A stretch of DNA of 64,000 bases. It comes from an uncultured Acidimicrobiia bacterium. Its GTDB lineage: Bacteria > Acidobacteriota > Terriglobia > Versatilivoradales > Versatilivoraceae. The number at the start of each line of letters is the position of its first letter. The stretch's first letter is position 1. Of this stretch, positions 1 through 64,000 are shown one piece after another. The notes beneath the pieces are model-generated. The model was given only the letters and a program-made list of their open reading frames with translations, did no database searches and had not been told where the DNA came from. The stretch lies in contig CAWBTP010000003.1 of the NCBI GenBank assembly GCA_963791795.1, positions 64,516 to 128,515 on the forward strand, written 5' to 3'. The position numbers and the translations under genes are program-made.

Positions 1-2367
1 TGGCGTGCCCCAGTTTCCGGGTGATGATCCCGACTACGGTGGGGCTGGACAATACCAAGGGCTTTGCGGTGGGTTGGAACGCGGTCTGGAAACCCAACCT
101 GGTCACCACCACCCGCTTTGGCCTCACCCGCGCGGGATTCGAGAACACTGGTGTACAGACTCAAAGCATGATCGTTCCGGAGGGCTGGGACAGCAGGTTT
201 GCGAATACACGTGGTACGTCGCGCATTATCCCTTCCTACCACTTGGGCCAGGACCTGACCTGGATTCGAGGGAAACATGAGTTGAAGTTCGGGGGCACGT
301 TCCGCCACATTCGAAACCGTTCGCTGAGCTACGGCAGTTCGTTTCATGAAGTCGTGATGTGGCAGGGCTGGCTGCGAGGTTCCGCCTCCGAGTACGACGT
401 GCCTGACCTGGACCAGAGTTTCCAGAATCCCTATCGCCGAGCGGTGGGCCATGCTCTGGGGGTGATCCCACAGGGAAACGCCCGATACAATTATGAGCTG
501 GACGGCACCGTGATTCCGGTGGGCACTCCGCTGGCCCGCACCTTCGGCAACGAAGAATACGAGTTCTACGCCGCGGACACCTGGAAAGTAGGCCGGTCGC
601 TGACCCTCTCGGCAGGTCTTCGCTACTTACTTGCGCCGCCGGTGAGAGAGACGAATGGCGTGCAGGTTTCGCTCAATCAAGTCTTAGGCGCGTGGGGTGG
701 TGCGAGGTACGACCTCGGGAAGCAAGGACTCCCTCAGCACCTGGTTCCTCCCCTCGTGTACGTTCCAGCCGATGATCCCGCCGGAAGACCGATCTATCCC
801 TACCACAAGAAGAACCTCGCTCCGCGCTTTTCCCTCGCCTGGAGCCCATCCTCGGACTCGGGCTGGCTTAGCAAGCTGACCGGAGGCGCCGGGAAAAACC
901 TCTATCCGGGCGGGCTTTGGCATGTTTTACGACCAGTTGGGCCACCCCATGATGAATGTTCTGAGCGGCGCCGCTTCGTTCGGGCTGTCGTCGTCAGTCA
1001 CCAACTCCGCAGGAACTCTCAGCTCGACGACCGCGCCGCGATTCACCGGCCCCTTCGACTTACCGCCGGCGTTGATCCGGCCGGCGCCGCCCGGAGGCCT
1101 TCCGCAGGAAGCGCCGCGTATCCAGGCTCTGATTAGTAACATCGATCAGGGGTTGCGATACCCGTACAGCATGAACATGAATTTGAGTGTCGGGCGCGAG
1201 TTCGGCGGCGGCCTGTTTGTTCAGGCTGCGTATGTTGGCAGGCTGTCGCGCAGTTCCCTGCTCAACCGCGATCTGGCACTCCATACCGACATGAAGGACA
1301 ACGCAAGCGGAGTGACCTATATCCAGGCCGCTCGCGAGATGCTGGCTCTGTGGCGCCGCAACGTGCCAGTTGGCCAGGTGGGTCCCATTCCCTATTGGGA
1401 GAATATGTGGCCTGGTGCTGCCGGAGGCGGGCTGACGGCCACGCAGGCCATTTACAATGTGTTCCGTGCCTATAACGTCGACACCAGCGCCGTTACTTAC
1501 GACATTGATATCAATTGCGCTCCGTCGTGCAGCCGGTTCGGTCCCTTTGCCTTGTTCAACGAGCAGGTTGCCACTTACAACAACTATACCTCCGATGGCC
1601 GCGGGAACTACCACGCCATGCAATGGACGGTCCGCAAGAGGCTGGGCACCGATCTGCGGTTTGATTTCAACTATACCTGGTCCAAGTCCATCGACCTGAA
1701 CAGCAACACTGCCCGGTCGTTCGGGGTTCTGCCCCACAGCTGGGACCCGAACGAGATCAGGGGCCTATCGGATTACGATGTTACCCATGCAGCCAACATG
1801 TTTGCGATTTGGGAACTGCCCGTCGGAAAAGGCAAGCGGTTCCTTGGCTCAGCCCCGGGAGTGGTTCAAGCAATCCTCGGAGGTTGGCAGTTGAGCGGAA
1901 GCTGGTTCCAGTCCAGCGGGCTTCTGGGCGCAGTAAACAACGGGGGCATCTGGCCCACCAGTTGGGGACCTTCTCCGTACGCCACTCAACTCACGACTCC
2001 CGTTCAGAAGACGACCAAGAACGCACCGGCGGTTCTCGGGGAGAGCGGCCCGAACATTTTCCCCGACCCGGCGGTAGGACGGAAGTCCTTCGAATTCACG
2101 CTCGTCGGTAGTTCCGGGAGCCGGAATAGTCTGCGGGGTGATGGGCTGTTCATCATCAACACCGGCGTGGGGAAACGATTCATCATGCCCTACAGCGAAG
2201 GACATTCCATTCAATTCCGGTGGGAGACGTTTAACATGACGAATAGCGTCCGGTTCGATCCCCGGTCGCTCAGTCTGGCGCTGACCACTACGGGCAGTTT
2301 CGGAAAGTACACGAACACCCTAACCAGCCCGCGGCAAATGCAGTTTGCTCTGCGGTACGAGTTCTAG
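1..2367 (+). CDS. TonB-dependent outer-membrane receptor, C-terminal barrel (5'-partial, runs off window start)
   Basis: Frame open from nt 3. Two overlapping ORFs (21-1136, 922-2367) read through one another as ...SLAWSP...GGAGK|TSIRAGFGMFYDQ... with the break inside a gccgggAAAAAcc run (~nt 905). Barrel-like beta-strand-rich text; terminal ...QFALRYEF (C-terminal aromatic typical of TonB-dependent receptors). Confidence 0.7.
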
Positions 2368-2454
2368 AAGGTCGGAGAGTATGGTGACGAAACTCTCCGT
2401 CCGCTAAGACACTATAAGCGACCTCGGTCCTGTCTCCCTCACGCTCCACAATCC

Positions 2455-2763
2455 GCGGGAGGAGGATCAATATTGAATAGCCACGGGCTGAAGCCCCTAG
2501 CGGAACTCTGTGGCTGCTGATCCACCATTGATCCCACCCCAACCCTTCGCAGGGGTCGAACCCATCAACTACGGACACACGGGAATTCAACTCTCTTCAG
2601 TGCTAGGCATCCGTTCCTTCGACTAACCGAAACGGGTTGCGCTCTGGGACTGGCGTCCCGGATAGGCTACCAACGCCGTGGCTAGTCGAGATTGATCGCC
2701 ATCGGGATTGCATGTTCAATAAACACATTACGCTAGTCTATCTCATGAAACGGAGTCCTTAGC
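2455..2763 (+). promoter_or_regulatory. Long non-coding structured leader upstream of the C69 dipeptidase gene; head motif GGAGG-N9-11-TGAATAGCCAYGGGYTGAR shared with the 16875-17261 leader
   Basis: No ORF. Several internal hairpins (ctgggactggcgtcccgg; ccgttccttcgactaaccgaaacggg). Head motif 2463-2500 is near-identical to 16875-16910. RBS ggag sits 8 nt before ATG 2764. Confidence 0.3.
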
Positions 2764-4218
2764 ATGAAAGCTACGATCCGGGTCTTGACCGCCATCGCGG
2801 TGTTCACGGCAACATGTGATTTTGGCTGGGCAAGCTACTGTATCTACGTCGGCAAGAACCTGACTGTCGACGGAAGTGTGTTTCTGGCGGGGTACGGAGA
2901 CGAGCCGTCGAGCCACTGGCTGGAGATCGTGCCTGCGCGCGAATGGCCGGCCGGCGCCACCATCAAGGTTGGGGCGACAGCGGCTTCGCAGTATCCAGGC
3001 ATGCTGATCGAGATCCCCCAAGTCCGGAGCACGGCAAAGTACATCACCATGAACTATTCTTCCTTTGCCGGATTTCCTCCGCCAATTACAAATGGTGGGC
3101 TGAATCAGCACCTGGTGGCAGCCCGTGATGTCTGGTCGCCGTCGCGCGAAGAGCTGCGAAAGATGACCCCCAGCCCACAGCGAGGACTCAACTACAGCGA
3201 TCTTTCCCGAATCGTCATGGAAAGGGCCAGAACCGCGCGGGAAGCGGTGGAGATCGTCGGTGAACTGGTCAATAAGTATGGTTACGCGACCTATGGCGGC
3301 AACTCACACTTGTTCGCGGACGCGGACGAGGGCTGGGTACTGATCGAGTTCGCGGGCGGCCAGGGACTCTGGGCGGCCCAGCGGGTGGGTCCGGATGACG
3401 TCCGTGTTTCGCGGCCCGGCTACATCGGTGAAATCCCGCTCGACTATCAAAAGAATCCTGGCTATAGGGGGTCGCCAAATCTCATCTCCTTCGCGGTCGA
3501 GAAAGGCTGGTATGACCCGAAATCCGGGGCTCCTTTTAACGTCAACAAGATGTATGGCGACGGCAAGATGCGGCACGAGGCGGTTGTAATGATGGAAGAA
3601 CGCCTGCGCAAGCTTGGCGGCAAGATCCGGATTGAGGACATGATAGCCGCCGTGCGAACCACTGAAGTCACCCGCGACTCGGCTGGCTATGGTCAGGTAG
3701 CTCATCTGCGAAAAGCGATCCCGCACCCGGCTCTCGGCGTGCTCTGGGTAGCAGCCGCAACACCCGTGACTGCGCCGTTTGTGCCATTCCGCTTGGGCGT
3801 GAGCGACGCGCCTCCAGAATTCAAGCGCCACCGTTATCTTACCGCAGGCGAAGCGGATCGCTTTATGGACAAAGAGTGGCAAGGGATCGAGTCAACGTTA
3901 TACGCATACCAAGCTTTCAAGCGGCTGTTCTATCTGACGAGCGAGCATCGAGACCAGTTTCTGCCGGAGGTCACTGCTTCACTGACAGCGTTTGAGGCGG
4001 GCCTCATCGCCGCTCAGCCCGCCGTTGAGCGAACGGCGTTGAAACTCTACGAAGCGCGAGAGCCGGACCTCGCCGGCACCTACTTGACGTACTACAGCAA
4101 TACCGAGGCAATGAATGGACTACGCCTGGTCGAGGCCTTGGCTTCCAGTGTCGAAGCTCGGACCAAGGTGCAGTTTGGCATCCGGAAACCGCAATCATCC
4201 AGTGCGCCCAAAGAGTGA
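2764..4218 (+). CDS. Peptidase C69-family dipeptidase (secreted, N-terminal Cys nucleophile)
   Basis: Signal peptide, then ...SYCIYVGKNLTVDGSVFLAGYGDE..., matching the C69 N-terminus pattern C-[TS]-x-[LV]-VGK-x-[AT]-[ST]-DGS. 484 aa, uninterrupted. Confidence 0.55.
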   Translation: MKATIRVLTAIAVFTATCDFGWASYCIYVGKNLTVDGSVFLAGYGDEPSSHWLEIVPAREWPAGATIKVGATAASQYPGMLIEIPQVRSTAKYITMNYSSFAGFPPPITNGGLNQHLVAARDVWSPSREELRKMTPSPQRGLNYSDLSRIVMERARTAREAVEIVGELVNKYGYATYGGNSHLFADADEGWVLIEFAGGQGLWAAQRVGPDDVRVSRPGYIGEIPLDYQKNPGYRGSPNLISFAVEKGWYDPKSGAPFNVNKMYGDGKMRHEAVVMMEERLRKLGGKIRIEDMIAAVRTTEVTRDSAGYGQVAHLRKAIPHPALGVLWVAAATPVTAPFVPFRLGVSDAPPEFKRHRYLTAGEADRFMDKEWQGIESTLYAYQAFKRLFYLTSEHRDQFLPEVTASLTAFEAGLIAAQPAVERTALKLYEAREPDLAGTYLTYYSNTEAMNGLRLVEALASSVEARTKVQFGIRKPQSSSAPKE

Positions 4219-4287
4219 GACCGATGAATAACACTGTGTCTGAAAATCACTTGGGCCGGAGTGGCCCGGAACCCTATCTCCACTGTG

Positions 4288-4613
4288 CCTCGATTCGTCA
4301 TTCCCGCGAAAGAACGTCACCCCGGCGGATCGTAAGCCGGGGCGGGAATCCAGCCTGGATTCCGGCTCGCGCTGCGCTTGGCCGGAATGACGAGGGGTCC
4401 TGCCGACTCTCAGCCCGCCCCCGCCAGTTAGGTTCTGTCGCGAAATACCGCAATGAGGCTCCCCTCCTTGGCCAAGGAGGGGATGCCGCGCCCAAGGCCG
4501 CGGCGGGGGTGGTTCGACAGGCTGGGGAAGAACCACACCAGCACCGGGATTCCAGTAGGTCGCACCACCCCTGTGGCGCTGCGCGCCACATCCCCTCCTC
4601 AACCGAGGAGGGG
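4288..4613. repeat. Cluster of GC-rich palindromic REP/MITE-like elements
   Basis: Unit 1 (4288-4400) is a nested palindrome cgtcattccc...gggaatccagcctggattccgg...ggccggaatgacg. Perfect palindromes cccctccttggccaaggagggg (4461-4482) and cccctcctcaaccgaggagggg (4592-4613). The overlapping ORF 4215-4907 gives the familiar spurious translation (...IPARAALGRNDEG...). Confidence 0.6.
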
Positions 4614-4803
4614 AGTTTTCCTGCCATCCTCCCGTTTCGCGACAGAAACCACTTAGGCTTTAAGACACGCTCTAACAACCTCCGCTCGAAATACCCTGAT
4701 CGCCTGCCTCCTCGTCTACCTGATCGCGATCGGAGCCTCTTCCAGGCTTTCCGCCGCGCCTGTTGCGCTCAAAGCTTCCTACAAGGTCCGAACCGAACGA
4801 GCA

Positions 4804-6778
4804 GTGATGATCCCCACGCGCGACGGCAAGCGGCTCTCGGGCGACGTGTTTCGCCCGGACGCCGAGGGACGTTTCCCGGTGATCATCATGTACCATCCGT
4901 ATCGTAAGGACGACGTCGGCCGGGGGGGCGTCGGCGAACACTTCTATTTCGCCGAGCGTGGCCTGGCATCGGTACGTTTGGACGCCCGCGGCACGGGTAC
5001 GTCGGAGGGGATCAATACTGATGAGTATCGCCTTCAAGAGCAGCTAGACGGTTACGACGCCGTCGAGTGGATGGCAGGCCAGCCCTGGTGTAATGGTAAC
5101 GTCGGAATGTACGGCGGCTCTTACAGCGGGTTTACTGCTATGCAGGTGGCTTCGCATCGCCCGCCCCATTTGAAAGCCATCGTGCCGCTCTACGTCACCG
5201 ACGACCGTTATACCGACGATTGTCACTATGACCGGGGCGGCAACATGCGCATGTACTACGACGTGGGCACCTATGGCGGAAACATGGTCGCCATGAATGC
5301 GCTGCCGCCGCTTCCGGAGCTGGCGGGAGCCAAGTGGGCTGAGACGTGGAAAGAGCGACTGGAGAATAACCAGCCGTACCTGCTGGAATGGGTGAAGCAC
5401 CAGGTGGACGGGCCTTACTGGAAGAACGGGTCGTCTGCGGCCCGACTACGATCGCGTGCAGGTTCCGGTGTTCCTGATCGGTGGCTGGCATGACGGATAC
5501 GTCAATGCCATGGTGCGCATGTACACCCACTTGAAAGGCCCCAAGAAGCTGCTGATCGGACCCTGGGTTCACACCCAGCCCCACGCGTCCGTCCCCGGGC
5601 CCCGCATCGACTGGATCAACGAAGCCTCCCGCTTTTTTGCGCATTGGCTTCGCAACGAAGACACTGGGATCATGAAGGAACCGCCGGTCTCCTTTTATAT
5701 GCAGGAGCCAACGAAACCGGATCGCAGACTCGACATCATTCCGGGCTCCTGGCGCAACGACGCGAACTTTCCCCCTTCCTCAGCCCGCGAGGTTGTCTTC
5801 CATTTGGCGGAAGGCGGCCAACTCACCAGCTCACAGGGCGCGAAACCGAAACAAGCTTTTGACGAGATCGAATACAAAAGTACTGTCGGATTGAGCAACG
5901 CCTTTTGGTCGGCCGGCAGCATCCGGTTCTATCTGGCGGACGATCAGCGAGCGGACGAAGCCTATTCCCTGGTGTATACGAGCCCGGTGTTTGAGCAGGA
6001 GACCCACTTGCTGGGTTGGCCGCAGGTGATTCTGCACGGCGCCTCGAGCGCCAAGGTGGCCTCGTTCGTTGCCAAGCTGGCCGATGTCGCCCCGGATGGC
6101 TACTCCGCGCTGATTACCGATGGCGCACTTAATGGGACCCGCCGCAAATCGTTGACGAATCCGGAGCCGATGCAGCCCGGAGAAATCTATGAGCTGAAGA
6201 TTCCAATGGCGCCCACTGGGTGGGTTATCCCAGCCGGACATCGGCTGCGGCTGGCGATCTCGAGCGCCGATTTTCCGAACTTGTGGCCAACGCCGTATCG
6301 AGCCACGAACCGTATCTACAGAGGAGGCGCTCATCTGTCCCGCGTCGTGTTACCCGTTGTGGCGAAATCCACGGTCGCCCCGCCGGAATTCCTTCCTCCG
6401 CCCAACCTCCACCGCCTGGTGACTTCGAGTGGGACGCCTCCCCTCCAGCAGGTTCTTTATGACCAGATTACCAACGCCGCTACGGTGCTGTTCCGTACCG
6501 GCGGCACTACGGTGCTGGACGACCAGCTTGGCTCCGTCATCGGGGACCATGACTTCCGTTGCACGGCGTCCGCCGATAACCCCGCCCAGGCCTCCATCGT
6601 CGGCACGCACAAGATAGCCTTCCGGCGAGAGGACGGTGACATTGAGGTGACTGCGGAAAGCACCATTCGCTCGACGGAGACCCACTTCCATGTGACGGTC
6701 AATATCCACGTAACCCGCAACGGCCTTACCTTTTTCCAGAAGCAATGGCTGCGCACCGAACCCCGGCAGCTTCTGTAA
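4804..6778 (+). CDS. CocE/NonD-family hydrolase (X-Pro dipeptidyl-peptidase S15-like), frameshifted
   Basis: ...PVIIMYHPYRKDD...ERGLASVRLDARGTGTSEG... and C-terminal beta-sandwich text. Two overlapping ORFs (4804-5493, 5456-6778) are joined by removing one C in gcggCCCgac (~5443), giving ...WKNGSSA|DYDRVQVPVFLIGGWHD. Confidence 0.7.
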
Positions 6779-6960
6779 GAAGAGAACCTTGCCCATCCCC
6801 GGCAAAAGCGATGGCATGGGACGTCTGCAGCCCTGGATTCCAGCCGAAGGCGATCTAAGCACAAAGCTTGGAATACTCGACCGCAATTCAGAACCCCAAT
6901 ACTTAGGTTCACCGAAATCGCACTGGCAAACCAATCGAGTACACTCTTTCGATACTGCTC

Positions 6961-7050
6961 TGGGAGCGCGGACGTCCCGTCCGCATCCGGAGCAGCTGTA
7001 TGCATTGAGGCGGGCGAGACGCCCGCGCTCCCAGGGCAGCTTTTCGAGGA
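6961..7050 (+). terminator. Long hairpin (12-bp perfect inverted repeat CTGGGAGCGCGG...CCGCGCTCCCAG) followed by gcagcttttcg
   Basis: Seen directly; lies ~180 nt after the CocE-like gene stop. Terminator function is inferred. Confidence 0.3.
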
Positions 7051-7130
7051 TACGCTTGGCGTTCTTGGCGGTTCAACACTGTTTTTCTCGGTATGAGGTC
7101 GCTCGCTATTCTTAGGCTAGTGCGCTCATC

Positions 7131-8399
7131 TTGATGATTTGGCATCGCACAAAGGAAGTCATTCCTGTTTCGAGCCGGTCGGCATGGCTCCTGGTGGGCT
7201 TTTTGGGCGTGGCGCTCTTTCTGAACAACAGCGATCGCCACACCGTGTTTTCAATTTTCCCCGTACTGAAGACAGACCTGAAGTTCACAGATCTTCAGCT
7301 CGGGTTGACTGGATCGATCTTTCTTTGGGTCTACGCAATATGCAATCCCATCGCCGGCCAGATTGGAGATCGGTACTCCAAGCGCAAGCTGGTTACCTGG
7401 AGTGTGATCCTGTTCAGCGGGGTAACGGTGCTAACTGGCTTCGCCACGACACCGTGGATGTTGCTCTTCTGCCGCGCTCTGCTGGGGGTGACTGAGTCGC
7501 TCTTCATGCCGAATGCGATGGCTTTGATCGCTGCCGCTCATGGCCCCGGCACACGTTCCTTTGCTGCCAACCTTTTTGGAGTTGGGGAGTATGTCGGTGT
7601 TGCCATGGGCGGGTGGTTCGGCAGTTATGTCGCGCAGGAATTTCATTGGCGCTGGACCTTTTATTCTCTGGGTCTGCTAGGCATTCTCTTCGCGATACCC
7701 TACCGCACTTTCTTGAGGCGCTTCGAGGATGGCCCTTCCGGTGAACCTCGAGGGGGCGAGAGCTTGTCGATTTCCGCTCTCATCAAAGTGCCAACCTACC
7801 GGTTTCTGTGCCTCACGTTCCCGGTCGCTTTCGTGGTGTTCTGGCTCCTCTATACTTGGCTTCCGGTCTTTCTCTATGAGAAATTTTCGTTGAGTCTGGC
7901 GGAGGCGGGGTTCACAGCGACGGTCTATTTGCAGAGTGCCAATCTCGTTGGATCGCTCCTTGGAGCTGCCCTGGCGGACAGGCTCTACGCTCGCACCAAG
8001 GCTTCTCGGCTCTGGGTGGCTTCGATCGGGTTTCTTCTGACGGCGCCCTGCCTGTACCTCATTGGGAACAGCGACTCGCTGCTGCTGACGAAAGTTGCTG
8101 CCATTGGTTTTGGATTGTGTGGAAGCCTTTTCATCGCGAACCTGCCTGTTGCTGTCTTCGATGTCATCCCGGCTCACACGCGGGCTTCCGGCTATGCCTG
8201 CCTTAACCTGACTGGGGCCGCGGTCACAGGTTTTGCCTCAATGCTCCAAGGGAAGTGGAAGGAGAGCCTTGGCATTGGAAATATGATGACGATCGCTGGG
8301 GCCATGTGCATCGCGGTCGGCATTCTGTTGATCTTTGTGATCTGGTTCTATTTTGACGAGGACCACAAGAGGGCTCAGGGGCCTGGTGTCACTTGGTAG
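7131..8399 (+). CDS. MFS transporter
   Basis: 422 aa, ~12 predicted hydrophobic helices, typical MFS loop motifs (GxxxDRxSKRK-like ...GQIGDRYSKRKL...). Confidence 0.7.
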   Translation: MMIWHRTKEVIPVSSRSAWLLVGFLGVALFLNNSDRHTVFSIFPVLKTDLKFTDLQLGLTGSIFLWVYAICNPIAGQIGDRYSKRKLVTWSVILFSGVTVLTGFATTPWMLLFCRALLGVTESLFMPNAMALIAAAHGPGTRSFAANLFGVGEYVGVAMGGWFGSYVAQEFHWRWTFYSLGLLGILFAIPYRTFLRRFEDGPSGEPRGGESLSISALIKVPTYRFLCLTFPVAFVVFWLLYTWLPVFLYEKFSLSLAEAGFTATVYLQSANLVGSLLGAALADRLYARTKASRLWVASIGFLLTAPCLYLIGNSDSLLLTKVAAIGFGLCGSLFIANLPVAVFDVIPAHTRASGYACLNLTGAAVTGFASMLQGKWKESLGIGNMMTIAGAMCIAVGILLIFVIWFYFDEDHKRAQGPGVTW

Positions 8400-11300
8400 G
8401 ACTTTGCCACGAACGACGATTGCTAGTGGTAGGGCTCTTGGCCGCCTTTCTGTCTCCAGGCTTCGTGCTGGCAGAAGACGAAGGGCCGGCTTCGTGGAGA
8501 GGTGTGCTTCGCGACCACACCGCTCTTCCCCTGGCTGGGGTGGTGGTAGAACTTCAGTCCGCCTCTGGGCGCGAAAACCTGAAGAACTCCACCGACCACG
8601 CCGGCGCGTTTACCTTTGCCGCCATTCCTGCCGGCACCTATCGCATCGTTGTCCACCGAAAAGGCTTGCAGCTGCCAGGCCAGGAAACGATCCAATTCAA
8701 ACAAGGCGCGCGTCTGGAACTCTGGCTGGAGCTCGCGGCCACAAACCAGTACGTTGTGCTGCGCGGCCCCGTTGTCGAAGAGCCAAAAAGCAGTGGAGGT
8801 GAGGTGATTTCCAACCAGGAAGTTGCGGATCTTCCACTGAACAAGAGGGACTATAGCAAGCTGCTAACTCTGGAGTCCGGAACATCAACAGACACGAACA
8901 GCGGCGTGGGAAACTTCACTCAGCAGTTCGCGGCCAATGGGCAGCGGGGCACGGCCGCTGTTTTCAGCGTTGATGGAATCGAGGCGACCGACCCCGAGCT
9001 AGGCGGAGCCACGTTCTCCAACTTTAACGTAGACGCTATCGAGGAGATCCGAAGCAGCTCTGGCGTCATGCCTGCCGAGATTGGGCATGGGGCGGCTGTC
9101 TTTACCAACGTGATCACGAAGTCAGGCACCAAGCAGGTTCATGGCAGTCTCTTCGAGTTCCACCGCAACGCAGCCCTGGATGCCCGCAATTTCTTCGACC
9201 GTCGGACGGAGTCCAATCCAAGACGGTTGCCTCCCTTCGTTCGCAACGAATTCGGCTTTACCAACGGAGGCCCTGTCGTCATCCCCGGCATCTACAATGG
9301 CTCGGAAAAAACGTTCTACTTCGGGCAGTACCAGGGCTTTCGCGAGGTTCTTGGCACCACCCAGGTTCTGGCTGTCCCAAGTCTGGAAGAGCGGAGAGGG
9401 ATCAATACAACTGCGTTTCCTGGAGACACTCTCTATGTCCCCGTTAGCCCGTTGATCGCTCCTGTCCTCGCTGGTTACCCGATGCCCAATGATCCAAGGG
9501 GGCCGTTTGGACCCAGGACTTATGCGACCTCGTCCAAGGTGGAGACGGTAACCAATCAGTTTTCGGTTCGCATCGACCACAAGATTTCAAACACGGCGCA
9601 GCTGTTCAGCCGGTTTAGTTTGAACAACGTCGATGGTCCGCTGACCAATCCAAGCCAGACGGCGATTGATCCCAGTTTTGCTGTTCGATTTCTCGACAGG
9701 CAGAGGAACTTTGGCCTGACTTACACGCGAACTTTCTCGCCACGCGTGATCTCGGAAACAAGCCTGGGCTTCCTCAGAACGACGCCGCTCTTCCCCACTG
9801 CGAATCGCATTCAGCCCTCTCTGGTTTTTGCCGACAGCCTCTTCGAACCCTTCAATAGGCCAGGAGGCCAAGTGTCGGGAACCTTTGGCAACGTGTTTCA
9901 GTTCCGCCAAAGTCTGGCCTATGTCCGGCGGAGCCACAGCTTCAAGTTTGGCTTCGAAACCCGCATCCACCGGGATTCGATCGTTTTCGCGTTCTATCCA
10001 AACGGACAATACATCTTTGGTGGTGGCACGGCCTACTCGGCGGTTGACATTCCCTCGGCCAGTGGTTTGCATAACATCCGGGCTGGGGATTCCTTGCCTG
10101 ATTCGCTGTCGGGACTTCTCACCGCTACGCCGTTTGCATTCACCACGTCCGCGGCGCCGGCAATCTTTCCTCAAGGAGATCGCATAGGTCTCAGCGCTAT
10201 TCGCAGGGAGTCCTATAACTTCTATTTTCAGGACAACTGGAGAATCAGCCCAAGTTTTTCGCTCAGCTATGGGCTGCGTTACGAGGTCAATACTCGGATT
10301 CGCGAACCCAACCGGCTGACGTCCCGCTTGCGTCTTTCCGGGTCGTTTCCATTTGAGGTGAATCCCCAACCACCTTACGTGATGGACTGGACGGGCTTTG
10401 CGCCGCGGCTGGGCCTGCAGTGGCGCCTGGCATCCAGGACGCTCCTCAGGGCAGGCGGAGCCCTAACGACTCTGTTACCAAATCTGTTTCAAACTAATCT
10501 TCTGACAGGCAGCTTCCCTTTTGTATACAGCCCGTTCATTTCTGCCAAACCGGGAGCCCCCGTTGCATTCCAGAACTCTGTCACACGCTTCGAGCTACCG
10601 CCTGTTTACACGCCATCCGGCCAGGACATCTACGCCTCAGGGCGATCGACCGACGTTGCTCCCAACACCGAAATTGACCTGCAACGTTTCCAGGACGAAC
10701 TCGCGGCAGCGACGCGACAGCCCGTCCTGCCGATCTCTCCCTTTGTCATGTCGCCCGACTTCCGCAACGGATACATTGGTAGCTACATTGCCGAGGTGGA
10801 ACAGGATCTGGGCGCAGCCAAGCTTACTGTTTCCTATGTCGGCACAGCCGGTGTCAGGTTGGCCAGCCTTTTCTACCCGAATGGCTACGAGGGAGCCGAT
10901 CCGGCGTTTGCCCCGTTTACGCGTTTTGATTCGAGTGGCCGAATCATTGGCGGCCTTGGGCCCTTCAATGTTATGGCTTCCCGCGGGCACTCCACTTTTC
11001 ATTCGCTACAAGCCTCTGTGCAAAAAACATCATCCCGTGCGGGGCTCGGGTTCCAGATCAGCTACACCTTTGGAAAAGCTCTGGACGATACGAGCAGCGC
11101 GTACAGACCTCCGCAGGACCCATCAAACTGGCAGGCCGAGAAAGGGCCGTCTAACTTTGACGTGAGACACAGCCTGACGTTTTCGGTTTCTCAATCGTTA
11201 CCGCTGGGGCGCGTGCCAGCGATTCGCTTGCTAGGTCGAGCTTGGACGTCCGGATGGAAGGTGATTAACATTTCAACACTGACTGGCGGTCTTCCTTTTA

Positions 11301-11752
11301 CCGTTTTTTCGGGAGTGCAGCAGACGGGATGGGGCTCCCGGCGTGCGGATCGGCCCGACCAGATTGGCAGTCCGGATCTGTCCGTGGATCGCGAGATCCG
11401 GGAGGACTACTTCGGAACGGGCGAGGCAAACGCCTCGTTCTTTAGGATTCCAATCGGCCTGAAGGAGGGCACCGGGCCAAACCGGGGTCGTCACGGAAGT
11501 TTGGGCCGCAACACATTTCGCGGACCCGGATTTTGCAATTTCGATTTCTCCCTGATCAAAGACACGCCGATTGGCAAACGCGGGGGAGGTGATGCCTTGA
11601 CGGTGCAATTCCGGGCCGAGTTTTTCAACCTATTCAATATTGTGAACTTTGCAGTCCCCGAGAGTTTTATTCGCGGAACGGGCTTCGGCTTTATCACCCG
11701 CACGGCAGGTACATCGAGGCAGCTTCAGTTTTCGCTGAAGTTGATTTATTAA
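8393..11752 (+). CDS. TonB-dependent receptor with N-terminal carboxypeptidase-regulatory-like domain and plug
   Basis: 1119 aa. Signal peptide; ...AGTYRIVVHRKGLQ... (CarbopepD_reg-like); plug-like ...NKRDYSKLLTLESG...; long beta-barrel. Uninterrupted. Confidence 0.75.
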   Translation: MVGLCHERRLLVVGLLAAFLSPGFVLAEDEGPASWRGVLRDHTALPLAGVVVELQSASGRENLKNSTDHAGAFTFAAIPAGTYRIVVHRKGLQLPGQETIQFKQGARLELWLELAATNQYVVLRGPVVEEPKSSGGEVISNQEVADLPLNKRDYSKLLTLESGTSTDTNSGVGNFTQQFAANGQRGTAAVFSVDGIEATDPELGGATFSNFNVDAIEEIRSSSGVMPAEIGHGAAVFTNVITKSGTKQVHGSLFEFHRNAALDARNFFDRRTESNPRRLPPFVRNEFGFTNGGPVVIPGIYNGSEKTFYFGQYQGFREVLGTTQVLAVPSLEERRGINTTAFPGDTLYVPVSPLIAPVLAGYPMPNDPRGPFGPRTYATSSKVETVTNQFSVRIDHKISNTAQLFSRFSLNNVDGPLTNPSQTAIDPSFAVRFLDRQRNFGLTYTRTFSPRVISETSLGFLRTTPLFPTANRIQPSLVFADSLFEPFNRPGGQVSGTFGNVFQFRQSLAYVRRSHSFKFGFETRIHRDSIVFAFYPNGQYIFGGGTAYSAVDIPSASGLHNIRAGDSLPDSLSGLLTATPFAFTTSAAPAIFPQGDRIGLSAIRRESYNFYFQDNWRISPSFSLSYGLRYEVNTRIREPNRLTSRLRLSGSFPFEVNPQPPYVMDWTGFAPRLGLQWRLASRTLLRAGGALTTLLPNLFQTNLLTGSFPFVYSPFISAKPGAPVAFQNSVTRFELPPVYTPSGQDIYASGRSTDVAPNTEIDLQRFQDELAAATRQPVLPISPFVMSPDFRNGYIGSYIAEVEQDLGAAKLTVSYVGTAGVRLASLFYPNGYEGADPAFAPFTRFDSSGRIIGGLGPFNVMASRGHSTFHSLQASVQKTSSRAGLGFQISYTFGKALDDTSSAYRPPQDPSNWQAEKGPSNFDVRHSLTFSVSQSLPLGRVPAIRLLGRAWTSGWKVINISTLTGGLPFTVFSGVQQTGWGSRRADRPDQIGSPDLSVDREIREDYFGTGEANASFFRIPIGLKEGTGPNRGRHGSLGRNTFRGPGFCNFDFSLIKDTPIGKRGGGDALTVQFRAEFFNLFNIVNFAVPESFIRGTGFGFITRTAGTSRQLQFSLKLIY

Positions 11753-11812
11753 TGCGAATTACAGAAGGTGGTGACGACACTCCTTGTCTCTCGAAACACT
11801 CGATAGATTTCG

Positions 11813-11868
11813 GTCCCCCTCGCCCCAGCGCGGGAGAGGGGCTAGGGGTGCGGGGTGAGGGGGCGAGT
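11813..11868. repeat. GC-rich palindromic REP-like element
   Basis: tccccctcgccccagcgcgggagaggggctaggggtgcggggtgagggggcgag with complementary arms, located between convergent/tandem genes. Confidence 0.4.
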
Positions 11869-11927
11869 ACACAGCTGGAGCTCCTTTTCAGTGTTCTAAG
11901 ATCCCAATCCAGCGGAGTGGAGTTGAT

Positions 11928-13451
11928 ATGAGACCAAGAAAGAGAATGGACCGAAGGCAGTTTGTGCAAACTGCAGCTGGAGCCTCTGCTTCTTCCCTGC
12001 TGATTTCGCCCGTCCAGTCGGCGCTATCGGCGAAGCCCAGGAGGGACAATCCCGTGGTAGCGGAGAATGCGAAACCTGGGACCGCGGACTGGCAGCTTCA
12101 GTACACAAGTTTTGACGATCCGATTACTCTGGCTTCGTATCCGATGAATCGTCGCGTTCGCTCCGTGGCCATTGAAGGCTACGCCTCGAAGACGAGTGTT
12201 CTCCAGGGAGAGAGTCTTGACCTGATGGTGAGCCAATCACCCGCAGGCAACTACAACATCGATATCTATCGCCTCGGCTACTATGGCGGCGCCGGCGGAC
12301 GGCACATGGCTCGCCTGGGACCTTTCAAAGGGAATCCGCAGCCGATTCCGATGATGAGCATGGAGCGTCTTCGAGAGTGTGCCTGGGAGAAAGGAACCAC
12401 GCTCAACATTCCGAAGGAGTGGCCGAGTGGCGTCTACCTTGCGAAACTGACACGCGCCGAGGAGTTCGGCGTCGAAAGCTATGTGATCTTTGTCGTGAAG
12501 GAACACCGCAAGGCGGATCTTCTCGTTCAGGCGAGCGACCTCACGTGGCAGGCCTATAACAAGTGGCCCGGCAAGGATTCCCTTTACGACGACGGAACGC
12601 CTGAAGTTTGGTACACGGGACCCAAAGTCCGCGTGAGCTTTGACCGGCCCTATGCCAAGTATTGCCAGGTTATCGATGCGCCAGGAAGCATCGGGAGCGG
12701 GGCATATCTGCTCTTCGAGTTTCCGATGGCGTTCTGGCTGGAGCAGCAAGGCTACGACGTGATCTATTGCTCCAACACCGACCTTGAGACGGATCCGGTC
12801 TTGCTCGACAACGCCAAAGCCTTTCTCTCGGTCGGCCATGACGAGTATTGGTCCCGGCCGATGTTCGAAGCGGCCCTGAAGGCTCGCGACCGCGGCTTGA
12901 GTCTGGCCTTCTTTTCTGGCGACACGATGTGGTCAGAGATTCTCACTTACAAGAGCTCGGTGACCGGCTCTCCGTTTCGTGCCTTCGCCCGCAAGCGTGA
13001 TTTCGACGGAGAAGAGCAGAAGCTGATGGGAGTGAAATCGGGTCCCAACGGCTATGGTGACTGGACCATCACAAAACCAAAGCACTGGATTTATGAAGGG
13101 CTCGGCGCCAATGAAGGCGATAGGATCCGCGGCCTGGTTGGCTGGGAGTACAACTGGATTCCCGCGACGGATATTCCAGGCCTCGAAGTTGTAGCCACCG
13201 CTCCGCTCAATCCTAGAAATACTCAGTGGGCCAAAGATCAAAGGCACCATGCCGTCGTGTACCCTTGCAAACAAGGCAACTGGGTCTTCAATGCAGGAAC
13301 CATCTGGTGGCCAGAGGGCCTGAGCGTTCCGCCGGGCCATATCCCGGCGCGGGTAGCTGGGATGGGAGCAGCCTTCGGCGTCCATCCCTGGGTTCAGCGT
13401 ATGACCGCAAATGTTCTGGATCGAATGATCAAAGACTGCCCGCGCACTTGA
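11928..13451 (+). CDS. Tat-signal secreted protein, possibly N,N-dimethylformamidase beta-subunit-like family
   Basis: RRQFVQTAAGASA twin-arginine motif; ...GHDEYWS... and LGYYGG motifs recalled from DMFase-large-subunit-like proteins. Family assignment is from memory only. Confidence 0.4.
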   Translation: MRPRKRMDRRQFVQTAAGASASSLLISPVQSALSAKPRRDNPVVAENAKPGTADWQLQYTSFDDPITLASYPMNRRVRSVAIEGYASKTSVLQGESLDLMVSQSPAGNYNIDIYRLGYYGGAGGRHMARLGPFKGNPQPIPMMSMERLRECAWEKGTTLNIPKEWPSGVYLAKLTRAEEFGVESYVIFVVKEHRKADLLVQASDLTWQAYNKWPGKDSLYDDGTPEVWYTGPKVRVSFDRPYAKYCQVIDAPGSIGSGAYLLFEFPMAFWLEQQGYDVIYCSNTDLETDPVLLDNAKAFLSVGHDEYWSRPMFEAALKARDRGLSLAFFSGDTMWSEILTYKSSVTGSPFRAFARKRDFDGEEQKLMGVKSGPNGYGDWTITKPKHWIYEGLGANEGDRIRGLVGWEYNWIPATDIPGLEVVATAPLNPRNTQWAKDQRHHAVVYPCKQGNWVFNAGTIWWPEGLSVPPGHIPARVAGMGAAFGVHPWVQRMTANVLDRMIKDCPRT

Positions 13452-13626
13452 CAGGATGTTGTGCTGCGGAACCAGATCTTGTTGAAATGTACCTGGAGGC
13501 CATGGATTTGGCGGATCGCACGAGTTGTTTGTCGCTTGTCTGTGGCCGTCGCGCAGAGGCCGCCTGTCGCTGCCTACCTCCCGACCAGGTGAATTCCCGC
13601 TGTCAATCCTCCATCTACGATAGAGA

Positions 13627-14490
13627 GTGTATAAAGTGAAAGAGACTGCAAAACTTTTGGTGTCCTGCCCTGATCAGCATGGCTTGGTGGCGAGAATCTC
13701 CGACTTTGTGTTTCGTAACGGAGGCAACTTTCTCCACTTTGACCAGCATACTGACATTCATGCCGGTGTTTTCCTGGCCAGGGCCGAGTGGGAATTGGAC
13801 GGATTTCAGATTCCGCGCGAACGGATCAGCGAGTGCTTTCAAGGCATTGCTCTTGAATGTGGGATGCACTTCGAGCTGATCTTCAGCGATCAGGTTCCAA
13901 AGATTGCCATTCTCGTTTCAAAGCTGCCTCACTGCCTGCAGGATCTCTTGCTCAGGCATCAGATCGGCGAGTTTCGAGCTGAGATTGCTCTGGTCATCAG
14001 CAACCACCGCGAGGCGGAGGGCATTGCCAGCGCGTTTGGCATCCCGTTCAAACACGTGCCTATCACGGCCGAGAACAAGCTTCAACAGGAGGCCGATGAG
14101 ATCCAGATGATCAAAGACACAGGTGTAGAGTTGGTGGTGCTGGCGCGCTATATGCAAGTTCTCAGCGAGCGATTTGTTGCGGCGTTTCCGAACCGAATCA
14201 TCAATATTCATCACTCCTTCCTGCCGGCCTTCATTGGAGCACAGCCTTATTACCAGGCTTTCGCGCGTGGAGTGAAGTTGATCGGGGCAACCGGCCACTA
14301 CGTGAATTCCGAACTGGACAACGGACCTATCATCGAACAGGAAATCATCCGGGTGAGTCATCGTGACTCCCTCGAAGATCTCATTCGCAAAGGCCGCGAT
14401 CTGGAGAAGGTGGTTCTCGCCCGTGCGGTTCGCTTACATTTGATGCACAAGGTTCTCACGTACGGCAATAAGACGGTGATCTTTGACTGA
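13627..14490 (+). CDS. purU: Formyltetrahydrofolate deformylase
   Basis: N-terminal ACT-like domain (...LLVSCPDQHGLVARISDFV...) plus formyl-transferase core (...IINIHHSFLPAF.G...). 287 aa, typical length. Confidence 0.85.
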   Translation: MYKVKETAKLLVSCPDQHGLVARISDFVFRNGGNFLHFDQHTDIHAGVFLARAEWELDGFQIPRERISECFQGIALECGMHFELIFSDQVPKIAILVSKLPHCLQDLLLRHQIGEFRAEIALVISNHREAEGIASAFGIPFKHVPITAENKLQQEADEIQMIKDTGVELVVLARYMQVLSERFVAAFPNRIINIHHSFLPAFIGAQPYYQAFARGVKLIGATGHYVNSELDNGPIIEQEIIRVSHRDSLEDLIRKGRDLEKVVLARAVRLHLMHKVLTYGNKTVIFD

Positions 14491-15067
14491 CCTTGCCTGC
14501 CCAAAGTAACCGAAAAAGACTGGAGAATCACGATAGATATCCCCAGATGTGCGGAGTGTCGCTCGAGAGATAACGGCTCTTCTCCAGCGGAATCAGAGCA
14601 TCCTGATCGCATGGCAGCCAGAAAGGGACCTTTATCCTTGTTCGACTGTTGAATGGGAGCTCACCCATGGAGCTGCTGATGAGCAGTGCGGATGCCTGGC
14701 TGGCATCCGTACTGCTTCTTTGCGCCTCATCGCTCTGTGCTGCAGAATCAGCAAGGAGAGGAAATCCGCTGGATCACTCTCCAATCTGCGGGTCCCCTTT
14801 TCCGAACGGATTCCAAGCGGTCGTTCGATTTTTCACCTATGCAGTCTGGGTTTTCCCCTGCCGGCGTTTCCACTTCTATCACCCTACTGGCCGAATCACG
14901 GCGTAACCGGAGACTGGACGATCCGGTAAGATGACCTGTCGAGAACCTCGTCGATTGTGTCTCGCACATGAAGTCCCGCGTGAAGGACGTCGAAGCGACA
15001 CCAGTATGCCTCCTTCCTGGCGGGATTCACTAGGGTTCTGGTATGATCCATTCCCTACTCACTTTTC

Positions 15068-15721
15068 TTGGCCAATGATTACAAGGTGAGAGACGCTACG
15101 AGGCCTAAACTGGAGTCAAAGAAGGGCTGGGAACTGACCGCGGACGCATTCCGTCAGCTTCTGGAGTGGCTCGATGAAGGGACGGATTCTGGCGGAGAGA
15201 AGTATCTGGAGATACGCCGAAGACTCGCATCTTTCTTTGACCGGAAGAACTGCCTTGCCCCAGATGACCTCGCCGACGAGACTTTGAACCGTGTGGCACG
15301 CAGGCTGACGGAAGAAGGTGCCATTACAAATACCACGCCTACTCATTACCTTTACATCGTCGCCAGGTTTGTCTTTCTGGAATATCTTCGTCGCAGCGAA
15401 ACCGGTGCGGTGAGTCTGGACAGTGCCTCACAGCCCAGTGCTGCGAGTGTCAGTGTGGCGCCAAATTCTGACTTGCAGGCTTCACGGGAAGAAAAAGAGA
15501 AGGTCCTGGATTGCCTTGAACATTGCTTGGACCGTCTGGAGCCGGAAAACCGCGAGCTCATTCTGCACTATTACTACGGAGAACAACGGAAAAAGATCGA
15601 GAACCGCCAGGCGCTGGCCGAACGACTGGGTCTCACGATCAACGCGCTCAGCATCCGCACCTGTCGCGTTCGGGCTCGGCTCGAAGCTTGTGTCAGCAAA
15701 TGCACCGGCCACAGAGAGTGA
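15068..15721 (+). CDS. Sigma-70 family (ECF-like) RNA polymerase sigma factor
   Basis: 217 aa with region-2-like and region-4-like HTH text (...QALAERLGLTINALSIRTCRVRARL...). Followed directly by an anti-sigma-like gene. Confidence 0.55.
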   Translation: MANDYKVRDATRPKLESKKGWELTADAFRQLLEWLDEGTDSGGEKYLEIRRRLASFFDRKNCLAPDDLADETLNRVARRLTEEGAITNTTPTHYLYIVARFVFLEYLRRSETGAVSLDSASQPSAASVSVAPNSDLQASREEKEKVLDCLEHCLDRLEPENRELILHYYYGEQRKKIENRQALAERLGLTINALSIRTCRVRARLEACVSKCTGHRE

Positions 15722-15736
15722 AATCCTTTTGCAATT

Positions 15737-16781
15737 TTGGCTTATCTTAGCAGGAGGGGTGTGTCTTCAGTGGATCCACAAACAGCTAGCGATCAACTTG
15801 TCACCCAGTATCTTCTCGGTTCTTTGTCTTCAGAAGAAACGGAACGGCTGGATGAACTGAGCTTGGCCGACGATGAATTCGCGGGACGATTGCAGGTGCT
15901 CGAGAACGAGCTGATCGACGCCTACGTCGAAGGCGAGCTTTCCGGTCAGACGCTGGAACATTTCAATTCATTCTATCTTGTCCTCGCCGAAACGACGCGA
16001 AAGGGTTAGATTCGCCCAAGCCCTCCACACAGTCTCAGAGCGCGCCGCAGTAGGACAACCGGCAGTGAACAAGCAACCAGTCGTCAAAGAGCCTCAGGTA
16101 TTGCCAAGGTCCGGCACGCCTTGGGCGTTCAGTTTGCGGGCACCGTCTGGCTCGGGACGAACTTTGCAATGGGGATTGGCCGCCGCGGCCTCGCTCCTGC
16201 TCGTGGCGGGCAGCTGGTTGATGATAGAGAATTGGCGGTTGCGCGGCCAGATGAAGCAGGCACATGCGGAACGAACGGGAGTAGAGCAGCACCAGAGGGA
16301 ATTGCTGGCACAGTTAGCGGAACAGCACTCATTTGCTTCGGCGAAGGAGAAAGAGCTTGCCGGCCTGCGCGAAAGCCTGGACCGCATCAAGCAGGAGTCA
16401 ACAGGCTTACCCTCGCAGCCACCATCAGAAGTGCCAACGATTGTCGCTTTCGCGCTGGCGGCTCAGACCCGCGGCATCTCCCAGATCGCTACCCTAGTCG
16501 TTCCTGCGGAAGCCGACTACGTAGCTGTCGAGCTTCAGCTGGAATCAGGAGGCTATCCCGGTTACCGCGCGATACTGAAAGCAGCGCCGGAGAACCAGGT
16601 CATTTGGCGGAGTGGGAGACTGAAGGCCAGAAGCAGCGGCGACCTCAAAGTCGTCGGGATTAGTCTCCGTCCCGCCCTGTTGAAATCATCTAGATATATG
16701 GTTGAAGTGTTTGGTGTTGCCGCCGACGGCAGCAGTAACGAGATCGCCGGTAGCTATGCGTTTACAGTCATCAAGCAGTAG
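15737..16781 (+). CDS. Putative anti-sigma factor (single TM helix, coiled coil), frameshifted
   Basis: ORFs 15737-16009 and 15978-16781 join as ...HFNSFYLV|SPKRRERVRFAQALHTV... after removing one C near 15990. TM helix LAAAASLLLVAGSWLMI. Confidence 0.5.
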
Positions 16782-16874
16782 TTGGCGTTCGGCTACTCTC
16801 CTCCTATGGGGGCTGAGCATGTGCTGGGACAGCGCGTCGGCGGGATCAAGAGTTTTGAAATGCTTGTTGTTCCT

Positions 16875-17261
16875 CGGAGGCGACAAATGTGAATAGCCAT
16901 GGGTCTGAGCGCAGCCGTGCGAAGCGAAGCCCGCGGTAGCAGGACAGTTTCCAGATTCAACCCTAAAAGGGTTGAACGGCCTCAATGTTAGTCACGGTTT
17001 CCGTTTGGGTTTTCGACTCCTTCCGGGTCAGGCCTTTCTAGCGACTCTAACCCTGGGTGGCGCCTGAGTGTCGCGCCGTCCAGGGCTATCCACACTTGGT
17101 CCCCTTCCGGACGCAGACTCAAACCCACCCGCCGGCTGAGTCCGGCGACCCGATTTATGGATAAACGCACCCATAGGGAGAGGTCTTCGCCGACTAGTGG
17201 CGGGGGTTTTGACGTTAGCTCCCCTGCCCTTGGCGTATCCTCCCGCAGGACAAGGAGGCCT
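16875..17261 (+). promoter_or_regulatory. Long structured non-coding leader upstream of the TPR-CHAT gene; head motif shared with 2463-2500
   Basis: GGAGG-N9-TGAATAGCCATGGGTCTGAG at 16875-16910. Several hairpins (ccctgggtggcgcc...gcgccgtccaggg). Strong RBS caaggagg 6 nt before ATG 17262. Confidence 0.3.
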
Positions 17262-20200
17262 ATGTTTTTGTCCTTACCCTGCCTGTTCCGATCGAACTGC
17301 TGGCACGCTCGTCTGTACACCACCGTGTTGCTTTGCGTTTCTTTTGTGCTTCCGTTCGTGCCAGGCCGAAGCGCGCAGGCGGTGATGCTGCTTGCTCCAG
17401 AGCAGCAGTCATCGCGGGCCGACAAAGGCGGACGTGATTCCGATGGAGTTGGGCTGCCAACCCTGGGCCAGTCCGTCGAGCGTGAACTGGCAGGCGGGCA
17501 AAAGCACAGCTACCAGATCACACTCGCTGAAGGTCAGTACCTCAGCGTGGTTGTCGAGCAACGCGGCATCAATGTGGCGGTGCGGATGGTCGGAACCAAG
17601 GGAGAAACCATCACAGAATGGGACCGTGAACTCACTCTCCAGGGGCGGGAGAATGCCGAACTTGTGGCCGACACCGCCGGGAGCTATCGCGTCACCATTG
17701 AAGCGAAGCCGAGGATGGCTGCCTCCGGTTTCTATAGGATTCGCGTCATGGAGTTGCGAGCTGCGACCGAGACAGACCAGACGTTAGCGGAAGCACGCAA
17801 GCTGCATTGGGAGGGTCGCCGCCTTTATCTCGCCGGAAAGTACGACCAGGCTCTTCCTCTTGTAGAAAAGGCGCTGCGAATCCGAGAGAAAGCGCTTGGG
17901 CCGAACCATCTCGAAACGGCGTTGACTCTCTTGGTGCTCGGCAACATCCACCAAGACAAGATTGAATTTGGAAGGGCGGAGGAAGCCTATCAGCGTATGG
18001 TCTCCGTCATAGAAACCGCGCTGGGCCATGAACATCCGCTTCTTGCTCTAGGCCTTAACAATCTTGCTAATACCTATGAGCGAAAGTATGAATTGGAAAA
18101 ATCCGAACGGCTGCACCAGCGCGCGTTAGCAATCCGGGAGAAGGCCCTGGGGTCCGAACACCTGGATGTTGCTCAATCTTTGAGTAATCTTTCCATTGTC
18201 TACAGCAAAAAAGGAGACTCGGCCCAGGTGGTGCTGCTTCTCGAACGATCGCTGGCGATCAGGGAGAAGCTGCTGGGCCCCCAAGACATTGCCATGGCTA
18301 TACCTCTGGCCAATCTCGCACTGGAATATCGCGCCAAGGGTGATTACCCGAAGGCGGAAGCCATGCTCCAACGCGCGCTGGTGCTGAGAGAGAAGGAGTG
18401 GGGGCCTAATCATCCGGACGTCGCGATAGCGCTCGGTCAGCTTGGTGAGCTCTATCGCGACAGAGGCGACTACGTCACAGCAGAGCCGCTGTATCGGCGC
18501 GGGCTGGCCATCCGCGAGGCCGAGCTGGGGCCCGATCATCTCGACGTTTCAAAATCCCTCAACAGTCTCGGCAACCTCTCCGAGGCCGCCGGGGACCTAA
18601 TCAAGGCGGAACAACTCTATCAGCGGGCCTTGGTGATCATAGAAAAGAACCTGGGACCGGACCACCCCTATGTCAGCAGGAGTCTCATGTATCTGGCCGG
18701 CCTCTACCAGAAGAGAGGCGACGATGCCAAAGCAGAACCGCTGTACCAACGGGCGCTGGCGATCCGGGAGAAACGATTGGAGCCCGACCATCCCGACCTT
18801 GCTGAGGTGTTCCATGGTCTCGCAGAGCTTCACAGATCAAAAGGAAACTACGACCAGGCCGAGCGGCTCTATCAGCAAGCGTTGCGAATCATAGAGAAGG
18901 GGTTGGGACCGGACCATCCCAAGCTTGTTGCCATCCTGAGCGGTCTCGCGAAGCTGCATGCCGCGAAAAGAGAGTTCGGTGAGTCTGTCGCTCACCAGGC
19001 GCGAGCCATGGAAGTGATTGAGTATAACGTTGATCTGAATCTCACAGCGGGATCGGAACGGCAAAAACTGGCTTACCTTGCCACGCTATCGGATGCGTCT
19101 GATCAGGCTGTCTCCCTGCACGCTGACTTTGACCCTGACAATCTCGCTGCACGCCAACTGGCTGCTACAGCGATCCTGCGACGCAAGGGCAGGGTACAGG
19201 ATGCGATGGCAGATAGCCTTGCGGGGTTGCGCCGACGCCTTGGGCCAGAGGACCAAGCGCTGCTCGACCGGCTCAATGACACAACGTCGCAACTGGCCCA
19301 ACTCGTTCTTAACGGGCCACAGCACATGGCTGCGACCGACCATCAGAAACGAGTCAAGGACCTCCAAGAACAAAGGGAGAACATCGAAGCCCAGATCAGC
19401 CAAGGTAGCAGCGGGTCTTACGGAGCGTCCCGTCCCATCACTCTCGACGTGGTGCAATCGCTGATCCCTCGCCAAGCCGTGCTGGTTGAATTCGCAGTAT
19501 ATCGCCCGCTGGATATAAAGGCTAAGGCGGACCAGCCGATCTTCGGCGAACCACGTTATGTGGTCTACATTGTGCGCCAGCAAGGCGAGGTTCAGTGGGT
19601 GGAACTCGGCAAGGCCAAAGTTATTGATGAAGCCGTCGCCGCTCTGCGCAGTGCGCTTTGCGATCCCAAACGGCGTGACGTGCACGAACTGGCCCGCGCG
19701 GTGGACGAGAAAGTGATGCAGCCGGTGCGCAAACGGGCCGGCGACGCTTCTCAACTGCTGTTCTCGCCGGATGGCGTGCTCAATCTTCTTCCCGTCGCGG
19801 CACTTGTGGATGAAAAGGGCAGTTACCTGATCGAACGTTACTCGATCAGTTATCTGACCAGCGGCCGCGACCTGCTGCGTCTTCAGATGGCCCGGCAAAG
19901 CCGCAACGCTCCACTCGTGCTCGCAGATCCCGTATTCGGGGAACCGGACGGCGTTCAGATCTCCAAGGCGGAGATCCCAGCCAAAGGGCGATTGACGCGG
20001 GACCGCTTGCTTCGAAGTGTGACCACGGGCTCGGACCTGTCTGAGGTCTATTTTGCCCGTCTGGAGGGAACCAGTCAGGAAGCCGGCGCCATCCGGTCGC
20101 TGTTTCCGGACTCCGTGGTCATGACGGGAACGCAGGCGACGGAGTCAACCCTCAAGCAGGCGGCTGCGCCCCGGCTGGTTCACATCGCGACACATGGATT

Positions 20201-20705
20201 CTTCCTGGAAGCAAACACCCCAAAGGCGCCGCAGGAAGCAGATCGCCGCGGGATCAACCTCAATGTGAGGATCGAGAATCCGCTGTTGCGCTCTGGACTG
20301 GCGCTGGCAGGCGCCAACCTGCGGTCGGATACTAGTGACGACGGCATCTTGACAGCTATGGAGGCTGCGGGGCTGAATCTGTGGGGAACAAAACTGGTGA
20401 CGCTCTCAGCCTGTGACACCGGGGTAGGTGAAGTGAAGAACGGCGAAGGTGTCTACGGCTTGCGCCGTGCGTTCGTACTGGCCGGGGCGGAGACGCTGGT
20501 CATGAGCCTGTGGCCCGTCAGCGACCGAGGTCACGCGAGAATTAATGAGTCGATACTACGAGGGCCTGAAGCAGGGACAAGGACGCGGCGAAGCCTTGCG
20601 GCAGATGCAACTCGACATGCTCAAGCGAAAAGATCGGCAGCACCCGTTCTATTGGGCCAGTTTCATTCAGTCCGGCGAGTGGGCCAACCTGGATGGCAAA
20701 CGCTG
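17262..20705 (+). CDS. TPR-repeat protein with C-terminal CHAT (caspase-like) protease domain, frameshifted near 20520
   Basis: Signal/TM-like N-terminus. At least 8 TPR_10/12-type repeats (...LNNLANTYERKYELEKSERLHQRALAIREKALG...). CHAT His/Cys dyad context HIATHGFF...LSACDTGVG. The true C-terminus ...SDEVTRELMSRYYEGLKQG...FYWASFIQSGEW is in the +1 frame (extra C in gaCCgagg). Confidence 0.75.
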
Positions 20706-20867
20706 AGGACGCCCAGGAGCGCAGCGATTGCAGCCAAGTGTCTGCCGTGTTATTTCCTTCAGACTCCCCTAACCGTAAGGCGAAACGAGGTTCTCCCCTT
20801 CATCATTCGCTACAGATGCAACCAATCCTCCCTTAGAACAGCCCCCCAACAGCAGGTGCACCCAAAG

Positions 20868-20917
20868 ATCAGCTCCGTCCTCTGAAATGTTTTTGCGGAC
20901 GTGTCTTATCCAAGTGG
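20868..20917 (+). promoter_or_regulatory. Conserved ~50-bp cis element, copy 1 (ATCNGCTCCGYCYTCTGAAATGTTTTT-N3-GAC-N-TGTCTTATCCAAGTGG)
   Basis: Same element at 22081-22130 (45/50 identical) and 25731-25778 (more diverged). Each lies immediately 5' of a gene start. Confidence 0.5.
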
Positions 20918-20977
20918 AACCGAGAGGGCACCAAAGGTGGCCGGTTTCTTCTGGTCACCAACAAAGGAGTCAAGCCT

Positions 20978-21838
20978 ATGAAACCCAAGAACGAAAATAC
21001 TATCAACAGAGATCTTAGGGATCTGGCAGGATTGGAACGGGCAGCGTTCCCAAACGTCGTAGCGCGCAGCTTCACGGTGACGCCGGAGGCTGTGGAAACG
21101 GGTGGGTCAGTCACCGTTGCCTGGAAGGTGACCGTGCCGGATTCCGACGATATTGTTGAGCTGAAGCTGAATGGGCAATTGATTGGTGCCTTTGGTCAGA
21201 AGCGTTTTACCAACTTGACTGAAACCACTGACTTCGCACTGTCTGCCGCGACCGAGCGTGAAGAAAGGGTGCTGCGCAAGTTGAGAGTTCGCGTGGACAC
21301 ACCAGAGTGCCGGTGGGCGACCCCAGTCGAAGCCTTCGTGATCACCGCATTACTGAAGAAAGAGTTCGACGATCGCTTTAGCGGAAGCAGCCAGTTCAGT
21401 CTGCGTGGTAACGGAACTGTTGTGACTCTTGATGCCGGTGCGATCAACATCGCGGTGCCTGTGACGATCCACGTGGAGGACTGGTTCAATGCGGACATGG
21501 ACGTCGCGATCAAATTGTCGGTCACGGGAGGGGGAGGATCACCAGTCCTAGTACTGTCCCGCGGTGTTAGTCTCAATGTGAGCTGGTCTTTCTTCGAGCA
21601 TCTGCCCAGCCTGGGGTGCACGCATTTTGTCGAGAGCGGAATGTCGCAGTTGGGACAGGCGCTCATGTCGGATATTGTCAAGTCGGAACTGGTGCCTAAG
21701 GTCGCACGAGCGTTCAATGACCAGGTCGATAAGTTCATCAAAGAGGTCCAAGAAGGGGATCCGCAGCACCGGACGTACGTGTTGGCGTTCTTTGCGCTTT
21801 CGCCCGACGGCCTTAGGTTCAAGGTTTGCCCGGGGTAG
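20978..21838 (+). CDS. Hypothetical protein (286 aa, beta-rich, no signal peptide) immediately downstream of the CHAT gene
   Basis: Good RBS aaaggag. Ig-like stretch TVTPEAVETGGSVTVAWKVTVPD, then alternating-hydrophobic beta-strand text. No recognisable family. Confidence 0.5.
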   Translation: MKPKNENTINRDLRDLAGLERAAFPNVVARSFTVTPEAVETGGSVTVAWKVTVPDSDDIVELKLNGQLIGAFGQKRFTNLTETTDFALSAATEREERVLRKLRVRVDTPECRWATPVEAFVITALLKKEFDDRFSGSSQFSLRGNGTVVTLDAGAINIAVPVTIHVEDWFNADMDVAIKLSVTGGGGSPVLVLSRGVSLNVSWSFFEHLPSLGCTHFVESGMSQLGQALMSDIVKSELVPKVARAFNDQVDKFIKEVQEGDPQHRTYVLAFFALSPDGLRFKVCPG

Positions 21839-22080
21839 AAGCCGATGCTTCCTTACAACAAACCCTCCGATAGCAGGTATTCACCGTCAACCAACCGCAA
21901 CGCTCGCACGACCCTGATTATCCAGTGACAGGTCGGCTTGCGAAAGCGTAGTCCGCAGCGGTGGTGCTTGAGGACCGTCGCTTATCAGGGAAGCTTTCTC
22001 AAGGAAGCCGACTGGCAAAAAGCGCCAGCCGCTGAATCCTGGGGTGGTAGGCCGCTTACATCCAACCATTCGCCAAAAAA

Positions 22081-22130
22081 ATCTGCTCCGCCTTCTGAAA
22101 TGTTTTTCCTGACATGTCTTATCCAAGTGG
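22081..22130 (+). promoter_or_regulatory. Conserved ~50-bp cis element, copy 2
   Basis: atctgctccgccttctgaaatgtttttcctgacatgtcttatccaagtgg. Ends 14 nt before ATG 22144 of the S8 peptidase. Confidence 0.5.
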
Positions 22131-22143
22131 GTATGAGAACTTT

Positions 22144-23210
22144 ATGACACCGTTGGACCTGGTAAGACTTACAGCATTGACAGACCACACTACCGGTAGG
22201 CCCGATGTGATCATCGGGCTCATCGATGGACCTGTGGCGATGAACCATCCTGAGCTTGCTAGCGAGCATGTTCGCGAGATCGCTGGAAATGTCGAGGGGC
22301 GCCTGCACCCAGGCCAACAGCATGGCTTGCTTGCACGGCACTTTTGTGGCTGGGATTCTGTCCGCGAAGCGGGGATCGGTCGCTCCAGCGATTTGTCCCA
22401 ACTGCACCCTGCTGGTGCGACCCATCTTTGCCGAAACGACAACGGCGAACGGCGAGATGCCGAGCGCCATGCCCGAAGAACTGGCCCAGGCCATTCTCGA
22501 CTGTACTGATGAGGGCGCGCGCGTGCTGAACGTCAGCGCCGCTATAGCCCAACCTACCATAAAGAGCGAGCAGGCGTTAGAAGCGGCTCTGCATCACGCC
22601 GCCAAGCGCGGGGTCATCGTGATTGCGGCAGCGGGCAATCAGGGGACTCTTGGCAGTACAGCCATCACTGTCACCCGTGGGTGATACCGGTGGTGGGTTA
22701 TGACCTGCAGGGCAGGCCCATGAATCACTCGAACCTGGGAAGCTCAATTGGCCGGCGAGGATTGGGCGCACCCGGTGACCGAGTCACTAGCATTGGCGCC
22801 AATGGCAAGCCGCTGACCCTGGGAGGAACTAGTGCCGCCGCGCCTTTTGTGACCGGTGCCATTGCGTTGCTGTGGTCGGAATTCCCAACCGCTACAGCGA
22901 CTGAGATGAAATTTGCCGCTACCCACGCACAGACCGCAGGGCGAACACAGTCGTCCCGCCCCTGCTGGATGCCTGGGTGGCGTATCATCCTAATGATGAG
23001 GACGTAAAGACCATGCCTGAGGAAAAGACCAAAACCGAACGCCAGCCCTACCGAGTGCGCCTTCCAGGGTTCGTTAGCGACAAGGATATTGGCCTGGGCG
23101 ATGCCATCAAGCATGTGACTTACGCCCTCGGAATCCGACCCTGCGGTGGCTGCGAACGCCGGGCTGCCGCGCTCAACCGCTGGTTTGTCTTTACCGGGCG
23201 AACCAAGTGA
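22144..23210 (+). CDS. Small S8 (subtilisin-like) serine peptidase with C-terminal CxxC tail; three frameshifts
   Basis: Asp, His and Ser motifs all present but in different frames: VIIGLIDGPV (frame 1), HGTFVAGI (frame 2), GTSAAAPFVTGAIALL (frame 1). S8-type C-terminus ...PLLDAWVAY continues in frame 0 into ...IRPCGGCERRAAALNRWFVF*. Breaks near 22300, 22675 and 22945. Confidence 0.65.
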
Positions 23211-23248
23211 TCCAAGTCCGAAAAGATCCATCTTGAAGGAGGAGAACC

Positions 23249-24121
23249 ATGGACCAAGAAACGAAAGAACAATCAGCAAGCCGGGAAGAGACAAAGCGCG
23301 GTACTGCTCTGGTCACACCCTCTCAACGGGATGTCGTCGCAGCTTCGCCGGCCACAGAGACGCCCTGCCCCACTTGCGCTAGCGGTGCGGGTTCCATGCC
23401 GGTCTCTCACGTCTATGCGATTGGCCGGATCGAGGCGCGCTTCCCGCGCCTCTCGGTCGAGAAGGAATTCGCTCAGGCGGCAGGACGCGCCGAGACCGCG
23501 GGTCAGACCGATCAGCAGATGTTCTACAACGTGCTCTCCAAACCCGAGAGCCGGTATCTCGCCCGCCAGCTGTGCTGGGTGTTGATGATCCAAGGTCTCG
23601 AAACCTACATCGTGCAGCCTCGCGATCCCAGGGATTTCGATCGGTTGGTGGAGGCCATCCGCCCCCAACCAAGCCCCATGGATATCGATGTCGTCATTGG
23701 TATGCGGGGGCCTATCGCTCCGCCTGAGCTCTGCAATGGGCTCATGGTTCCGATCGTTGTATTTGACCAGATTTACTCTTTCGACCGCGATGCGCTCATC
23801 AAAGCCATCCCGCGGCCAGAGAAGATGACGGCAAAGCAGTATGAAGCGGCGGCGGGGGAAGTGTTCGATAGGATCCTGCAGATGACGGACAACGCAGGGG
23901 CGACGGATGACCACCGGACGCTGAACTACTTGGCCATGCGCTATCCTGGGATCTACGCCAAGACGGCGGAAGAATTTGCACGGGATTTTTCGCTAACTGG
24001 GGTCGATGTGCTTCCTTCGCCCTTGAGCGGCACGCGCAAGATCGTGGATGTGCATCTTTTCCTACACCAACCGCAACACCGATTTCACCGAGAAGTTTTC
24101 TGTGCGCTGCGATATGACTGA
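23249..24121 (+). CDS. Hypothetical 290-aa protein with N-terminal CPTC motif; possibly related to the PatA/PatG C-terminal DUF (low confidence)
   Basis: Strong RBS aaggaggag. ...TETPCPTCASGAG...HVYAIGRIEARFPRLSVEKEFAQ... loosely resembles the VYALGxLxYDFG...F.Q block recalled from the cyanobactin PatA/G DUF. Uninterrupted. Confidence 0.45.
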   Translation: MDQETKEQSASREETKRGTALVTPSQRDVVAASPATETPCPTCASGAGSMPVSHVYAIGRIEARFPRLSVEKEFAQAAGRAETAGQTDQQMFYNVLSKPESRYLARQLCWVLMIQGLETYIVQPRDPRDFDRLVEAIRPQPSPMDIDVVIGMRGPIAPPELCNGLMVPIVVFDQIYSFDRDALIKAIPRPEKMTAKQYEAAAGEVFDRILQMTDNAGATDDHRTLNYLAMRYPGIYAKTAEEFARDFSLTGVDVLPSPLSGTRKIVDVHLFLHQPQHRFHREVFCALRYD

Positions 24122-24272
24122 GGAGTTTCCGTTCTTGGTCACAAAGATGTCGCCGTACTATGACCGATGAACTTAACTAACCGAAAGGAGACATGAAATG
24201 AACGCTATTAATAGCGGCTAAAGCCGATCTTCGGGGCCCCAGCTTCGACCGAGACGATTAAACCTAACTAAG

Positions 24273-24300
24273 ATAGGAGATATAGGAGATTATAGGAGAT
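24273..24300 (+). repeat. Three tandem ATAGGAGAT(T) repeats (SD-like GGAG x3) immediately upstream of a small-peptide start
   Basis: ataggagat-ataggagat-tataggagat-atcaa-ATG. Seen directly. Confidence 0.6.
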
Positions 24301-24305
24301 ATCAA

Positions 24306-24530
24306 ATGAACACTATAAATATGCCTGGTTTTACCGCGGAAACCTCACTTTACAAGCACAGGACATCCTATCGCATGATGACAGGTCGCAATGGCAATGA
24401 CTCGTCCGGCGTCATTCCACAGATGGCCCCAAGCTGGATGTGTGAGTATGCGGGCGAGCAGTGTGACAATGATGATTTAATATACTGCAAGGCTTGGCGC
24501 TCTTGGAACTGTTTCCGCGGCAGCCTATAG
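24306..24530 (+). CDS. Small Cys-rich peptide (74 aa), candidate protease-processed precursor/bacteriocin-like peptide
   Basis: MNTINMPGF...MAPSWMCEYAGEQCDNDDLIYCKAWRSWNCFRGSL. Four Cys in the last 30 aa. A truncated look-alike start (ATGAACGCTATTAATAGCGGCTAA, 24198) lies upstream in the same frame. Confidence 0.4.
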   Translation: MNTINMPGFTAETSLYKHRTSYRMMTGRNGNDSSGVIPQMAPSWMCEYAGEQCDNDDLIYCKAWRSWNCFRGSL

Positions 24531-24725
24531 GACGTTGAGCAACTGCCGACCGAGAGTTGGGGGCGGGTGCACCTGCGACACCACGGTCACCGCGAGAACC
24601 GGCGACTGCGGTGATTGACTATCCGGCGCATGTCGGAATCGCATAAAAACGAGTGTTGTCGAACACGATAAAAAGGGGTCAGGCCTTGCATTCACGTATC
24701 CGGCCTAACGCTCCACCCGAGCGCG

Positions 24726-25652
24726 TTGTATCTCATGGCTACCTATGACGCATCGATCAAAAAGGCTTTGGATCCCCAGCAGGATGATCTCATCAAGCAC
24801 AAGGAGCATTGCTCGGCCGACCCCGAAAAGCTCGGGACGACCGGGCGGGCGCTCTGGCATCAGGTTCGGATCAAGCGCAACGACGACGAGTACGGGCTCT
24901 ACACGGTTAGCGAGGTGCGCCAGGAGAACCCGGACAACATCGTACGCATTGGCAAAGGCGGAAGAGAGCGACTCGGTACGAGCGACGAGTTTGACGGTAC
25001 GCTCGACTCGCAGGTGCCACATGCGACCCTCTCCGACGCGGAGGCCGAATGCAACGGCGAATTCGTCGAGCGGCTCGACGATGATGGCGCGCACACGGGG
25101 CTCATTGCCATCGCACCCCACGGCGGAGACATCGAGGCGTACACTGACCAACAAGCCGAGCGCGTCACGTCGCAGCTGGCGGGCAAGGGTGTCAGCTCGT
25201 GGCGATGCAAGGGCTGGCACCCCAAAGGAGCCTTTGACCACTGGCACATCACCTCGACCGATATCCACGAGGCGAGCTTTCCTCTTCTCAACTCGGTAAT
25301 CTCTCGGGGCTTCAGCAATGCCGTCGCCTTTCATGGGTTCGACGACGACAACATTCCGTTCGACATTCTCGTCGGCGGCCTCGCGTGCGAGGCCCTGAAG
25401 GAGAAGGTCAAGGGAGCCATCGAAGGCGTCGTCGGCTCGGATTTCACAGTGCACATAACGAAGCCGGATGAGCGGTTCGGCGGCGACGACAAGCGGAACA
25501 TCGTCAACCGGCTCACCGCTGGCGGAAGGCATGGCATCCAAATCGAGCAGAAAAAGGGGCCTCGAGAGAAATACGCGTTGCCCATCGCCGATGCAGTCGC
25601 CAACGTCTACGACTCCGAGCTCGGGCTACCCACTCAACAAAAACTGAATTAG
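24726..25652 (+). CDS. Poly-gamma-glutamate hydrolase (PghP/UPF0714)-like zinc peptidase with ~100-aa N-terminal extension
   Basis: ...LIAIAPHGGDIEAYTDQ... and ...AFHGFDD... match the H-x-x-x-x-E ... H zinc-site pattern recalled for the PghP family. Uninterrupted. Confidence 0.5.
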   Translation: MYLMATYDASIKKALDPQQDDLIKHKEHCSADPEKLGTTGRALWHQVRIKRNDDEYGLYTVSEVRQENPDNIVRIGKGGRERLGTSDEFDGTLDSQVPHATLSDAEAECNGEFVERLDDDGAHTGLIAIAPHGGDIEAYTDQQAERVTSQLAGKGVSSWRCKGWHPKGAFDHWHITSTDIHEASFPLLNSVISRGFSNAVAFHGFDDDNIPFDILVGGLACEALKEKVKGAIEGVVGSDFTVHITKPDERFGGDDKRNIVNRLTAGGRHGIQIEQKKGPREKYALPIADAVANVYDSELGLPTQQKLN

Positions 25653-25730
25653 TCAAACCCACGGATCCCGCTTCAAAGCAGCGGCTTTCGCTCGCCCTCT
25701 CGCCCCCGCATGTGACCATTCAACAAAACC

Positions 25731-25778
25731 GGCCATTCAGCCCTATGAAATGTTTTCGCGGGAATGTCTTATCGAAGT
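25731..25778 (+). promoter_or_regulatory. Conserved ~50-bp cis element, copy 3 (diverged)
   Basis: ggccattcagccctatgaaatgttttcgcgggaatgtcttatcgaagtga. About 210 nt upstream of ATG 25989. Confidence 0.45.
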
Positions 25779-25988
25779 GAAAGCGAGAAGCCTCATCAGA
25801 CGCGTTCCGCTTTCTGTGAAGCCCCGGCTCAACACACACTATCAGCTGAAAAGAAAAAGACGGTCCCTGAGAAAAGCCATTCGATCACCGAGATCTTGAT
25901 GGGGCCTTTTACCGCCGGAAGCCGCTCAAGCAAGAGCCCAGCGGAAACACTCGCCGTCCAGAAGGGCAAGGCGACTAGGGAGGACAAC

Positions 25989-27575
25989 ATGATTAGGATT
26001 CGGACAGCATGCACTCTGACTCTCGGAGTGCTGTTTGCAGCTTGCAGTTCACTGATAGTTCTCGGTCAGCTGATCGACAGGACCAAGGCGCCTAACACGG
26101 CTGGTGCGGGCATCGGCAAGTCCCTGGCTGAACAAATTGGCGTTGGGCGGGGCGATGCGATGACGCCTGACTCTTCCTGTTTCACTATCAATCGTGATCC
26201 CTTTCGAGCCATTCGGCGAGGGCGTCAGCTCTTCCAGCGCAAGTTCACTCGAGCCGACGGACACGGGCCGAACGTCGGTGACGGCAACGGCGACATGAAT
26301 GCGACGCTAGCAATCGGTGCCGGATTGGCCGACAGTTGCGCAGGTTGTCATGGACGTCCGAGCGGCTCGGCTGGCTTCGGCGGTGACGTGGCTACCCGGC
26401 CAGATAGCCGGGACGCACCTCACCTTTTCGGACTTGGACTTAAGGAAATGCTGGCAGACGAGATCACACAAGACCTGCGGGCTATCAGGGCCCAGGCTCT
26501 GCTGCAATCCAAGAGCACAGGCCAACCTGTCAGCCAGCGTCTGTTTAGCAAAGGAATACGTTATGGATGGATCACCGTGCAACCCGACGGTTCAGTGGAC
26601 ACTTCCAGGGTCCAAGGAGTAAATCCTGATCTCCGCGTCCGCCCTTTCTTTGCGCATGGCGAAACCATGTCCATTCGAGAATTCGTGGTCGGAGCCCTGC
26701 AGAATGAAATGGGTCTTCAAGCTGCGGATGCCGAGCTTGCTCAGGCGCGTGCTGGAGGCAAAGTTACCACTCTGGCCGGCATGGTGCTGGATGGATCCCT
26801 CGATGAAATTGAGGCTCCGCCCACAGCTGATCCGCTGGCTGATCCCGATGAGGACGGCGTCAAAAATGAAGCACCGGAGAGTTTGGTGGACTTTTTGGAG
26901 TTTTACCTACTCAACTACTTCAAGCCGGGAACCTACGCACAAACGGCGACTACCGAGAGGGGCCGTTATCTATTCCAGGGTGTCGGCTGTGCCAGTTGTC
27001 ATCGACCCAACCTGTTACTCAACCGGGACCGACGCGTGGCCGACGTGGAGACTGCCTACGATCCTGACCGCGGCATCTTTAACAATCTGTTTGCCACCGC
27101 CATGCCGCTGAACATTTCAGTCAATGACACCTCGGGTTTTCCTGCCCTAAGGCGACCGAAACTGGACCCTTTCCTCGTCACGAATATCTTCACGGACTTC
27201 AAGCGGCACGACGTTGGTCCGTATTTTTATGAACGGAATTACGATGGATCGCTTCGAAAACAGTTTCTGACGACGCCCTTGTGGGGAGTAGGAAGCACCG
27301 CTCCTTATGGCCATGACGGACGCAGCTTGAATCTGACTGAAGTGATATTGCGTCACGGCGGGGAAGCGCAAACCTCACGCGATCGATTTGCTAGTTTGCA
27401 GGAGGACGACCGGTTGGCTTTGCTCGCTTTCTTGAGTTCATTGGTGGTGTTTCCTCCCGACGACACCGCATCCAACTTGGACCCCGGAGATCGCAACACG
27501 CCCAACTTCCCACAGTCTGGCCACGGTAGTATCAAGTTGGGAGTTTTGTTCAACGATCCTCATGATCCAGAATAG
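25989..27575 (+). CDS. Di-heme c-type oxidoreductase/peroxidase-like protein (DUF1111 family)
   Basis: Signal peptide MIRIRTACTLTLGVLFAACSS; two CxxCH motifs (CAGCHGR, CASCHRP); ~530 aa. RBS gggagga. The track ORF start 25764 is an upstream over-extension. Confidence 0.65.
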   Translation: MIRIRTACTLTLGVLFAACSSLIVLGQLIDRTKAPNTAGAGIGKSLAEQIGVGRGDAMTPDSSCFTINRDPFRAIRRGRQLFQRKFTRADGHGPNVGDGNGDMNATLAIGAGLADSCAGCHGRPSGSAGFGGDVATRPDSRDAPHLFGLGLKEMLADEITQDLRAIRAQALLQSKSTGQPVSQRLFSKGIRYGWITVQPDGSVDTSRVQGVNPDLRVRPFFAHGETMSIREFVVGALQNEMGLQAADAELAQARAGGKVTTLAGMVLDGSLDEIEAPPTADPLADPDEDGVKNEAPESLVDFLEFYLLNYFKPGTYAQTATTERGRYLFQGVGCASCHRPNLLLNRDRRVADVETAYDPDRGIFNNLFATAMPLNISVNDTSGFPALRRPKLDPFLVTNIFTDFKRHDVGPYFYERNYDGSLRKQFLTTPLWGVGSTAPYGHDGRSLNLTEVILRHGGEAQTSRDRFASLQEDDRLALLAFLSSLVVFPPDDTASNLDPGDRNTPNFPQSGHGSIKLGVLFNDPHDPE

Positions 27576-27588
27576 AAAGAACAGAAAC

Positions 27589-28160
27589 TTACTTCGGAAG
27601 CCCCAAATGCGAGGCAATCGCCTCCTTGAGCTGGCCGAGATCTTCAGGATGCACGTAGCGAAACCAGTCTTCCGGGCTGAATCCGATTTCCCCCTCTTCG
27701 CACCCCAACATGAATTTCCAGCGCGGGGAAAAGTAGATGGCATGGGTTCTCAGGTTCCAATCCCAGAGGCCATCGTTGGCGCCCTTCGGCTGCCAGCGCA
27801 TATCGCTCTTCGCTTTCACGCAGTGCCGCCTCATTGTGTTGTGGGCCAGGTGGGCTTTGACGCGCGTCAGCACCACCGGAAAATCAACCGGCTTGGTCGA
27901 GTAGTCGTTAGCTCCCAGACTCAGCGCTTCGACGATGTCGGCGCTTTGATTGTTGGCGCTGACCACGATGACCGGAAGCTCGGTGGGCGTCTTGCTTTGA
28001 CGCAGCGCCTTCAGCACCTCGAGCCCACTCATCTCCGGCATCTCAATGTCGAGCAGAATCAAATCGAAATTCTATTTCGCTGACCAGCTCCAACGCTTCC
28101 CTGCCGTCTCCGACCGTGGGATCACCCTTCTCCATTTTTGAAATGGTCTGGGACCAACTC
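27589..28160 (-). pseudogene. Response-regulator receiver + partial PAS fragment (N-terminally truncated, frameshifted)
   Basis: Minus-strand frames join as ...DPTVGDGREALELVSEIE|FDLILLDIEMPEMSGLEVLKAL... (extra T in gaaTTTcg at ~28075). No coding sequence upstream for the first ~50 aa of a REC domain. PAS-like WDWNLRTHAIYFSPRW is incomplete. Confidence 0.5.
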
Positions 28161-28694
28161 GCTAAGCCAAGACTGAATAATCATTTACACGAAGTGAATT
28201 AAAATGAGCTTTGTTCAGAAATCGAAAGGAAAGATGCGTTGAATCAACGCCGCCTGACACTGATCACCTGGACATTTCCGAATTGAACCGTTTTCGGTCG
28301 AAGTGCCTGAGACAGCACAAACTACAGGTCGGACGCCATGCCAGAGACAATTCAAAAAATCAGGAACAATGCAGCTTGCCAATGAGCAGGCGAATGCTGA
28401 GATCCCGGGCCCAGTTCGACTTGCTGCCCACGCAGTTCAGCCTTCGGTCAAATTCGAGAACTCCCTCTCCCGTTTGTGGGGAGAGGGGTGAACGCTTGAT
28501 AAGCGTTCACAAGGCCGGGTGAGGGGTGAAGAACGGAGCCCTAATGCCTCGGCGGTAAGAGGTCGCTCGCTACTGTTTGGCTCGCATGGGCCTATTGCGG
28601 GTGAGGACACCCTTCCTGAGGATCTCAGCCTGCTGAGGAGTGAAGTCCAGCAATCCCTGGGAGGCCTTCCGCCACTCACTTCTCTTCGAGTCTG

Positions 28695-29142
28695 CTACGC
28701 ATGATACCCGCGTCCGAATGTCCCGGAGCAATCAGCAGGTGTCCAATTTCGTGGGTGATTGCCACTCCTAAGACATCCTGTTGTGGAACTCTCCGATCTC
28801 TTGGCTACCGTTTCGATCACGTCACCAAACAGGTAGACAATTCCGTTGCCCGGAGTCGTATCAAGTTCGTCTGCGAATCCGAGCTTTCGACAACCGATTT
28901 CGTCCGTTGCCTTTTGGAGCTGTCGAATTATTCGGATGGAAATCTGGCCGGGTCCGGTGAAGCCTGAGCAAGGAGGAACGGATCGACTTGCATCCAGTGA
29001 ACAGTCCACAGTCAACAACTCGACTCCGGTCGATCCGTAGGATCATGGCAGCGAACTCTAACCCTTGCTTTAAAGCCTTACGATCCACATCTGCTCTGTT
29101 GATAAAGCCGACGGTGATCTGGGGCATGCTCGGCTTGGGCAC
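28695..29142 (-). pseudogene. Remnant of an HExxH zinc metallopeptidase gene spread over three frames
   Basis: Minus-strand translations: MPQITVGFINRADVDRKALKQGLEFAAMIL... / ...GNGIVYLFGDVIETVAKRS... / ...GVAITHEIGHLLIAPGHSDAGIMRSRLEEK*. No single ORF longer than 107 aa. Confidence 0.35.
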
Positions 29143-29349
29143 TGATGTCTGGGACGATGATTAAGCAAAAGGCTAATTGCCAGGGTCTTCCCGCTTTGGA
29201 TTCTCATGGTCTCTCCCTCCTGGCTGCCATAGGCGGGAAGGGAGAGCGAAAACCTGAAAGGGCAGAAAGTTTTTTTTGGGCCCTTATTCCAGTCTGAGAA
29301 GGAGCGGTGGTAGAGTGTCGGAAACCGACGAACAAGTAGGCGGGGGCTT

Positions 29350-29931
29350 ATGGCTTCACTCCCACGCGATGAAGTGACGCAACTGCTGCTGGCCTGGAGG
29401 CAGGGAGAGCCATTGGCTTTGGAGGAACTGATCCCAGTCGTCCACAAGGAGTTGCGAAGGCTCGCCCACCGCTACATGAGTGGAGAACGGGAAGGACACA
29501 CTCTGCAGACCACAGCTCTGGTGAATGAGGCTTATCTGCGCCTCGTGGACTCCAGCCAGGTGCAGTGGCAGAACCGCGCCCATTTTTTTGCGACGGCTGC
29601 CCAACTGATGCGTCGAGTTCTGGTGGACTTTGCCCGGACGCGCAACTACCAGAAACGAGGCGGCGAGGTCCTAAAGGTTGAATTCGACGAAGCCTGGATG
29701 GGGTCCACTGGGCGGGGGAGTGATCTGGTGGTGGCTCTCGATGATGCGCTGCAGGAACTGGCGAAGTTCGACGCCAGGAAGAGCCAGGTGGTGGAGATGC
29801 GGTTCTTTGGGGGCTTGAGCGCCGAAGAAACGGCTGAGGTGCTGAACGTGTCGGAGGATACCGTCTTAAGGGACTGGAAACTGGCGAAGACTTGGCTCTT
29901 GCGGGAACTCAAGAAGGACAACGAGCGATGA
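29350..29931 (+). CDS. ECF sigma factor of the Ser/Thr-kinase-associated type (TIGR02999-like)
   Basis: MASLPRDEVTQLLLAWRQGEPLALEELIPVVHKELRRLAHRYM... is the characteristic N-terminus of this ECF group. Region 4 ...LSAEETAEVLNVSEDTVLRDWKLAKTWL.... Stop overlaps the kinase start. Confidence 0.75.
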   Translation: MASLPRDEVTQLLLAWRQGEPLALEELIPVVHKELRRLAHRYMSGEREGHTLQTTALVNEAYLRLVDSSQVQWQNRAHFFATAAQLMRRVLVDFARTRNYQKRGGEVLKVEFDEAWMGSTGRGSDLVVALDDALQELAKFDARKSQVVEMRFFGGLSAEETAEVLNVSEDTVLRDWKLAKTWLLRELKKDNER

Positions 29932-32830
29932 AGCCTGAGCGTTGGCAGAAGATTGACGAGATCTTTCATGCCGCCTTGCAGTACAAGCCGGATGAGCGGA
30001 AGGCTTTCATCGAAGAAGCCTGCCGGGGTGACGAGGAACTGCGACGGGAACTCGAGTCCCTGTTGGCCGAGGAGAGAGGAGCGGACCAGTTCATTGAAGC
30101 AACCCGCGATGGAAGTCGTGGCAAAGGACCTGGCCGATGAGCAGAAGGAGGTGCTCGGATAGGGGAAACAATCGGCCCTTACAAGATCCTTTCCCTGCTG
30201 GGTGCGGGAGGGATGGGCGAGGTCTATCGGGCCGAAGATAGCCATTTGAAACGACACGTCGCGGTCAAAGTTCTGGCGAGCCGTTTCGCCGATGATCGGG
30301 AGCGCATGGGGCGATTCGAGCGGGAAGCACACCTGCTGGCTTCGCTAAACCATCCCAACATCGCCGCAATCTATGGACTACAGGAGTCAAACGGTGTTCG
30401 GGCACTGGTGATGGAGCTGGTGGAGGGCCGAACGCTCGCTGATCGCATTGCAGCGGGACCGATACCGCTCGACGAAGCGCTTCCAATCGCCCTGCAGATG
30501 GCTGAGGCGCTGGAGTATTCGCATGAAAAGGGCGTCATCCATCGGGATCTAAAGCCGGCGAATGTCAAGCTGACGCCGGAGGGCATTGTGAAGGTGTTGG
30601 ACTTCGGACTGGCCAAAGCTCTGGAGGACGGTTCGACAAAAAGTGACCTGGAGAAATCGCCAACAGCTGACAGTAGCAGACCGAGACCGGTTTGGTTCTG
30701 GGGACGGCGGCCTACATGTCACCCGAACAGGCTCGTGGCTTGCCAGTAGACAAGCGTGCCGACATCTGGTCGTTCGGGGTGGTCTTCTACGAGATGTTGA
30801 CGGGAAAAAGACTCTACGCCGGGGCTACCACTAGCGACACACTGGCAGCGCTGTTGAAGGTTGAACCCGACTGGAATGCGTTGCCACCAGAGGTTCCACC
30901 GAGGATCCGGAGACTGCTGCGCCGCTGCCTGACGAAGGACCGGCGAGAAAGGCTTCAAGCCATTGGAGAGGCCCGAATCGAGATCGCGGGTTATCTGGCC
31001 GATCCGGTGGAAGCAGCCGGTCAATCAGCAACCCGCATCGGGTTGAAGCAGAAACTATTGTTGGCCGGATCGGGTCTAGCCCTGATCATTGCCTCGGCGT
31101 GAGTCACCTGGCAGTTGAAGCGAGAGCCTGCTCCGCCAGCACCTCTTCGTTTGGAAGCAACGCTACGGGAGAACCTCTGGCATTGATAGCTAGGCACCTA
31201 GCTTTTGCGTTTTCCCCTGACGGCAGACGGCTGGCGTATTTTGCCGGGAGGTATGCCAGTCGACGCTTGTACTTGCGCTCCCTGGATCGTTTCGAGGGAG
31301 AGGAACTGGCCAGTGTAGAGTGGGGCAGCACTCCCTTCTTTTCTCCGGACGGAAACTGGGTGGGTTTCGGCACTCCCACAGCTTGAAGAAGATACCAGTG
31401 AACTGGCGGCACAGCTGTGACGTTGTGTCCCTGCGATCGACGCTCGCGGAGCCAGTTGGGGGCCGGACGACACGATTGTGTTCGCAGCCACTCTTCCCAA
31501 GGTTCCTCCATTGGCATGATGAAGGTGTCAGCGGCGGGAGGAGTGCCCGAGCCAGTCACCACTTTGAAGGGTAAGGAGATTAGCCACAGCTGGCCGCAGC
31601 ATCTCCCAGGAGGAAGCCTGGTTCTGTTTACTTCCTACGAGTCCGCCGACTATGACCGTGGCAGCATCGAAGTGGTCGATTTGAAGACGGGCAGTCGGAA
31701 GGTCGTGCATTCAGGGGGCACTTATGGCCGCTATGCAGCCTCGGGACATCTGCTCTATGTTCAGCGAAACACCCTCTGCGCCGCCCCGTTTGATCTGGGA
31801 CGGCTGGAGATCACGGCCAAGCCGGTGCCGGTGCTGAAGGATGTGATGACGAATGGTAGCAGGGGGTGCCCATTACGATGTTTCACCCGACGGGAACGCT
31901 GGTTTACCTGAGCGGGCAAGATGCTTCAGCTTCCGGAGGCGATTGTTCTGGGCAGAGCCGGGTGGCAAGCGGACCTCAATCAGCGAAAGGCTGCGGAATT
32001 ACTACTGGCCGGCCATAGCCCCCGACGGCAAGCGATTGGCAGTGACAATCTTTGAGCAGGACAATTGGGATCTGTGGATTCACGACCTGGAGCGCGACAG
32101 CCAGACGCGACTGACCTTTCATGAGGGCGCGGACTTTTTCTCGGTCTGGTCGCCAGACGGGCGTTGGATTGCCTTCTGCTCGCAGCGGGATGGGCGCTCT
32201 CAAATCTACCGGCAAATGGCAGACGGCTCAGGACAGGCGGAGCGCTTGCTGGAGAGCCAATATGACCAAGGCCCCGCATCCTTCTCTCCGGATGGGAAGT
32301 ATCTGCTCTTCTGGAGAGCATCATCCCGACAGCCTGTGGGACATCTGGGTGCTTGCGCTGGAGGGAGAGAGAAAGATCGAGGTATTGGCGAACAGCAGGT
32401 TCAATGAGCGTTCACCTGTCTTTTCCCCGATGGGCGCTGGGTCGCCTACCAGTCAGATGAATCGGGAAGATATGAGATCTATGTTCAGGCCTTTCCGGGG
32501 TCGCGGCGGCAGACGGCAGATCTCCACGAAGGGCGGCGAGTCGCCTCGCTGGTCTCGGGACGGCCGCCGGCTGTTCTACAGGATCGACGAAGGTCTTGAT
32601 GTCCGTGGTCGTTCGGACGGAGGGAAATGAACTCCAGGTTGGAGTTCCTCAGGCGGTCGTTGAAACGGACGATTCGTTCTCGGGCATTTGGGATTGGGAT
32701 GTCGAGCCAGACGGAAAGCGCTTTGTGTTGATACGCGACGAGGAGAGCGGCGGTCCGGCCTGGTCCAACCCTGCTGAAGTTCACTGTCCACTGGTTCGAG
32801 GAACTCAAGCGCCTCGTTCCCAGGAAATAA
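29928..32830 (+). pseudogene. Ser/Thr protein kinase with C-terminal TolB-like (PD40) beta-propeller, disrupted by at least 8 frameshifts
   Basis: Pieces in all three frames: MKPERWQKIDEIFHAALQYKPDERKAFIEEACRGDEELRRELESLLA / PAMEVVAKDLADEQKEVLG / IGETIGPYKILSLLGAGGMGEVYRAEDSHL...HRDLKPANV...DFGLAK / ...AAYMSPEQARG...DIWSFGVVFYEMLTGK / PD40 repeats (SFSPDGKYLLF, WSPDGRWIAF) / terminal ...VHWFEELKRLVPRK*. Checked breaks fall in 2-3-nt homopolymers. Confidence 0.7.
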
Positions 32831-32935
32831 TCAGAGGTCGATGAGACGATGACTCTCCCAACCTCGCCGTGACTGACCCATTGCCGGGTGCGATTGAAGT
32901 GGCGTAGAGAGAAGGAACTTGGTGGAGCGGGTGGC

Positions 32936-32996
32936 GGGCGCTCCCGCGCGCACCTGCTTTCTTCCGGAAGAAAGCCAGCGTGCGCAGGAGCGCCCG
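32936..32996 (+). terminator. Large GC-rich hairpin after the kinase gene (gggcgctcccgcgcgcacctg-ctttcttccggaagaaag-ccagcgtgcgcaggagcgccc)
   Basis: Palindrome seen directly; terminator role inferred. Confidence 0.3.
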
Positions 32997-33133
32997 CTCC
33001 ACCCAGAGTACGTCCAAGTACCTCTGCTGTACGCGACTCTCAATCGCACCCATCGCGGAGACGCGAGTCAGTTGCTCTTGTGGAATCGTCCTGCTAGAGT
33101 CGGATGCATTGAGGCAGGCGCAACCCGTAAAGC

Positions 33134-34157
33134 ATGTTCCCCTCGAAATCGGCATTCATCTCCTTCCTTTTTGTCTTGATCGCTGGTTCCGTCCAACCTT
33201 CTTTGACCGCGCAAGCAGACGTTCACGATCGTCTGAAGCAGGCGGAGCGGCTTCTTTCAGAACAGAAGTTTCAGGCTGCCCGTGAGATCCTCGAGGGATT
33301 GGTGGTTTCCGCGGTCGAAAAGGCCCCGCCTCAAGCCTATTACCAACTCTCACTCTGTTATGCGAAGCAAGCCGAGTGGAAAAAAGCCGAACAAGCCATT
33401 CAAGAGTTTCTGAAACTCTCTCCGGAAGATTTCTCAGCGCTTTATCTGAAAGGCTTCGTGCTCTTCAGCAGCGGGCGATACCAGGAGTCGTTGAAAGTGA
33501 TGGAGCCCTTGGCAGAGCGCAACCCGGTAGCACGCTGCGACGCGGAAAGTGATTGGGCTCAATCAATACATGCTGAATCGAGCCGATCTGGCTGAGGCGG
33601 AGTTGAAGCGGGCCGTGAGCCTCGCACCGCAGGATGCAGAAGCTTACTACTATCTCGGCAGGGTCCTTTTCATGCGCGACAACCCGGCTGGAGCGCTGGC
33701 TGCTTTCCAAAAGGCTACCGAGTTGGATGCGTCGAGCGTGAGGGCGTACAACCATTTGGGTCAATCTTACGAAGCGCTGGTGCAGTATCCGGCAGCGCGC
33801 GAGGCGTATCTGAAGGCTATCGAACTGGAAAAGAAGCAAAGTGCAAAATCAGAGTGGCCGTACTTCAATTTGGGGGCCTTGTGTTTGCGTGAGGGTCGGG
33901 CTGCCGAGGCGGAAGGTTACCTCCGTCAAGCTTTGGAGCGACAGCCCCGCTGGTCGGAAGGAAAAGCCAAGTTAGGGATGGCGTTACTTGCCCTGGATAA
34001 GCTGCCGGAGGCTCTTTCCTATCTCGAACAAGCCGTCCAGACTGATCCGCAGAACGCCGACGCCCGTTATCAATATGCGCGCCTCCTCATCAAAATGGGA
34101 AAGCCGGACGAGGCCGAGCGGCACCTCCAGGTTTTCCGGCAACAGAAGAAACCATGA
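33134..34157 (+). CDS. Secreted TPR-repeat protein, frameshifted near 33540
   Basis: Signal peptide; TPR text in ORFs 33134-33595 and 33549-34157, which overlap in different frames. Confidence 0.6.
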
Positions 34158-34398
34158 GGTCAAGACTGACCATGAACTCTCTGGCTCGTCTTGTTGCTCA
34201 TGTTGTCTTTCCTCGTTTTTTCCTCCAACTCTCCTGAAAATCCCCTCCTTGGGAGGGGTGGCGCGGAGCGCCAGCGGTCGCGCAGCGACAGCGGTCGCGT
34301 AGCGCCGGGGTGGTTTGTTCCCGCGTTCCAGAACCCCCTGAAGTCCACCCTTGTCCAAGGGGGGACGGTATTTTCATCGAACGTGGCGCCGCAACACG

Positions 34399-36027
34399 GC
34401 ATGAAAAACTCCCATAAAAATGAAATTCGATTTGTGGACGCTGCTGCTGAAGCTGGTGTCCAGCCGACGATTCACAATGGCGGACCGGAGAAGCAATGGA
34501 TTCCGGAGGCTAATGGGACTGGAGCAGCTTGGCTGGACTATGACAATGACGGGCGGCTGGACTTGCTCATTGTTAACGGGTCCACCATGGATGCGCTGCC
34601 TGGTATCGTTTCGGGCAGTGCCCCTCAGCCCAGGAAGGATGGGGTTTTTCTTTACCGAAACCTGGCGGGACGGCCGTTTCCGCGAGGTTACAGCGGAGGC
34701 CCGGTTGACGAATTCGTACTGGGGCACGGGAGCCAATGGCGCAGACTACGACAACGATGGAGATACAGACATCCTGATTACAAGCATTGGCGTAGACCTT
34801 CTCTATCGAAATAACGGCAACGGTACGTTTTCTGAGGTTGGGAAGACGGCCGGACTCCAGCAAAAGGTGGCCTGGCACACCGGCAGCGCGTTTGGCGATG
34901 CCGACCATGACGGCGATTTGGACCTTTACATAGCAGGCTACGTGGACCCCGCCGCACTGACCTGGACCGGCACGGCACCTGTTTGCCAGTACAAGGGTCT
35001 CAGCGTTTTTTGTGGTCCGCGTAATCTTCGCGGAGAAACCGACCTCTTTTACCGTAACAACGGCAACGGAACGTTTACGGAAGCCACCCAGCAGGCTGGG
35101 CTTTCAGATACAAATCGCTACTATGGCTTTGCAGTTCTTTTCGAGGACTTGAATGGCGACGGGAAGCCCGACATTTTCGTAGCCAACGATTCCTGCCCCA
35201 ACTACCTGTATCTCAACAAAGGAAACGGAACTTTCAAGGAATCAGGACTGATCGCCGGGGTGGCGATGAACGGAGACGGCCGCACTCAGGCGAATATGGG
35301 TATCGCCAGCGGTGATTTTGACAACGACGGCGATCCGGATCTTCTGACCACCACGTTTTCAGAGGACTACTTCCCACTTTTCGAACAACAGAAGCCAGGT
35401 TCGTTTGAGGATGTGACTTTTCGCGTTGGTTTGGGAACCGACACGGTCCCCTACCTGGGCTGGGCCTGCGGGTTTGCCGATTTCGACAATGATGGAGACA
35501 AGGATCTGTGGACAGCGAACGGGCATGTTTACCCCACGGCTAACACCCTGAACACGACAACCTATCTGCAACCCGTTGCGATCTTTAGCAACGAGCACGG
35601 CCGATTTGTTGCAACCAGCGCATCCGTAAGTCAGGCCGAAAAGAAATCGTTTCGTGGCGGTGCGGTGGGCGACTTCAACAACGATGGGAAGCTGGATATC
35701 GTTGTGCTACCTGTGGATGGGAAACCGGAGTTGCTGGAAAACCGCAGCCAAGGCCCTGGATCATGGGTCGGCTTCCACTTGTTGGGAACAAACTCCAATA
35801 GGGACGCCCTGGGGACAAAAGTCGAAATCCAGGCTTGCGGCAAGAAACAATCGGCGACACTGCACAATGGAGGAGGCTACCTTTCCCGTGATGATCCGCG
35901 CCTCCATTTCGGTCTCGGGAGTTGCGGGCGCGTGGATGAGCTTTCCATCGTTTGGCCAAACGGCACGATTCAAAGGGAGAAGAACGTGCTGACAAATCGG
36001 TACACCACGATCAAGCAGAGGCGTTAA
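34399..36027 (+). CDS. CRTAC1-family protein (FG-GAP/VCBS repeats plus ASPIC/UnbV domain), frameshifted near 34665
   Basis: Repeated ...DYDNDGxxDL...LYRNNGNGTF... units and C-terminal ...GTKVEIQACGKKQSATLHNGGGYLSRDDPRLHFGLG.... Frames 34191 and 34420 join at ...YRNL|DGRFREVTAEARL in a ggg/cc run. Confidence 0.65.
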
Positions 36028-36170
36028 TCCAAGACTTCGGGGCACAAACGTAATCTAGTAGGGACGCGGTGCTCCACGTCCGTGTGGGTTTCACGCTCGT
36101 AGCCGTGGACGCGCAGCAGCGCGTCCCTACCGCGAATCGTTCACAACTCCAGCTGGTGGGAGAGAGGCAT

Positions 36171-37769
36171 TCACGGCTTCGCAATCGTTTTGTCCTTGGT
36201 CTTGTCTTTTGTCTTGTCTTTGGTATTCTCAAAGGCCCGCATTTCCTTTTCCGCTTCTGCAATTCGACCCAACTTGCGGTAAAGCACAGACAGCCGATAG
36301 TGAGGCGTTGCATCCTCGGGATCTATCTCTACAGCTTTACTCAGATGGTGCAGTGCCTTCGCTGTTTGCTGCTGGTTGGTGTAAAGCTTTTCCAAAGCAA
36401 GATGGGCTTCGATCATGGAGGGTTCAAGCTTTACCGCCTTCAGGAGGTGTATTTCGGCCTCCGCGAGCTTACCCTGTCCATAGAGAATGTCGCCGATCTC
36501 ATAATGCGCTTGCGGATGATTCGGATCGAGCTTGATTTCTTCTTGAAGCTCCAACAAGGCTTCCTCGGATCGGCTTCTAGTCCAGAGAAGATTTCCAATG
36601 GAAAAATGCACGTTTTGCAAATCCGGTTTGAGGGCCAAGGCGCGCTTATATTCCTGGATCGCCTGCTCGTCCTTGTTCAGCGCTTCAAAGTATTGCCCTT
36701 TGAGTTGGTGCGAGCGATAGGAATTGGGTTCGGTCTCAAAAACCCACAACGAAGACAGGTAGGACAACACCTGATAGCCCTCTGCGAGAGCATAGAGTCG
36801 CTCTGCCGAGTTGTCATTTTGCTTCTGGGCGGCCTGGACATGCTGCTGATGCCGTTGTATTTCTTCTCTGATTTTGGCTCCGCTCGGTGGGGCGTAAAAG
36901 AACGCGATCGACCCGTCAATCGCTTCACTCCCGGGACCTGCTTCGAGCGGCGCCACTGAAGCACCGGATGCCTTCTGTGTTACCCAGTCGAGTCGCTGAC
37001 GCAGGCGTCCGTTTTCCGGGCGCTTTTCGAGCGCACGGCTGTATTCTTCTCTGGCCGCTTCCCAGTTTTGTTCGGCTTCGTAGAAGTGAGCTCGTGCCAG
37101 ATCCGTGTGAAAGGCGTCGCGATAGGTTTTGTGAAGGTCATCAAAAGACCTCTTGGAAAGATGACTGTAGGATTTGCTCAGATGATAGATGGCGTCGAGA
37201 TCGCTGCTGTCGATCGAGACGGCTTTCTCCAGATACCGCGTTGCGCTCACGTAGTTGGCTCGAGCATAGTGGTTGTATCCGGAGTAGAGCTGGATGGCAA
37301 AGTTTGATGGGTCTTGAGCCTCGGCTTTTTCCAGATATCGTGATGCTTCCGCATAGTTGCGGGCGTTAAAGGAAAGCACTCCGAGAAAAAAATAAGGGCC
37401 GGCCAAGTCTGGTTTCAGCTGGATGGCTCGTTTGAACGATTTCAGGGCCAGCTCCGATTGCTTTTGTTGATAGTACAAAGCACCCAGGTTCGCGTGGGCT
37501 TCAGCCATATCGGGGCGCATCGATATGATGCGCTTGTAGTTCTCAGTTGCCTTCTTGAGGTCGCCAGCAAGTTGGGCCTCGCGCGCTTCTTTGTAGAGAT
37601 CGGCCAGTCCATCGGTGGATTGAGCCCACAAGCAGGACTCCCGCGATTCGAGTCCGCTCCAAAGCACGAGGATCGAGACAATGCCGAATCGACAAGGCCT
37701 TACATCCCGACAAACCTCAACTTTTCGCGCCTTCTCGGCACCTTCGGATGCCGACACTCTAAGACACAA
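36171..37769 (-). CDS. Secreted TPR-repeat protein with C-terminal (KDKT)n tail
   Basis: 532 aa, uninterrupted, ~12 TPRs. 3' end is a 12-bp tandem DNA repeat (36188-36226) encoding TKDKTKDKTKDKT. Confidence 0.7.
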   Translation of the reverse strand: MCLRVSASEGAEKARKVEVCRDVRPCRFGIVSILVLWSGLESRESCLWAQSTDGLADLYKEAREAQLAGDLKKATENYKRIISMRPDMAEAHANLGALYYQQKQSELALKSFKRAIQLKPDLAGPYFFLGVLSFNARNYAEASRYLEKAEAQDPSNFAIQLYSGYNHYARANYVSATRYLEKAVSIDSSDLDAIYHLSKSYSHLSKRSFDDLHKTYRDAFHTDLARAHFYEAEQNWEAAREEYSRALEKRPENGRLRQRLDWVTQKASGASVAPLEAGPGSEAIDGSIAFFYAPPSGAKIREEIQRHQQHVQAAQKQNDNSAERLYALAEGYQVLSYLSSLWVFETEPNSYRSHQLKGQYFEALNKDEQAIQEYKRALALKPDLQNVHFSIGNLLWTRSRSEEALLELQEEIKLDPNHPQAHYEIGDILYGQGKLAEAEIHLLKAVKLEPSMIEAHLALEKLYTNQQQTAKALHHLSKAVEIDPEDATPHYRLSVLYRKLGRIAEAEKEMRAFENTKDKTKDKTKDKTIAKP

Positions 37770-37801
37770 TCTAGTCTGAATAGCTCGGAAAGGAAATCAA
37801 A

Positions 37802-39420
37802 GTGCGAAAATTCGTCCGTTCGGTCAATCTAGCCTTCTTGCTCTTATTGGGCCTTCCAGCCGCAGCCAGACCTGCACAAAACGAGCCCGCCCCGGCGGCA
37901 CTCCAATTTCCATCCATCCGGCAAATCCCAAATACTTCCTGTTTCGGGGGAAGCCACTCGCGCTGATCACGGCGACCGAGCACTATGGTTCGGTCATAAA
38001 CTCCCGCTTTGACTTTGAGCGCTATTTACGCGACGCTGCCGACAAAAAGCAAACTCTGACCCGTCTTTTCCTGCTATTTCGTGAGCAGCAAAGCCAGCGC
38101 AATCCCTATTCTCCGCTCAAAGTCGAGTCGCCCGACTTCGTAACGCCCTACTTGCGCACCGGGCCGGGAAAGGCACTGGATGGGGAACCTAAGTTCAACC
38201 TCGATCAATGGAACCCGGTCTATTTTGCCAGGCTCCACCGATTTCTCGCACGCGCTTCGGAGTTGGGCATCGTTGTGGAAGTGACCCTGTTCAGCAATAC
38301 CTACGCCAGCCAGGTTTGGGCGCTCAATCCGCTCCGTTCCGAGAACAACATCAACGGCTTGAAACCCCTCGAATGGCCAGAATACAACACGCTGAAGGAT
38401 CCAGAGCTGTTCAAGCGCCAGGCGGCGTTTGTTCGCAAAGTCATCAGCGAGATCAACCACTACGACAACATCTACTATGAGATTTGCAACGAACCCGGCG
38501 GAGGCGTCAAGGGTTTTGCTCCTCCGTCAGACGTGGATGCCTGGCAAACCGCCGTTGCCAAAGTCGTCCGCGAGGAAATGTCGAAACGGCCGCAGCGCCA
38601 CCTCGTTTTCGGGAGTGAGGCTTTCAGCTATACCCCTAAGTTCAACCAGGGAACCGACGCCAGTTTCAAGAACCCGGACTTCGATGCTGTGAACGTCCAT
38701 CCGCTGCCGGACACCCACTACGGCGGGCGTACGTATCAGATGGGCAACTTCATGTCGAAAGAACTTATGCTCTCCGAGTTTCGCGATTACTGCCTGGCCA
38801 CCTACGCTGAGCGCAAGCCAATGATCATGGACGAAGACAATTGCGCCAGCCTGTATCGGGACGAGGTTGGCTGGACAATCCATCGAAAGCGCGCCTGGAC
38901 GGCATTGCTGAGCGGCTCGCACTATGACTACATCGATTTTTCTATCAACGTGGGCACTGAAGCCGGAACCGAAGAATCACGGGCGAAGATCCGTACATGG
39001 ATGAAGAATCTTTCGGAGTTTTTCCACTCCTTCGACTTTGTGCGGTCTCGAGCGCTGAGCGACTGGCTACAGGGCAAACCTGCCGGCACCGTCGAGTCTG
39101 TGCTGGGAATCGAAGGAGAGGAGTATGTCGTCTACCTCGCAGATGCTCGGGAAATCACAGATACAAAAGCTAACTCACCGATTCAGGCCGCCCTCAAGCT
39201 GCCGCTTCCCGCCAGGACGTTACGAGGCAAGACTCTATTCGCCTTCCAGCGGCGGCTACTCACCAGCAATTTGGATCCAGAGTACTGGTATGGCAGAAAT
39301 CGATTTGCCTTCCTTCACGGAAGACATTGTTATCCGAGTCCGTTCACGCCCAAAATCGTGACTCGGTGCCCAGTCCAAGCCAGTAGTGGCGCAGACTTTC
39401 CTCCCACCGCTGCGTCGTGA
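37802..39420 (+). CDS. Secreted glycoside-hydrolase-like protein (GH5/cellulase-superfamily-like, NEP motif), frameshifted at a GGGGG run (~37945)
   Basis: GTG start plus signal peptide VRKFVRSVNLAFLLLLGLPAAA. ...NIYYEICNEPGGG... (NEP catalytic-acid context). N-terminal piece joins ORF 38152-39420 across cctgtttcGGGGGaagcc. Confidence 0.45.
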
Positions 39421-39602
39421 AGTTCAATTCCGCATTGTCATAGTTGAACAATTTTTCTTGACAAGACGTGGCGAGAGATCTATCTATCGCTCAAGAAATT
39501 GTCACAGTTTTGTCGTACCGCCCTGCGACCAACCTGTAGAAGTTCCAATTTGGTTGAAGTTACTCCAGCAAACACCGCCCTTTCTCGATTTAGGAGACCA
39601 CC

Positions 39603-42600
39603 ATGACTAGCACACTGAAAAAGGGTCTTTGCATCACCGTCGTATCTCTTCTAATCAGTGGACTTCTCATCGCCCAGAGCGAGCGTGGAACGATTCGCGG
39701 GACTGTCACCGACAGTTCCGGATCGGTTATGCCGGGAGTCACCGTCAAGGCGGTGAACGTTGCTACCGGCATCGAGACGCCGACCGTTACCACGGATTCC
39801 GGCTTGTACAACATCCCCCAAGTGCCGCCGGGCAACTACCGCGTAGAGGCCGAGCGCACCGGTTTCAAGAAACTGATACGTGAGAACGTAACGGTGGCAA
39901 TTGCGGGAACCGTCGGATTAGATCTCCAATTGGAAGTAGGCGAAGTAACCCAGGAGGTATCGGTCACTGAAGCTGCGCCTCAGTTGAAAAGCGAAACGAG
40001 CGAAGTGGCAACGGGCATCAGCCCCAAAGCGTTTCTCGATCTCCCATTGACCGCGGGCGGTGGCCGCTCCGCAGAGTCATTCATCTTCCTGGCTCCTGGA
40101 GCGACAGGAAACACCTTCGATGCGCACATCAACGGCAGCCAGACCTTGTCGAAGGAGATTCAGCTCGACGGCCTGAGCATGACGATTGCCGAGGTGGGCG
40201 GCGATCCCAGAGTGTTGACCTTGCCTCCGGACGCTCTTCAAGAGTTGTCCATCGCCACGGGCAGTTACTCCGCGGAGTTTGGAAACAGCGGCGGCGGTGT
40301 GGAACGCTTCACGATTCGATCTGGCACCAATAGTTTTCACGGAAATCTCTACGAGTTCCTCCGCAACGACGTGCTTGACGCGCGCGATTTTTTTCAAGCT
40401 TCGCGATCCGTTCACCGCGAAAACGAGTACGGAGGCAGCATTGGCGGTCCGATTATCAAGAACAAGACGTTCTTTTTTTTCAACCTGAATTACTTCAAGT
40501 TCCGGTCAGGGCCTTCCAACCAGATCGGTTCGGTACCAACACCTGCCTTTAAGAATGGAGACATGTCGCAGCTAAGAAATGCCGACGGGAGCCTCATTCA
40601 GCTGTACGATCCGGCCACAACCCGATCTGACGGAGCCGGTGGATTCACGCGCGACCCATTCCCCGGAAACATCATTCCGGCTGGTCGTATCAGCGCAGTC
40701 TCCAGGAAGGTCCTCACTTTCGTTCCAGATCCCAAGATCGCTGGGATCTTCAATAACTATCCTGCCAGTGAAAAAAGCCGGACCGATAATCGCAACTTCA
40801 CCTTCAAGATCGACCATCAGTTAACGTCCAATCACCGTCTCAGCGGTGCCTGGAACGATGGCAAGAACACCGACTCAGGTCCTCTCGCCGTGCTGCCCCA
40901 CCCCATCTCCGCCACCCGCAACGGAGTGTTAGGCCCGGCACAAAAGACGCTTCGACTGTCGCACGATTGGGTGATTACGCCAACCGTTGTGAATCATTTA
41001 TCGGCGGGGCATACGCGGCAGTATCAGCGGTTGGAGGCCGAGGAAGAGGGAGGCAATTGGGCCCAGCAGTTGGGCATCACCGGCGTTGCCAATGGTGCGT
41101 TCCCAACCATCAACGCGGGGTTCCTTGCCGGAGGCTTGGCTTGGGGCGAGAATCAGCAGCTGCTGGTTACCGTCTCGAATACCTTCCTGATTGCTGACAG
41201 CCTTTCCATGGTGAAAGGGAAACACAACCTGAAGTTCGGACTCGATTTCCGAAAGTACCAGAACAATCAGTCAGTTCCCAGCAGCTCGGGAAACTTCCAG
41301 TTCAACCGCAATGAGACGGCCTTCCCTTCTGCGGCTTTGAGAACGAGCACCGGGCATCCCTTTGCCAGCTTCCTGCTAGGTCAGGTTGACTCCGGCAGTT
41401 ACAGCATCAACGAGGTTACCCGTGGGATGCGCTACCCCTATTTTGCGGGTTACTTCCAGGACGACTTCAAGATGAGGCCAAACTTCACCATAAACATCGG
41501 ACTGAGGTGGGACTACATACCCAACATGACTGAGGTGAACAATGTATACACCGTCATGGATCCGACTCTTCCGAATCCCGCCGCAAACGGCCGGCTCGGT
41601 GCTATAGCCTACGCCAGCGATGAACGTCAATCTCTTGTCAATGGGACGTCTTATAACAATTGGGGCCCACGGCTCGGTTTTGCCTGGTCACCGATGAAGA
41701 AGTTGGTGGTGCGCTCCGCCTATGGTATCAGCTACTACCCTACCGGTGCACAGGGTGGCGGCAATGCCAAACCTTCAGGGCTCGGGTTCACAGCGAATCC
41801 TACGTTCTTCTCCCAGGACTCGGGACTCACGCCAGGCTTCGTTTGGGACAACGGTTTTCCGCAAAACTATACGCGACCTCCGATCATCGATCCGGGATTT
41901 GGAGTCGTCAGCGGTAGTCCCATTGGCGTTCCCTTTGGGACCCGAACGCCAAGGAGCCAACCAATCGGCAGGATTGGAACTTCGGGATTCAGTATCAGCT
42001 GGCCGATAACTGGCTGCTCGATGCTTCCTACGTAGGATCCAAGTCCACGCGCCTGGCCACCGGGGTTGTGAACTACAATCAGGTCGATTCCAGGTATCTG
42101 AACCTTGGAGAGCTGCTCAATCGAAACATCGCCGATCCAGCCGTAGCGGCGGCAGGGTTCACCCGCCCATATGCGAGCTTCAACGGGAGTTTGGCCCAGT
42201 CACTCCGGCCATTCCCCCAGTATTCTGGGCTTGCCGCCACAAACTCTGCGAATTTTGGGAACATGACGTATAACTCGCTGCAGATGAAAGTGGAGAAGCA
42301 GTTCTCGCAGGGATTGTTTTTCCTTTCGTCATTCACCTGGTCGAAGACCCTGACGGATGCTTCTTCCGCTCTTTCGGGATTTTTCTCGACCAGTGCGCGA
42401 GACAATTACAACCGGAAGCTGGAAAAGGGATTGGCTCAGTTTGATGTCCCGGCGCGTCTCGTCGTGGCATTCAACTATGAGTTGCCGATCGGCCCGGGCA
42501 AGCCGGCTGGAGGCAATACTACAGGCGCTGCGGCTAAGATTCTGGGAGGCTGGCAGATCAATGGCATCATGGCCTACCAGTCAGGAGCGCCGATCGGAGT

Positions 42601-43003
42601 CGGTGTGAACAACACATTGTCGCTGTTCAATTCCCGCAACCTTCCCAACATGGTTCCCGGCGTGGATCCCAAGCTGGACACCAGCAACTTTGATCCTGCA
42701 AGGGATCTCTACCTAAACATCAACGCTTTTCAAACACCCGCTCCGTTCACATACGGGAATGCTCCAAGTCTGCTGAACGTGCGAGCCTTTCCAAGCTATA
42801 ACGAGGACTTTGGCATCATGAAGCGCACCTACATCAGAGAGCAGATGAACATCGAGTTTCGCTTTGAGATGTTTAACGCCTTTAACCGTCATATCTTTGC
42901 GGCTCCTGCCTTGACCAATATCAACGACCCGACCACCTTTGGGAAGGTTGTTTCCGCCAGTGGCGGAAGAAGAGGGCAGTTTGCCTTGAAGTTTAACTTC
43001 TGA
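39603..43003 (+). CDS. TonB-dependent receptor with CarboxypepD_reg N-domain, frameshifted (~41937, G-run)
   Basis: ...GTIRGTVTDSSGSVMPGVTVKAVNVATGIE...GNYRVEAERTGFKK... The barrel continues in the +2 frame (...DPNAKEPTNRQDWNFGIQYQLADNWLLDASYVGSKSTRLATGVVNYNQVDSRYLNL...) to terminal ...GQFALKFNF*. Break at cctttGGGaccc. Confidence 0.75.
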
Positions 43004-43141
43004 CGAACGCCCTTAGGTGCGGAGTCTCTCTCGAAACGCCACGGCGAACCTTCGTCCGTGGCGTTTGTTTTTGTGGTGAAACGCGCGCTCCGCGAGCTTG
43101 CGATTTCTATTCCAGTCCTTTAAAGGGGAGCCACACTTTGC

Positions 43142-43236
43142 GGCAGGGGGTCAAGAAGACCCCCTTGATCTCCCCCTTATTCGCTTCGCAAGGGGGAGAA
43201 AGGATGCTTCCTCGGTCAGCCTGGAAAGGCTGACTG
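43142..43236. repeat. Three consecutive GC-rich hairpins (REP-like/terminator-like) downstream of the TonB receptor gene
   Basis: ggcagggggtcaagaagacccccttg; ctcccccttattcgcttcgcaagggggag; gtcagcctggaaaggctgac. Related to repeats at 48.5 kb. Confidence 0.4.
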
Positions 43237-43328
43237 GAACGCTCCTACCCCGCGCGTTTTTCGGGTGATGCTACAAGCGTGCGCAGGGGGACAGCGGTCC
43301 CACGCGCCCCTCCACCTACTGCCTTTCA

Positions 43329-45828
43329 ATGGGCAAATGGCGTATCATGAGAGTTGACCGAATACCTATGAGGAATCTCACCTTCATTCTGGCTTTTTCC
43401 CTTGCCTGCATCCACGCGCAGGCCGCAGACCGTGCCGACTTCTTCGAAAAGAAGATCCGCCCGTTGCTGATCGCGCGTTGTGCGTCGTGTCACGGCGACA
43501 AGGTTCAGATGGGGGGCATTCAGCTCACTTCGAAGGATGGGTTGCATCGGTCTGGTGTTGTGGTGCCGGGCGATGTGACTGCGAGTCGCCTCGTCCAAGC
43601 GGTCCGGCAAACTGGCAAGATCAAGATGCCACCCGATGCGAAACTGGCGGATCGGGAACTGCAGGCGATTGAACAGTGGGTGGCTGAGGGAGCCTTCTGG
43701 CCGGAAGCATCCTCCGTCAGTCCTGCCTCCAATGCCGCAACGCATTGGGCCTTTAGACCCGTAAAGAAGACGAGCCCCCCGGAAGTGAAGACTAACGAGT
43801 GGCCTCGCTCTGACATCGACCGATTCATTCTTGCCAAGCTGGAAGAAAAGAAGCTTGCTCCGGTTGCCGACGCCGGCAAATACCATTTGCTGCGGCGTGC
43901 CACCTTGGATTTGACAGGACTGCTGCCGACCGCCGAGGAGATTGTGGAATTTGAAAAAGACTCTTCTCCACAGGCTTTCGAACGTGTGGTCGATCGCCTC
44001 CTGGCGAGTCCAACCTATGGTGAGCGGTGGGGACGCCACTGGCTCGACGTCACCTACTGGGCTGACACGACCGGCGTCGGCCGCAGAATTCCGCTCCGAG
44101 ACGCCTGGCGCTATCGCGACTACGTGATCCAGTCCTTCAATGCAGACAAGCCGTACGATCGTTTCATCCGGGAGCAGATCGCCGGGCCCGGAGGCAAGTC
44201 GTCCGGTGAGAAGGAGAAGCCTCCCACGTCCGGAGGAGCAAGCCGCTACAGGATTCCTGGTGTTAGGCCCATGGGCTTGGTTCTCGTATGACCGGGAACA
44301 GCTTCGCGTTGACGTGGCCGACCTGCAAGTGGATCTGGTCGGCCGAACATTTCTCGGCATGACCGTTGGATGCGCACGCTGCCACGACCACAAGTTCGAC
44401 CCGATTCCGAACAAAGACTACTTCGCCCTGGCGGGCATCTTCCTGAGCACCAAAACGCTGTCGTCCAGCAACATGGATGGAGGCATCAATACCGTCCACC
44501 TTCCCGAGACGTTGGAGAGCGTCAAGCAGTACGCTGCCGATCTGGAGGTTTGGGAGCGTAAGGTTGCTGAACTGGAAGAAGTAGAGAAGGTGAACACCAA
44601 GGATCGGGAAGACCTCCAAAAGAGCATTGCCGCGCTTAAGGAGAAGCCTAGCAGCCCGGAGATCGAATCTGAAATCAAGGCACTCGAAGAGAAACTGGCG
44701 ACAGTTCGCAAGCGAAGTGGGACAGCCGGCGACCGGCAAATTCTTCCCTTCACCAAATACATGAGGCCGCGGCTGCCTGACGTTTACGCTGCTGCCGATA
44801 TGGATTTCCCTCAGGATGCGCGTGTCACAATACGTGGGGATGCTCACCAGTTGGGCGATTCCGTGCCCCGTGGATTTTTGAGTGCAGTTAACTGCGAACC
44901 GGCAACAGACATCGATCCTCAGGGGAGCGGCCGCAAGGAATTGGCTGAGTGGATTGCGAATCCAACCAATCCACTGACCGCTCGCGTTTATGTGAATCGC
45001 ATTTGGCACCATCTTTTCGGCGACGGGATTGTGCGGACGACCGACAACTTTGGCATTCGGGGTGAACTGCCCACACACCCGGAACTGCTCGACTACCTCG
45101 CGAACCGGCTTGTAGAAAACGGCTGGTCAACCAAGAAGTTGATTCGTGACATCGTGTTGAGCCATACCTACCAATTGGCCAGCACTCAGGACAACAAGGC
45201 CAATGAAGTCGATCCTGACAATCGCTTGCTGTGGCGGGCAAACCGCCGCAGACTAGAGGTCGAGGCAATTCGCGATACTATTCTGCAAGTGAGTGGACGT
45301 CTGGATTTGAGCCGGGGCGGGCCATCGTTGCCGCTGACCGCCCAGAATGTCCACACGATTGCCCCCTTCTTCCTGGAGGAAGATTCTGTCATCGAAGATC
45401 GCGTCAAGAATCGAAGGACGGTGTATCAGCCGATTCTTCGTGGCGGCCAGTTGACCGATGTCGATATTCTGAACCTGTTCGACTTTGCGGATCCGGATCA
45501 GGTGGTGGGAACGCGGGCCCAAACGGTCGTGCCTACGCAGACCTTATACCTTTTGAATTCGCCCGCCATCAGGGAAGCTGCACGAGCCCTGGCCGAAGTC
45601 ACCATGAAGGACTCCGCTTTGAATGATGACGGTCGCATTTCCAAGATCATCCTGACAGCGTTGAGCCGCCCCGCCGAAGAGCGCGACAGGCAGCAGGCGC
45701 GGGAGTTCGTCTCTGGTTTTCAGGCTGACGTGTCGAAGCTTGGCGGGGAGTCTGATTCGTTGTTGGAGGCGTGGACACGCTACTGTCAGGCAATTCTCGT
45801 CTCAAGCGAGTTTCTCTATAGGAGGTGA
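43329..45828 (+). CDS. PSCyt1/PSCyt2/PSD1 (DUF1549/DUF1553) cytochrome-c-like domain protein, frameshifted near 44200-44280
   Basis: CASCHGD heme-like motif; ...DRFILAKLEEKKL...; ...PTYGERWGRHWLDV...; second part ...VGCARCHDHKFDPIPNKDYFALAGIF.... ORFs 43329-44291 and 44140-45828 overlap in different frames. Confidence 0.65.
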
Positions 45829-45831
45829 ACC

Positions 45832-47275
45832 ATGTTCCATCCGGTTCAACCGTTTCCAACGACCCGGCGCGACTTTCTGAGGTCCATCGGGGGAGGCTTC
45901 GCCTCGGTCGCAATGTCTGCGATGGCTGCCGAGCAGGCCGCAGCGGACGTGCGGCAAAATCCGCTGAGTCCCAAGGCACCCCATTTCCCACCTAAGGCGA
46001 AGCGCGTCATCCTGCTTTGGATGCAGGGTGGGCCCTCCCAAATGGATCTGTTCGATTACAAGCCGCGCCTGAAAAGCGAGGCCGGGAACCAAATCCCGTT
46101 CAAATTGAGCTCCAGCGACGTGCGTTTTGAGAAGTCCGCGCGCCTGATGCCTCCAGTGGCTGAATTCAAGCAAACCGGCCAAAGCGGCATGTGGGTCTCA
46201 GACATGATGCCTCGTCTCAGCGAAAAGGTGGATGAGTTGTGTTTCCTGCGTGCGCTGCAGACGGATAGCCCGGCGCATCCGGGAGCCATTCGTCTCTTTC
46301 AGAGCGGATCCTTGCAGTTTGTCCGCCCTTCGCTGGGCTCATGGATTCTGTACGGTCTGGGAACTGAGAATCAGAATCTGCCCGGGTTCGTCGTCATCAG
46401 TCCCATGCTCTACGGCGACGATGGAAGCACGCTGGACTTCTCCAACGTTTTCCTGCCCGCCGTTTACCAGGGCACGCGAATTGGCGACGCGCGCACACCA
46501 GTGAAAGAATCAAAGATAGGCTATCTGACCGATCCCAACCTCCCGCCGAGTTTACAGCGCCAACACTTGGATCTGATTCAAGCTCGCAATCGGATGGATC
46601 AGGAAATCGGCGGTGAGGATCGCAACGTCGAAGGCCTGATTCAGTCCTATGAGCTGGCGTTCCGCATGCAGATGGAAGCGCCTTCCGTCCTGGACTTCTC
46701 CAAGGAATCGAAGGCCACGCTTGACCTGTATGGGATTGGCGACAAGGAAACCGACAATTTTGGTCGAAAGTGTTTGATGGCCCGCCGATTGGCCGAGGCC
46801 GGGGTGCGCTATATCCAGGTTACGGATAACGGTTGGGATCACCATACCAAGATCGGCGAACTGCTGCGAAAGAGTGCGCGAGGAATCGACAAGCCTCTGA
46901 CGGGCTTTCTCACCGATCTCAAAGCACGAGGGCTGCTCGACGACACTCTCGTCATCTGGACAGGAGAGTTCGGGCGCACGCCTTATGATCAGTCCGCTGC
47001 AGGCGCCAAAGGACGACAAGCCCGGCCGGGATCACAATCCCTATTGCTGGACCATGTGGATGACGGGCGCGGGCGTGAAGCCAGGCATGGTGTACGGTGA
47101 GACGGACGAATATGCGTGGAAGGCGATCGACGGCAAGGTGCATGTGCACGATTTGCATGCGACGATCCTGCACCTGCTCGGCCTGAATCACGAGAAACTG
47201 ACTTATCGATACAGCGGTAGAGATTTCCGCTTGACCGATGTTCACGGCCGCGTGGTAAAGGAGATTCTCACTTGA
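45832..47275 (+). CDS. DUF1501-family (sulfatase-like) protein, frameshifted near 46990
   Basis: Tat-like [19 protein letters not shown]-terminus ...[34 protein letters not shown]...[37 protein letters not shown]... lies in the +1 frame (ORF 46985-47275). Classic partner of DUF1549/1553. Confidence 0.65.
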
Positions 47276-48114
47276 TCGTTCGTGCGTTTTTGGCTTTCTG
47301 CCTCCTCTCTGCGTCTGTGTCCGCCGCAGGAATCGAAGTGCGGAATGACATCGAGTTCGCTCGGCCCGGCGGCGAACCACTGCTCATGGATGCTCATATT
47401 CCCCCAGGATCCGGGCCTCATGCCGCGGTGATATTGGTCCATGGCGGTGGCTGGACGACCGGCACCAAGCAAGCCAACTTTATCAAGCCGTTGTTCGAGC
47501 CGTTGGATGAAAGCGGTCTGGCGTGGTTCAGCATTGATTACAGACTGGCCCCTAAGCACCCTTATCCTGCTGCCGTGCGCGATGTCGAAGCAGCAATTCG
47601 TTTTGTCAAGACCCACGCCAAGGACTATCGCATCGATCCCAAGCGGATCGCCCTCATGGGTGAATCGGCGGGAGGGCACCTGGTGGCATTGGTGGCCACG
47701 CGCGCGACACCAGAAACCAGAGTGGCCGCAGTGGTTCCCTTTTATGGCGCATTCGATCTCGAAGCTCTGCTGGCTCCGCGGAAGGAAGTCTCAAAGGGAA
47801 TGACTGGATTTCTCGGCATCACAGATATGAGCGAGAAATCTCGAGCGGTGCTTCGTGAGGCGTCGGCTGCCACCTATGTCAAGAAGGGACTGCCTCCCTT
47901 TCTTCTCATTCACGGAACAAAGGACGAAGCCGTGCCATACGATCAGTCGGTAAAATTCAACGCCCAACTCAAAGCAGTGGGTGTTAAGACGGAGTTCTAT
48001 ACCGTTGAAAACGGCATCCACGGTGTCATCAATTGGGAGAAGGTTCCCGAACAACACACCTACAAGCCAGTGATGGTGAAATGGCTGCGTGAAACCTTAA
48101 AGGTTCGCAGCTAG
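47272..48114 (+). CDS. Alpha/beta-hydrolase fold esterase/lipase (HGGG oxyanion motif, GESAGG nucleophile elbow)
   Basis: Signal peptide; ...[14 protein letters not shown]...; ...[15 protein letters not shown].... 280 aa, uninterrupted. Confidence 0.7.
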
Positions 48115-48639
48115 GTGGAACGCGCGCTCCTGCGCGCGTTTTGACGAAGCGATTGCCGTTGAGTATGGATCAAAGTCGATCAGCGTGGCGCGGGACGGCA
48201 GTCCCATGCGCCCGCTTCACCAAGTGACGTGGTTTTTGGAGGGCAGGGGTTCTTCGATGTGTTCGAATACACCCCCAATGTTCCAACCCAGGCTTTGGGT
48301 GCGCATTCTGATTAAATCTCATCCGGAAAGGGCAGAATCCGAATGCTTCTGGGCTGGGTGCTGGCGACAAAAGGGAACGAACACCGGCGTCTACGCGTCC
48401 CAGTGGACGTGTCTTCTAAAAGATCTCCACCTACGCGCCTCACCCTCCCAGGGATTTTCGGACGGCAAGAGATTCGCGTTGCAGAATTCTGGTTCTATTC
48501 TACTTTTGTCTCCCTTGTGCAAGGGGGACGCCGCGCTTTGGCTTGCGGCAGGGGGTCTTCTGGTAGGTTGCGGGAGTACACGCCCTATGGTCCCCCTGGC
48601 CAAGGGGGACAAACCCGTACCTGAAGTGACAATCGTTCG

Positions 48640-50867
48640 ATGGCGTTCAATCGAATTCTGGTTCTATTGATTGTCGGCCTGATCGCAATTCTCTTCATCT
48701 GGCCAAGTGACCAGGCAGTAACTCAAGGAATTCAGTTCCCCCAGCCAAGCCCACATTTGTCTCCTCAGAAACCTGTAAGTCCTGTCATGCCGAACGGCAT
48801 GAGACCTGGCTGAAAACCGCTCACGCTTACTCGCTGCGCGAACCTTCTGCCGAGGTCGTAGCAGGCCGATTCGACGGCAAGCCCGTTGAGACGCGCTATT
48901 TCACGGCGACTCCGTTCCGTCGCGACGGAGGGTTCTGGATTCGTGTGGATGCAAAAGACGCCCGGCCATCGGGCGAGTTCAAGATTTCGAGAGTGATCGG
49001 CCGTACTTTCGAGCAAGCCTATCTCTTCACCGGCCCTAAGGGAGAATGGCGAGTCCTGCCGCTTTGCTGGAGTCTGGAACGGCAGCAATGGGACCTCACA
49101 CATCGGGTTCTCGACGACATCAGCGGCGGCATCAGCGTCGGAGAGGACTACGACACGCGTGAGAAGATCTTCAACGATGGTTGCGGCCAATGTCATGCCA
49201 CGCAGTACGACATTGGCTACAACACGCGCACTGATTCCTATGCCTCAAAGATGCTGGAGGGCGCTGTGGCTTGTGAGTCGTGTCACGGTCCGGGCTCGGC
49301 GCATGTGGCATGGCACCAACAGAAGAGGACAGCCAGGCTCGGCCTATCAGTCGCCGGCACGGCTGTTGCATCCGAAGAAAGACCTGGACGCCAAAGGGGT
49401 GCTCGAATCGTGCGGGCGCTGTCACTACAAGCACATCTGGCGCTACGCCATCGACGAGGATCCGCGCGTTGGGTTCAACGAGATCGCCATTTCGCAAAAC
49501 CACGACAGCCTGGGATTCTTTGCCGATGGGCGCCTTTCCGGTCTTGAATTACAACGGCTCTACACAATCGCAGAGTGCGTGTTTCAAGGGCGGCATGAGT
49601 TGTTTGAGCTGCCACCAGATGCACGGCGGCAAGCGTTGGGCGATGCGGTGGGAAGAGAACGATGACGCTCAGTGTGCGCAGTGTCACGCCAAACTGGTTG
49701 CGGCCTCACAGCCACATACACATCACAAGGATGTGCGTTGTGTCGATTGCCACATGCCAAAGTTCCTCACAGGCGTACTGCACACCATGCGAGACCACTC
49801 GATGCGCAGCCCGGAGCCTGAACTCACCGAACGTTTTCAGGCCGCGAATGCTCCCAACGCTTGCTCTAACTGTCACCAGGATCGACCCCTTTCGTGGATG
49901 CGCGAGTGGAAAGCGAAGTGGTGGAAGCCGACACCCCAGCGGATGGTCGAAAATGTCGGCTTGGTCGTCGACTTGAGGCGGCGCGCTCGCGTCGAAACGC
50001 AGCGGCTGGCGACGACAGCTGAGGATCCCAGCCAACGGACTTTTTTTCCGGCTCACCGCCATGCGCAAGCTGGCAGAGCTGTCCGATGAAGCCGCTCGCG
50101 CCAGTCTGCGACGCTTGCTTTCAGATCCACATGAAGAAGTCCGGCAACTGGCTTGCGCCGGCATTGCAGAACAGCCGCATCCGGAGGCTGCCGCCGCGCT
50201 GCTAAAGTTACTCGAAGACCCGGTGCGCACCGTTCGCGTTGAGGCGGCGTATGCGTTGGTGCGCTGCGGCTGGCGTGGAAGCACTCCAGCTTTCGAGCGT
50301 GTTTACCTGGATGCCGTGAAAATGCTCGAGCGGCAGAAGACATTCGATGACATTCTGGAGAGACTCGTCCCATTGGCCGACGCCAGCGGCAAGAATCGCG
50401 AAATGGCCGACCATCTGGCGCCGCTCTTTCGCAACCCCAACCGGCCGCGCACGATGGGCGACCTGTTGCAACGCCGAGGGCGCTCGCTGGCAGAGGAAGG
50501 GAACCACCCCGGTGCGCTGGATCTCTACGGCCAGGCCGTGGACCAATATCTCCGGATCTCCGGCTCATCCGGTCAAGCTTTGCCTGATCTGCTCTACATC
50601 GATCATGCAGCTTCCCTCCACGCCTTGGGGCGCCGTCAGGAAGCCGGCTCCGACTGGCAGCAACTGCTCGCACAGGCTCGACCCGGAAGCGTGCCACAGC
50701 TCATTGCCTCGGCGCGCCTGGCGTCTCTATCGGGAGTGGCTCTCAAAGAAACACAGGCGCTCGAAGCCGCGGTGGACCGACTCAAGAATGAAGCTTGGGC
50801 GGGGGAACTCCTGCGCCGTGCCCGATGGGAGATCAATGCCTTGTCTCCTGCACCATCCCGTCGCTGA
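48640..50867 (+). CDS. Multiheme c-type cytochrome with C-terminal HEAT/PBS-lyase-like repeats, at least 4 frameshifts
   Basis: Signal/TM MAFNRILVLLIVGLIAILFI. CxxCH motifs across frames (CKSCHAERHETWLKTAHA, CGQCHAT, CESCHGP, CLSCHQMHGG, CAQCHAK, CVDCHMPK, CSNCHQDR). Breaks include a CCCCC run (~48735) and a TTTTTTT run (50041-50047) that joins ...AEDPSQRTF(F) to RLTAMRKLAELSDEAARASLRRLLSDPHEEVRQLA... Confidence 0.55.
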
Positions 50868-50876
50868 CTCGTCTCC

Positions 50877-52604
50877 GTGATACACCCTTTGCGACACACA
50901 TCGATCAACGACTTCATTCGAGTTCCAGGCCGAACATTTCTGCTCGCGCTGTTCCTCGCGGCATCCAGTGTCTTCTTAGCGCGAGGGGACAGCATTGGGC
51001 CAGGCTATATGGGAAGCTCTGCCTGTGCGGCCTGCCATACGCAGCTTTATGAACGTTATTTGACGACGCCGATGGGCCGTAGCAGTGGCAGGGCGGGCTC
51101 GGGTAGTTTCCAGGAACAGATGACCTCGAGCGGGTTTACTCACACACTCTCCGGCGTTCGTTATCAGGTTTCAAAACAAAGAGACGGCTTTGCACTGGCA
51201 TACGATCAGAAGCAGCCTCCGGGGTCGCCAGAGATCCGCGGCACCCAGCAACTGACGTACTTCATCGGTTCTGGCAGCGTTGGCCGAAGCTATCTCTTCT
51301 CCGTGATGGATTTTCTTTTTCAAGCCCCCGTTTCGTATTACGCACGCTCCAGCAAATGGGACTTGGCTCCAGGCTATCAACAGCATGGCGAGCTGTTCCT
51401 GATGCGACCGGTTGAAGCGGAATGTCTTGAATGCCACGCCAGCGGTGTGCAAGCGATCCCGGGCACTCAGAACGGTTACCGCGACGCGCCGTTTCTGGAA
51501 GGGCTCATCGGTTGTGAGCGGTGTCACGGTCCAGGACGAAGTCATATTGCCGCGCACACTTCGAGCCAATCAGTGACTGCGCAAGGAATCGTGAACCCGG
51601 CGAAGCTGGAAGTGCGGCCCCGTGACAGTGTGTGCGCCCAATGTCATCTTTTGGGAGAATCTCGAATCGTCAAAGCCGGTCGATCGCTCTCCCGTTTTGC
51701 TCCCGGCGAACGGCTCTCAGACTACGCAGCCTCGTTGGTCTGGAGCTCCAAAAACATCGCAGGCCTCAAAGCCACGAGTCACTACGAGAAACTCTGGCAG
51801 AGCCGTTGCAAACAGTCGAGCGGCGACCGGCTGTGGTGTGGCTCCTGCCACGCAGTGCATTCACCGCCGACTCCACAACAAAGCGGAGAATTCTTTCGCC
51901 AGAAGTGTCTCTCCTGCCATCAATCTCTAAGTTGTCGCGGACCAGCGAACATGCGAGAGACAAAGAACGATCAGTGCACCAGTTGCCATATGCCAAAATC
52001 CCAGTCGCTGGAAGCCGAGCATTCTGTGTTCACTGACCATTCCATCCCGCGTGTAGCGCGTGGTCAGCCCGTTGTTACCCAGGCTGATGCTGACAGCGAA
52101 CTCGTCTCTTTCTGGGGCGACAAGGCAGAACCGCGGGAACTGGGACTCGCTTATGCACAGCTGGGGGTACGCTCGCAGGACAGAAAGCGAGTTGTGCGGG
52201 CGGTGGAACTACTGAAAATCGCTGAAGCCCAAGGCCAGGCGGACGGCGCAGTCCTGCTCCAACTCGGCTACGCCAGCGATCAATTAGGAAAGAGCGAAGA
52301 GGCGATTGCCTACTATCGAAGAGCCAGACAATTGGACCCTTCCCAGACCGTGGCCTCGGTCAACCTGGCAAATCATTTGGCGATGAAAGGCCAAACACGC
52401 GAAGCGATTGGTCTCTGGGAAGACGCTCTATCGAGAAATCCAGGGCTGGAATCAGCCAGAATCAACATGGCGACGGCCTACTTACAACAGCGAGACTTGA
52501 AAAATGCTGAAAGAGTCCTGTCAAAAGCACTGGAGTTGAATCCCGCTTTAAGATCCGCATGGCGTATGCTGGAAGAATTGCGAAGAAATAGGACTTCAAA
52601 ATGA
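50877..52604 (+). CDS. Multiheme c-type cytochrome with C-terminal TPR repeats (paralog of the upstream gene)
   Basis: 575 aa, uninterrupted. Heme motifs CAACHTQ, CLECHAS, CERCHGP, CAQCHLL, CGSCHAV, CLSCHQS, CTSCHMP. C-terminal TPRs (...AIAYYRRARQLDPSQ...). Confidence 0.65.
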   Translation: MIHPLRHTSINDFIRVPGRTFLLALFLAASSVFLARGDSIGPGYMGSSACAACHTQLYERYLTTPMGRSSGRAGSGSFQEQMTSSGFTHTLSGVRYQVSKQRDGFALAYDQKQPPGSPEIRGTQQLTYFIGSGSVGRSYLFSVMDFLFQAPVSYYARSSKWDLAPGYQQHGELFLMRPVEAECLECHASGVQAIPGTQNGYRDAPFLEGLIGCERCHGPGRSHIAAHTSSQSVTAQGIVNPAKLEVRPRDSVCAQCHLLGESRIVKAGRSLSRFAPGERLSDYAASLVWSSKNIAGLKATSHYEKLWQSRCKQSSGDRLWCGSCHAVHSPPTPQQSGEFFRQKCLSCHQSLSCRGPANMRETKNDQCTSCHMPKSQSLEAEHSVFTDHSIPRVARGQPVVTQADADSELVSFWGDKAEPRELGLAYAQLGVRSQDRKRVVRAVELLKIAEAQGQADGAVLLQLGYASDQLGKSEEAIAYYRRARQLDPSQTVASVNLANHLAMKGQTREAIGLWEDALSRNPGLESARINMATAYLQQRDLKNAERVLSKALELNPALRSAWRMLEELRRNRTSK

Positions 52605-52915
52605 GGATCACCGCTCATGCCGCTCAGGCGGCGATATCGTCCTCATGATCGCCCCAGGGCGTTTCTTCGCAATGTACCTGTCTTTACCCAGCCATAACGA
52701 GACGAATGGGTGAAGTAGTGACCCAGATCATGCCAATAAACGTCTGAAGGCAGGAGTTGGGAGTCACGATTTAGGCTGCGCACCTTTGGGCGGGAGCTGC
52801 GATGTCAGGCAAGGCAGCTAGAAGTCTTGTTTTCCAGCTGCCTGCGAGGAATCAAACGCTTCGTTAGGGATAGCAACGTTCGACGGGGTGGGAAAGTCTT
52901 CGGGGCATTCGTTGA

Positions 52916-53230
52916 TCAGTCTTGCGGCTTGCGGGTTCCAGTTGTGTCGCGTTTCTTTGGATAATGATCCTGGACGTAAACTCTGAGTTCATTAGCCGAT
53001 ACAGTCATCTGCAAGGGCAAAACCCGTTGATCAGTTTCCGTTGAGAGCTCGTTTTTCAGCATTGAAAAGCAGAGATCGGGTAGGTCTTGAATTTTGAACT
53101 GATACTCCTTCAGTAACGGAATCTTCGCACTCAACTCAAACTGACGCTCCGGTTGCGTGCTATTGAAGACCCGAAATATGCAGGTTCGCGCACTGTAGTC
53201 TTCCTCGTAGCCCAAGTATTGGATCATCAT
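52916..53230 (-). CDS. Hypothetical protein (104 aa)
   Basis: Lower-GC ORF with a plausible start; no recognisable family. Confidence 0.35.
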   Translation of the reverse strand: MMIQYLGYEEDYSARTCIFRVFNSTQPERQFELSAKIPLLKEYQFKIQDLPDLCFSMLKNELSTETDQRVLPLQMTVSANELRVYVQDHYPKKRDTTGTRKPQD

Positions 53231-53296
53231 GTAAGAATTCTCTCCAGCTAATCTTGGTTGCGACGGAAACTCAGTTGAAACCCTGTAGAACCCTGA

Positions 53297-53500
53297 CTAG
53301 ATTTTCACGACGTCTGCCGCCTGCAAGCCCTTGGGCCCCTTGGTGACCGTAAACTCAACCGCCTGACCCTCATTGAGGGATTTGTAGCCTTCTTCCTGAA
53401 TGGCGCTATGGTGGACAAATACATCGGATCCAGAATTACCTTGAATGAATCCATAGCCCTTCTCATTGTTAAACCACTTCACGACACCTTGTTCTTTCAT
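53297..53500 (-). CDS. Cold-shock protein (CspA family)
   Basis: [20 protein letters not shown]...VFVHHSAI... has the canonical RNP1/RNP2 cold-shock domain. 67 aa. Confidence 0.9.
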
Positions 53501-53844
53501 ACTTTCCTCTCTTGAAATGAATCTTGTTTGTGTGACTTAGAGTCTCTCCGACAGCCTTCTGGGAAACTCCAGCGCGTTCTCTGCCTGCCCTCTTGCAAAA
53601 CAAAAAGGCCACAGAGTCATCGATTCTGTGGCCTTTCGTTCTATCCTGAGAGCACAAAAGCAGAATAACGCAGCCGTTACGGTAACGTTTAGTGCTGCGG
53701 ATTGCAATGAAATTGTCAATTTACGCCAGTTACGCCAGGTTCCTAGCTGGTCAGACGCTTGCCAGGGGTGCTCTGTCGCCCTTCCCAAACTCCCCCGAAC
53801 CGCCCGAGGCTTCCTGCAAACCCTGATGATTGTTGGTATCCACA

Positions 53845-53890
53845 AACCGGACACTTCTACTTTGGTAACAACCGGACATTTCTATTTTGG
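53845..53890 (+). promoter_or_regulatory. Imperfect direct repeat AACCGGACAYTTCTAYTTTGG x2 (spacer taaca) upstream of the DapA-like gene
   Basis: Seen directly; candidate regulator-binding site. Confidence 0.3.
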
Positions 53891-54079
53891 GTGGACAAAT
53901 TCTCCAGCGCGGATTGCCAACCTAGCCGCACTAGGGTTAAACTCGCCGGGCATCAAATTCGATTTCGACGAGGTTCCGCCGCAACTGGAGAGCCGAGAGA
54001 TCTCCATCTGGGTCGTAAGCAGGGTGATGCCCTCGGAAATCCACCCAGGAAGTAGTCCACGTGCTGGTCTTACCTTCAC

Positions 54080-55093
54080 TTGGTGCGAAAGGAAACAACA
54101 ATGGGAAAGCAACTGCCACCCGCCGGAATACGTGTGATCCTAGCAACACTTTGGACGCCTCCAACCAAGACTGATCCGTTCGGGAAAATGGATCTTCACG
54201 CAATGGGCGCGCAAGCCCGTCGGATGTATGACTCGGGCCATCGTGTGTTCATCACGACGGCAGGTTCCGGCTCGGGCTTCGACATTTCGGTAGGGCAGGT
54301 CATCGTCGCTGCGCGGGCGGTTTCCGAAGCACTCTCTGACAGAACAGACGCCTGGATTTACGTGGGTTGCGTGGCAGGACTCGAACAGTGCCTCGAAGTC
54401 GCAAACAGTGTGCGCGGCCTGAAGAACGTCAAGGGACTTCTTATTCTTCCGAATCGCCATCCTCACGGAGATCCCAAGGGTGACGGCTGGCTGGATTTCT
54501 ACCGGATGCTTGGCCCGGCCATGCAACTGCCTTACATGATCTATCACGTGCAACCCGGGATTACGATCCAGCAGTACGTTCAACTTGCGCAGGATCCCGG
54601 CTTCGTGGAACTGAAATGGGCATTGGCGACAGCCGAAGGACTCGACCATCTGCGCCAGGCAGTGAAGGCTATCGGCGCCAGCGTGAGTGTCGTGTGCGGA
54701 TTGGGTGACAAGAACGGCCCCGACTGGATCCGTGAATACGGCGTGCGCGGCTGGACTTCCTATACGGTCAATCACGCCCCGCGGCTTTGCAAGGAAATCG
54801 AACTGGCCAGCCTGGCCGGCGATACGGCGCGAGTGCAAGCGTTGCAAGACCCGGTGCTGGCGTTCGAAGATCAGCGCTTCGGCGACAACGTGCGCTTCAA
54901 CAACCGGCTGGTTGTTGCTGCATTGCAAGGACGTGAGGCATTTTTGCGCCCGCCCAATCGCCGCTACGACGACGCGGAGTGGCACGATGCCGCCACAGCC
55001 ATCTCCCGCCTGGCTGCAGCCGAAGCCGAAACGAGCGCCCGTTCCCCCGAGCCGATCGAGAAGCTTCAATCTCCCGCCGGCGTTCGCAGCTAG
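54080..55093 (+). CDS. DapA/DHDPS-like class I aldolase family protein
   Basis: Blocks align with DapA: ...VFITTAGSGSG... (GTTGE position), ...LPYMIYHVQPGIT... (LYNVPGRT Tyr block), ...FVELKWA... (Schiff-base Lys block). Confidence 0.45.
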   Translation: MVRKETTMGKQLPPAGIRVILATLWTPPTKTDPFGKMDLHAMGAQARRMYDSGHRVFITTAGSGSGFDISVGQVIVAARAVSEALSDRTDAWIYVGCVAGLEQCLEVANSVRGLKNVKGLLILPNRHPHGDPKGDGWLDFYRMLGPAMQLPYMIYHVQPGITIQQYVQLAQDPGFVELKWALATAEGLDHLRQAVKAIGASVSVVCGLGDKNGPDWIREYGVRGWTSYTVNHAPRLCKEIELASLAGDTARVQALQDPVLAFEDQRFGDNVRFNNRLVVAALQGREAFLRPPNRRYDDAEWHDAATAISRLAAAEAETSARSPEPIEKLQSPAGVRS

Positions 55094-55368
55094 CACAGTG
55101 AAGCGCGAAATTCATTGGACGTGAGAGTTGCTGAGACGCGTGGCCGCCTGGTTCGTCGCCCATGAACGCCGAACCATGTGCGTCGGGATCGATCCTGCCA
55201 GTTCATACCAGCGGTTCCATGAAAAGCACGGTGCTCGATACATGAATCGGCATTGGCTGGTGCGGAACGACTTCGCCTGCGTCCTGGAAAAGCCGGAATA
55301 ACACGGGGTCCAGTGGCTGGCCTGCATCGCCAGCGGATTGACCCCTTGAAGGTGAAGGAGGCCGCCCA

Positions 55369-55641
55369 GTGCTGTACATGGTAGTGGAAACCTTTAGAAA
55401 CGGAGATCCAGCGCCAGTCTACCACCGCTTCCGTGAACGCGGGCGGCTGGCACCCGAGGGCGTGAACTACATATCGAGTTGGGTTGATGAGAGGCTTGAG
55501 CGATGTTTCCAACTCATGGAGACGGATAACCGGCTCTTACTCGATGAATGGATGGAGAATTGGAGTGACCTCGTCGAGTTCGAGGTTTACCCTGTCATGC
55601 CGTCGGCAGAAGCTGCCGAGCGCGTCATGCAGAGACCCTGA
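55369..55641 (+). CDS. DUF3303-family protein
   Basis: MLYMVVETFRNGDPAPVYHRFRERGRLAPEGVNYISSWVD...CFQLME... matches the DUF3303 pattern (MLFMVIETFKNGD...RFRERGR...P.GL.Y..SWV). Confidence 0.6.
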   Translation: MLYMVVETFRNGDPAPVYHRFRERGRLAPEGVNYISSWVDERLERCFQLMETDNRLLLDEWMENWSDLVEFEVYPVMPSAEAAERVMQRP

Positions 55642-55802
55642 AGACGCGATGAGGACCGGCTGTGGAAAGCCGATCAAGTTCGAAGAACAGAACGCAACGA
55701 GGAAGCCTTCGGACCGAGCATCTTTACTCTTTGGGTTCCGCTCGGAACCCAACCCAGTCGAACAACGGCGAGCTGCGACCGACCTATCGGAGGACTCGAG
55801 CA

Positions 55803-56230
55803 TGACTGGAACTGAGGCTCAGCAGACAACTGCTACCGTGTTTGGAGGCGTCACCCCGATTCTCCGTGTGCAAAGCCTTCCAACCAGCATCGACTACTAC
55901 ATTGGGGTGCTTGGGTTCAAAGTGGATTGGCACGAACCTGGGATTATGGCATCCGTTTCGCGCGACCGCTGCAGCTTGATGCTGTGCGAGGGCGATCAAG
56001 GAAATCCTGGGAGCTGGGTCTGGATTGGCGTGGGTGACGTTGAGATTCTCTTCGCGGAGTATCGGAAGAAGGGGGCGAAGGTGCGGCATCCACCAACCAA
56101 CTATCCGTGGGCGTGCGAGATGCAAATCGAGGATCCTGACGGTCATGTGCTGCGGATTGGGTCAGACCCCATAAAGGATCGGCCTTTCGGCGAGTGGCGC
56201 GACATGCACGGCAGATCTGATGGAAGATGA
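55803..56230 (+). CDS. VOC (glyoxalase/bleomycin-resistance) family protein
   Basis: ...ILRVQSLPTSIDYYIGVLGFKVDWHEP...ILFAEYRKKGAKV...EMQIEDPDGHVLRIG.... ~142 aa. Confidence 0.6.
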
Positions 56231-56325
56231 CGCCTGAAGGCGGATGGGCGCGGGTCGACCGCAGCGTGCGTCCTTGAAATGCCGGGCCGACGAAAGCTGT
56301 GGGTGAATAGCGGGCGAGGAGCAAA

Positions 56326-57270
56326 ATGCGGATTGCCGTATTCGGGGCTGGAAGCGTGGGTGGATACTTTGGTGGCCGACTGGCGCAGGCTGGCGAGGAC
56401 GTGGTGTTTATTGCTCGCGGCGATCACCTCAAGGCGATTCAGTCCGGCGGTCTGCGAGTCGAGAGCATCGAAGGCGATTTTGTCGTCCAACCGGCGCAAG
56501 CTAGCGACGATCCTAGAGCCGTAGGACCGGTGGACGCCGTCCTTGTGTGTGTCAAGGCCTGGCAGGTTCCCCAGGCTGCTGAGGCCGTGCGCCCGATGAT
56601 TGGCGCACAAACCATCGTAGTGCCCCTTCAGAACGGCGTGGAGGCTCCCTCACAGCTGCAAGCAGCGTTGGGGCCGGACCACGTACTGGGTGGGCTGTGC
56701 CGCATCATGAGTTCAGTCGTAGCGCCGGGGCATATCAGGCACGCCGGCATCGATCCCTACGTGGCTTTTGGCAAACTGGACAAGCAGCAAAGCCAGGGCG
56801 CAGATCGCTTGCGCGATGCGTTCTCGCGGGCCAAGGGTACCCGAGTGGAAATTCCCGCAGACATTCGTGTGGCAATGTGGCGGAAGTTCCTGCTCATCAC
56901 TGCGTGGAGCGGCATGGGTGCGTTGACCCGCTCGCCCATCGGCTTGATCAGAAGCCAGCCAGAGACGCGACAGATGCTGATACAGGCACTGCAGGAAATC
57001 CGTGCCGTCGCGGTCGCGCACCAAGTGGCGCTCCCGGAGCAGTCGATCGCTGAGACACTGGTATTTATCGACAGCCTTCCCCCGCAAGGAACGTCATCGA
57101 TGCAGCGCGATATCATCACGGGACGTCCGTCGGAACTTGCGTCACAAAGCGGTGCTGTGGTGCGCCTGGCACGAGAAGCCAGCATCGAGGTCCCGGTGCA
57201 CACGTTTATTTATCAGAGTCTTCTGCTGCTTGAAATGCAAGCGCGGGGTGAGGCATCGATCTCAGGCTGA
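56326..57270 (+). CDS. panE: 2-dehydropantoate 2-reductase (ApbA/PanE family)
   Basis: N-terminal Rossmann MRIAVFGAGSVGGYFGGRLAQAG.DV.FIARG; 314 aa; C-terminal KPR_C-like helices. Confidence 0.7.
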   Translation: MRIAVFGAGSVGGYFGGRLAQAGEDVVFIARGDHLKAIQSGGLRVESIEGDFVVQPAQASDDPRAVGPVDAVLVCVKAWQVPQAAEAVRPMIGAQTIVVPLQNGVEAPSQLQAALGPDHVLGGLCRIMSSVVAPGHIRHAGIDPYVAFGKLDKQQSQGADRLRDAFSRAKGTRVEIPADIRVAMWRKFLLITAWSGMGALTRSPIGLIRSQPETRQMLIQALQEIRAVAVAHQVALPEQSIAETLVFIDSLPPQGTSSMQRDIITGRPSELASQSGAVVRLAREASIEVPVHTFIYQSLLLLEMQARGEASISG

Positions 57271-57390
57271 GCTGGAAACATGGCTTGTGGTCAGGTCTGC
57301 GACGTTCCGAACCTCCCCGACCGCCGGTCACATGAGATCTGACGAGCCAGGCAGTCGGTGAGTCGTGGGGTTCGGCTACTTGGTTGACTA

Positions 57391-57756
57391 ATGGGCTTTC
57401 GCGTTCTCGCTGACGCAACAGTCGTTCTCCATCTTGGTTTTGTGCTGTTTGTCGTCCTGGGAGGCTTGATCGTCGCGCGCTGGCGGAGCGTTGCCTGGGT
57501 GCATCTTCCCGCGGCAGGCTGGGGCGCATGGATCGAGTTCGCCGACTGGGTCTGCCCTCTCACTCCCCTCGAAAACTGGCTTCGAGAGCAAAGCGGTGGG
57601 ACGGCCTACACCTCCAGCTTCATTGAGCACTACTTGCTGCCCATCCTCTACCCAGAGTCACTATCCCACGAGCTCCAATGGACGCTGGGTTGTATCGTTC
57701 TGCTCATCAACGCTGTCGTGTACATCGTCGTTTTCCGACATGGTGTGCGGCGGTAG
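57391..57756 (+). CDS. DUF2784-family membrane protein
   Basis: Three TM helices; ...WVHLPAAGWGAWIEFADWVCPLTPLENWLR... is typical of DUF2784. Confidence 0.55.
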   Translation: MGFRVLADATVVLHLGFVLFVVLGGLIVARWRSVAWVHLPAAGWGAWIEFADWVCPLTPLENWLREQSGGTAYTSSFIEHYLLPILYPESLSHELQWTLGCIVLLINAVVYIVVFRHGVRR

Positions 57757-57934
57757 AAGGTCCGAGGACTCGCAGTCGGCGTGGCCCAGCCGCTCCTGGA
57801 GAGACGCCCCTGGCTAATCTAACGAACCAAGGGCTGCCCGCTGTTGATATTCTGCATAGGGTGCGTTGCGCTTTTCAATGCACCATTCTGGAGGTGGTGC
57901 GTTACAAGGCGCGACGCACTCTACTGGTCGCTAA

Positions 57935-58234
57935 ATGCCTGTGGAGGATCCTATGAGCGTCACACGCATCAATGATTTTCGGGCGAAAGAGGGAAAGGCC
58001 GATGCGCTTCGCGCCCTGCTCACGCAGGTCATCCCCAGCATCGGATCGTTGAAGGGTTGTCTGTCGTGCAAGCTGCTTCAGAGCCAGGACACTCCGTCAC
58101 GGTTCGTAGTCCTTGAAGTCTGGGACAGCGTCGATTCACACAAGGCAGCGGTGAAGGATATTTCGCCCGAGATGATTATGACAGTCATGGAACTGCTAGA
58201 GGGCAGGCCGTCCGGAGAATATTTCCACGAGTAG
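57935..58234 (+). CDS. Antibiotic-biosynthesis-monooxygenase (ABM) domain protein
   Basis: ~95 aa ferredoxin-like ABM text (...FVVLEVWDSVDSHKAA...); start likely ATG ~57953. Confidence 0.55.
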   Translation: MPVEDPMSVTRINDFRAKEGKADALRALLTQVIPSIGSLKGCLSCKLLQSQDTPSRFVVLEVWDSVDSHKAAVKDISPEMIMTVMELLEGRPSGEYFHE

Positions 58235-58244
58235 GACCGCCTCA

Positions 58245-58742
58245 CTATTTCAACGATCGGTGATCGTAGCTGATCACGCGCGTGATCTTCCAGACACCTT
58301 CCTTGTTTTGCCACAGGTGAATAAATTTTGCCTCCCCCAACGGCTTGTTCGGGTCCACCTTCGGCTGGTGGAAGCGATGCACGCCCATCTCGACAGCGCC
58401 GTAACCACGCATGGGATATACCTCAAGGGTCTCCGGAACCAGTTCCCGGCGCACTTTGCCGCAGATGTTTTTCTTCACTGATTCGGTTAGGTTCTGTCGG
58501 CCGAGGGTCACACCTCCCTGATCGTGGTAGAACTCCACGTCGTCAATGAAAAACGAGCCAAACTTGTCGAGATCGCAAGTGTTGTAGGCATCGAACAAGG
58601 CGCTGTCGAGTGACGTAACAGTCCGAACAAGTTCGTCCGGGGGCATCGTCTTGTTGGGAGACTGGGCGTGTGCCTGGAGGATGGTCGTGGACAGGAGAAG
58701 CAGCGACAGCAGCATTTTTCCTGGAGTTAGAAGTTGGTTCAT
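58245..58742 (-). CDS. Secreted SnoaL-like/DUF4440 (NTF2-fold) protein
   Basis: Start MNQLLTPGKMLLSLLLLSTTILQAHA (signal peptide) rather than the over-extended track start. ...DAYNTCDLDKFGSFFIDDVEFYHDQGG... Confidence 0.5.
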   Translation of the reverse strand: MNQLLTPGKMLLSLLLLSTTILQAHAQSPNKTMPPDELVRTVTSLDSALFDAYNTCDLDKFGSFFIDDVEFYHDQGGVTLGRQNLTESVKKNICGKVRRELVPETLEVYPMRGYGAVEMGVHRFHQPKVDPNKPLGEAKFIHLWQNKEGVWKITRVISYDHRSLK

Positions 58743-59063
58743 CGGATTTTGGACCCTTCTCGAAATGGGAAATCCCTTGAGAGTACGGAAGAGCAGGAGA
58801 AAATGTTCCAATGCAGCGGTCGATCCACGAGAAAGACAAAAGGATTGCTGACAGCCTGTAATGGAGGAAGGACCAACGGAGCATCGGTCCGTGACCACAC
58901 GTTCTTGGACTTCCGATTTCGCAGCACAACCCCCGCGCCTGCGGCGCTTCCCCCTTTGTTAAGGGGGAATCACAACCGATCACGTGTCTGGAGGTGGTCG
59001 CGCGTGGTAGGCTGTGGCAGGCTTGTGACTCTATCGAGTTCCTATTTTCCGGAGCTGAATCGA

Positions 59064-61256
59064 ATGGCCATTCCTCTGAATCGGATTTGGTGGACCGCTC
59101 TCCTTTTGTTGCGCTTGTCTTGCACAGCGCTCGCTCAAACGGCAGACCCGTTGCGATCGCAAGTCACGATCTACCGAGACACGTACGGCGTTCCTCACAT
59201 TGTGGGTGAAACACAGGAAGCGACATTCTTTGGTTACGGGTATGCGCAGGCCCAGGACCACCTGGAAGAAATGATGCTTCAGTACCGGGACGCTCAGGGC
59301 CGCCGGTCAGAGGTCATCGGTTTTGAAGCTTTGGGTGAAGGATATCTGCAGTTCATTCCGTACGATTATCGCTGGGACGGAGACTACTTGCAGCGCCTGC
59401 TCCGCACCCGCAAGGTTGTCACGGAGAGGAAGAATGAGATCGACCCCAAGACCTATCGTATTCTGGATGGCTTTGCGCGGGGCGTGAATGCTTACATCGA
59501 AGAGCATCGCTCCCAGATCCCTGCCTGGATCGACCGGGTAACGCCTGAAGACATTGAAGCGCTGGAACGAAGCCAATATTTCCGGTTCTACAGCGTGCAC
59601 GACGCGTTGTCGAAGCTGGCCGACAAGCCTTACACCTTTCCCAACCTCGGATCGAATCACTTTGCCATCGCACCGCAAAGATCGGCCAATGGTCGGGTGA
59701 TCCATGTCGAACATACCCACATGCCGTGGGCGAACCGATTTCAGAATTATGAGGCTCACCTCATCACGCCAGGCGAGCTGAATACCGGTGGAATCAGTTG
59801 GTTTGGAAGCCCATTCTTTCTGGATGGTTTCAACGACCGCATCACCTGGTCGGCAACCTACAACAGCCCCAACATTTCAGACATTTACGAAGAGAAGCTG
59901 AACCCCGAGAACTCGCTTCAATATTTGTACGACGGCTCGTGGCGGCCGATCCGTGTGGAGCAGGAAACCTTTCGAATCAAGGGCGTGCGCGCGATGGAAT
60001 CGGTGACGCTTCCGCTCTACTACACACATCACGGCCCGATCGTAAAATTCGACCGCAAGCGGCATCGGGCCTACTCCGTAAAGCTACCGAACTTCGAGGG
60101 GGTGAACTACTCCACAAATCTGTATGGATTCATGACCGCGAAGAATCTGGAAGAGTTTAAAGGCGTCGTGGGAAAGCAACGGATGCCCAAGTGGAACCTG
60201 CTCTACTCAGACTCCCGGAATATTTATTGGATTCACAATGGAACCGTGGCCAAACGTGCCGACGGCTTCGACTGGCGCAAGCCGGTTCCCGGCTGGTTGA
60301 AAGAGACCGAGTGGGGACCTTTCTTGCCGCTTGAGGTGTATCCCCAGATTCTTAACCCGGCCTCCGGTTTCCTGCAGAACTGCAATAACCCACACTGGGT
60401 GGTTACCAAGAATTCCGGCCTGCGCCCGCTCGAACCCGCCGCTTACTACCTTCAGTCTTTACCCAAGGCTGACGCTGCAGAGGAAGCTCTCAATACACGA
60501 GGGGAGCGGCTTTTCCAAGTCTTGGGTGAGAATCGAACATTCACGCTGGATGACATCAAGCAGCTCGCACTGGACACGTATGTTCTCCCTGCGGATGTGA
60601 TTGTGCCGCTCTTGATTAATGCCGTAGCATCGGCTGAACCCAAAGTGGATCCGCGCCTCGGAAAAGCCGTCGAGCTTTTCAAGGCTTGGGATCGGCGTTC
60701 GTCGCGGGATTCGGTCGCTTACACCGTTCTCCACTTCTGGGGCAAGGCGTATCAGGAACTGTTCCCTGGACGGTTTTCCAGGTTTGTGTCTCAAGAGCGA
60801 AAGCGCATCGACGTGCAATCGGCCGAAGAACGAGAGCGGGCCCTGGCAGCTTTGAAGGCGGCTCTCGACCGGATGGAGAAGAGCTTTGGATCGATCGAAG
60901 TCGCGTGGGGGAAAGTGAATATCACGGTTCGGGGCGGCGAAACCTTTCCGATGGACGGAAACACGATGTATGGGCCTCTTCATCCCGACCACGGCATCGA
61001 ACAGGAGAATGGTCAGATTCACTGCAATGATGGCTGGGGACACCTGATGGTGGTGATGGAGGGAGACCCTAAGGAAATCTGGAGTCTAGTGCCCTACGGC
61101 CAGTCTCAGCATCGCGAGTCGCCGCACTACAATGATCAGACACGCTTGCACAGCCTCGGCCAGATGAAACAATTTTGGTTTACACCTCGCGAGATTTTAG
61201 ATCACACCGAGTCAGTCTGGGGCGATCGAAACAGGATCAAACGGCTGACGCCTTGA
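59064..61256 (+). CDS. Penicillin acylase/amidase (peptidase S45, Ntn-hydrolase)
   Basis: Signal peptide MAIPLNRIWWTALLLLRLSCTALAQ; alpha-subunit text ...IYRDTYGVPHIVGET...FGYGYAQAQDHL...; Ntn Ser context ...GSNHFAIAP.... ~730 aa. Confidence 0.75.
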   Translation: MAIPLNRIWWTALLLLRLSCTALAQTADPLRSQVTIYRDTYGVPHIVGETQEATFFGYGYAQAQDHLEEMMLQYRDAQGRRSEVIGFEALGEGYLQFIPYDYRWDGDYLQRLLRTRKVVTERKNEIDPKTYRILDGFARGVNAYIEEHRSQIPAWIDRVTPEDIEALERSQYFRFYSVHDALSKLADKPYTFPNLGSNHFAIAPQRSANGRVIHVEHTHMPWANRFQNYEAHLITPGELNTGGISWFGSPFFLDGFNDRITWSATYNSPNISDIYEEKLNPENSLQYLYDGSWRPIRVEQETFRIKGVRAMESVTLPLYYTHHGPIVKFDRKRHRAYSVKLPNFEGVNYSTNLYGFMTAKNLEEFKGVVGKQRMPKWNLLYSDSRNIYWIHNGTVAKRADGFDWRKPVPGWLKETEWGPFLPLEVYPQILNPASGFLQNCNNPHWVVTKNSGLRPLEPAAYYLQSLPKADAAEEALNTRGERLFQVLGENRTFTLDDIKQLALDTYVLPADVIVPLLINAVASAEPKVDPRLGKAVELFKAWDRRSSRDSVAYTVLHFWGKAYQELFPGRFSRFVSQERKRIDVQSAEERERALAALKAALDRMEKSFGSIEVAWGKVNITVRGGETFPMDGNTMYGPLHPDHGIEQENGQIHCNDGWGHLMVVMEGDPKEIWSLVPYGQSQHRESPHYNDQTRLHSLGQMKQFWFTPREILDHTESVWGDRNRIKRLTP

Positions 61257-61286
61257 GGCAACCAGATGAGTTTTAAAGCGTGCAAA

Positions 61287-61472
61287 TCAGCAGTCCTGGC
61301 AATGAACTTCGCCGAAAATGGTGGGCTGTTGAGCTGGGTTCTCGCGAGCGTAGTCGATCAAACAACGAACGGCCTTGCCAATATCGGGCAGTTGGTAGGT
61401 CTTTGCCATCGTTTGTAGGAACTCCACCTTTTCTGCCTCCAACGGGATTTTCTGCTCTGTCTTGTCTTTCAT
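61287..61472 (-). CDS. Small hypothetical protein (61 aa)
   Basis: RBS GAGGAG 6 nt before ATG; MKDKTEQKIPLEAEKVEFLQTMAKTYQLPDIGKAVRCLIDYAREN...; no family recognised. Confidence 0.35.
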   Translation of the reverse strand: MKDKTEQKIPLEAEKVEFLQTMAKTYQLPDIGKAVRCLIDYARENPAQQPTIFGEVHCQDC

Positions 61473-61825
61473 CAGTTTCTCCTCGCGCTTGCAGATCGAA
61501 CAAGGGTTCTCGTGCCAGCGGTGACGGCTTCTGAGAATTCCTTGATTGGGCACAGAGTCCAAGCTTTAGCTTGCTGAATACTGGGCAGCCTGAAGGCTGA
61601 ACTCTTCACCTGTCTATACGTGCGTCATCTTATCACCCAAGTTCACAATCCAGATTACATCACCAAGCAAAGACGGGTACTCTGTTGCCTGAGCGCCCCT
61701 TTGCATCTGAAGAAGAGTGTTACGCGGTTCTCGACCTTCGGGAACAAATTTATCGCTTTGGTGTCTAATGTTTCACCTGTTGTGTGGGTCGCCCAGCACG
61801 TGCCAATTTGACCGCGGAGCCCCTG

Positions 61826-62591
61826 ATGCTTGCCGTTGTGAATCTGACCAAGCGCTATTCAAGCATTCCCGCGGTTGACGACGTCAGCTTTACGGTCGAA
61901 CGGGGCAAGGTGCTCGGCTATCTCGGCCCCAACGGATCCGGCAAGAGCACAACCGTGAAGATGCTCACCGGACTGCTGGTTCCCAGCCAGGGTCACATTC
62001 TGTTTGGCGGACGCGACATCCAGCGAACAACTCATCGAATACAAAAGCACGCTGGGCTATGTCCCCGAAGACGCCCAGTTGTACAACTATCTGACTGGGC
62101 GGGAGTACCTCCAACTCGTGGGCCGTCTTCGCGGCTTACCGCCAAAGGCACTCGACCGCAAGATCGACGATTTCCTACAGCTCTTTTCGCTCTATAAGAG
62201 CCGGCACTCGGCGCTTTCGTCCTACTCAAAAGGCATGCGTCAAAAGATTCTGATCTCGGCTGCGCTGTTGCACAACCCGGAGGTTCTCATCCTCGACGAG
62301 CCCGAATCGGGACTCGATGTGACTTCGGCGCTCGTTTTCAGACATCTCATCAAAGAACTGGCCACTAAGGGCAAGATCATTCTCTACAGTTCTCACGTTC
62401 TGGAGGTGGTGGAGAAGGTCTGCTCTCAGATTGTCATTCTCCACAAGGGCCGCGTGATGGCCAATGACTCGGTGGAGAATCTACGCCTGCTGATGCAATT
62501 GCCTTCGCTGGGAGATATCTTTGCGCAACTCGTCATTGCAGAAGACACCGAAAAACTGGCCAGGGAGATTGTGCAGGTGATGGAGCAGTGA
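61826..62591 (+). CDS. ABC transporter ATP-binding protein, frameshifted near 62020
   Basis: Walker A GPNGSGKST, Q-loop, signature LSSYSKGMRQKILIS, Walker B LILDEPESGLD, H-loop SSHVL. ORFs 61784-62197 and 62004-62591 overlap in different frames. Confidence 0.7.
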
Positions 62592-62643
62592 CGAAGACTA
62601 GTAGCACCGTTTTAGTCTCGCGTTTGGGGAACATAACAACCGA

Positions 62644-64000
62644 ATGCCTTTGCCAGATCAATCCTTCCGAGGCCGGAAGCCTCCCTCGCAGTTCATCGAA
62701 CTGTTGCGATTGTTTTGGCAAAGGTTTCTCGACAATGACCTGATCGCGCCGCAGGCTGAAACGCGCCTGGCTCTGGCCCCGATCCTGGCATTGCTGGCAG
62801 TCCCCGGCGTCATTTTTTCGCTTCGTTCCTACGGTCACTATTCGTTTCTGTGGACTCGCCTCGGCCATCCCGTCCCGCCCTTTCCGTTCGACCTGTCGGT
62901 ATCCTGGTCTGACAAATTCTTGTTTCTCTATCTGTCCATGATTCTGATGGGCTTCATCACCGTGCTTGAGTGGGACACATTGTTCCCCGACCGCCGGGAC
63001 TATCTAATTCTGGCGCCTTTGCCCATCCGGTTGCGCACGCTGCTGACTGCCAAAATCACGGCTCTCTTTCTCTTCCTCCTGGTATTCACGCTGGCGCTCA
63101 ACGGATGCTCCTCAGTCCTTTTCCCGCTGATGGCTATGAATCCTCACGCGCCTGCTGGCTATGCCCTCCGTTACATCAGTGCGCATGCCACGGCGGTCTT
63201 TGCTGCTAACACGTTTGTCTTGCTGTTGTGTGTCGCGCTGCAGGGTGTGTTGTTGAATGTCCTCAGCACCCGACACTTTCAATGGATTTCACGCACCGTT
63301 CAGTTGTTCCTGTTGTTCTTGTTTGTGTGCCTCTTCTTTCTACTTCCCAGGACGTTTTCGTTCGTGAAGGGACTGGACCTCGACAACAACACTGTCAATT
63401 TATTTCCTGCCTCCCCTGTGGTTCACCGGGCTCTATGAGACCTTGCAAGGCCACAACCATCCAGAATTGCGAGCATCCGCCTTGTTGGCTGTACAGTCGC
63501 TGGTAGGAGCACTGGCAGTCTTTGTTCTCACTTACATGGTGGGTTTCAAACGCCATCTCCGGAGATCGCTGGAATCTGGCTCCACGGTTTCGCAGACTAC
63601 GACGGAGTGGGTAGGAAGCATCTTGCAGAACCTTGACCTCCTGTTCCTCAGGCGTCCTGCCGAGCGTGCCGTCTTTCATTTCGCCTGTAGAACGATTCTC
63701 CGCAGTTCCCGGCACCGCTTGTATCTAGGCGCCTACGCAGGGGTCGGTGTGGCTCTAACGTTGGTTGGAATTGCAAGCACGGTCATTCGCTCCGCCGATA
63801 TCGGCATTGAGCGCTATGATCCTGCGCTGTTGTCCATTCCACTGGTCATGTCTTTCTTCATTCTTTGTGGACTGCGTTTCATCTTTACCGTTCCAGCCGA
63901 ACTGAATGCCAATTGGATTTTCCGATTGGTGCCAAGGATCCTCATCGCAGGAGTATCTTTCCGGCGTACGAAAGGTCATGTGGGTGTTCGGGGTTCTGCC
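62644..64000 (+). CDS. ABC-2-type transporter permease (polytopic), frameshifted near 63415; 3'-partial
   Basis: Multiple TM helices; continues in another frame (...YFLPPLWFTGLYETLQG...) to the window end. Confidence 0.5.

What the first reader, a model, noticed from the sequence alone, without database searches (positions are those of the whole stretch)
17157..27575. TPR-CHAT protease / S8 subtilase / DUF / Cys-peptide / PghP-hydrolase locus: candidate undescribed proteolytic-cascade, peptide-maturation or conflict system
A ~1150-aa TPR-sensor + CHAT caspase-like protease is followed in the same direction by a 286-aa beta-rich unknown protein, a minimal S8 subtilase ending in a CxxC tail, a 290-aa protein starting with CPTC, a 74-aa peptide with four C-terminal Cys, a PghP-type zinc gamma-glutamyl peptidase homolog and a di-heme DUF1111 oxidoreductase. 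Three of the transcription units carry the same ~50-bp upstream element, so they are likely co-regulated. Protease + repeat-sensor + small substrate is the logic of bacterial gasdermin/CHAT and RiPP (LanP/PatA-type) systems, but no known pore-former, LanB/C or cyclodehydratase is present. I did not recognise this combination as a described system.
Basis: partly seen in the sequence, partly recalled or inferred. Interest (0 to 1): 0.78.

Follow-up and report, generated by a model that had tools for sequence, protein, structure and literature searches.

The report
Split cyanobactin-type peptide maturation cassette
The seven genes are not one system, but three of them plus an overlooked small gene form a widespread and apparently undescribed operon: a cyanobactin-type leader protease, a small CxxC protein and a stand-alone "PatG DUF" protein, sitting in front of highly variable cysteine-rich peptides that all share one leader.

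Summary
The genes are present in the stated order, but the description needs correcting. The "S8 ending in a CxxC tail" is two genes, an S8 protease and a 65-aa CGGC protein. In this window they are broken by three 1-nt indels and joined by a 4-nt indel. A 97.4%-identical contig has both genes intact. The 290-aa ORF is a stand-alone PatG_D+PatG_C (cyanobactin DUF) protein.

In 84 loci anchored on that protein, from more than 10 phyla, S8 co-occurs in 77 and the CGGC gene in 66. Leader-bearing small ORFs lie directly downstream in about 68. CHAT occurs in 2 loci (not in the operon), the 286-aa gene in 0, PghP in 2 and DUF1111 in 1.

The 74-aa ORF is one of more than 140 peptides with a conserved leader (M-N-x-PGFTAEASLY…Y…(V/I)xP(Q/A)). 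Their cores are hypervariable and 11% Cys, and 130 of 134 have an even Cys count.

The S8 is closest to the PatA/PagA leader proteases. The 286-aa protein models as Ig plus a BPI/TULIP-like fold, not gasdermin.

The repeated upstream element is real. There are three copies plus a weaker fourth, also found in relatives. It links 286, the S8 operon and DUF1111 only in this lineage.

Verdict: the seven-gene cascade is not supported. A new variant of leader-peptide (RiPP/bacteriocin-like) maturation is supported. No Pfam or NCBIfam family covers the peptides, and no paper was found.

The parts
15086..15721 (+). Weak ECF-type sigma-like gene (neighbour, not part of the cassette)
   Evidence: The L088 ortholog has Sigma70_r2 and r4_2 hits at E 0.01 and 0.002, below the Pfam cut-offs. 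Coordinates were mapped from L088.
15761..16781 (+). zf-HC2 anti-sigma-like gene (neighbour)
   Evidence: zf-HC2 E 0.0011, below the cut-off. Mapping.
15719..15746 (+). Fourth, weaker copy of the promoter-like element
   Evidence: TGAAATCCTTTTGCAATTTTGGCTTATC has 3 mismatches to the 20 specified bases. By my own calculation, about 0.004 such matches are expected by chance in the window.
17262..20706 (+). Signal peptide + PPC-like + TPR_12 repeats + CHAT protease. A neighbour, not part of the conserved cassette. There is a 1-nt indel at ~20525.
   Evidence: Pfam. The frames show the true C-terminus '...FIQSGEWANLDGKR*'. An intact 1147-aa ortholog is present in L088. The His (HIATHGFF) and Cys (LSACDTG) motifs are present.
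20864..20917 (+). Promoter-like repeat, copy 1 (core 20883-20910), upstream of the 286-aa gene
   Evidence: The same element lies upstream of the 79%-identical 286-aa homolog in L085.
20978..21838 (+). 286-aa protein: Ig-like beta-sandwich plus a BPI/TULIP-like domain. An independent neighbour.
22077..22130 (+). Promoter-like repeat, copy 2 (core 22096-22123), upstream of the S8 operon
   Evidence: Conserved in L007 at position 118.
22144..23007 (+). PatA-type S8 leader protease, without signal peptide. Broken here by 1-nt indels at 22293, 22670 and 22947.
   Evidence: Frame reconstruction. PF00082. TIGR03895 partial match E 3e-27. PDB best hits are PagA 4h6w at E 2.6e-29 and PatA 3zxx/4h6v at ~6e-25, against ~1e-15 for subtilisins. 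Intact 300-aa version in L088. Asp, His, Asn and Ser motifs are present.
23013..23210 (+). 65-aa CGGC small protein (LPGF…GLGD…PCGGC…LNRW), a separate gene in intact relatives
23249..24170 (+). Stand-alone PatG_D + PatG_C (cyanobactin DUF) protein, ~306 aa, with a 1-nt insertion near 24052
   Evidence: Pfam E 2.6e-33 and 6e-23. More than 7,600 homologs. 4uvq E 0.002. The C-terminus is recovered in another frame.
24306..24530 (+). 74-aa precursor peptide: leader MNTINMPGFTAETSLYKHRTSYR…GVIPQ plus a 35-aa, 4-Cys core
   Evidence: An identical peptide occurs in L088 and L089. The core is unique to this lineage.
24735..25652 (+). PghP-family (PF05908) hydrolase. A lineage-specific passenger or accessory of the cassette.
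   Evidence: Pfam. Found after the peptide genes only in the close relatives L001, L007 and L088.
25727..25780 (+). Promoter-like repeat, copy 3 (core 25746-25773), upstream of DUF1111
   Evidence: Conserved in L007 at position 4611.
25989..27575 (+). Di-haem DHOR/DUF1111 protein with signal peptide (the ORF is open from 25764). A neighbour.
   Evidence: Pfam. Syntenic only in L007 and L088.

Best explanation
The region is a mosaic, and only one part of it is a conserved system.

**The conserved unit.** It is an operon, S8 - CGGC - DUF - peptide(s), at window 22144-24530.
- The S8 is a cytoplasmic PatA-type leader peptidase.
- The DUF protein is the cyanobactin PatA/PatG C-terminal domain encoded as a separate polypeptide.
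- The CGGC protein is a conserved 65-aa partner.
- The downstream ORFs are precursor peptides. Each has a ~35-40-aa leader (PGF(T/N)AE(A/S)SL(Y)…Y…) ending in (V/I)-x-P-(Q/A), followed by a hypervariable Cys-rich core.

**Proposed mechanism.** The DUF protein, possibly with the CGGC protein, docks the PGF leader. The S8 then cuts after the P-(Q/A) junction. The released cores, which have paired Cys, become disulfide-rich peptides. I propose that they act outside the cell as antagonistic or signalling molecules. The core segment is swapped between otherwise near-identical cassettes.

**What is shown and what is inferred.**
- Shown: composition, gene order, homologies, leader/core architecture and cargo swapping.
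- Inferred: the cleavage site, leader binding by the DUF protein, disulfide formation, export and biological role.

**The other genes.** CHAT-TPR, the 286-aa Ig+TULIP protein and DUF1111 are neighbours. In this lineage the 286-aa gene, the S8 operon and DUF1111, plus an anti-sigma-like gene, carry the same promoter-like element and so may share a regulator. PghP travels with the cassette only in close relatives.
For: **Synteny in 84 loci anchored on the DUF protein**
- S8 is present in 77 loci, and 5 of the 7 misses are at contig ends.
- The CGGC gene is present in 66.
- The order S8-CGGC-DUF on one strand holds in 64 of 64.
- Leader ORFs lie directly downstream in about 68.
- No other gene family recurs.

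**Reverse test.** 120 metagenomic loci were fetched through the leader DNA motif. Of 86 evaluable loci, 54 have the DUF gene upstream within 4 kb. Most of the rest are tandem leader-ORF arrays on short contigs.

**Protease type.** PDB best hits are the N-terminal cyanobactin proteases PagA and PatA (E 1e-29 to 1e-24). PatG macrocyclases align only from residue 67 (E 1e-11).

**DUF protein.** Pfam PatG_D and PatG_C both score above their gathering cut-offs.

**Leader versus core**
- Identity is 50% in the leader against 7% in the core.
- Cys content is 0.36% against 11.4%.
- The Cys count is even in 130 of 134 peptides.
- The junction motif lies ~31 residues after the Phe.

**Cargo swapping.** L007 shares 90% nucleotide identity over 22076-24203 and 24725-27575 but carries different peptides in between.

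**Intactness.** An intact copy of every gene except the DUF protein's C-terminus is present in the 97.4%-identical L088.

**From general knowledge.** Subtilin-type class I lanthipeptide leaders also end in P-Q and are cut by S8 LanP proteases. Cytoplasmic S8 leader peptidases are known, for example ElxP (PMC10885120).
Against: - No cleavage, binding, modification or export has been demonstrated.
- No transporter, immunity gene or modifying enzyme is conserved next to the cassette. All three core proteins lack signal peptides, so it is unexplained how disulfide-rich products, some 200-300 aa long, would leave the cell.
- The CGGC gene is absent from about a fifth of cassettes, including the cyanobacterial and Methanoperedens ones.
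- In this window the S8 and DUF genes carry frameshifts. The DUF frameshift is shared by three assemblies, so this particular copy could be decaying.
- The absence of prior description rests on 9 text searches of an incomplete library and on Pfam and NCBIfam.
Confidence: 0.6

Rival explanations
1. All seven genes form one proteolytic-cascade or conflict system: the TPR-CHAT protein senses and cleaves, S8 is a second protease, and the 286-aa or 74-aa proteins are effectors or substrates, in the manner of a gasdermin system.
For: The genes are adjacent and on the same strand. Promoter-like elements are shared by the 286-aa gene, the S8 operon and DUF1111. The arrangement is kept in at least three assemblies of the same population.
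Against: - CHAT is near the cassette in only 2 of 84 loci, and in both it is separated by opposite-strand genes.
- The 286-aa gene is never near S8 or DUF, and its homologs have no protease neighbours.
- L001 carries the cassette at 89-95% nucleotide identity but with a different upstream flank.
- The CHAT protein has a signal peptide while S8, CGGC and DUF do not, so they probably work in different compartments.
- The CHAT gene has no copy of the shared element.
- PADLOC gives no system-level hit.
Confidence: 0.04
2. An extended, lineage-specific module. In this clade the cassette has recruited the PghP-family zinc hydrolase, and perhaps DUF1111, as an extra tailoring, trimming or self-protection step for its peptides.
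For: The PF05908 gene directly follows the peptide genes in the window, L088, L007 and L001. In L001 it lies between peptide genes and a second DUF copy. The block 22076-27575 is shared with L007 at 90% identity, and its boundaries coincide with the promoter element and the DUF1111 stop codon.
Against: PF05908 is found in only 2 of 80 genome loci, all close relatives, so shared ancestry explains the pattern equally well. DUF1111 has its own promoter-like element and a signal peptide. No functional link has been tested.
Confidence: 0.25
3. The cores are not secreted toxins or signals. They are intracellular metal- or redox-active Cys peptides, such as Cu/Zn/Fe buffers or thiol-disulfide relays. 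The CxxC motifs of the CGGC protein, the S8 (CPNC) and the DUF tail (CPTC) would take part in this.
For: - There is no exporter or signal peptide anywhere in the cassette.
- Many carriers are metal-hungry nitrifiers, methanotrophs and anammox bacteria.
- The CGGC motif sits at a helix N-cap, as in redox-active CxxC proteins.
- One homolog is fused to TlpA-like redoxin domains (P0280).
- Thioredoxin genes lie beside the cassette in Nitrospira.
Against: - Extreme core diversity, tandem paralogous arrays and cargo swapping are the pattern of antagonistic or diversifying peptides. They are not the pattern of a conserved metal-handling function.
- A 97% even Cys count fits disulfide pairs.
- Large cargos resemble extracellular Cys-rich repeat proteins.
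- The taxon list is also rich in ordinary soil heterotrophs.
Confidence: 0.12
4. The cassette in this window is a decaying pseudogene remnant and does nothing in this organism.
For: There are three frameshifts in S8, one in the DUF gene, one in CHAT, and a 4-nt indel fusing S8 to the CGGC gene. The DUF frameshift is shared with L088 and L089.
Against: - L088 has an intact CHAT, S8 and CGGC gene at 97.4% identity.
- The two contigs differ by 105 indels in 20 kb spread over all genes, and L088 has other genes broken. This points to assembly error.
- Downstream of each indel the correct frame stays open and conserved.
- A 96%-identical homolog (P0066) has the normal DUF C-terminus.
Confidence: 0.12

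Closest known systems
Cyanobactin pathway N-terminal protease PatA/PagA (S8 protease + C-terminal DUF), Prochloron/Oscillatoria pat and pag clusters
   Same: The S8 domain is the closest solved relative (4h6w, 3zxx, 4h6v). The same PatG_D/PatG_C DUF is present. Both are cytoplasmic and act on a leader-bearing precursor. Neither has a transporter in the cluster (the latter for cyanobactins is from general knowledge).
   Different: - The protease and DUF are separate polypeptides here, with an extra CGGC gene between them.
- There is no PatG macrocyclase, no PatD YcaO heterocyclase, no PatF prenyltransferase and no PatB/PatC.
- The precursors lack the G(L/V)E(A/P)S and AYDG recognition sequences and have a different leader.
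- The cores are 25-200 aa and Cys-rich, not 6-20-aa cassettes.
- The system is found in more than 10 phyla, mostly outside cyanobacteria.
Class I lanthipeptide leader peptidases (LanP: NisP, cytoplasmic ElxP; subtilin-type leaders)
   Same: A dedicated S8 protease removes an N-terminal leader that has a conserved Phe-containing box. By recollection, the lanthipeptide box is FNLD and subtilin-type leaders end in P-Q at positions -2/-1; here the equivalents are PGFxAE and P-(Q/A). A cytoplasmic variant exists (ElxP, PMC10885120).
   Different: No LanB, LanC or other dehydratase/cyclase is present in any locus. The S8 is closer to PatA than to subtilisins. The DUF and CGGC partners are unknown in lanthipeptide clusters.
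Prochlorosin / Nif11- and NHLP-leader precursor families (one conserved leader, many hypervariable cores)
   Same: The combinatorial logic is shared: a conserved leader, tandem paralogous precursor genes and unrelated cores handled by one machinery.
   Different: The leader is a different family and has no Pfam or NCBIfam match. Processing is by an S8 rather than a C39 peptidase-ABC exporter. No modifying enzyme has been identified.
Bacterial gasdermin-protease systems (bGSDM with adjacent CHAT/caspase-like or subtilase proteases)
   Same: A repeat-containing CHAT protease lies next to a ~280-aa beta-rich protein, with an S8 protease nearby.
   Different: The 286-aa protein models as Ig plus a BPI/TULIP-like fold. 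Its homologs are not protease-linked. The CHAT protein carries a signal peptide. PADLOC gives no hit.

Membership tests
Cyanobactin biosynthetic system (PatA-G type) | PatA-type S8 N-terminal protease domain | tested here: met
   PDB best hits are PagA 4h6w at E 2.6e-29 and PatA 3zxx/4h6v at ~6e-25. The catalytic Asp, His, Asn and Ser motifs are present.
Cyanobactin biosynthetic system (PatA-G type) | PatA/PatG C-terminal DUF (PatG_D + PatG_C) | tested here: met
   PF18047 scores 115 bits and PF18065 81.5 bits, both above the gathering cut-offs. However, the domain is a separate 306-aa protein, not fused to the protease.
Cyanobactin biosynthetic system (PatA-G type) | Full-length match to TIGR03895 (PatA/PatG family maturation protease) at the curated cut-off | tested here: not met
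   95.5 bits for the S8 part and 29.8 bits for the DUF part, against a cut-off of 421.
Cyanobactin biosynthetic system (PatA-G type) | PatG-type macrocyclase (second S8 with capping-helix insert) | tested here: not met
   There is only one S8 per cassette. The Asp-to-His spacing is about 37 residues. PatG chains 4aks and 4h6x align only from residue 67 at E ~1e-11. The cores have no conserved C-terminal recognition motif.
Cyanobactin biosynthetic system (PatA-G type) | PatE-like precursor with RSII G(L/V)E(A/P)S and RSIII AYDG flanking short cores | tested here: not met
   The leader consensus is MNxPGFTAEASLY…(V/I)xP(Q/A). No NCBIfam or Pfam precursor family matches.
Cyanobactin biosynthetic system (PatA-G type) | YcaO heterocyclase (PatD) and/or prenyltransferase (PatF) in the cluster | tested here: not met
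   Clustering all ORFs of 83 loci gives no recurrent family other than S8, CGGC, DUF and the peptides.
Class I lanthipeptide cluster | LanB dehydratase and LanC cyclase next to LanP and LanA | tested here: not met
   Neither appears in the window annotation or among the recurrent neighbours.
Bacterial gasdermin-protease system | Gasdermin fold of the ~280-aa protein | tested here: not met
Bacterial gasdermin-protease system | Conserved adjacency of effector and protease | tested here: not met
   The 286-aa homologs in L085, L086 and L087 have no protease neighbour.
Known anti-phage defence systems (PADLOC-DB 2.0) | Match of the components to system-specific models | tested here: not met
   Only generic 'TPR', 'subtilase' and weak IetS S8-domain hits were found. 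Nothing matched for the 286-aa, CGGC, DUF, peptide, PghP or DHOR proteins.
Leader-peptide (RiPP/bacteriocin-type) maturation system, generic | Precursors with a conserved leader and variable core, encoded next to a dedicated leader protease | tested here: met
Leader-peptide (RiPP/bacteriocin-type) maturation system, generic | Demonstrated cleavage and/or post-translational modification of the core | not testable with these tools
   This requires expression and mass spectrometry.

The most novel reading that the evidence does not exclude
The S8-CGGC-DUF operon defines a previously unrecognised superfamily of ribosomal peptides, the 'PGF-leader' peptides. They are spread by horizontal transfer across more than 10 bacterial phyla and at least one archaeon. 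In this reading, the long-enigmatic cyanobactin DUF is the leader-recognition subunit, and the small CxxC protein helps to oxidise or chaperone hypervariable disulfide-rich cores. This would be a bacterial counterpart of conotoxin-style diversification. It might include a cytoplasmic disulfide-forming step or a still unknown export route that also handles cargo of 200-300 aa.
Probability: 0.3. Interest if true: 0.78.

Novelty: new variant of a known kind. Interest (0 to 1): 0.6.

Why it matters
**An entry point to an old question.** The C-terminal DUF of PatA/PatG has had a crystal structure since 2014 (4UVQ). To my knowledge it still has no assigned function. Here the same domain is a stand-alone protein. 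It is 59-93% identical to the window's copy across phyla and is always paired with a PatA-type protease and a single leader family. Its role can therefore be tested directly by binding, cleavage and knockout experiments. Cultured carriers are available: Nitrosospira multiformis, Nitrosomonas communis, Methylobacter luteus and Edaphobacter modestus DSM 18101.

**A large, unannotated peptide pool.**
- The DUF protein has more than 7,600 clusters at 90% identity.
- None of the peptides is covered by Pfam or NCBIfam.
- This is a sizeable set of small cysteine-rich peptides of unknown activity. They occur in nitrifiers, methanotrophs, anammox bacteria and Acidobacteriota, organisms for which little is known about peptide-mediated interactions.

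**A caution for neighbourhood-based inference.** A plausible seven-gene "system" broke down once synteny was checked.

Tried and rejected
- **Motif search with the wrong spacer.** A search with N9 gave nothing. It was corrected to N8.
- **Exact-sequence look-ups.** The window's 290-aa and 286-aa products are not on record.
- **Word-indexed search with the 74-aa peptide.** It found only 8 relatives. The family was defined instead from the fetched loci and a DNA-pattern scan.
- **Viral contigs.** No relative of the DUF protein was found.
- **AFDB50 fold library.** It was unavailable.
- **CGGC protein as a leader mimic or degenerate precursor.** HHalign supports only a 9-column hPGFxx(D/E) match (P 0.004, probability 8%). 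This is kept as an observation, not a claim.
- **Neighbouring ECF-like sigma as driver of the shared element.**
  - The sigma/anti-sigma pair near the L085 homolog is not orthologous.
  - The spacing between the two motif halves is shorter than I recall for classical ECF promoters.
  - The question is left open.
- **Natural CGGC-DUF fusions for modelling.** P0066 and P0273 are frameshift artefacts.
- **Terminator and sigma-70 scans.** Results were at chance level.
- **CHAT association.** It was rejected after inspecting L008 and L067.
- **Literature.** Nine searches on PatG DUF, Pfam accessions, leader and CGGC sequence strings, and non-cyanobacterial cyanobactins found no description. Two reviews or papers were checked.

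Full report
**1. What is in the window**

ORF listing and three-frame translation confirm a same-strand run of genes from ~17.2 to 27.6 kb. Pfam and NCBIfam give the following:
- TPR_12 repeats plus CHAT (E 6.5e-67).
- A 286-aa ORF with no family.
- S8 peptidase homology.
- A 290-aa ORF that is PatG_D (E 2.6e-33) plus PatG_C (E 6e-23).
- A 74-aa ORF with no family.
- PF05908 Gamma_PGA_hydro (E 6.7e-17).
- A di-haem DHOR/DUF1111 protein.

- The CHAT ORF leaves its frame near 20525. The real C-terminus (…FYWASFIQSGEWANLDGKR*) lies in another frame.
- The S8 gene is spread over three frames.
- The "CxxC tail" is, in intact relatives, a separate 65-71-aa gene between S8 and the PatG-DUF gene.
- The PatG-DUF protein's last ~35 codons are also shifted.

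A 97.4%-identical contig, L088 (ENA ERZ25039469), has intact versions: CHAT of 1147 aa, S8 of 300 aa and the CGGC protein of 65 aa. The window's breaks correspond to single-base indels at 20525, 22293, 22670 and 22947, plus a 4-nt indel at 22988. The two contigs differ by 105 indels in 20 kb, and L088 has other genes broken. I therefore read these as long-read assembly errors, though real decay is not excluded.

**2. The repeated upstream element**

The repeat finder gives three copies of a 54-nt element at 20864, 22077 and 25727. The core is TGAAATGTTTT-N8-TGTCTTATC.
- It occurs exactly three times in the window, and a fourth copy with 3 mismatches lies at 15719.
- It lies upstream of the 286-aa gene, the S8 operon, DUF1111 and an anti-sigma-like gene, but not upstream of CHAT.
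- It is conserved at the equivalent places in L007, and upstream of a 79%-identical 286-aa homolog in an otherwise unrelated context, L085.
- It is absent upstream of the cassette in L001 and in all other loci.

It is therefore a lineage-specific regulatory signal, not part of the cassette. It looks like an alternative-sigma promoter. A weak ECF-like sigma and a zf-HC2 gene lie just upstream of CHAT. I could not tie that pair to the element.

**3. Synteny test**

The PatG-DUF protein has more than 7,600 homologs, typically ~306 aa and stand-alone. I fetched 80 genome loci and 4 further contigs. The taxa include:
- Acidobacteriota, Gemmataceae, Planctomycetaceae and Verrucomicrobia.
- Nitrospira, Nitrosomonas, Nitrosospira, Nitrotoga, Methylobacter and Brocadia.
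- Chloroflexota, Actinomycetota, Cyanobacteria and Spirochaetia.
- A Methanoperedens archaeon.

BLAST of the window's proteins against all ORFs of these loci, plus all-against-all clustering, gave:

| Gene | Loci with the gene (of 84) | Note |
|---|---|---|
| S8 | 77 | 5 of the 7 misses are at contig starts |
| CGGC | 66 | order S8-CGGC-DUF on one strand in 64 of 64 |
| CHAT | 2 | separated from the cassette by opposite-strand genes in L008 and L067 |
| 286-aa | 0 | |
| PghP | 2 | L001 and L007, close relatives |
| DUF1111 | 1 | L007 |

- No other family recurs, and in particular no transporter or modifying enzyme.
- The 286-aa protein has only 29 homologs. Three of its other contexts contain no protease, S8 or DUF.
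S8, CGGC, DUF and the small ORF form a tight unit.

**4. The peptides**

In about 68 loci, the ORFs immediately downstream of the DUF gene on the same strand share an N-terminal motif. There are 141 unique sequences.
- **Leader consensus:** M-N-(M/I)-P-G-F-(T/N/S)-A-E-(A/S)-S-L-(Y)-K-T-x-x-x-Y. About 31 residues after the Phe comes a junction, (V/I/L/M)-x-P-(Q/A).
- **Identity:** pairwise identity is 50% in the leader and 7% in the core.
- **Cys content:** 0.36% in the leader and 11.4% in the core.
- **Cys parity:** 130 of 134 peptides have an even number of Cys.
- **Core size:** cores range from 25 to ~200 aa. Some form recurrent subfamilies, for example …GAYWRCRANGGSDLICRFFGGLPPFTIGGLL in 23 loci.
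- **Copy number:** loci carry 1-7 such genes.
- **Annotation:** none matches Pfam or NCBIfam.

The window's 74-aa ORF (leader …GVIPQ, 35-aa 4-Cys core) is a typical member, and its core is unique to its lineage.

Of 86 contigs with enough upstream sequence, 54 have the DUF gene upstream within 4 kb. Most of the remainder are tandem arrays of leader ORFs on short contigs.

Between the window and L007, the flanks 22076-24203 and 24725-27575 are 90% identical, but the peptide segment is replaced. This is cargo swapping.

**5. The three core proteins**

- **S8.** It has no signal peptide. Its best solved relatives are the N-terminal cyanobactin proteases PagA and PatA (E 2.6e-29 to 6e-25), against ~1e-15 for subtilisins. 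PatG macrocyclases align only from residue 67. It is therefore a PatA-type leader protease without the macrocyclase insert.
- **DUF protein.** It matches 4UVQ weakly by sequence and both Pfam models strongly.
  - Its N-terminal tail carries CxxC or CxC in 62 of 70 proteins.
  - In 38 of 66, this is preceded by a junction-like xP(Q/S). The shuffled expectation is 0.2, but the proteins are homologous, so this reflects conservation rather than independent events.
- **CGGC protein.** It has 952 representative clusters and no family.
  - The AF2 model has pLDDT 76.8, with CGGC at a helix N-cap. It has no structural neighbour.
  - It contains a conserved LPGF…(D/E) that resembles the leader's PGF box, but only over 9 columns.
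  - One homolog is embedded among TlpA-like redoxin domains.
  - It is missing from about a fifth of cassettes.

**6. The other genes**

- **CHAT.** It has a signal peptide and intact His and Cys motifs, and it is an ordinary member of a very common architecture.
- **PADLOC.** It returns only generic hits.

**7. Interpretation**

The best-supported reading is a cyanobactin-related but distinct leader-peptide maturation cassette:
- The DUF protein, with or without the CGGC protein, recognises the PGF leader.
- The PatA-type S8 cuts at xP(Q/A).
- Paired-Cys cores are released as diverse, probably disulfide-bonded peptides.

Only the architecture and homologies are shown. Cleavage site, binding, oxidation, export and role are inferred. 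The main weakness is the lack of any exporter or immunity gene. The pat cluster, as far as I recall, also encodes no dedicated transporter.

The alternatives are scored under the rival explanations: an extended lineage-specific module with PghP, intracellular metal or redox peptides, and a decaying copy. The seven-gene cascade is rejected.

**8. Novelty**

Nine literature searches and two targeted readings found no description of stand-alone PatG-DUF operons, of the leader or of the CGGC protein. Pfam (2025), NCBIfam (June 2026) and PADLOC have no models for the peptides or the CGGC protein.

The logic of a leader, a dedicated S8 and variable cores is known from cyanobactins, lanthipeptides and prochlorosins. 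I therefore rate this a new variant of a known kind rather than categorically new. The library is incomplete, so prior description elsewhere cannot be excluded.

Noticed in passing
window 15086-16781 and 15719-15746: A weak ECF-like sigma gene and a zf-HC2 anti-sigma-like gene lie directly upstream of CHAT. A fourth, degenerate copy of the promoter-like element sits at their junction.
   Followed up: partly
window 29350-31193; L002 3608-6228 and 15364-18985: A PF07638-type ECF sigma followed by Ser/Thr kinase gene fragments lies downstream of the region. Similar ECF plus Pkinase pairs flank the cassette on both sides in the Gemmataceae genome (L002). This may be a recurrent regulatory neighbourhood; the kinase cluster appeared in 4 loci.
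   Followed up: partly
window 14304-34500 vs L088: There are 105 indels in a 20-kb alignment at 97.4% identity, and broken ORFs occur in both contigs. Many other ORF pairs in the window also look split (for example 21-1136/922-2367 and 4215-4907/4804-5493). This suggests error-prone long-read assembly.
   Followed up: partly
DUF homologs in L001-L084 (window 23249-23400): The low-complexity N-terminal tail of the stand-alone DUF protein often reads …(I/V)(A/S/T)PQ…C(P/A/G)xC G…. It thus looks like a leader-core junction followed by a Cys pair (38 of 66 proteins). It could be a pseudo-substrate or an autoprocessing site for the S8.
   Followed up: partly
L003 13941-20606 (Nitrospira): A conserved PGF-leader peptide (…GAYLRCRANGGSDLICRFFAGLPPFTIGGILR) is duplicated. 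Each copy sits next to an NTP_transf_5 gene and a DUF6065 gene, with a PqqD-like gene nearby. This may be a second, modification-linked branch of the family.
   Followed up: no
L001 13573-16720: A second DUF copy without its own S8 follows the PghP gene and is itself followed by five more leader ORFs, making seven in the locus.
   Followed up: no
P0280 (562 aa): The CGGC domain is embedded between TlpA-like redoxin domains in a membrane-anchored protein. Thioredoxin genes also lie just upstream of the S8 in L003 and L004. This hints at thiol-disulfide chemistry.
   Followed up: no
L002 12134-12784; L081 7689-8609: Some PGF-leader proteins are large (216 and 306 aa) with 34 Cys in repeat patterns typical of extracellular Cys-rich modules. 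The leader is therefore not restricted to small peptides.
   Followed up: no
L069 (Candidatus Methanoperedens contig) 3192-5769: An archaeal MAG contig carries S8, DUF (62% identical to the Gemmataceae protein) and two leader peptides, without a CGGC gene. This suggests inter-domain transfer, if the binning is correct.
   Followed up: no
window 18099-18929: There is a 126-nt periodic DNA repeat (6 copies, 60-71% identity). It is simply the TPR_12 repeat array of the CHAT protein.
   Followed up: yes
L007 (labelled Acidimicrobiia) vs window: The block from the S8 promoter element to the DUF1111 stop codon is 90% identical at nucleotide level to a contig binned as Acidimicrobiia. The closest S8-DUF relative (84% nucleotide identity, L006) is labelled Pyrinomonadaceae. 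This means either recent transfer of the block or mis-binning.
   Followed up: no

Follow-up and report, generated by a model that had tools for sequence, protein, structure and literature searches.

We describe a bipartite element of ~45 bp, TGAAAT-(T-tract)-N-GTCTTAT, at four plus-strand sites in a 64 kb window of acidobacterial DNA (the whole stretch analysed here). Judging from sequence comparisons, it is probably, at about three chances in four, a promoter cognate to the adjacent, divergent ECF-type sigma factor encoded at 15086-15721. The motif is conserved across genomes, keeps its position and orientation and is tightly linked to a module of three genes, which encode this sigma factor, an anti-sigma-like membrane protein and a TPR-CHAT (caspase-like) protein.

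The core of the three clear copies reads TGAAATGTTTT-N8-TGTCTTATC-N-AAGTG, for which chance predicts no occurrence. With up to three mismatches, the pattern TGAAATGTTTTNNNNGANNTGTCTTATC matched the window exactly three times and none of 100 dinucleotide-preserving shuffles, and a repeat search grouped the same copies into one family of 54 nt, with 87% and 70% identity to copy 1. Both searches confirm the three plus-strand copies that a preliminary description of this DNA had placed before the genes for a 286-aa protein, an S8 peptidase and a DUF1111 protein. Over the 50 nt considered there, copies 1 and 2 agree at 44 positions rather than the 45 given, and copies 1 and 3 at 36. The count of three is to be extended by a fourth, degenerate copy (copy 0), which scores 21.1 bits with a weight matrix as compared with a maximum of 11.3 bits over 20 shuffled windows. 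No further site of at least 12 bits was found in the window. The stop codon of the sigma gene is the first TGA of copy 0, and the anti-sigma gene starts 24 nt 3' of this copy. Copy 1 is intergenic and lies 177 nt 3' of the CHAT stop codon; a 1242-aa ORF that seemingly overlaps it proved to be a frameshift artefact, the true CHAT C-terminus residing in ORF 20545-20706. The distance to the next start codon is 68 nt for copy 1 (ATG 20978), 21 nt for copy 2 (ATG 22144, MTPLDL...) and 216 nt for copy 3 (ATG 25989, a signal-peptide start with the Shine-Dalgarno sequence GGGAGGA). The arrangement of copy 2 before the S8 gene is also found in a related assembly (L086, L089), with the MTPLDL start of the protein kept.

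Table 1 Motif copies and genes of the proposed system in the 64 kb window.
Feature	Position	Strand	Remarks
Divergent ECF-like sigma gene, 211 aa, proposed motif reader	15086..15721	+	profile and fold matches
Motif copy 0, degenerate, TGAAATCCTTTTGCAATTTTGGCTTATC	15719-15746	+	between ECF-like sigma gene and anti-sigma-like gene
Anti-sigma-like single-pass membrane protein gene	15770..16781	+	1-nt indel near 15975 in assembly
TPR-CHAT (caspase-like) protein gene	17157..20706	+	frameshift near 20545-20600; signal-peptide-like N-terminal segment
Motif copy 1, core	20883-20910	+	45.3 bits (weight matrix); conserved block 20868-20921
286-aa protein gene, first cargo	20978..21838	+	Shine-Dalgarno AAAGGAG
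Motif copy 2, core	22096-22123	+	47.4 bits (weight matrix)
S8 (subtilase) peptidase gene, three ORF pieces through frameshifts	22144..23007	+	Peptidase_S8 matches
PatG_D/PatG_C-domain protein gene (cyanobactin-protease-associated domains)	23249..24170	+	PF18047 E=2.6e-33, PF18065 E=6e-23
74-aa Cys-rich small protein gene	24306..24530	+	preceded by repeated Shine-Dalgarno-like run AGGAGAT
Motif copy 3, core	25746-25773	+	50.4 bits (weight matrix)
Di-haem oxidoreductase (DHOR/DUF1111) gene	25989..27575	+	PF06537 E=1.5e-14; signal-peptide-like N-terminus

Within the element, TGAAAT forms a -35-like block with a T-tract, (G/A)TTTT, directly 3' of it. GTCTTAT follows 14 nt after TGAAAT as a -10-like block, and a conserved TG lies about 6 nt beyond. 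Going by this layout, transcription probably starts at the conserved TG, which would place the start sites for copies 1, 2 and 3 near 20916, 22129 and 25779. It appears very improbable that the element acts as RNA, be it through a 5' leader, through a riboswitch-like structure or through a translated uORF (MSYPSG...). It is true that copy 1 contains a 26-codon ORF that begins with GTG and ends in ATGA, that copies 2 and 3 have an in-frame ATG at the same motif position and that GTGAA 3' of the -10 block is conserved. However, an Rfam search with the element gave no match at E values up to 1, RNAalifold predicted 0 base pairs for 23 instances, and conservation stops about 37 nt after the beginning of the motif, with start codons following anywhere from 16 to more than 300 nt away. 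The uORF initially suggested for copy 1 reflects the motif by accident: its (A/G)TGTCTTATC happens to include a start-like triplet. This triplet falls within the predicted -10 region, 5' of the deduced start site; the base before TGTC is A, yielding ATG, in only 44 of 129 instances and is G or C in close relatives, one of which differs by a 1-nt indel in the interval from the motif to the start codon of S8.

When an exact 19-base version of the motif was searched in 596 Gb of species-representative genomes, it occurred in 117 stretches with 131 instances, against about 4 expected by chance under uniform composition. Of the 117 loci, about 104 are Acidobacteriota-type; they come from about 75 assemblies and have further conserved positions in common outside the search pattern. 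Homologues of the module are present in 54 of these 104 loci of 8 kb (sigma in 22, anti-sigma in 31, TPR-CHAT in 50) and in none of the 13 chance-type matches from other phyla, and motif and gene trio co-occur in about 75 species-level Acidobacteriota assemblies. The order in the motif-selected loci is always sigma, motif, anti-sigma, TPR-CHAT, motif, cargo. The motif occupies the sigma/anti-sigma position in 14 of the 22 loci containing the sigma gene, and all 46 loci that hold the CHAT C-terminus have an exact motif downstream of it on the same strand, in 29 cases at a distance of 200-363 nt. In an independent test, 88 loci (574 kb), picked by sigma homology alone, were scanned with a weight matrix that had been trained on the motif-selected sites. 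Here, 81 matches fell on the strand of the sigma gene and two on the opposite strand, and the 262 kb preceding the sigma genes contained only five matches. The motif was present in 48 of 79 sigma/anti-sigma gaps and within 500 nt after the CHAT gene in 14 of 20 such regions.

The motif sites are mostly non-coding, the longest open frame across the motif centre having a median of 100 codons as compared with 367 at random positions, and for 93 instances an ORF of 60 aa or more, equipped with a Shine-Dalgarno sequence, starts within 350 nt downstream. Conservation in about 75 assemblies, orientation towards downstream genes and the physical tie to an ECF-like sigma/anti-sigma module bear out the earlier proposal of a cis-regulatory, ECF-type promoter. 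The proposed small regulon is likewise supported, as part of a phylum-wide system rather than a local one. Some islands may evoke a dispersed repeat devoid of regulatory function, be it the remnant or end of a mobile element or a cassette boundary: L085, L081 and L119 contain three to six copies every ~1-1.5 kb, with a different small gene behind each, the cargo varies greatly (93 proteins fall into 51 clusters) and one island (L118) includes a transposase. We regard this as barely credible, because the copies are direct repeats in which inspection saw neither inverted arms nor target-site duplications, only about 40 bp are conserved with diverging flanks, and the orientation is always towards the downstream gene. 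In addition, the motif resides at orthologous positions across families (in the sigma/anti-sigma gap and just past the CHAT gene), homologues of the 286-aa gene elsewhere lack it, and 2.9 million viral contigs gave only two matches.

The product of 15086-15721, which starts with GTG as does the identical database protein P0001, is an ECF-type sigma factor according to its modelled fold. The top 13 Foldseek matches of the AlphaFold2 model (pLDDT 78) in the PDB are all ECF sigma factors, i.e., SigL, SigH, sigmaE and AlgU. The sequence matches TIGR02989 (E=3.6e-13) and TIGR02937 (E=4.9e-9), both under the model cut-offs, and there are weak, sub-cut-off Pfam matches in the right order to Sigma70_r2 (E=0.01) and r4_2 (E=0.004). 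Its homologues make up at least 3432 clusters, of which the 120 listed are all without a Pfam assignment. The two ORF pieces of the anti-sigma gene match an intact 336-aa orthologue, P0151, with 96% identity. The protein has one hydrophobic segment, and its model has a helical domain at the N-terminus, a long helix and a beta-sandwich at the C-terminus. The TPR-CHAT protein matches the Pfam families CHAT (E=6.5e-67) and TPR_12 (E=6.7e-100), has a His motif (HIATHG) at residue 1009 and a Cys motif (LSAC) at 1083-1086, and carries an N-terminal hydrophobic segment (residues 51-69). Several genes of the system are frameshifted in the assembly, which might reflect decay but may equally be due to sequencing errors.

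From these associations, we infer that the motif is read by this sigma factor in particular. It is possible, though unlikely, that another regulator reads it, be it an alternative sigma factor other than this one or a transcription factor acting with the housekeeping sigma, and that the module is just one prominent member of the regulon. The sigma gene itself has no motif upstream in either the motif-selected or the sigma-selected loci, which means that the positive autoregulation classically seen in ECF operons is missing, and about half of the motif-selected loci have no module gene in their 8 kb. Conservation extends over some 25 positions, among them those of the T-tract in the spacer and of the start region. 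This is more than in most ECF promoters and above the constraint usually imposed by a sigma factor alone, such that a second factor may also bind. In the Pyrinomonadaceae consensus, GAAATGT occurs twice at a distance of 14 bp, a layout to which a dimer could bind, but the second GAAATGT is found neither in the window copies nor at the sigma-selected sites. Against another regulator speak the very tight and directional linkage of motif and module and the lack of a recurrent DNA-binding regulator among downstream and neighbouring genes, save four AbrB-like matches among the 93 cargo proteins. Sigma-70-type hexamers are absent from the motif sites, in agreement with the initial view that the element is not a sigma-70 promoter. 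Comparison with two nearby sigma factors, given as 15068-15721 and 29350-29931, had also been proposed; the former is associated with the motif, while the latter, of the TIGR02999 type, is never co-located with it.

In the favoured reading, the single-pass anti-sigma protein, a product of the neighbouring gene, would sequester the ECF-type sigma factor. The third gene product, the exported TPR-CHAT protease, would sense an envelope or extracellular cue and cut the anti-sigma protein on the periplasmic side, whereupon intramembrane proteolysis would release the sigma factor and RNA polymerase carrying it would fire the four sites in the window. Site 0 would re-supply the anti-sigma and CHAT genes and thereby provide negative feedback. 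Transcription of the 286-aa gene would be driven from site 1, that of the S8/PatG-like genes, and probably also of the small-peptide gene, from site 2, and that of the di-haem oxidoreductase gene from site 3.

The proteolytic route is inferred by analogy, the closest known system being DdvS/DdvA of Myxococcus. There, the anti-sigma partner of DdvS is fused to a periplasmic TPR-CHAT part, and DdvS drives several local promoters having one bipartite motif in common (PMC6061681, PMC11506125). Both systems combine an ECF-type sigma factor, a single-pass anti-sigma protein and an extracytoplasmic TPR-CHAT caspase-like module, place the same bipartite promoter before each of several neighbouring transcription units, and would share CHAT-dependent site-1 cleavage followed by intramembrane proteolysis. 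In contrast to DdvS/DdvA, the TPR-CHAT protein of the window is exported on its own rather than fused to the anti-sigma protein, the sigma gene has no motif in front and the cargo is neither CBASS nor CRISPR. The anti-sigma N-terminus lacks CHCC zinc ligands (inspection found no Cys in the first 90 residues) and is only borderline for Pfam zf-HC2, the anti-sigma N-terminal domain (22.5 bits for P0151, cut-off 22.2). The window sigma is so divergent that its family profile found no solved sigma factor among PDB sequences. The promoter is TGAAAT-N14-GTCTTAT instead of GTAA-N16-CGT, and the short spacer remarked upon at the outset is apparent when AA-N14-TGT is set against the DdvS promoters.

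The type III-E CRISPR 'Craspase' module comprises Cas7-11, Csx29 (TPR-CHAT), Csx30 and CASP-sigma (PMC10028731). There too, a TPR-CHAT protease presumably frees an ECF-like sigma factor by cleaving the inhibitor that binds it, and the sigma-bound motif occurs several times in its own locus. The window sigma weakly matches the NCBIfam type III-E sigma model NF041236 (E=1.8e-5, far under the cut-off). Unlike the cytoplasmic, RNA-guided Craspase, the window system has no cas genes, its CHAT protein has a signal-peptide-like N-terminus and its inhibitor is a membrane protein. With the classical envelope-stress systems, E. coli sigmaE/RseA/DegS/RseP and B. subtilis sigmaW/RsiW, it shares the sigma/anti-sigma gene pair, anti-sigma proteolysis (proposed here), a promoter inside the sigma operon and a bipartite promoter whose -35 and -10 regions contain AA and GT(C), respectively. 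It differs from these in that the site-1 protease would be an operon-encoded CHAT caspase-like enzyme, the feedback promoter precedes the anti-sigma rather than the sigma gene, and the regulon varies in content, its secreted proteins being mostly uncharacterised. Canonical ECF promoters are spaced 2-3 bp wider than the motif, the -35 block of which has AAT, not AAC.

The 286-aa protein has no match in Pfam, NCBIfam or PADLOC, and its 29 homologue clusters are all hypothetical; PADLOC on the system components returned nothing beyond a generic TPR match. Peptidase_S8 was matched in ORFs 22256-22684 and 22681-23007. The gene for the PatG-domain protein, the C-terminal piece of which runs on in ORF 24048-24170, is probably co-transcribed with the S8 gene. 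The 74-aa Cys-rich protein, with a weak homologue in L017, is a candidate peptide precursor, and its gene may belong to the same transcript. The di-haem oxidoreductase is the most recurrent cargo. It has homologues in 10 motif-selected loci, those with 61-70% identity lying downstream of the motif in L012, L046, L066, L093 and L112, and the same protein is encoded by six motif-driven downstream genes in other assemblies. The motif and its module thus offer a testable regulon in the Acidobacteriota, a poorly studied soil phylum.

Three copies of a conserved element of about 50 bp had been placed by the preliminary description ahead of three genes, and all three were confirmed at these positions on the + strand (see the table for coordinates). 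A degenerate pattern allowing up to three mismatches matched exactly three times in the 64 kb and not once in 100 shuffles, and a repeat search assigned copies 1-3 to a single 54-nt family. Copies 1 and 2 agree in 44 of 50 positions and copies 3 and 1 in 36 of 50; common to all are TGAAATGTTTT, TGTCTTATC and AAGTG, followed a few bases 3' by GAGA. Gene calls around the copies need correction because the assembly contains indels. Copy 1 is intergenic since the preceding TPR-CHAT gene really ends at 20706, the S8 peptidase gene begins with an ATG downstream of copy 2, and the start of the di-haem oxidoreductase gene (DHOR, DUF1111) is a later ATG and not the one inside the motif. When a weight matrix derived from related sites was run across the window, it recovered copies 1-3 at 45-50 bits and one extra site at 21.1 bits, whereas no score above 11.3 bits occurred in 20 shuffled windows. 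This degenerate copy 0, with the core TGAAATCCTTTTGCAATTTTGGCTTATC, opens with the stop codon of an ECF-like sigma gene; 24 nt separate its end from the GTG start codon of the following gene, which encodes an anti-sigma-like protein. The sigma, anti-sigma-like and TPR-CHAT genes are referred to as the module, and the genes 3' of the motif as cargo.

Copies 1 and 2 share an extra 5' block, AAA(A/G)ATC(A/T)GCTCCG(T/C)C, with their relatives (L086, L089). Copy 3 and other lineages lack this block, which could represent a UP-like or activator site specific to the lineage, or the trace of a recent duplication. The leader after copy 1 contains, as in L089 and L099, a short conserved hairpin-like stretch of the GGCACC-AAAG-GTGCC type, kept in a related assembly as ACCGAGAG-GCACCGAAGGTGC-CCGGTT. 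Single-base indels split the anti-sigma, TPR-CHAT, S8, PatG-domain and Ser/Thr kinase genes of the window. Intact orthologues exist elsewhere, for example the 336-aa anti-sigma-like protein P0151, and the indels may reflect either long-read sequencing error or real pseudogenisation.

Positions of the motif copies, the module and neighbouring features in the window
Feature	Position	Strand	Remark
Sigma gene	15086-15721	+	module
Extra weight-matrix site	15715-15757		21.1 bits
Copy 0, core	15719-15746	+	degenerate
Anti-sigma-like gene	15770-16781	+	module; GTG start
Indel site, anti-sigma-like gene	~15975		
Beta-sandwich of anti-sigma-like protein	16440-16781		P0151 residues 224-335
TPR-CHAT gene	17157-20706	+	module
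Tandem units in TPR-CHAT gene	18099-18929		six units of 126 nt
Indel site, TPR-CHAT gene	~20545-20600		
Extra 5' block of copy 1	20864-20882		
Copy 1, core	20883-20910	+	
Hairpin-like leader stretch	20921-20960		
Extra 5' block of copy 2	22077-22095		
Copy 2, core	22096-22123	+	
S8 gene, start	22144		ATG
Indel-split stretch, S8 gene	22144-23007		
Indel site, PatG-domain gene	~24050		
Region of 74-aa Cys-rich ORF	24170-24530		
Truncated paralogue of 74-aa ORF	24178-24201		MNAINSG*
Copy 3, core	25746-25773	+	
Di-haem oxidoreductase gene, start	25989		ATG
Second sigma gene	29350-29931		TIGR02999 type
Second sigma gene, adjoining Ser/Thr kinase fragments and apparent beta-propeller repeat ORFs	29350-31102 onwards		propeller repeats by inspection of translations
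Indel-split stretch, Ser/Thr kinase gene	30213-31102		

An exact search with TGAAATGTTTT-N8-TGTCTTAT (19 specified bases) through 596 Gb on both strands yielded 131 instances in 117 stretches, compared with about 4 expected at uniform composition. Thirteen stretches are spread over unrelated phyla and look like chance matches. About 104 loci from some 75 assemblies are nearly all labelled Acidobacteriota, with labels that include Pyrinomonadaceae, Blastocatellia, Chloracidobacterium, Terriglobia and Angelobacter. Conservation in these loci extends beyond the search pattern to an upstream A-rich run, the spacer TCCCGAA(A/T) and a downstream C-AA-n-GTGAA-G, and many of them contain two to four exact copies about 1-1.5 kb apart. 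The Terriglobia variant combines GTCTTATG with a diverged spacer. The assembly closest to the window (CAVVYL01; L017, L086, L089, L099) is labelled 'uncultured Acidimicrobiia', and the acidobacterial-type motif was also found in L087 (labelled Clostridia), L027 (Chthoniobacterales) and L033 (Cytophagales), the first two of which contain module genes as well; these are probably labelling or binning errors. All named sigma homologues among the matches listed belong to Acidobacteriota. In a collection of 2.9 million viral contigs the motif matched twice, which is chance level, and a phage or mobile origin was rejected on this basis. Among the papers listed in a literature search for the motif sequence, all matches were unrelated and of primer type.

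To what extent the motif is tied to the module was assessed with two sets of loci. The first consisted of loci of 8 kb each, picked by the DNA motif alone and probed by tblastn with the window proteins. At least one module gene was present in 54 of the 104 acidobacterial loci (TPR-CHAT in 50, anti-sigma-like in 31, sigma in 22), while the 13 chance-type loci yielded none. The order was constant, i.e., sigma, motif, anti-sigma, TPR-CHAT, motif, cargo, and in 46 of 46 loci that include the CHAT C-terminus an exact motif lay 3' of it on the same strand, 200-363 nt away in 29 of them. As this set had been selected by the motif, a second one was picked by sigma homology alone. Exact-protein look-ups supplied 8 and a metagenome scan 80 of its 88 further loci (574 kb in all), and motifs were called at a weight-matrix score of at least 14 bits. 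Here, 81 of the 83 matches were on the sigma strand and two on the opposite one, and only five fell into the 262 kb upstream of sigma genes. Of 79 sigma/anti-sigma gaps, 48 contained the motif, and so did 14 of the 20 testable regions covering the 500 nt 3' of the CHAT gene. Within the module it is located ahead of the anti-sigma gene, not ahead of the sigma gene. The preliminary description had suggested comparison with two nearby sigma factors. For the first, called there at 15068-15721, these results establish a link between its homologues and the motif. The second has no homologue in any motif-selected locus and was rejected as the reader of the motif; it belongs to the TIGR02999 family (214 bits) and adjoins Ser/Thr kinase fragments.

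The module itself varies in places. In three Angelobacter loci (L019, L054, L061) it lacks the TPR-CHAT gene and the motif directly follows the anti-sigma gene; these loci and two from Acidobacteriaceae (L049, L090) show no motif of 18 bits or more between the sigma and anti-sigma genes. L121 contains a sigma homologue without anti-sigma gene, CHAT gene or motif.

A less biased logo was built from 67 distinct sites of the sigma-selected set. It shows TGAAAT (frequency 0.79-1.0 per position) followed by (A/G)TTTT, then a variable stretch and GTCTTAT, whose C and T at positions 3 and 4 are invariant; TG lies six bases further on. The distance between TGAAAT and GTCTTAT is the same in all 131 exact and all 67 sigma-selected sites. 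AA in the -35 block and GT(C) in the -10 block are conserved, the former reading AAT instead of the canonical AAC. The resulting separation, AA-N14-TGT, is 2-3 bp short of canonical ECF promoters with their AAC and CGT cores. Spacers of ECF promoters measure 14-17 bp (PMC6061681), and the geometry of the motif therefore lies at the edge of the known range; its conserved stretch is unusually long compared with ECF promoters. The predicted transcription start is close to the conserved TG and falls 32-33 nt 3' of the first T in TGAAAT. For 93 instances an open reading frame that is 60 aa or longer and has a Shine-Dalgarno sequence begins within 350 nt 3' on the same strand, commonly after 40-100 nt. 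The median length of the longest open frame across the motif centre is 100 codons, as opposed to 367 at random positions of the same loci. By inspection, some 5' flanks carry a hairpin and a T-run directly before the motif, so that each gene looks like its own transcription unit.

The earlier view that the element is not sigma-70-like held: none of the four motif positions contains a housekeeping site (TTGACA-N16-18-TATAAT, at least 9 of 12 matches), and inspection revealed no sigma-54 site (GG-N10-GC). A known RNA family or structured leader was considered and rejected, as Rfam gave no match in the window between 14000 and 30000 at E up to 1 and RNAalifold returned no consensus pairs and thus no conserved RNA structure at the motif. 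A direct-repeat binding site, GAAATGT-N7-GAAATGT, was likewise discarded; the repeat is confined to the Pyrinomonadaceae consensus and absent from the window and the sigma-selected sites. The upstream open reading frame proposed for copy 1 does exist; it was rejected nonetheless, since its start triplet belongs to the conserved DNA motif, lacks conservation as a start and lies 5' of the predicted transcription start. The most economical reading, to which we assign a probability of about 75%, is that the motif is the promoter of the adjacent ECF-type sigma factor.

The window sigma protein misses every cut-off of the curated models, with weak matches in the right order: 16.1 bits for Sigma70_r2 (cut-off 24), 17.2-17.7 for r4_2 (25.7), 36 for TIGR02937 (42.9) and 49.7 for TIGR02989 (124.6). 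Its sequence did not match any solved structure, either alone or as a 32-sequence profile. An AlphaFold2 model (pLDDT 78) consists of two helical domains and a disordered linker, and its best 13 PDB matches in Foldseek are all ECF sigma factors (probability 0.99-1.0), with E-values of only 2e-3 to 3e-2 and TM-scores that are low because the domain orientation differs. The model argues for a sigma2-sigma4 two-domain helical fold. The family comprises at least 3432 sequence clusters; among 120 listed clusters none has a Pfam assignment and three have an NCBI name, in each case 'hypothetical protein'. Since the window protein misses the Pfam region models, Pfam-based ECF censuses would probably miss the family.

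The gene following sigma encodes a single-pass membrane protein. P0151, 96% identical to it, has an N-terminal helical domain that passes zf-HC2 (22.5 versus 22.2 bits), one membrane segment running into a long helix and a C-terminal beta-sandwich, and the window protein is accordingly predicted to be the cognate anti-sigma factor. The best PDB matches of the periplasmic beta-sandwich are chagasin-family inhibitors (EhICP2, E=5e-5), while many generic Ig-like folds match too. A chagasin-type cysteine protease inhibitor is suggestive because the partner TPR-CHAT is a cysteine protease, and we treat the modelled resemblance as a weak lead. TPR-CHAT retains its His-Cys motifs (HIATHG at residue 1009, LSAC at 1083-1086). 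Its N-terminus is signal-like, four of five homologues checked carry an N-terminal hydrophobic segment of this kind, and the protein is predicted to reside outside the cytoplasm. The tandem units inside its gene, 60-71% identical, are TPR_12 repeats.

The 93 proteins encoded 3' of the motif form 51 clusters, 36 of them singletons, and about half have signal- or membrane-like N-termini. Recurrent among them are di-haem oxidoreductases, DUF5122 propeller proteins, a family of about 208 aa, GYF_2 proteins and S8 peptidases; single examples are VgrG-like and Hcp-like proteins and small peptides with a Gly-Gly leader. The VgrG/Hcp-like identity is a reading of N-termini, supported in one case by the Pfam Phage_GPD hub. 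Three homologues of the window's 286-aa protein (52-72% identity) reside in other contexts with neither motif nor module nearby. We therefore rejected the idea that the motif travels with this gene; it belongs to the island, not to particular cargo genes. PADLOC returned a generic TPR match only, and a known anti-phage system was discarded as an explanation. After the PatG-like genes, a 74-aa Cys-rich ORF (MNTINMPGFTAETSLY...) is preceded by the repeated run AGGAGATATAGGAGATTATAGGAGATATC and accompanied by a truncated paralogue; it is a candidate for the precursor peptide of the S8/PatG-like enzymes. In L007 and L008 (JBKKAT01) the motif stands ahead of 51-60-aa peptides with a KLKLNKKTVKDLN...GG leader, as is typical of Gly-Gly-leader peptide precursors.

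If the motif is indeed read by the adjacent sigma factor, the site ahead of the anti-sigma and CHAT genes would provide negative feedback and the remaining sites would drive cargo transcription. For activation we infer, by analogy with DdvS/DdvA (PMC11506125, PMC6061681) and the type III-E system (PMC10028731), that the CHAT protease would cut the periplasmic part of the anti-sigma factor and that intramembrane proteolysis would follow. As in DdvS/DdvA, a CHAT module with a His-Cys dyad is present, and an extracytoplasmic location is predicted here. However, the anti-sigma factor is fused to the periplasmic TPR-CHAT in that system, whereas the window and every related locus examined devote one gene to the anti-sigma (~336 aa) and another to TPR-CHAT (~1000-1180 aa). 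The promoters also differ (GTAA-N16-CGT for DdvS, AA-N14-TGT here), and so do the regulons: that of DdvS contains anti-phage systems (CBASS, type III-B CRISPR), the window cargo the 286-aa protein, S8/PatG-like proteins and DHOR. After DdvA and type III-E, this would be the third independent CHAT protease wired to an anti-sigma/sigma pair, here as a separate protein that is predicted to be exported.

A broader view is offered tentatively, as a possibility we would not yet count on. Acidobacteriota may possess a phylum-wide three-gene extracytoplasmic switch in which the exported TPR-CHAT, a caspase-like protease, releases sigma by cleaving its membrane anti-sigma factor, and sigma fires long promoters across a cargo island. 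Such a switch would act at the envelope and independently of CRISPR, as a counterpart of Craspase/CASP-sigma and DdvA that serves defence or competition. It would involve a sigma family not recognised above cut-offs by curated Pfam/TIGRFAM sigma models and an unusually long, near-invariant promoter ahead of each gene in a rapidly changing island, whose secreted or cargo genes would encode peptidases, peptide precursors, di-haem oxidoreductases, VgrG/Hcp-like proteins and large propeller proteins.

Known kinds include both ECF promoters and CHAT-linked sigma control. The paper reclassifying ECF sigma factors makes no mention of CHAT or TPR, and literature searches returned no regulatory description for the present system. 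In the literature covered, there appears to be no description of the sigma family, of the split architecture with its three genes, of the motif or of its spread in Acidobacteriota. Although Acidobacteriota rank among the most abundant bacteria of soil, to our knowledge almost no regulatory circuitry has been described for them. The analysis provides a precise putative promoter motif of about 40 nt, with which any genome or metagenome of Acidobacteriota can be scanned, together with a candidate sigma factor from the large family to which the window protein belongs. Because TPR-CHAT and anti-sigma are separate, each could be used as a protein of its own in testing the hypothesis that CHAT proteases act as site-1 proteases for anti-sigma factors. 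The motif moreover points to co-regulation of many uncharacterised secreted proteins, among them a di-haem oxidoreductase that is widely conserved and the PatG-like peptide cluster.

Follow-up and report, generated by a model that had tools for sequence, protein, structure and literature searches.

Genes and features of the locus

The window, meaning the whole 64,000-nucleotide stretch of DNA that was analysed, contains on its forward strand a gene for a PatA/PagA-like serine protease of peptidase family S8, followed by genes for a 65-aa protein with a CxxC motif, a protein with PatG_D and PatG_C domains, and a candidate precursor peptide (Table 1). A frameshift-interrupted S8 protease had been proposed here in a first-pass annotation of the sequence, and this identification stands: the stitched sequence matches the Peptidase_S8 model (PF00082; E=4.8e-22) and homologues in a database search reach E ~1e-154. 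Comparison of the frame-corrected protein with the S8 profile, a check that the annotation had itself suggested, gives 79 bits against a cut-off of 21.8, above the gathering threshold, and covers profile positions 3-274 of 288. The gene product has neither a signal peptide nor a propeptide. The triad residues occur in the order Asp-His-Ser, together with the oxyanion Asn (D in IGLIDGP, H in CLHGT, N in AAGNQG and S in GGTSAAAP), and all four are invariant across a 14-sequence S8 alignment. Judged by its sequence, the corrected protein thus has the catalytic triad of Peptidase S8, and proteolytic activity is predicted. The window's own copy does not lie in one uninterrupted frame, as it carries four indels. 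Three-frame translation of 22090-23215 places the catalytic motifs in two frames, with Asp and Ser together and His apart, rather than in the three that had been claimed. The S8 clade also has four invariant cysteines, arranged as C-x7-C and C-P-x-C (CPNC in the corrected protease of the window).

Table 1. Coordinates of the genes, motifs and indels at the S8 locus, numbered from the first letter of the window.
Feature	Position	Strand	Remarks
34-nt motif	22097-22130	+	just 5' of the S8 start; second copy at 20884-20917, core again at 25764-25779
S8 (PatA/PagA-like) serine protease gene	22144-23007	+	864 nt as read; 861 nt (286 aa) with the four indels removed
S8 Asp motif IGLIDGPV	22213-22236	+	frame 1 (three-frame translation)
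Indel 1, +1 base	22293-22299	+	extra C22293, or one G of the GGGG run 22296-22299
S8 His motif CLHGTFVAG	22328-22354	+	frame 2
S8 Asn motif AAAGNQG	22625-22645	+	frame 2
Indel 2, -1 base	between 22668 and 22669	+	ATCAC-TGT; ATCACCTGT in L007
S8 Ser motif GGTSAAAPF	22822-22848	+	frame 1
Indel 3, -1 base	between 22946 and 22947	+	CGAAC-ACAGTC; CGAACGACAGTC in L007
S8 C-terminal block VVPPLLDAWVAY	22950-22985	+	frame 0; PLLDAWVAY region
Indel 4, +4 bp (TCCT)	22988-22991	+	missing from all five aligned relatives
GAGGA Shine-Dalgarno sequence of the 65-aa gene	22998-23002	+	10 nt 5' of the ATG, within the S8 3' end
S8 conserved stop TAA	23005-23007	+	..MMRT* end still present in frame 1
65-aa protein gene	23013-23210	+	ATG at 23013; PCGGC at 23139-23153; RLPGF motif; no indel
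PatG_D + PatG_C ('cyanobactin DUF') gene	23249-24170	+	306 aa with extra base C24053 removed; CPTC at 23366-23377
Candidate precursor gene, 74 aa	24306-24530	+	leader MNTINMPGFTAETSLYK...GVIPQ, then a core with four Cys

Directly upstream of the protease gene lies a 34-nt motif that recurs elsewhere in the window, where 0 matches would be expected by chance. In L007, the closest of the aligned relatives, the same sequence is likewise found directly 5' of S8. It is probably a shared promoter or regulatory element.

The 65-aa protein belongs to a family with the signature PxRxRLPGF...GLGD...PCxGCxxRAAxLNRW, encoded directly upstream of the PatG_D/PatG_C gene, and the invariant columns of this family include C44 and C47, the two residues of the CxxC motif. 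It has 4072 database matches, the best 120 of which are 65-78 aa long, and is 88-92% identical to the best of them. A search of 1.8 billion representatives with the family profile recovered 1915 clusters, and the best 150 of these are nearly all 60-125 aa. No Pfam, NCBIfam or PADLOC model matches the protein; a single weak PHROG match carries no functional annotation, and a search of its profile against PDB sequences found nothing. AlphaFold2, run on a 29-sequence alignment, yielded no confident fold (pLDDT 54, pTM 0.23), and its low-confidence model consists of two helices with the CxxC at the start of a predicted helix. A thioredoxin-fold oxidoreductase and an autonomous Cys4 zinc finger were both considered as identities for this protein and rejected, given that it has two cysteines only, no Pfam match and a two-helix model.

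PatG_D and PatG_C together constitute the 'DUF', which in PatA and PatG makes up the C-terminal half of the protein; the PatG DUF is represented by the structure PDB 4UVQ. With the extra base C24053 removed, the third gene of the locus encodes a protein that matches PatG_D (PF18047) with E=3e-33 (114.9 bits, cut-off 27) and PatG_C (PF18065) with E=8e-34 (116.5 bits, cut-off 25.9). Sequence comparison of this protein with PDB chains gave no significant match. Its N-terminal region contains the motif ..PQxG-CxxC-G in 46 of 64 loci, compared with the invariant CxxC of the small protein. Each component has paired cysteines: S8 as C-x7-C and CPxC, the small protein as CxxC, and the DUF protein as a CxxC at its N-terminus.

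In the candidate precursor, the leader ends in ...GVIPQ and is followed by the core MAPSWMCEYAGEQCDNDDLIYCKAWRSWNCFRGSL. Leader-bearing ORFs of this kind are found downstream of the three genes in 59 of 82 loci, at one to six per locus and 126 unique sequences in total, with the leader consensus MNMPGFTAEASLYKT, in which P, F and L are present at 100%. The motif [VI]xPQ follows the leader in 54 of the 126 unique ORFs and ends at a median residue of 38. The mean number of cysteines is 0.1 before PQ and 5.8 after it, and the core has an even cysteine count in 51 of 54 cases. The PGFTAEASLY leader is not represented by any Pfam, NCBIfam or PADLOC model. Such a layout is that of leader-peptide maturation, with hypervariable products that are probably disulfide-bonded. 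The motif (L/M)PGF is common to the small protein and the leaders, and the small protein might thus dock at the site that the leaders use. The other ORFs beside these genes encode an uncharacterised 286-aa protein, a Gamma_PGA_hydro protein and a CHAT protein.

Four indels and an apparent fusion

The indels in the S8 gene were placed by DNA alignment with five intact relatives (L001, L003, L005, L007 and L008), of which L007 is the closest, at 91.6% DNA identity. Dropping C22293 restores the family consensus NVRGACTQ, while the second indel brings the reading back to the frame of the Asp motif. Correction of all four yields exactly 286 residues, the modal length of the family, with the ending AYQMMRT* at the conserved stop; the same AYQMMRT ending is present in the homologue P0002. 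Frame changes had earlier been located near 22300, 22675 and 22945, and these positions are borne out; their count is not, as there are four and the TCCT insertion had been missed. The cause then suggested, misread homopolymer lengths, does not account for them. The indels are +C, -C (within CC), -G and +TCCT, and in the alignment with L007 at most one of them could fall in a homopolymer, the GGGG run, so that homopolymer error as the only cause is ruled out.

The TCCT insertion alone sets PLLDAWVAY in frame with the 65-aa ORF, thereby leaving the S8 stop out of frame. As read, the block VVPPLLDAWVAY continues without a stop into MPEEKTK...PCGGCERRAAALNRWFVFTGRTK*. The annotation was therefore correct that the C-terminal block and the 65-aa ORF share a frame in the sequence as read, though the ORF ends in ...FVFTGRTK* and not in the quoted ...FVF*. 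From this arrangement it had been proposed that the CxxC peptide is a C-terminal tail of the enzyme. This proposal is not supported, as the best 120 S8 homologues end at AYQxMRx* and the 65-aa gene has its own Shine-Dalgarno sequence and ATG. Two relatives (L001 and L002) show the same layout, in which the S8 stop is followed by 5 nt and then the ATG of the small gene, and from the position of these signals the S8 and 65-aa genes are predicted to be translationally coupled. At intact loci, gene calls are of 286, 65 and 305-306 aa.

Homologues of both proteins point in the same direction. The best 120 S8 homologues are 265-316 aa long (mode 286), stop at ..LLDAWxAYQxMRx* with the block PPLLDAW, and cover 71-80% of the fused query. 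Since a fused relative would outscore these best 120 matches, their short coverage speaks for separate genes. No single polypeptide combining S8 and the CxxC protein occurs among the best 120 S8 matches or among the best 120 small-protein matches, and no S8 fusion was found among the longer proteins checked within the best 150 of the 1915 profile clusters. Those longer proteins are fusions with AhpC-TSA/redoxin domains (four clusters), one frame-scrambled protein with a partial PatG_C, or proteins with unrelated domains. Single-ORF 'fusions' of S8 and the small protein are present in three of 80 genomes (L006, L046 and L074); in each, the canonical ..PPLLDAxxAYQ..* block lies in a different frame, which identifies them as frameshift artefacts. 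In indel-rich assemblies, a frameshift close to the 3' end can thus make a gene look fused with a translationally coupled downstream ORF, and at least three public genomes show this artefact. The CxxC-tailed subtilase reported for this locus is most probably not real.

A real fusion in the window could arise only through the 4-bp insertion. If the three 1-bp indels were errors and TCCT were genuine, S8 would read through into the 65-aa ORF as a single protein, S8(1-281)-HPNDEDVKT-small(65), with a CxxC tail specific to the lineage. The insertion is unlike the single-base indels of comparable genes (in the region that can be compared with L007, all indels inside its two genes are of one base), and the S8 C-terminus past AYQ varies in length across the family, so that changes there are tolerated. 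However, TCCT is present in none of the five aligned loci, and a scan of JGI metagenome contigs did not recover the allele; the sole match to an adjoining WVAY 23-mer in a second scan is a distant relative (67% identity) in which the genes are separate and the insertion is missing. Moreover, there is no fused protein among the best S8 matches, the other apparent fusions in public genomes are all artefacts, the MMRT* end and the Shine-Dalgarno sequence and ATG of the small gene are intact around the insertion, and a further indel lies 41 nt away from it, in a gene that has four. On balance, a lineage-specific fusion of this kind is improbable.

Sequencing errors or biology

Frameshifts are not restricted to the protease gene. 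At least nine other genes within the window are split in this way: Pfam profile coordinates run on across the frame change for OMP_b-brl_4 (in two receptors), Peptidase_S15, PSCyt2/PSD1, DUF1501, CHAT and Pkinase, and a multihaem cytochrome and an FG-GAP protein each have their domains spread over ORFs that overlap and differ in frame. With a frame-aware Viterbi model, 13 direct frame switches are called for the window, compared with one or two in control loci, where the switches are real gene junctions. The disruptions are also reciprocal between relatives. L007, a nanopore metagenome-assembled genome (MAG) from Microflora Danica, is 90-92% identical in DNA to the window. Over 24725-27575 (90% identity) the window is intact and the L007 orthologues are split into several ORFs by single-base indels, the reverse of the situation in the three-gene cassette, where the window is broken and L007 intact. 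Broken cassettes occur in 8 of the 24 Microflora Danica nanopore MAGs represented among the 80 loci, compared with 3 of 55 others (p=0.002). The Microflora Danica MAGs are Nanopore-only Flye assemblies that received one round of Medaka polishing (PMC12313526).

There is likewise no sign of relaxed selection, since the corrected S8, small and DUF genes, when compared with intact relatives, have dN/dS values (0.14-0.23) that are the same as those between the intact relatives themselves (0.14-0.18). Taken together, the pervasive frameshifts, their reciprocity with L007 and the dN/dS values make sequencing or assembly error the best explanation, and on this point the first-pass annotation is supported. 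We consider it likely that the four S8 indels are assembly errors in an otherwise ordinary member of a conserved S8/65-aa CxxC/PatG-DUF cassette. These four and the single indel of the DUF gene would then be consensus errors of an error-prone, long-read-type assembly.

The distribution of the indels is uneven. Four in 861 nt is far above the window average (Poisson P ~1e-4) and amounts to a density some 15-20 times that average; a uniform error rate was rejected on the ground of this significant enrichment in S8. A homopolymer origin is possible for only one of the five cassette indels, and one of the five is a 4-bp insertion. The excess of indels in S8, together with the dissimilarity of TCCT to single-base indels, leaves some probability to a real pseudogene or to the fusion discussed above. 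Errors would need to be locally clustered, as they apparently are in the cytochrome gene at 49.3-50.0 kb. As a conjecture, the clustering in S8 might have arisen when the consensus was built, if reads of related cassettes from the same community were cross-recruited.

If the indels were instead real, S8 and perhaps the DUF gene would be recently inactivated pseudogenes in a decaying cassette. The high indel density in S8, the predominance of indels that are not of the homopolymer type, and the broken cassettes in 3 of 55 loci outside the Microflora Danica nanopore MAGs are consistent with such decay. Yet catalytic and invariant positions carry neither nonsense nor missense changes, dN/dS equals that of intact pairs, neither the small gene nor the precursor gene is disrupted, and the frameshifts hit at least nine unrelated genes of the window in a pattern reciprocal with L007. 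We therefore regard inactivation as unlikely. Programmed ribosomal frameshifting or other recoding that yields a full-length protease, for which nothing speaks but the existence of the frame changes, can be dismissed: the orthologues, with more than 100 homologues and sequences from about 70 genomic loci, read through in a single frame, and the four shifts differ in sign, include one of +4, fall at sites that are neither slippery nor conserved, and are unlike any recoding signal.

A conserved cassette with PatA-like components

The order S8, small protein, PatG_D/PatG_C protein is maintained in about 70 of the 80 genomes that carry the small gene, across ten or more phyla. Altered orders are found in L019 and L063 (small-DUF...S8) and in L054 (S8-DUF...small). 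Carriers include Acidobacteriota, Planctomycetota, Chloroflexota, Alpha-, Beta- and Gammaproteobacteria, MAGs labelled Deltaproteobacteria, Desulfobacterota, Actinomycetota, Verrucomicrobiota, Spirochaetia and other groups, with small-protein identities of 56-92%; for at least ten phyla, protein identity is put at 60-92%. Among them are cultured members of the Actinomycetota (Streptomyces, Kitasatospora, Spirillospora, Herbidospora and Actinoplanes) and of Nitrosospira, for example Streptomyces huiliensis, Herbidospora mongoliensis and Nitrosospira sp. Nl5. The spread over these phyla implies that the cassette has moved horizontally. PADLOC returned generic subtilase matches only and hence no sign of a known defence system. 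Text searches of the literature (with the leader motif, Pfam accessions and key words) and the model libraries searched produced no description of the cassette or of the leader motif. The cassette is a variant of the PatA-type leader-peptidase systems that was not found described in these libraries and this literature.

The window holds one copy of this three-gene cassette, followed by peptide genes with a PGFTAEASLY..[VI]xPQ leader. Gene 1 encodes a 286-aa cytoplasmic subtilase nearest to PatA and PagA, the leader peptidases of cyanobactin pathways; gene 2 encodes a separate 65-aa protein whose CxxC is invariant and whose translation is coupled to that of S8; and gene 3 encodes the PatG_D and PatG_C domain protein. 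In the proposed mechanism, the protease would release the leader by a cut in or close to PQ, and the DUF and small CxxC proteins would act as non-catalytic partners that dock the substrate, assist in the thiol-disulfide or metal chemistry of the Cys-rich cores, or do both.

In four representative clusters (P0332, P0340, P0369 and P0382), the 65-aa domain (..LPGF..GLGD..KPCxGCERRAAxLNRW..) is clearly recognisable beside redoxin domains, within membrane-anchored thiol-disulfide oxidoreductases of the TlpA/AhpC-TSA type. In contrast to these, the window protein is standalone, is without a thioredoxin fold and is set in a protease cassette. The presence of the domain inside TlpA-like redoxins ties it to cysteine chemistry. 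From the invariant CxxC, these redoxin copies and the paired cysteines in all other components, we infer that the small protein is linked to cysteine chemistry or to inter-chain metal binding. More tentatively, and at somewhat less than even chances, the system as a whole may be a horizontally mobile form of peptide maturation in which a split PatA and an obligatory 65-aa CxxC protein process PGFTAEASLY...PQ peptides with even cysteine counts, the paired cysteines forming inter-subunit metal or thiol-disulfide relay sites. This would be a modified version of the shared metal site that the annotation had suggested on the strength of the CPTC in the next gene, with the CGGC of the small protein as its counterpart.

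The locus is of more interest than the artefact that it contains, as it unites a PatA-like protease, a conserved CxxC protein assigned to no family and the DUF beside arrays of hypervariable Cys-rich peptides. Its peptides may represent a new ribosomal class. For the PatG DUF no function is known, and in vitro it showed no binding to linear substrates (PMC4259220); the cyanobactin domain was still named DUF in 2025 (PMC12639078). The simpler, three-gene form of the system, with hosts that can be cultured, might offer a tractable route to the function of this domain.

Among known systems, the cassette is most similar to PatA and PagA. In sequence searches against solved structures, the corrected S8 finds PagA first (4H6W, E=1.8e-29), followed by the PatA structures 3ZXX, 4H6V and 3ZXY (E=1e-22 for PatA); E values for the PagA/PatA structures range from 1.8e-29 to 5e-22 compared with ~1e-13 for ordinary subtilisins, such that these chains score 9-16 orders of magnitude better than other subtilisins. 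As in PatA and PagA, the nearest relatives in sequence, signal peptide and propeptide are both missing, the protease is accompanied by PatG_D and PatG_C domains (encoded here two genes downstream), and small leader-bearing peptide genes adjoin. The earlier suggestion that the locus mirrors a PatA split into separate genes is thereby upheld, with the addition that a conserved third gene lies between the parts. Consistent with such a split, S8 covers positions 1-179 (93.8 bits) and the DUF protein positions 300-556 (28 bits) of the 606-position PatA/PatG model TIGR03895, though both fall far short of its cut-off of 421 bits.

The differences from the cyanobactin systems are nonetheless substantial. 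Protease and DUF are separate proteins here, with the 65-aa CxxC gene between them, whereas they are joined in PatA, and three of the four invariant cysteines of the S8 clade are absent from PatA and PagA. The third gene passes both Pfam models of the PatG DUF (4UVQ) well above their cut-offs, but its product is standalone and has an N-terminal extension, usually with ..PQxG-CxxC-G. A cyanobactin biosynthetic cluster was considered as an identity for the locus and rejected: the precursor-like ORF has no Pfam or NCBIfam match and a different leader, and PatD and PatG genes are missing from the immediate neighbourhood. Unlike cyanobactin precursors, the candidate peptides combine the PGFTAEASLY...PQ leader with long, Cys-rich cores; unlike cyanobactin clusters, the cassette has no PatD-like heterocyclase or PatG macrocyclase in its immediate neighbourhood; and in place of cyanobacteria, its hosts are Acidobacteriota, Planctomycetota, Proteobacteria, Actinomycetota and others.

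Frameshifts in the window and in related loci

Frameshifts are pervasive across the whole 64 kb, with at least nine genes split between frames in addition to the subtilase gene (S8) and the PatG_D/PatG_C gene (DUF gene). In most of these, Pfam profile coordinates run on past the frame switch, as in OMP_b-brl_4 (two genes), Peptidase_S15, PSCyt2/PSD1, DUF1501, CHAT and Pkinase. Two further split genes encode a multihaem cytochrome and an FG-GAP/ASPIC protein. Frames must be corrected before any gene-level reading of the window. The nearest public relative is L007, a nanopore MAG from Microflora Danica that carries the label Acidimicrobiia, and its alignment with the window shows single-base indels on the L007 side that split orthologues, with the Gamma_PGA_hydro-like and cytochrome-c-peroxidase-like genes intact in the window and split in L007. 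The outer-membrane barrel and PSCyt/PSD1 genes of the window fit oddly with the Acidimicrobiia label.

Three other public genomes contain ORFs of 354-368 aa that resemble fusions of S8 with the 65-aa CxxC protein encoded directly 3' of it. We rejected these as genuine fusions and regard them as frameshift artefacts, because the PPLLDA..YQ..* block sits in a different frame; annotation pipelines would list them as unusual long subtilases.

Coordinates of features in the window and in homologous loci (L numbers)
Feature	Source	Positions
Example frameshift sites	Window	~909, ~5433, ~20523, ~30675, ~34668, ~41936, ~44227, ~46992, 49300-50000
Genes split in L007	Window; L007	24725-27575; 3500-6500 (aligned)
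Apparent S8-small protein fusions	L006; L046; L074	3938-5002; 5101-6195; 5077-6183
34-nt motif	Window	20884-20917, 22097-22130
Core of 34-nt motif	Window	25764-25779
ORF downstream of motif copy at 20884-20917	Window	20978-21838
Candidate insertion	Window	20918-22096
Leader-bearing ORFs	Window	24306-24530
Leader-bearing ORFs	L001; L002	5181-5552, 5864-6172; 10444-12176
Partial PatG_C 3'-end copies	L001; L002	5657-5836; 10983-11246
Partial PatG_C 3'-end copies	L020, L022, L023, L039, L051, L081	
S8 cysteines	Window	22300-22420 (residues ~53-87)
DUF-protein N-terminal extension	Window	23300-23390
DUF-protein N-terminal extension	L003-L082	N-termini of PatG_D/C proteins

Candidate precursor arrays and upstream repeat

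Arrays of one to six ORFs in 59 of the 82 loci share a conserved leader, MNMPGFTAEASLYKT...[VI]xPQ, followed by hypervariable cores whose cysteine count is even. The 126 unique leader-bearing sequences matched no Pfam or NCBIfam model, and a literature search for the leader motif found no paper containing it. Additional precursor genes are preceded by short, incomplete copies of the PatG_C gene's 3' end (..VDVTEEFPFLVTKLSPYYDR), which suggests duplication or exchange of precursor cassettes through recombination at this sequence.

Immediately 5' of the S8 start lies a 34-nt motif, GAAATGTTTTTCCTGACATGTCTTATCCAAGTGG, possibly a shared promoter (ECF-type?); a second copy lies upstream of another ORF, and the core of the motif reappears where the cytochrome-c-peroxidase-like gene begins. 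Given that the motif abuts S8 directly in L007, the intervening segment of the window, which holds a 286-aa ORF without a family match, looks from this comparison like an insertion of 1.2 kb flanked by the repeat.

Cysteine motifs and related systems

An N-terminal extension of the DUF proteins contains ..(I/V)xPQxG-CxxC-G some 15-25 residues ahead of the PatG_D domain; 46 of 64 loci have CxxC at this point, and several others have CxC. The PQ here is similar to the motif at which the leaders are putatively cleaved, and the DUF protein may therefore itself be a substrate or pseudo-substrate of the S8 protease. The 65-aa CxxC domain is also embedded, between or before thioredoxin-fold domains, in membrane-anchored multi-domain redoxins of the TlpA/AhpC-TSA type (protein clusters P0332, P0340, P0369 and P0382), whose thioredoxin-fold domains have their own CxxC besides that of the embedded domain. 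Four cysteines are invariant in the S8 clade: two in G-A-C-T-Q-x-x-S-x-A-C-L-H-G-T, which surrounds the catalytic His, and two in A-I-C-P-x-C. They could provide, beside the active site, a metal site or two disulfides specific to the clade; PatA and PagA lack three of the four.
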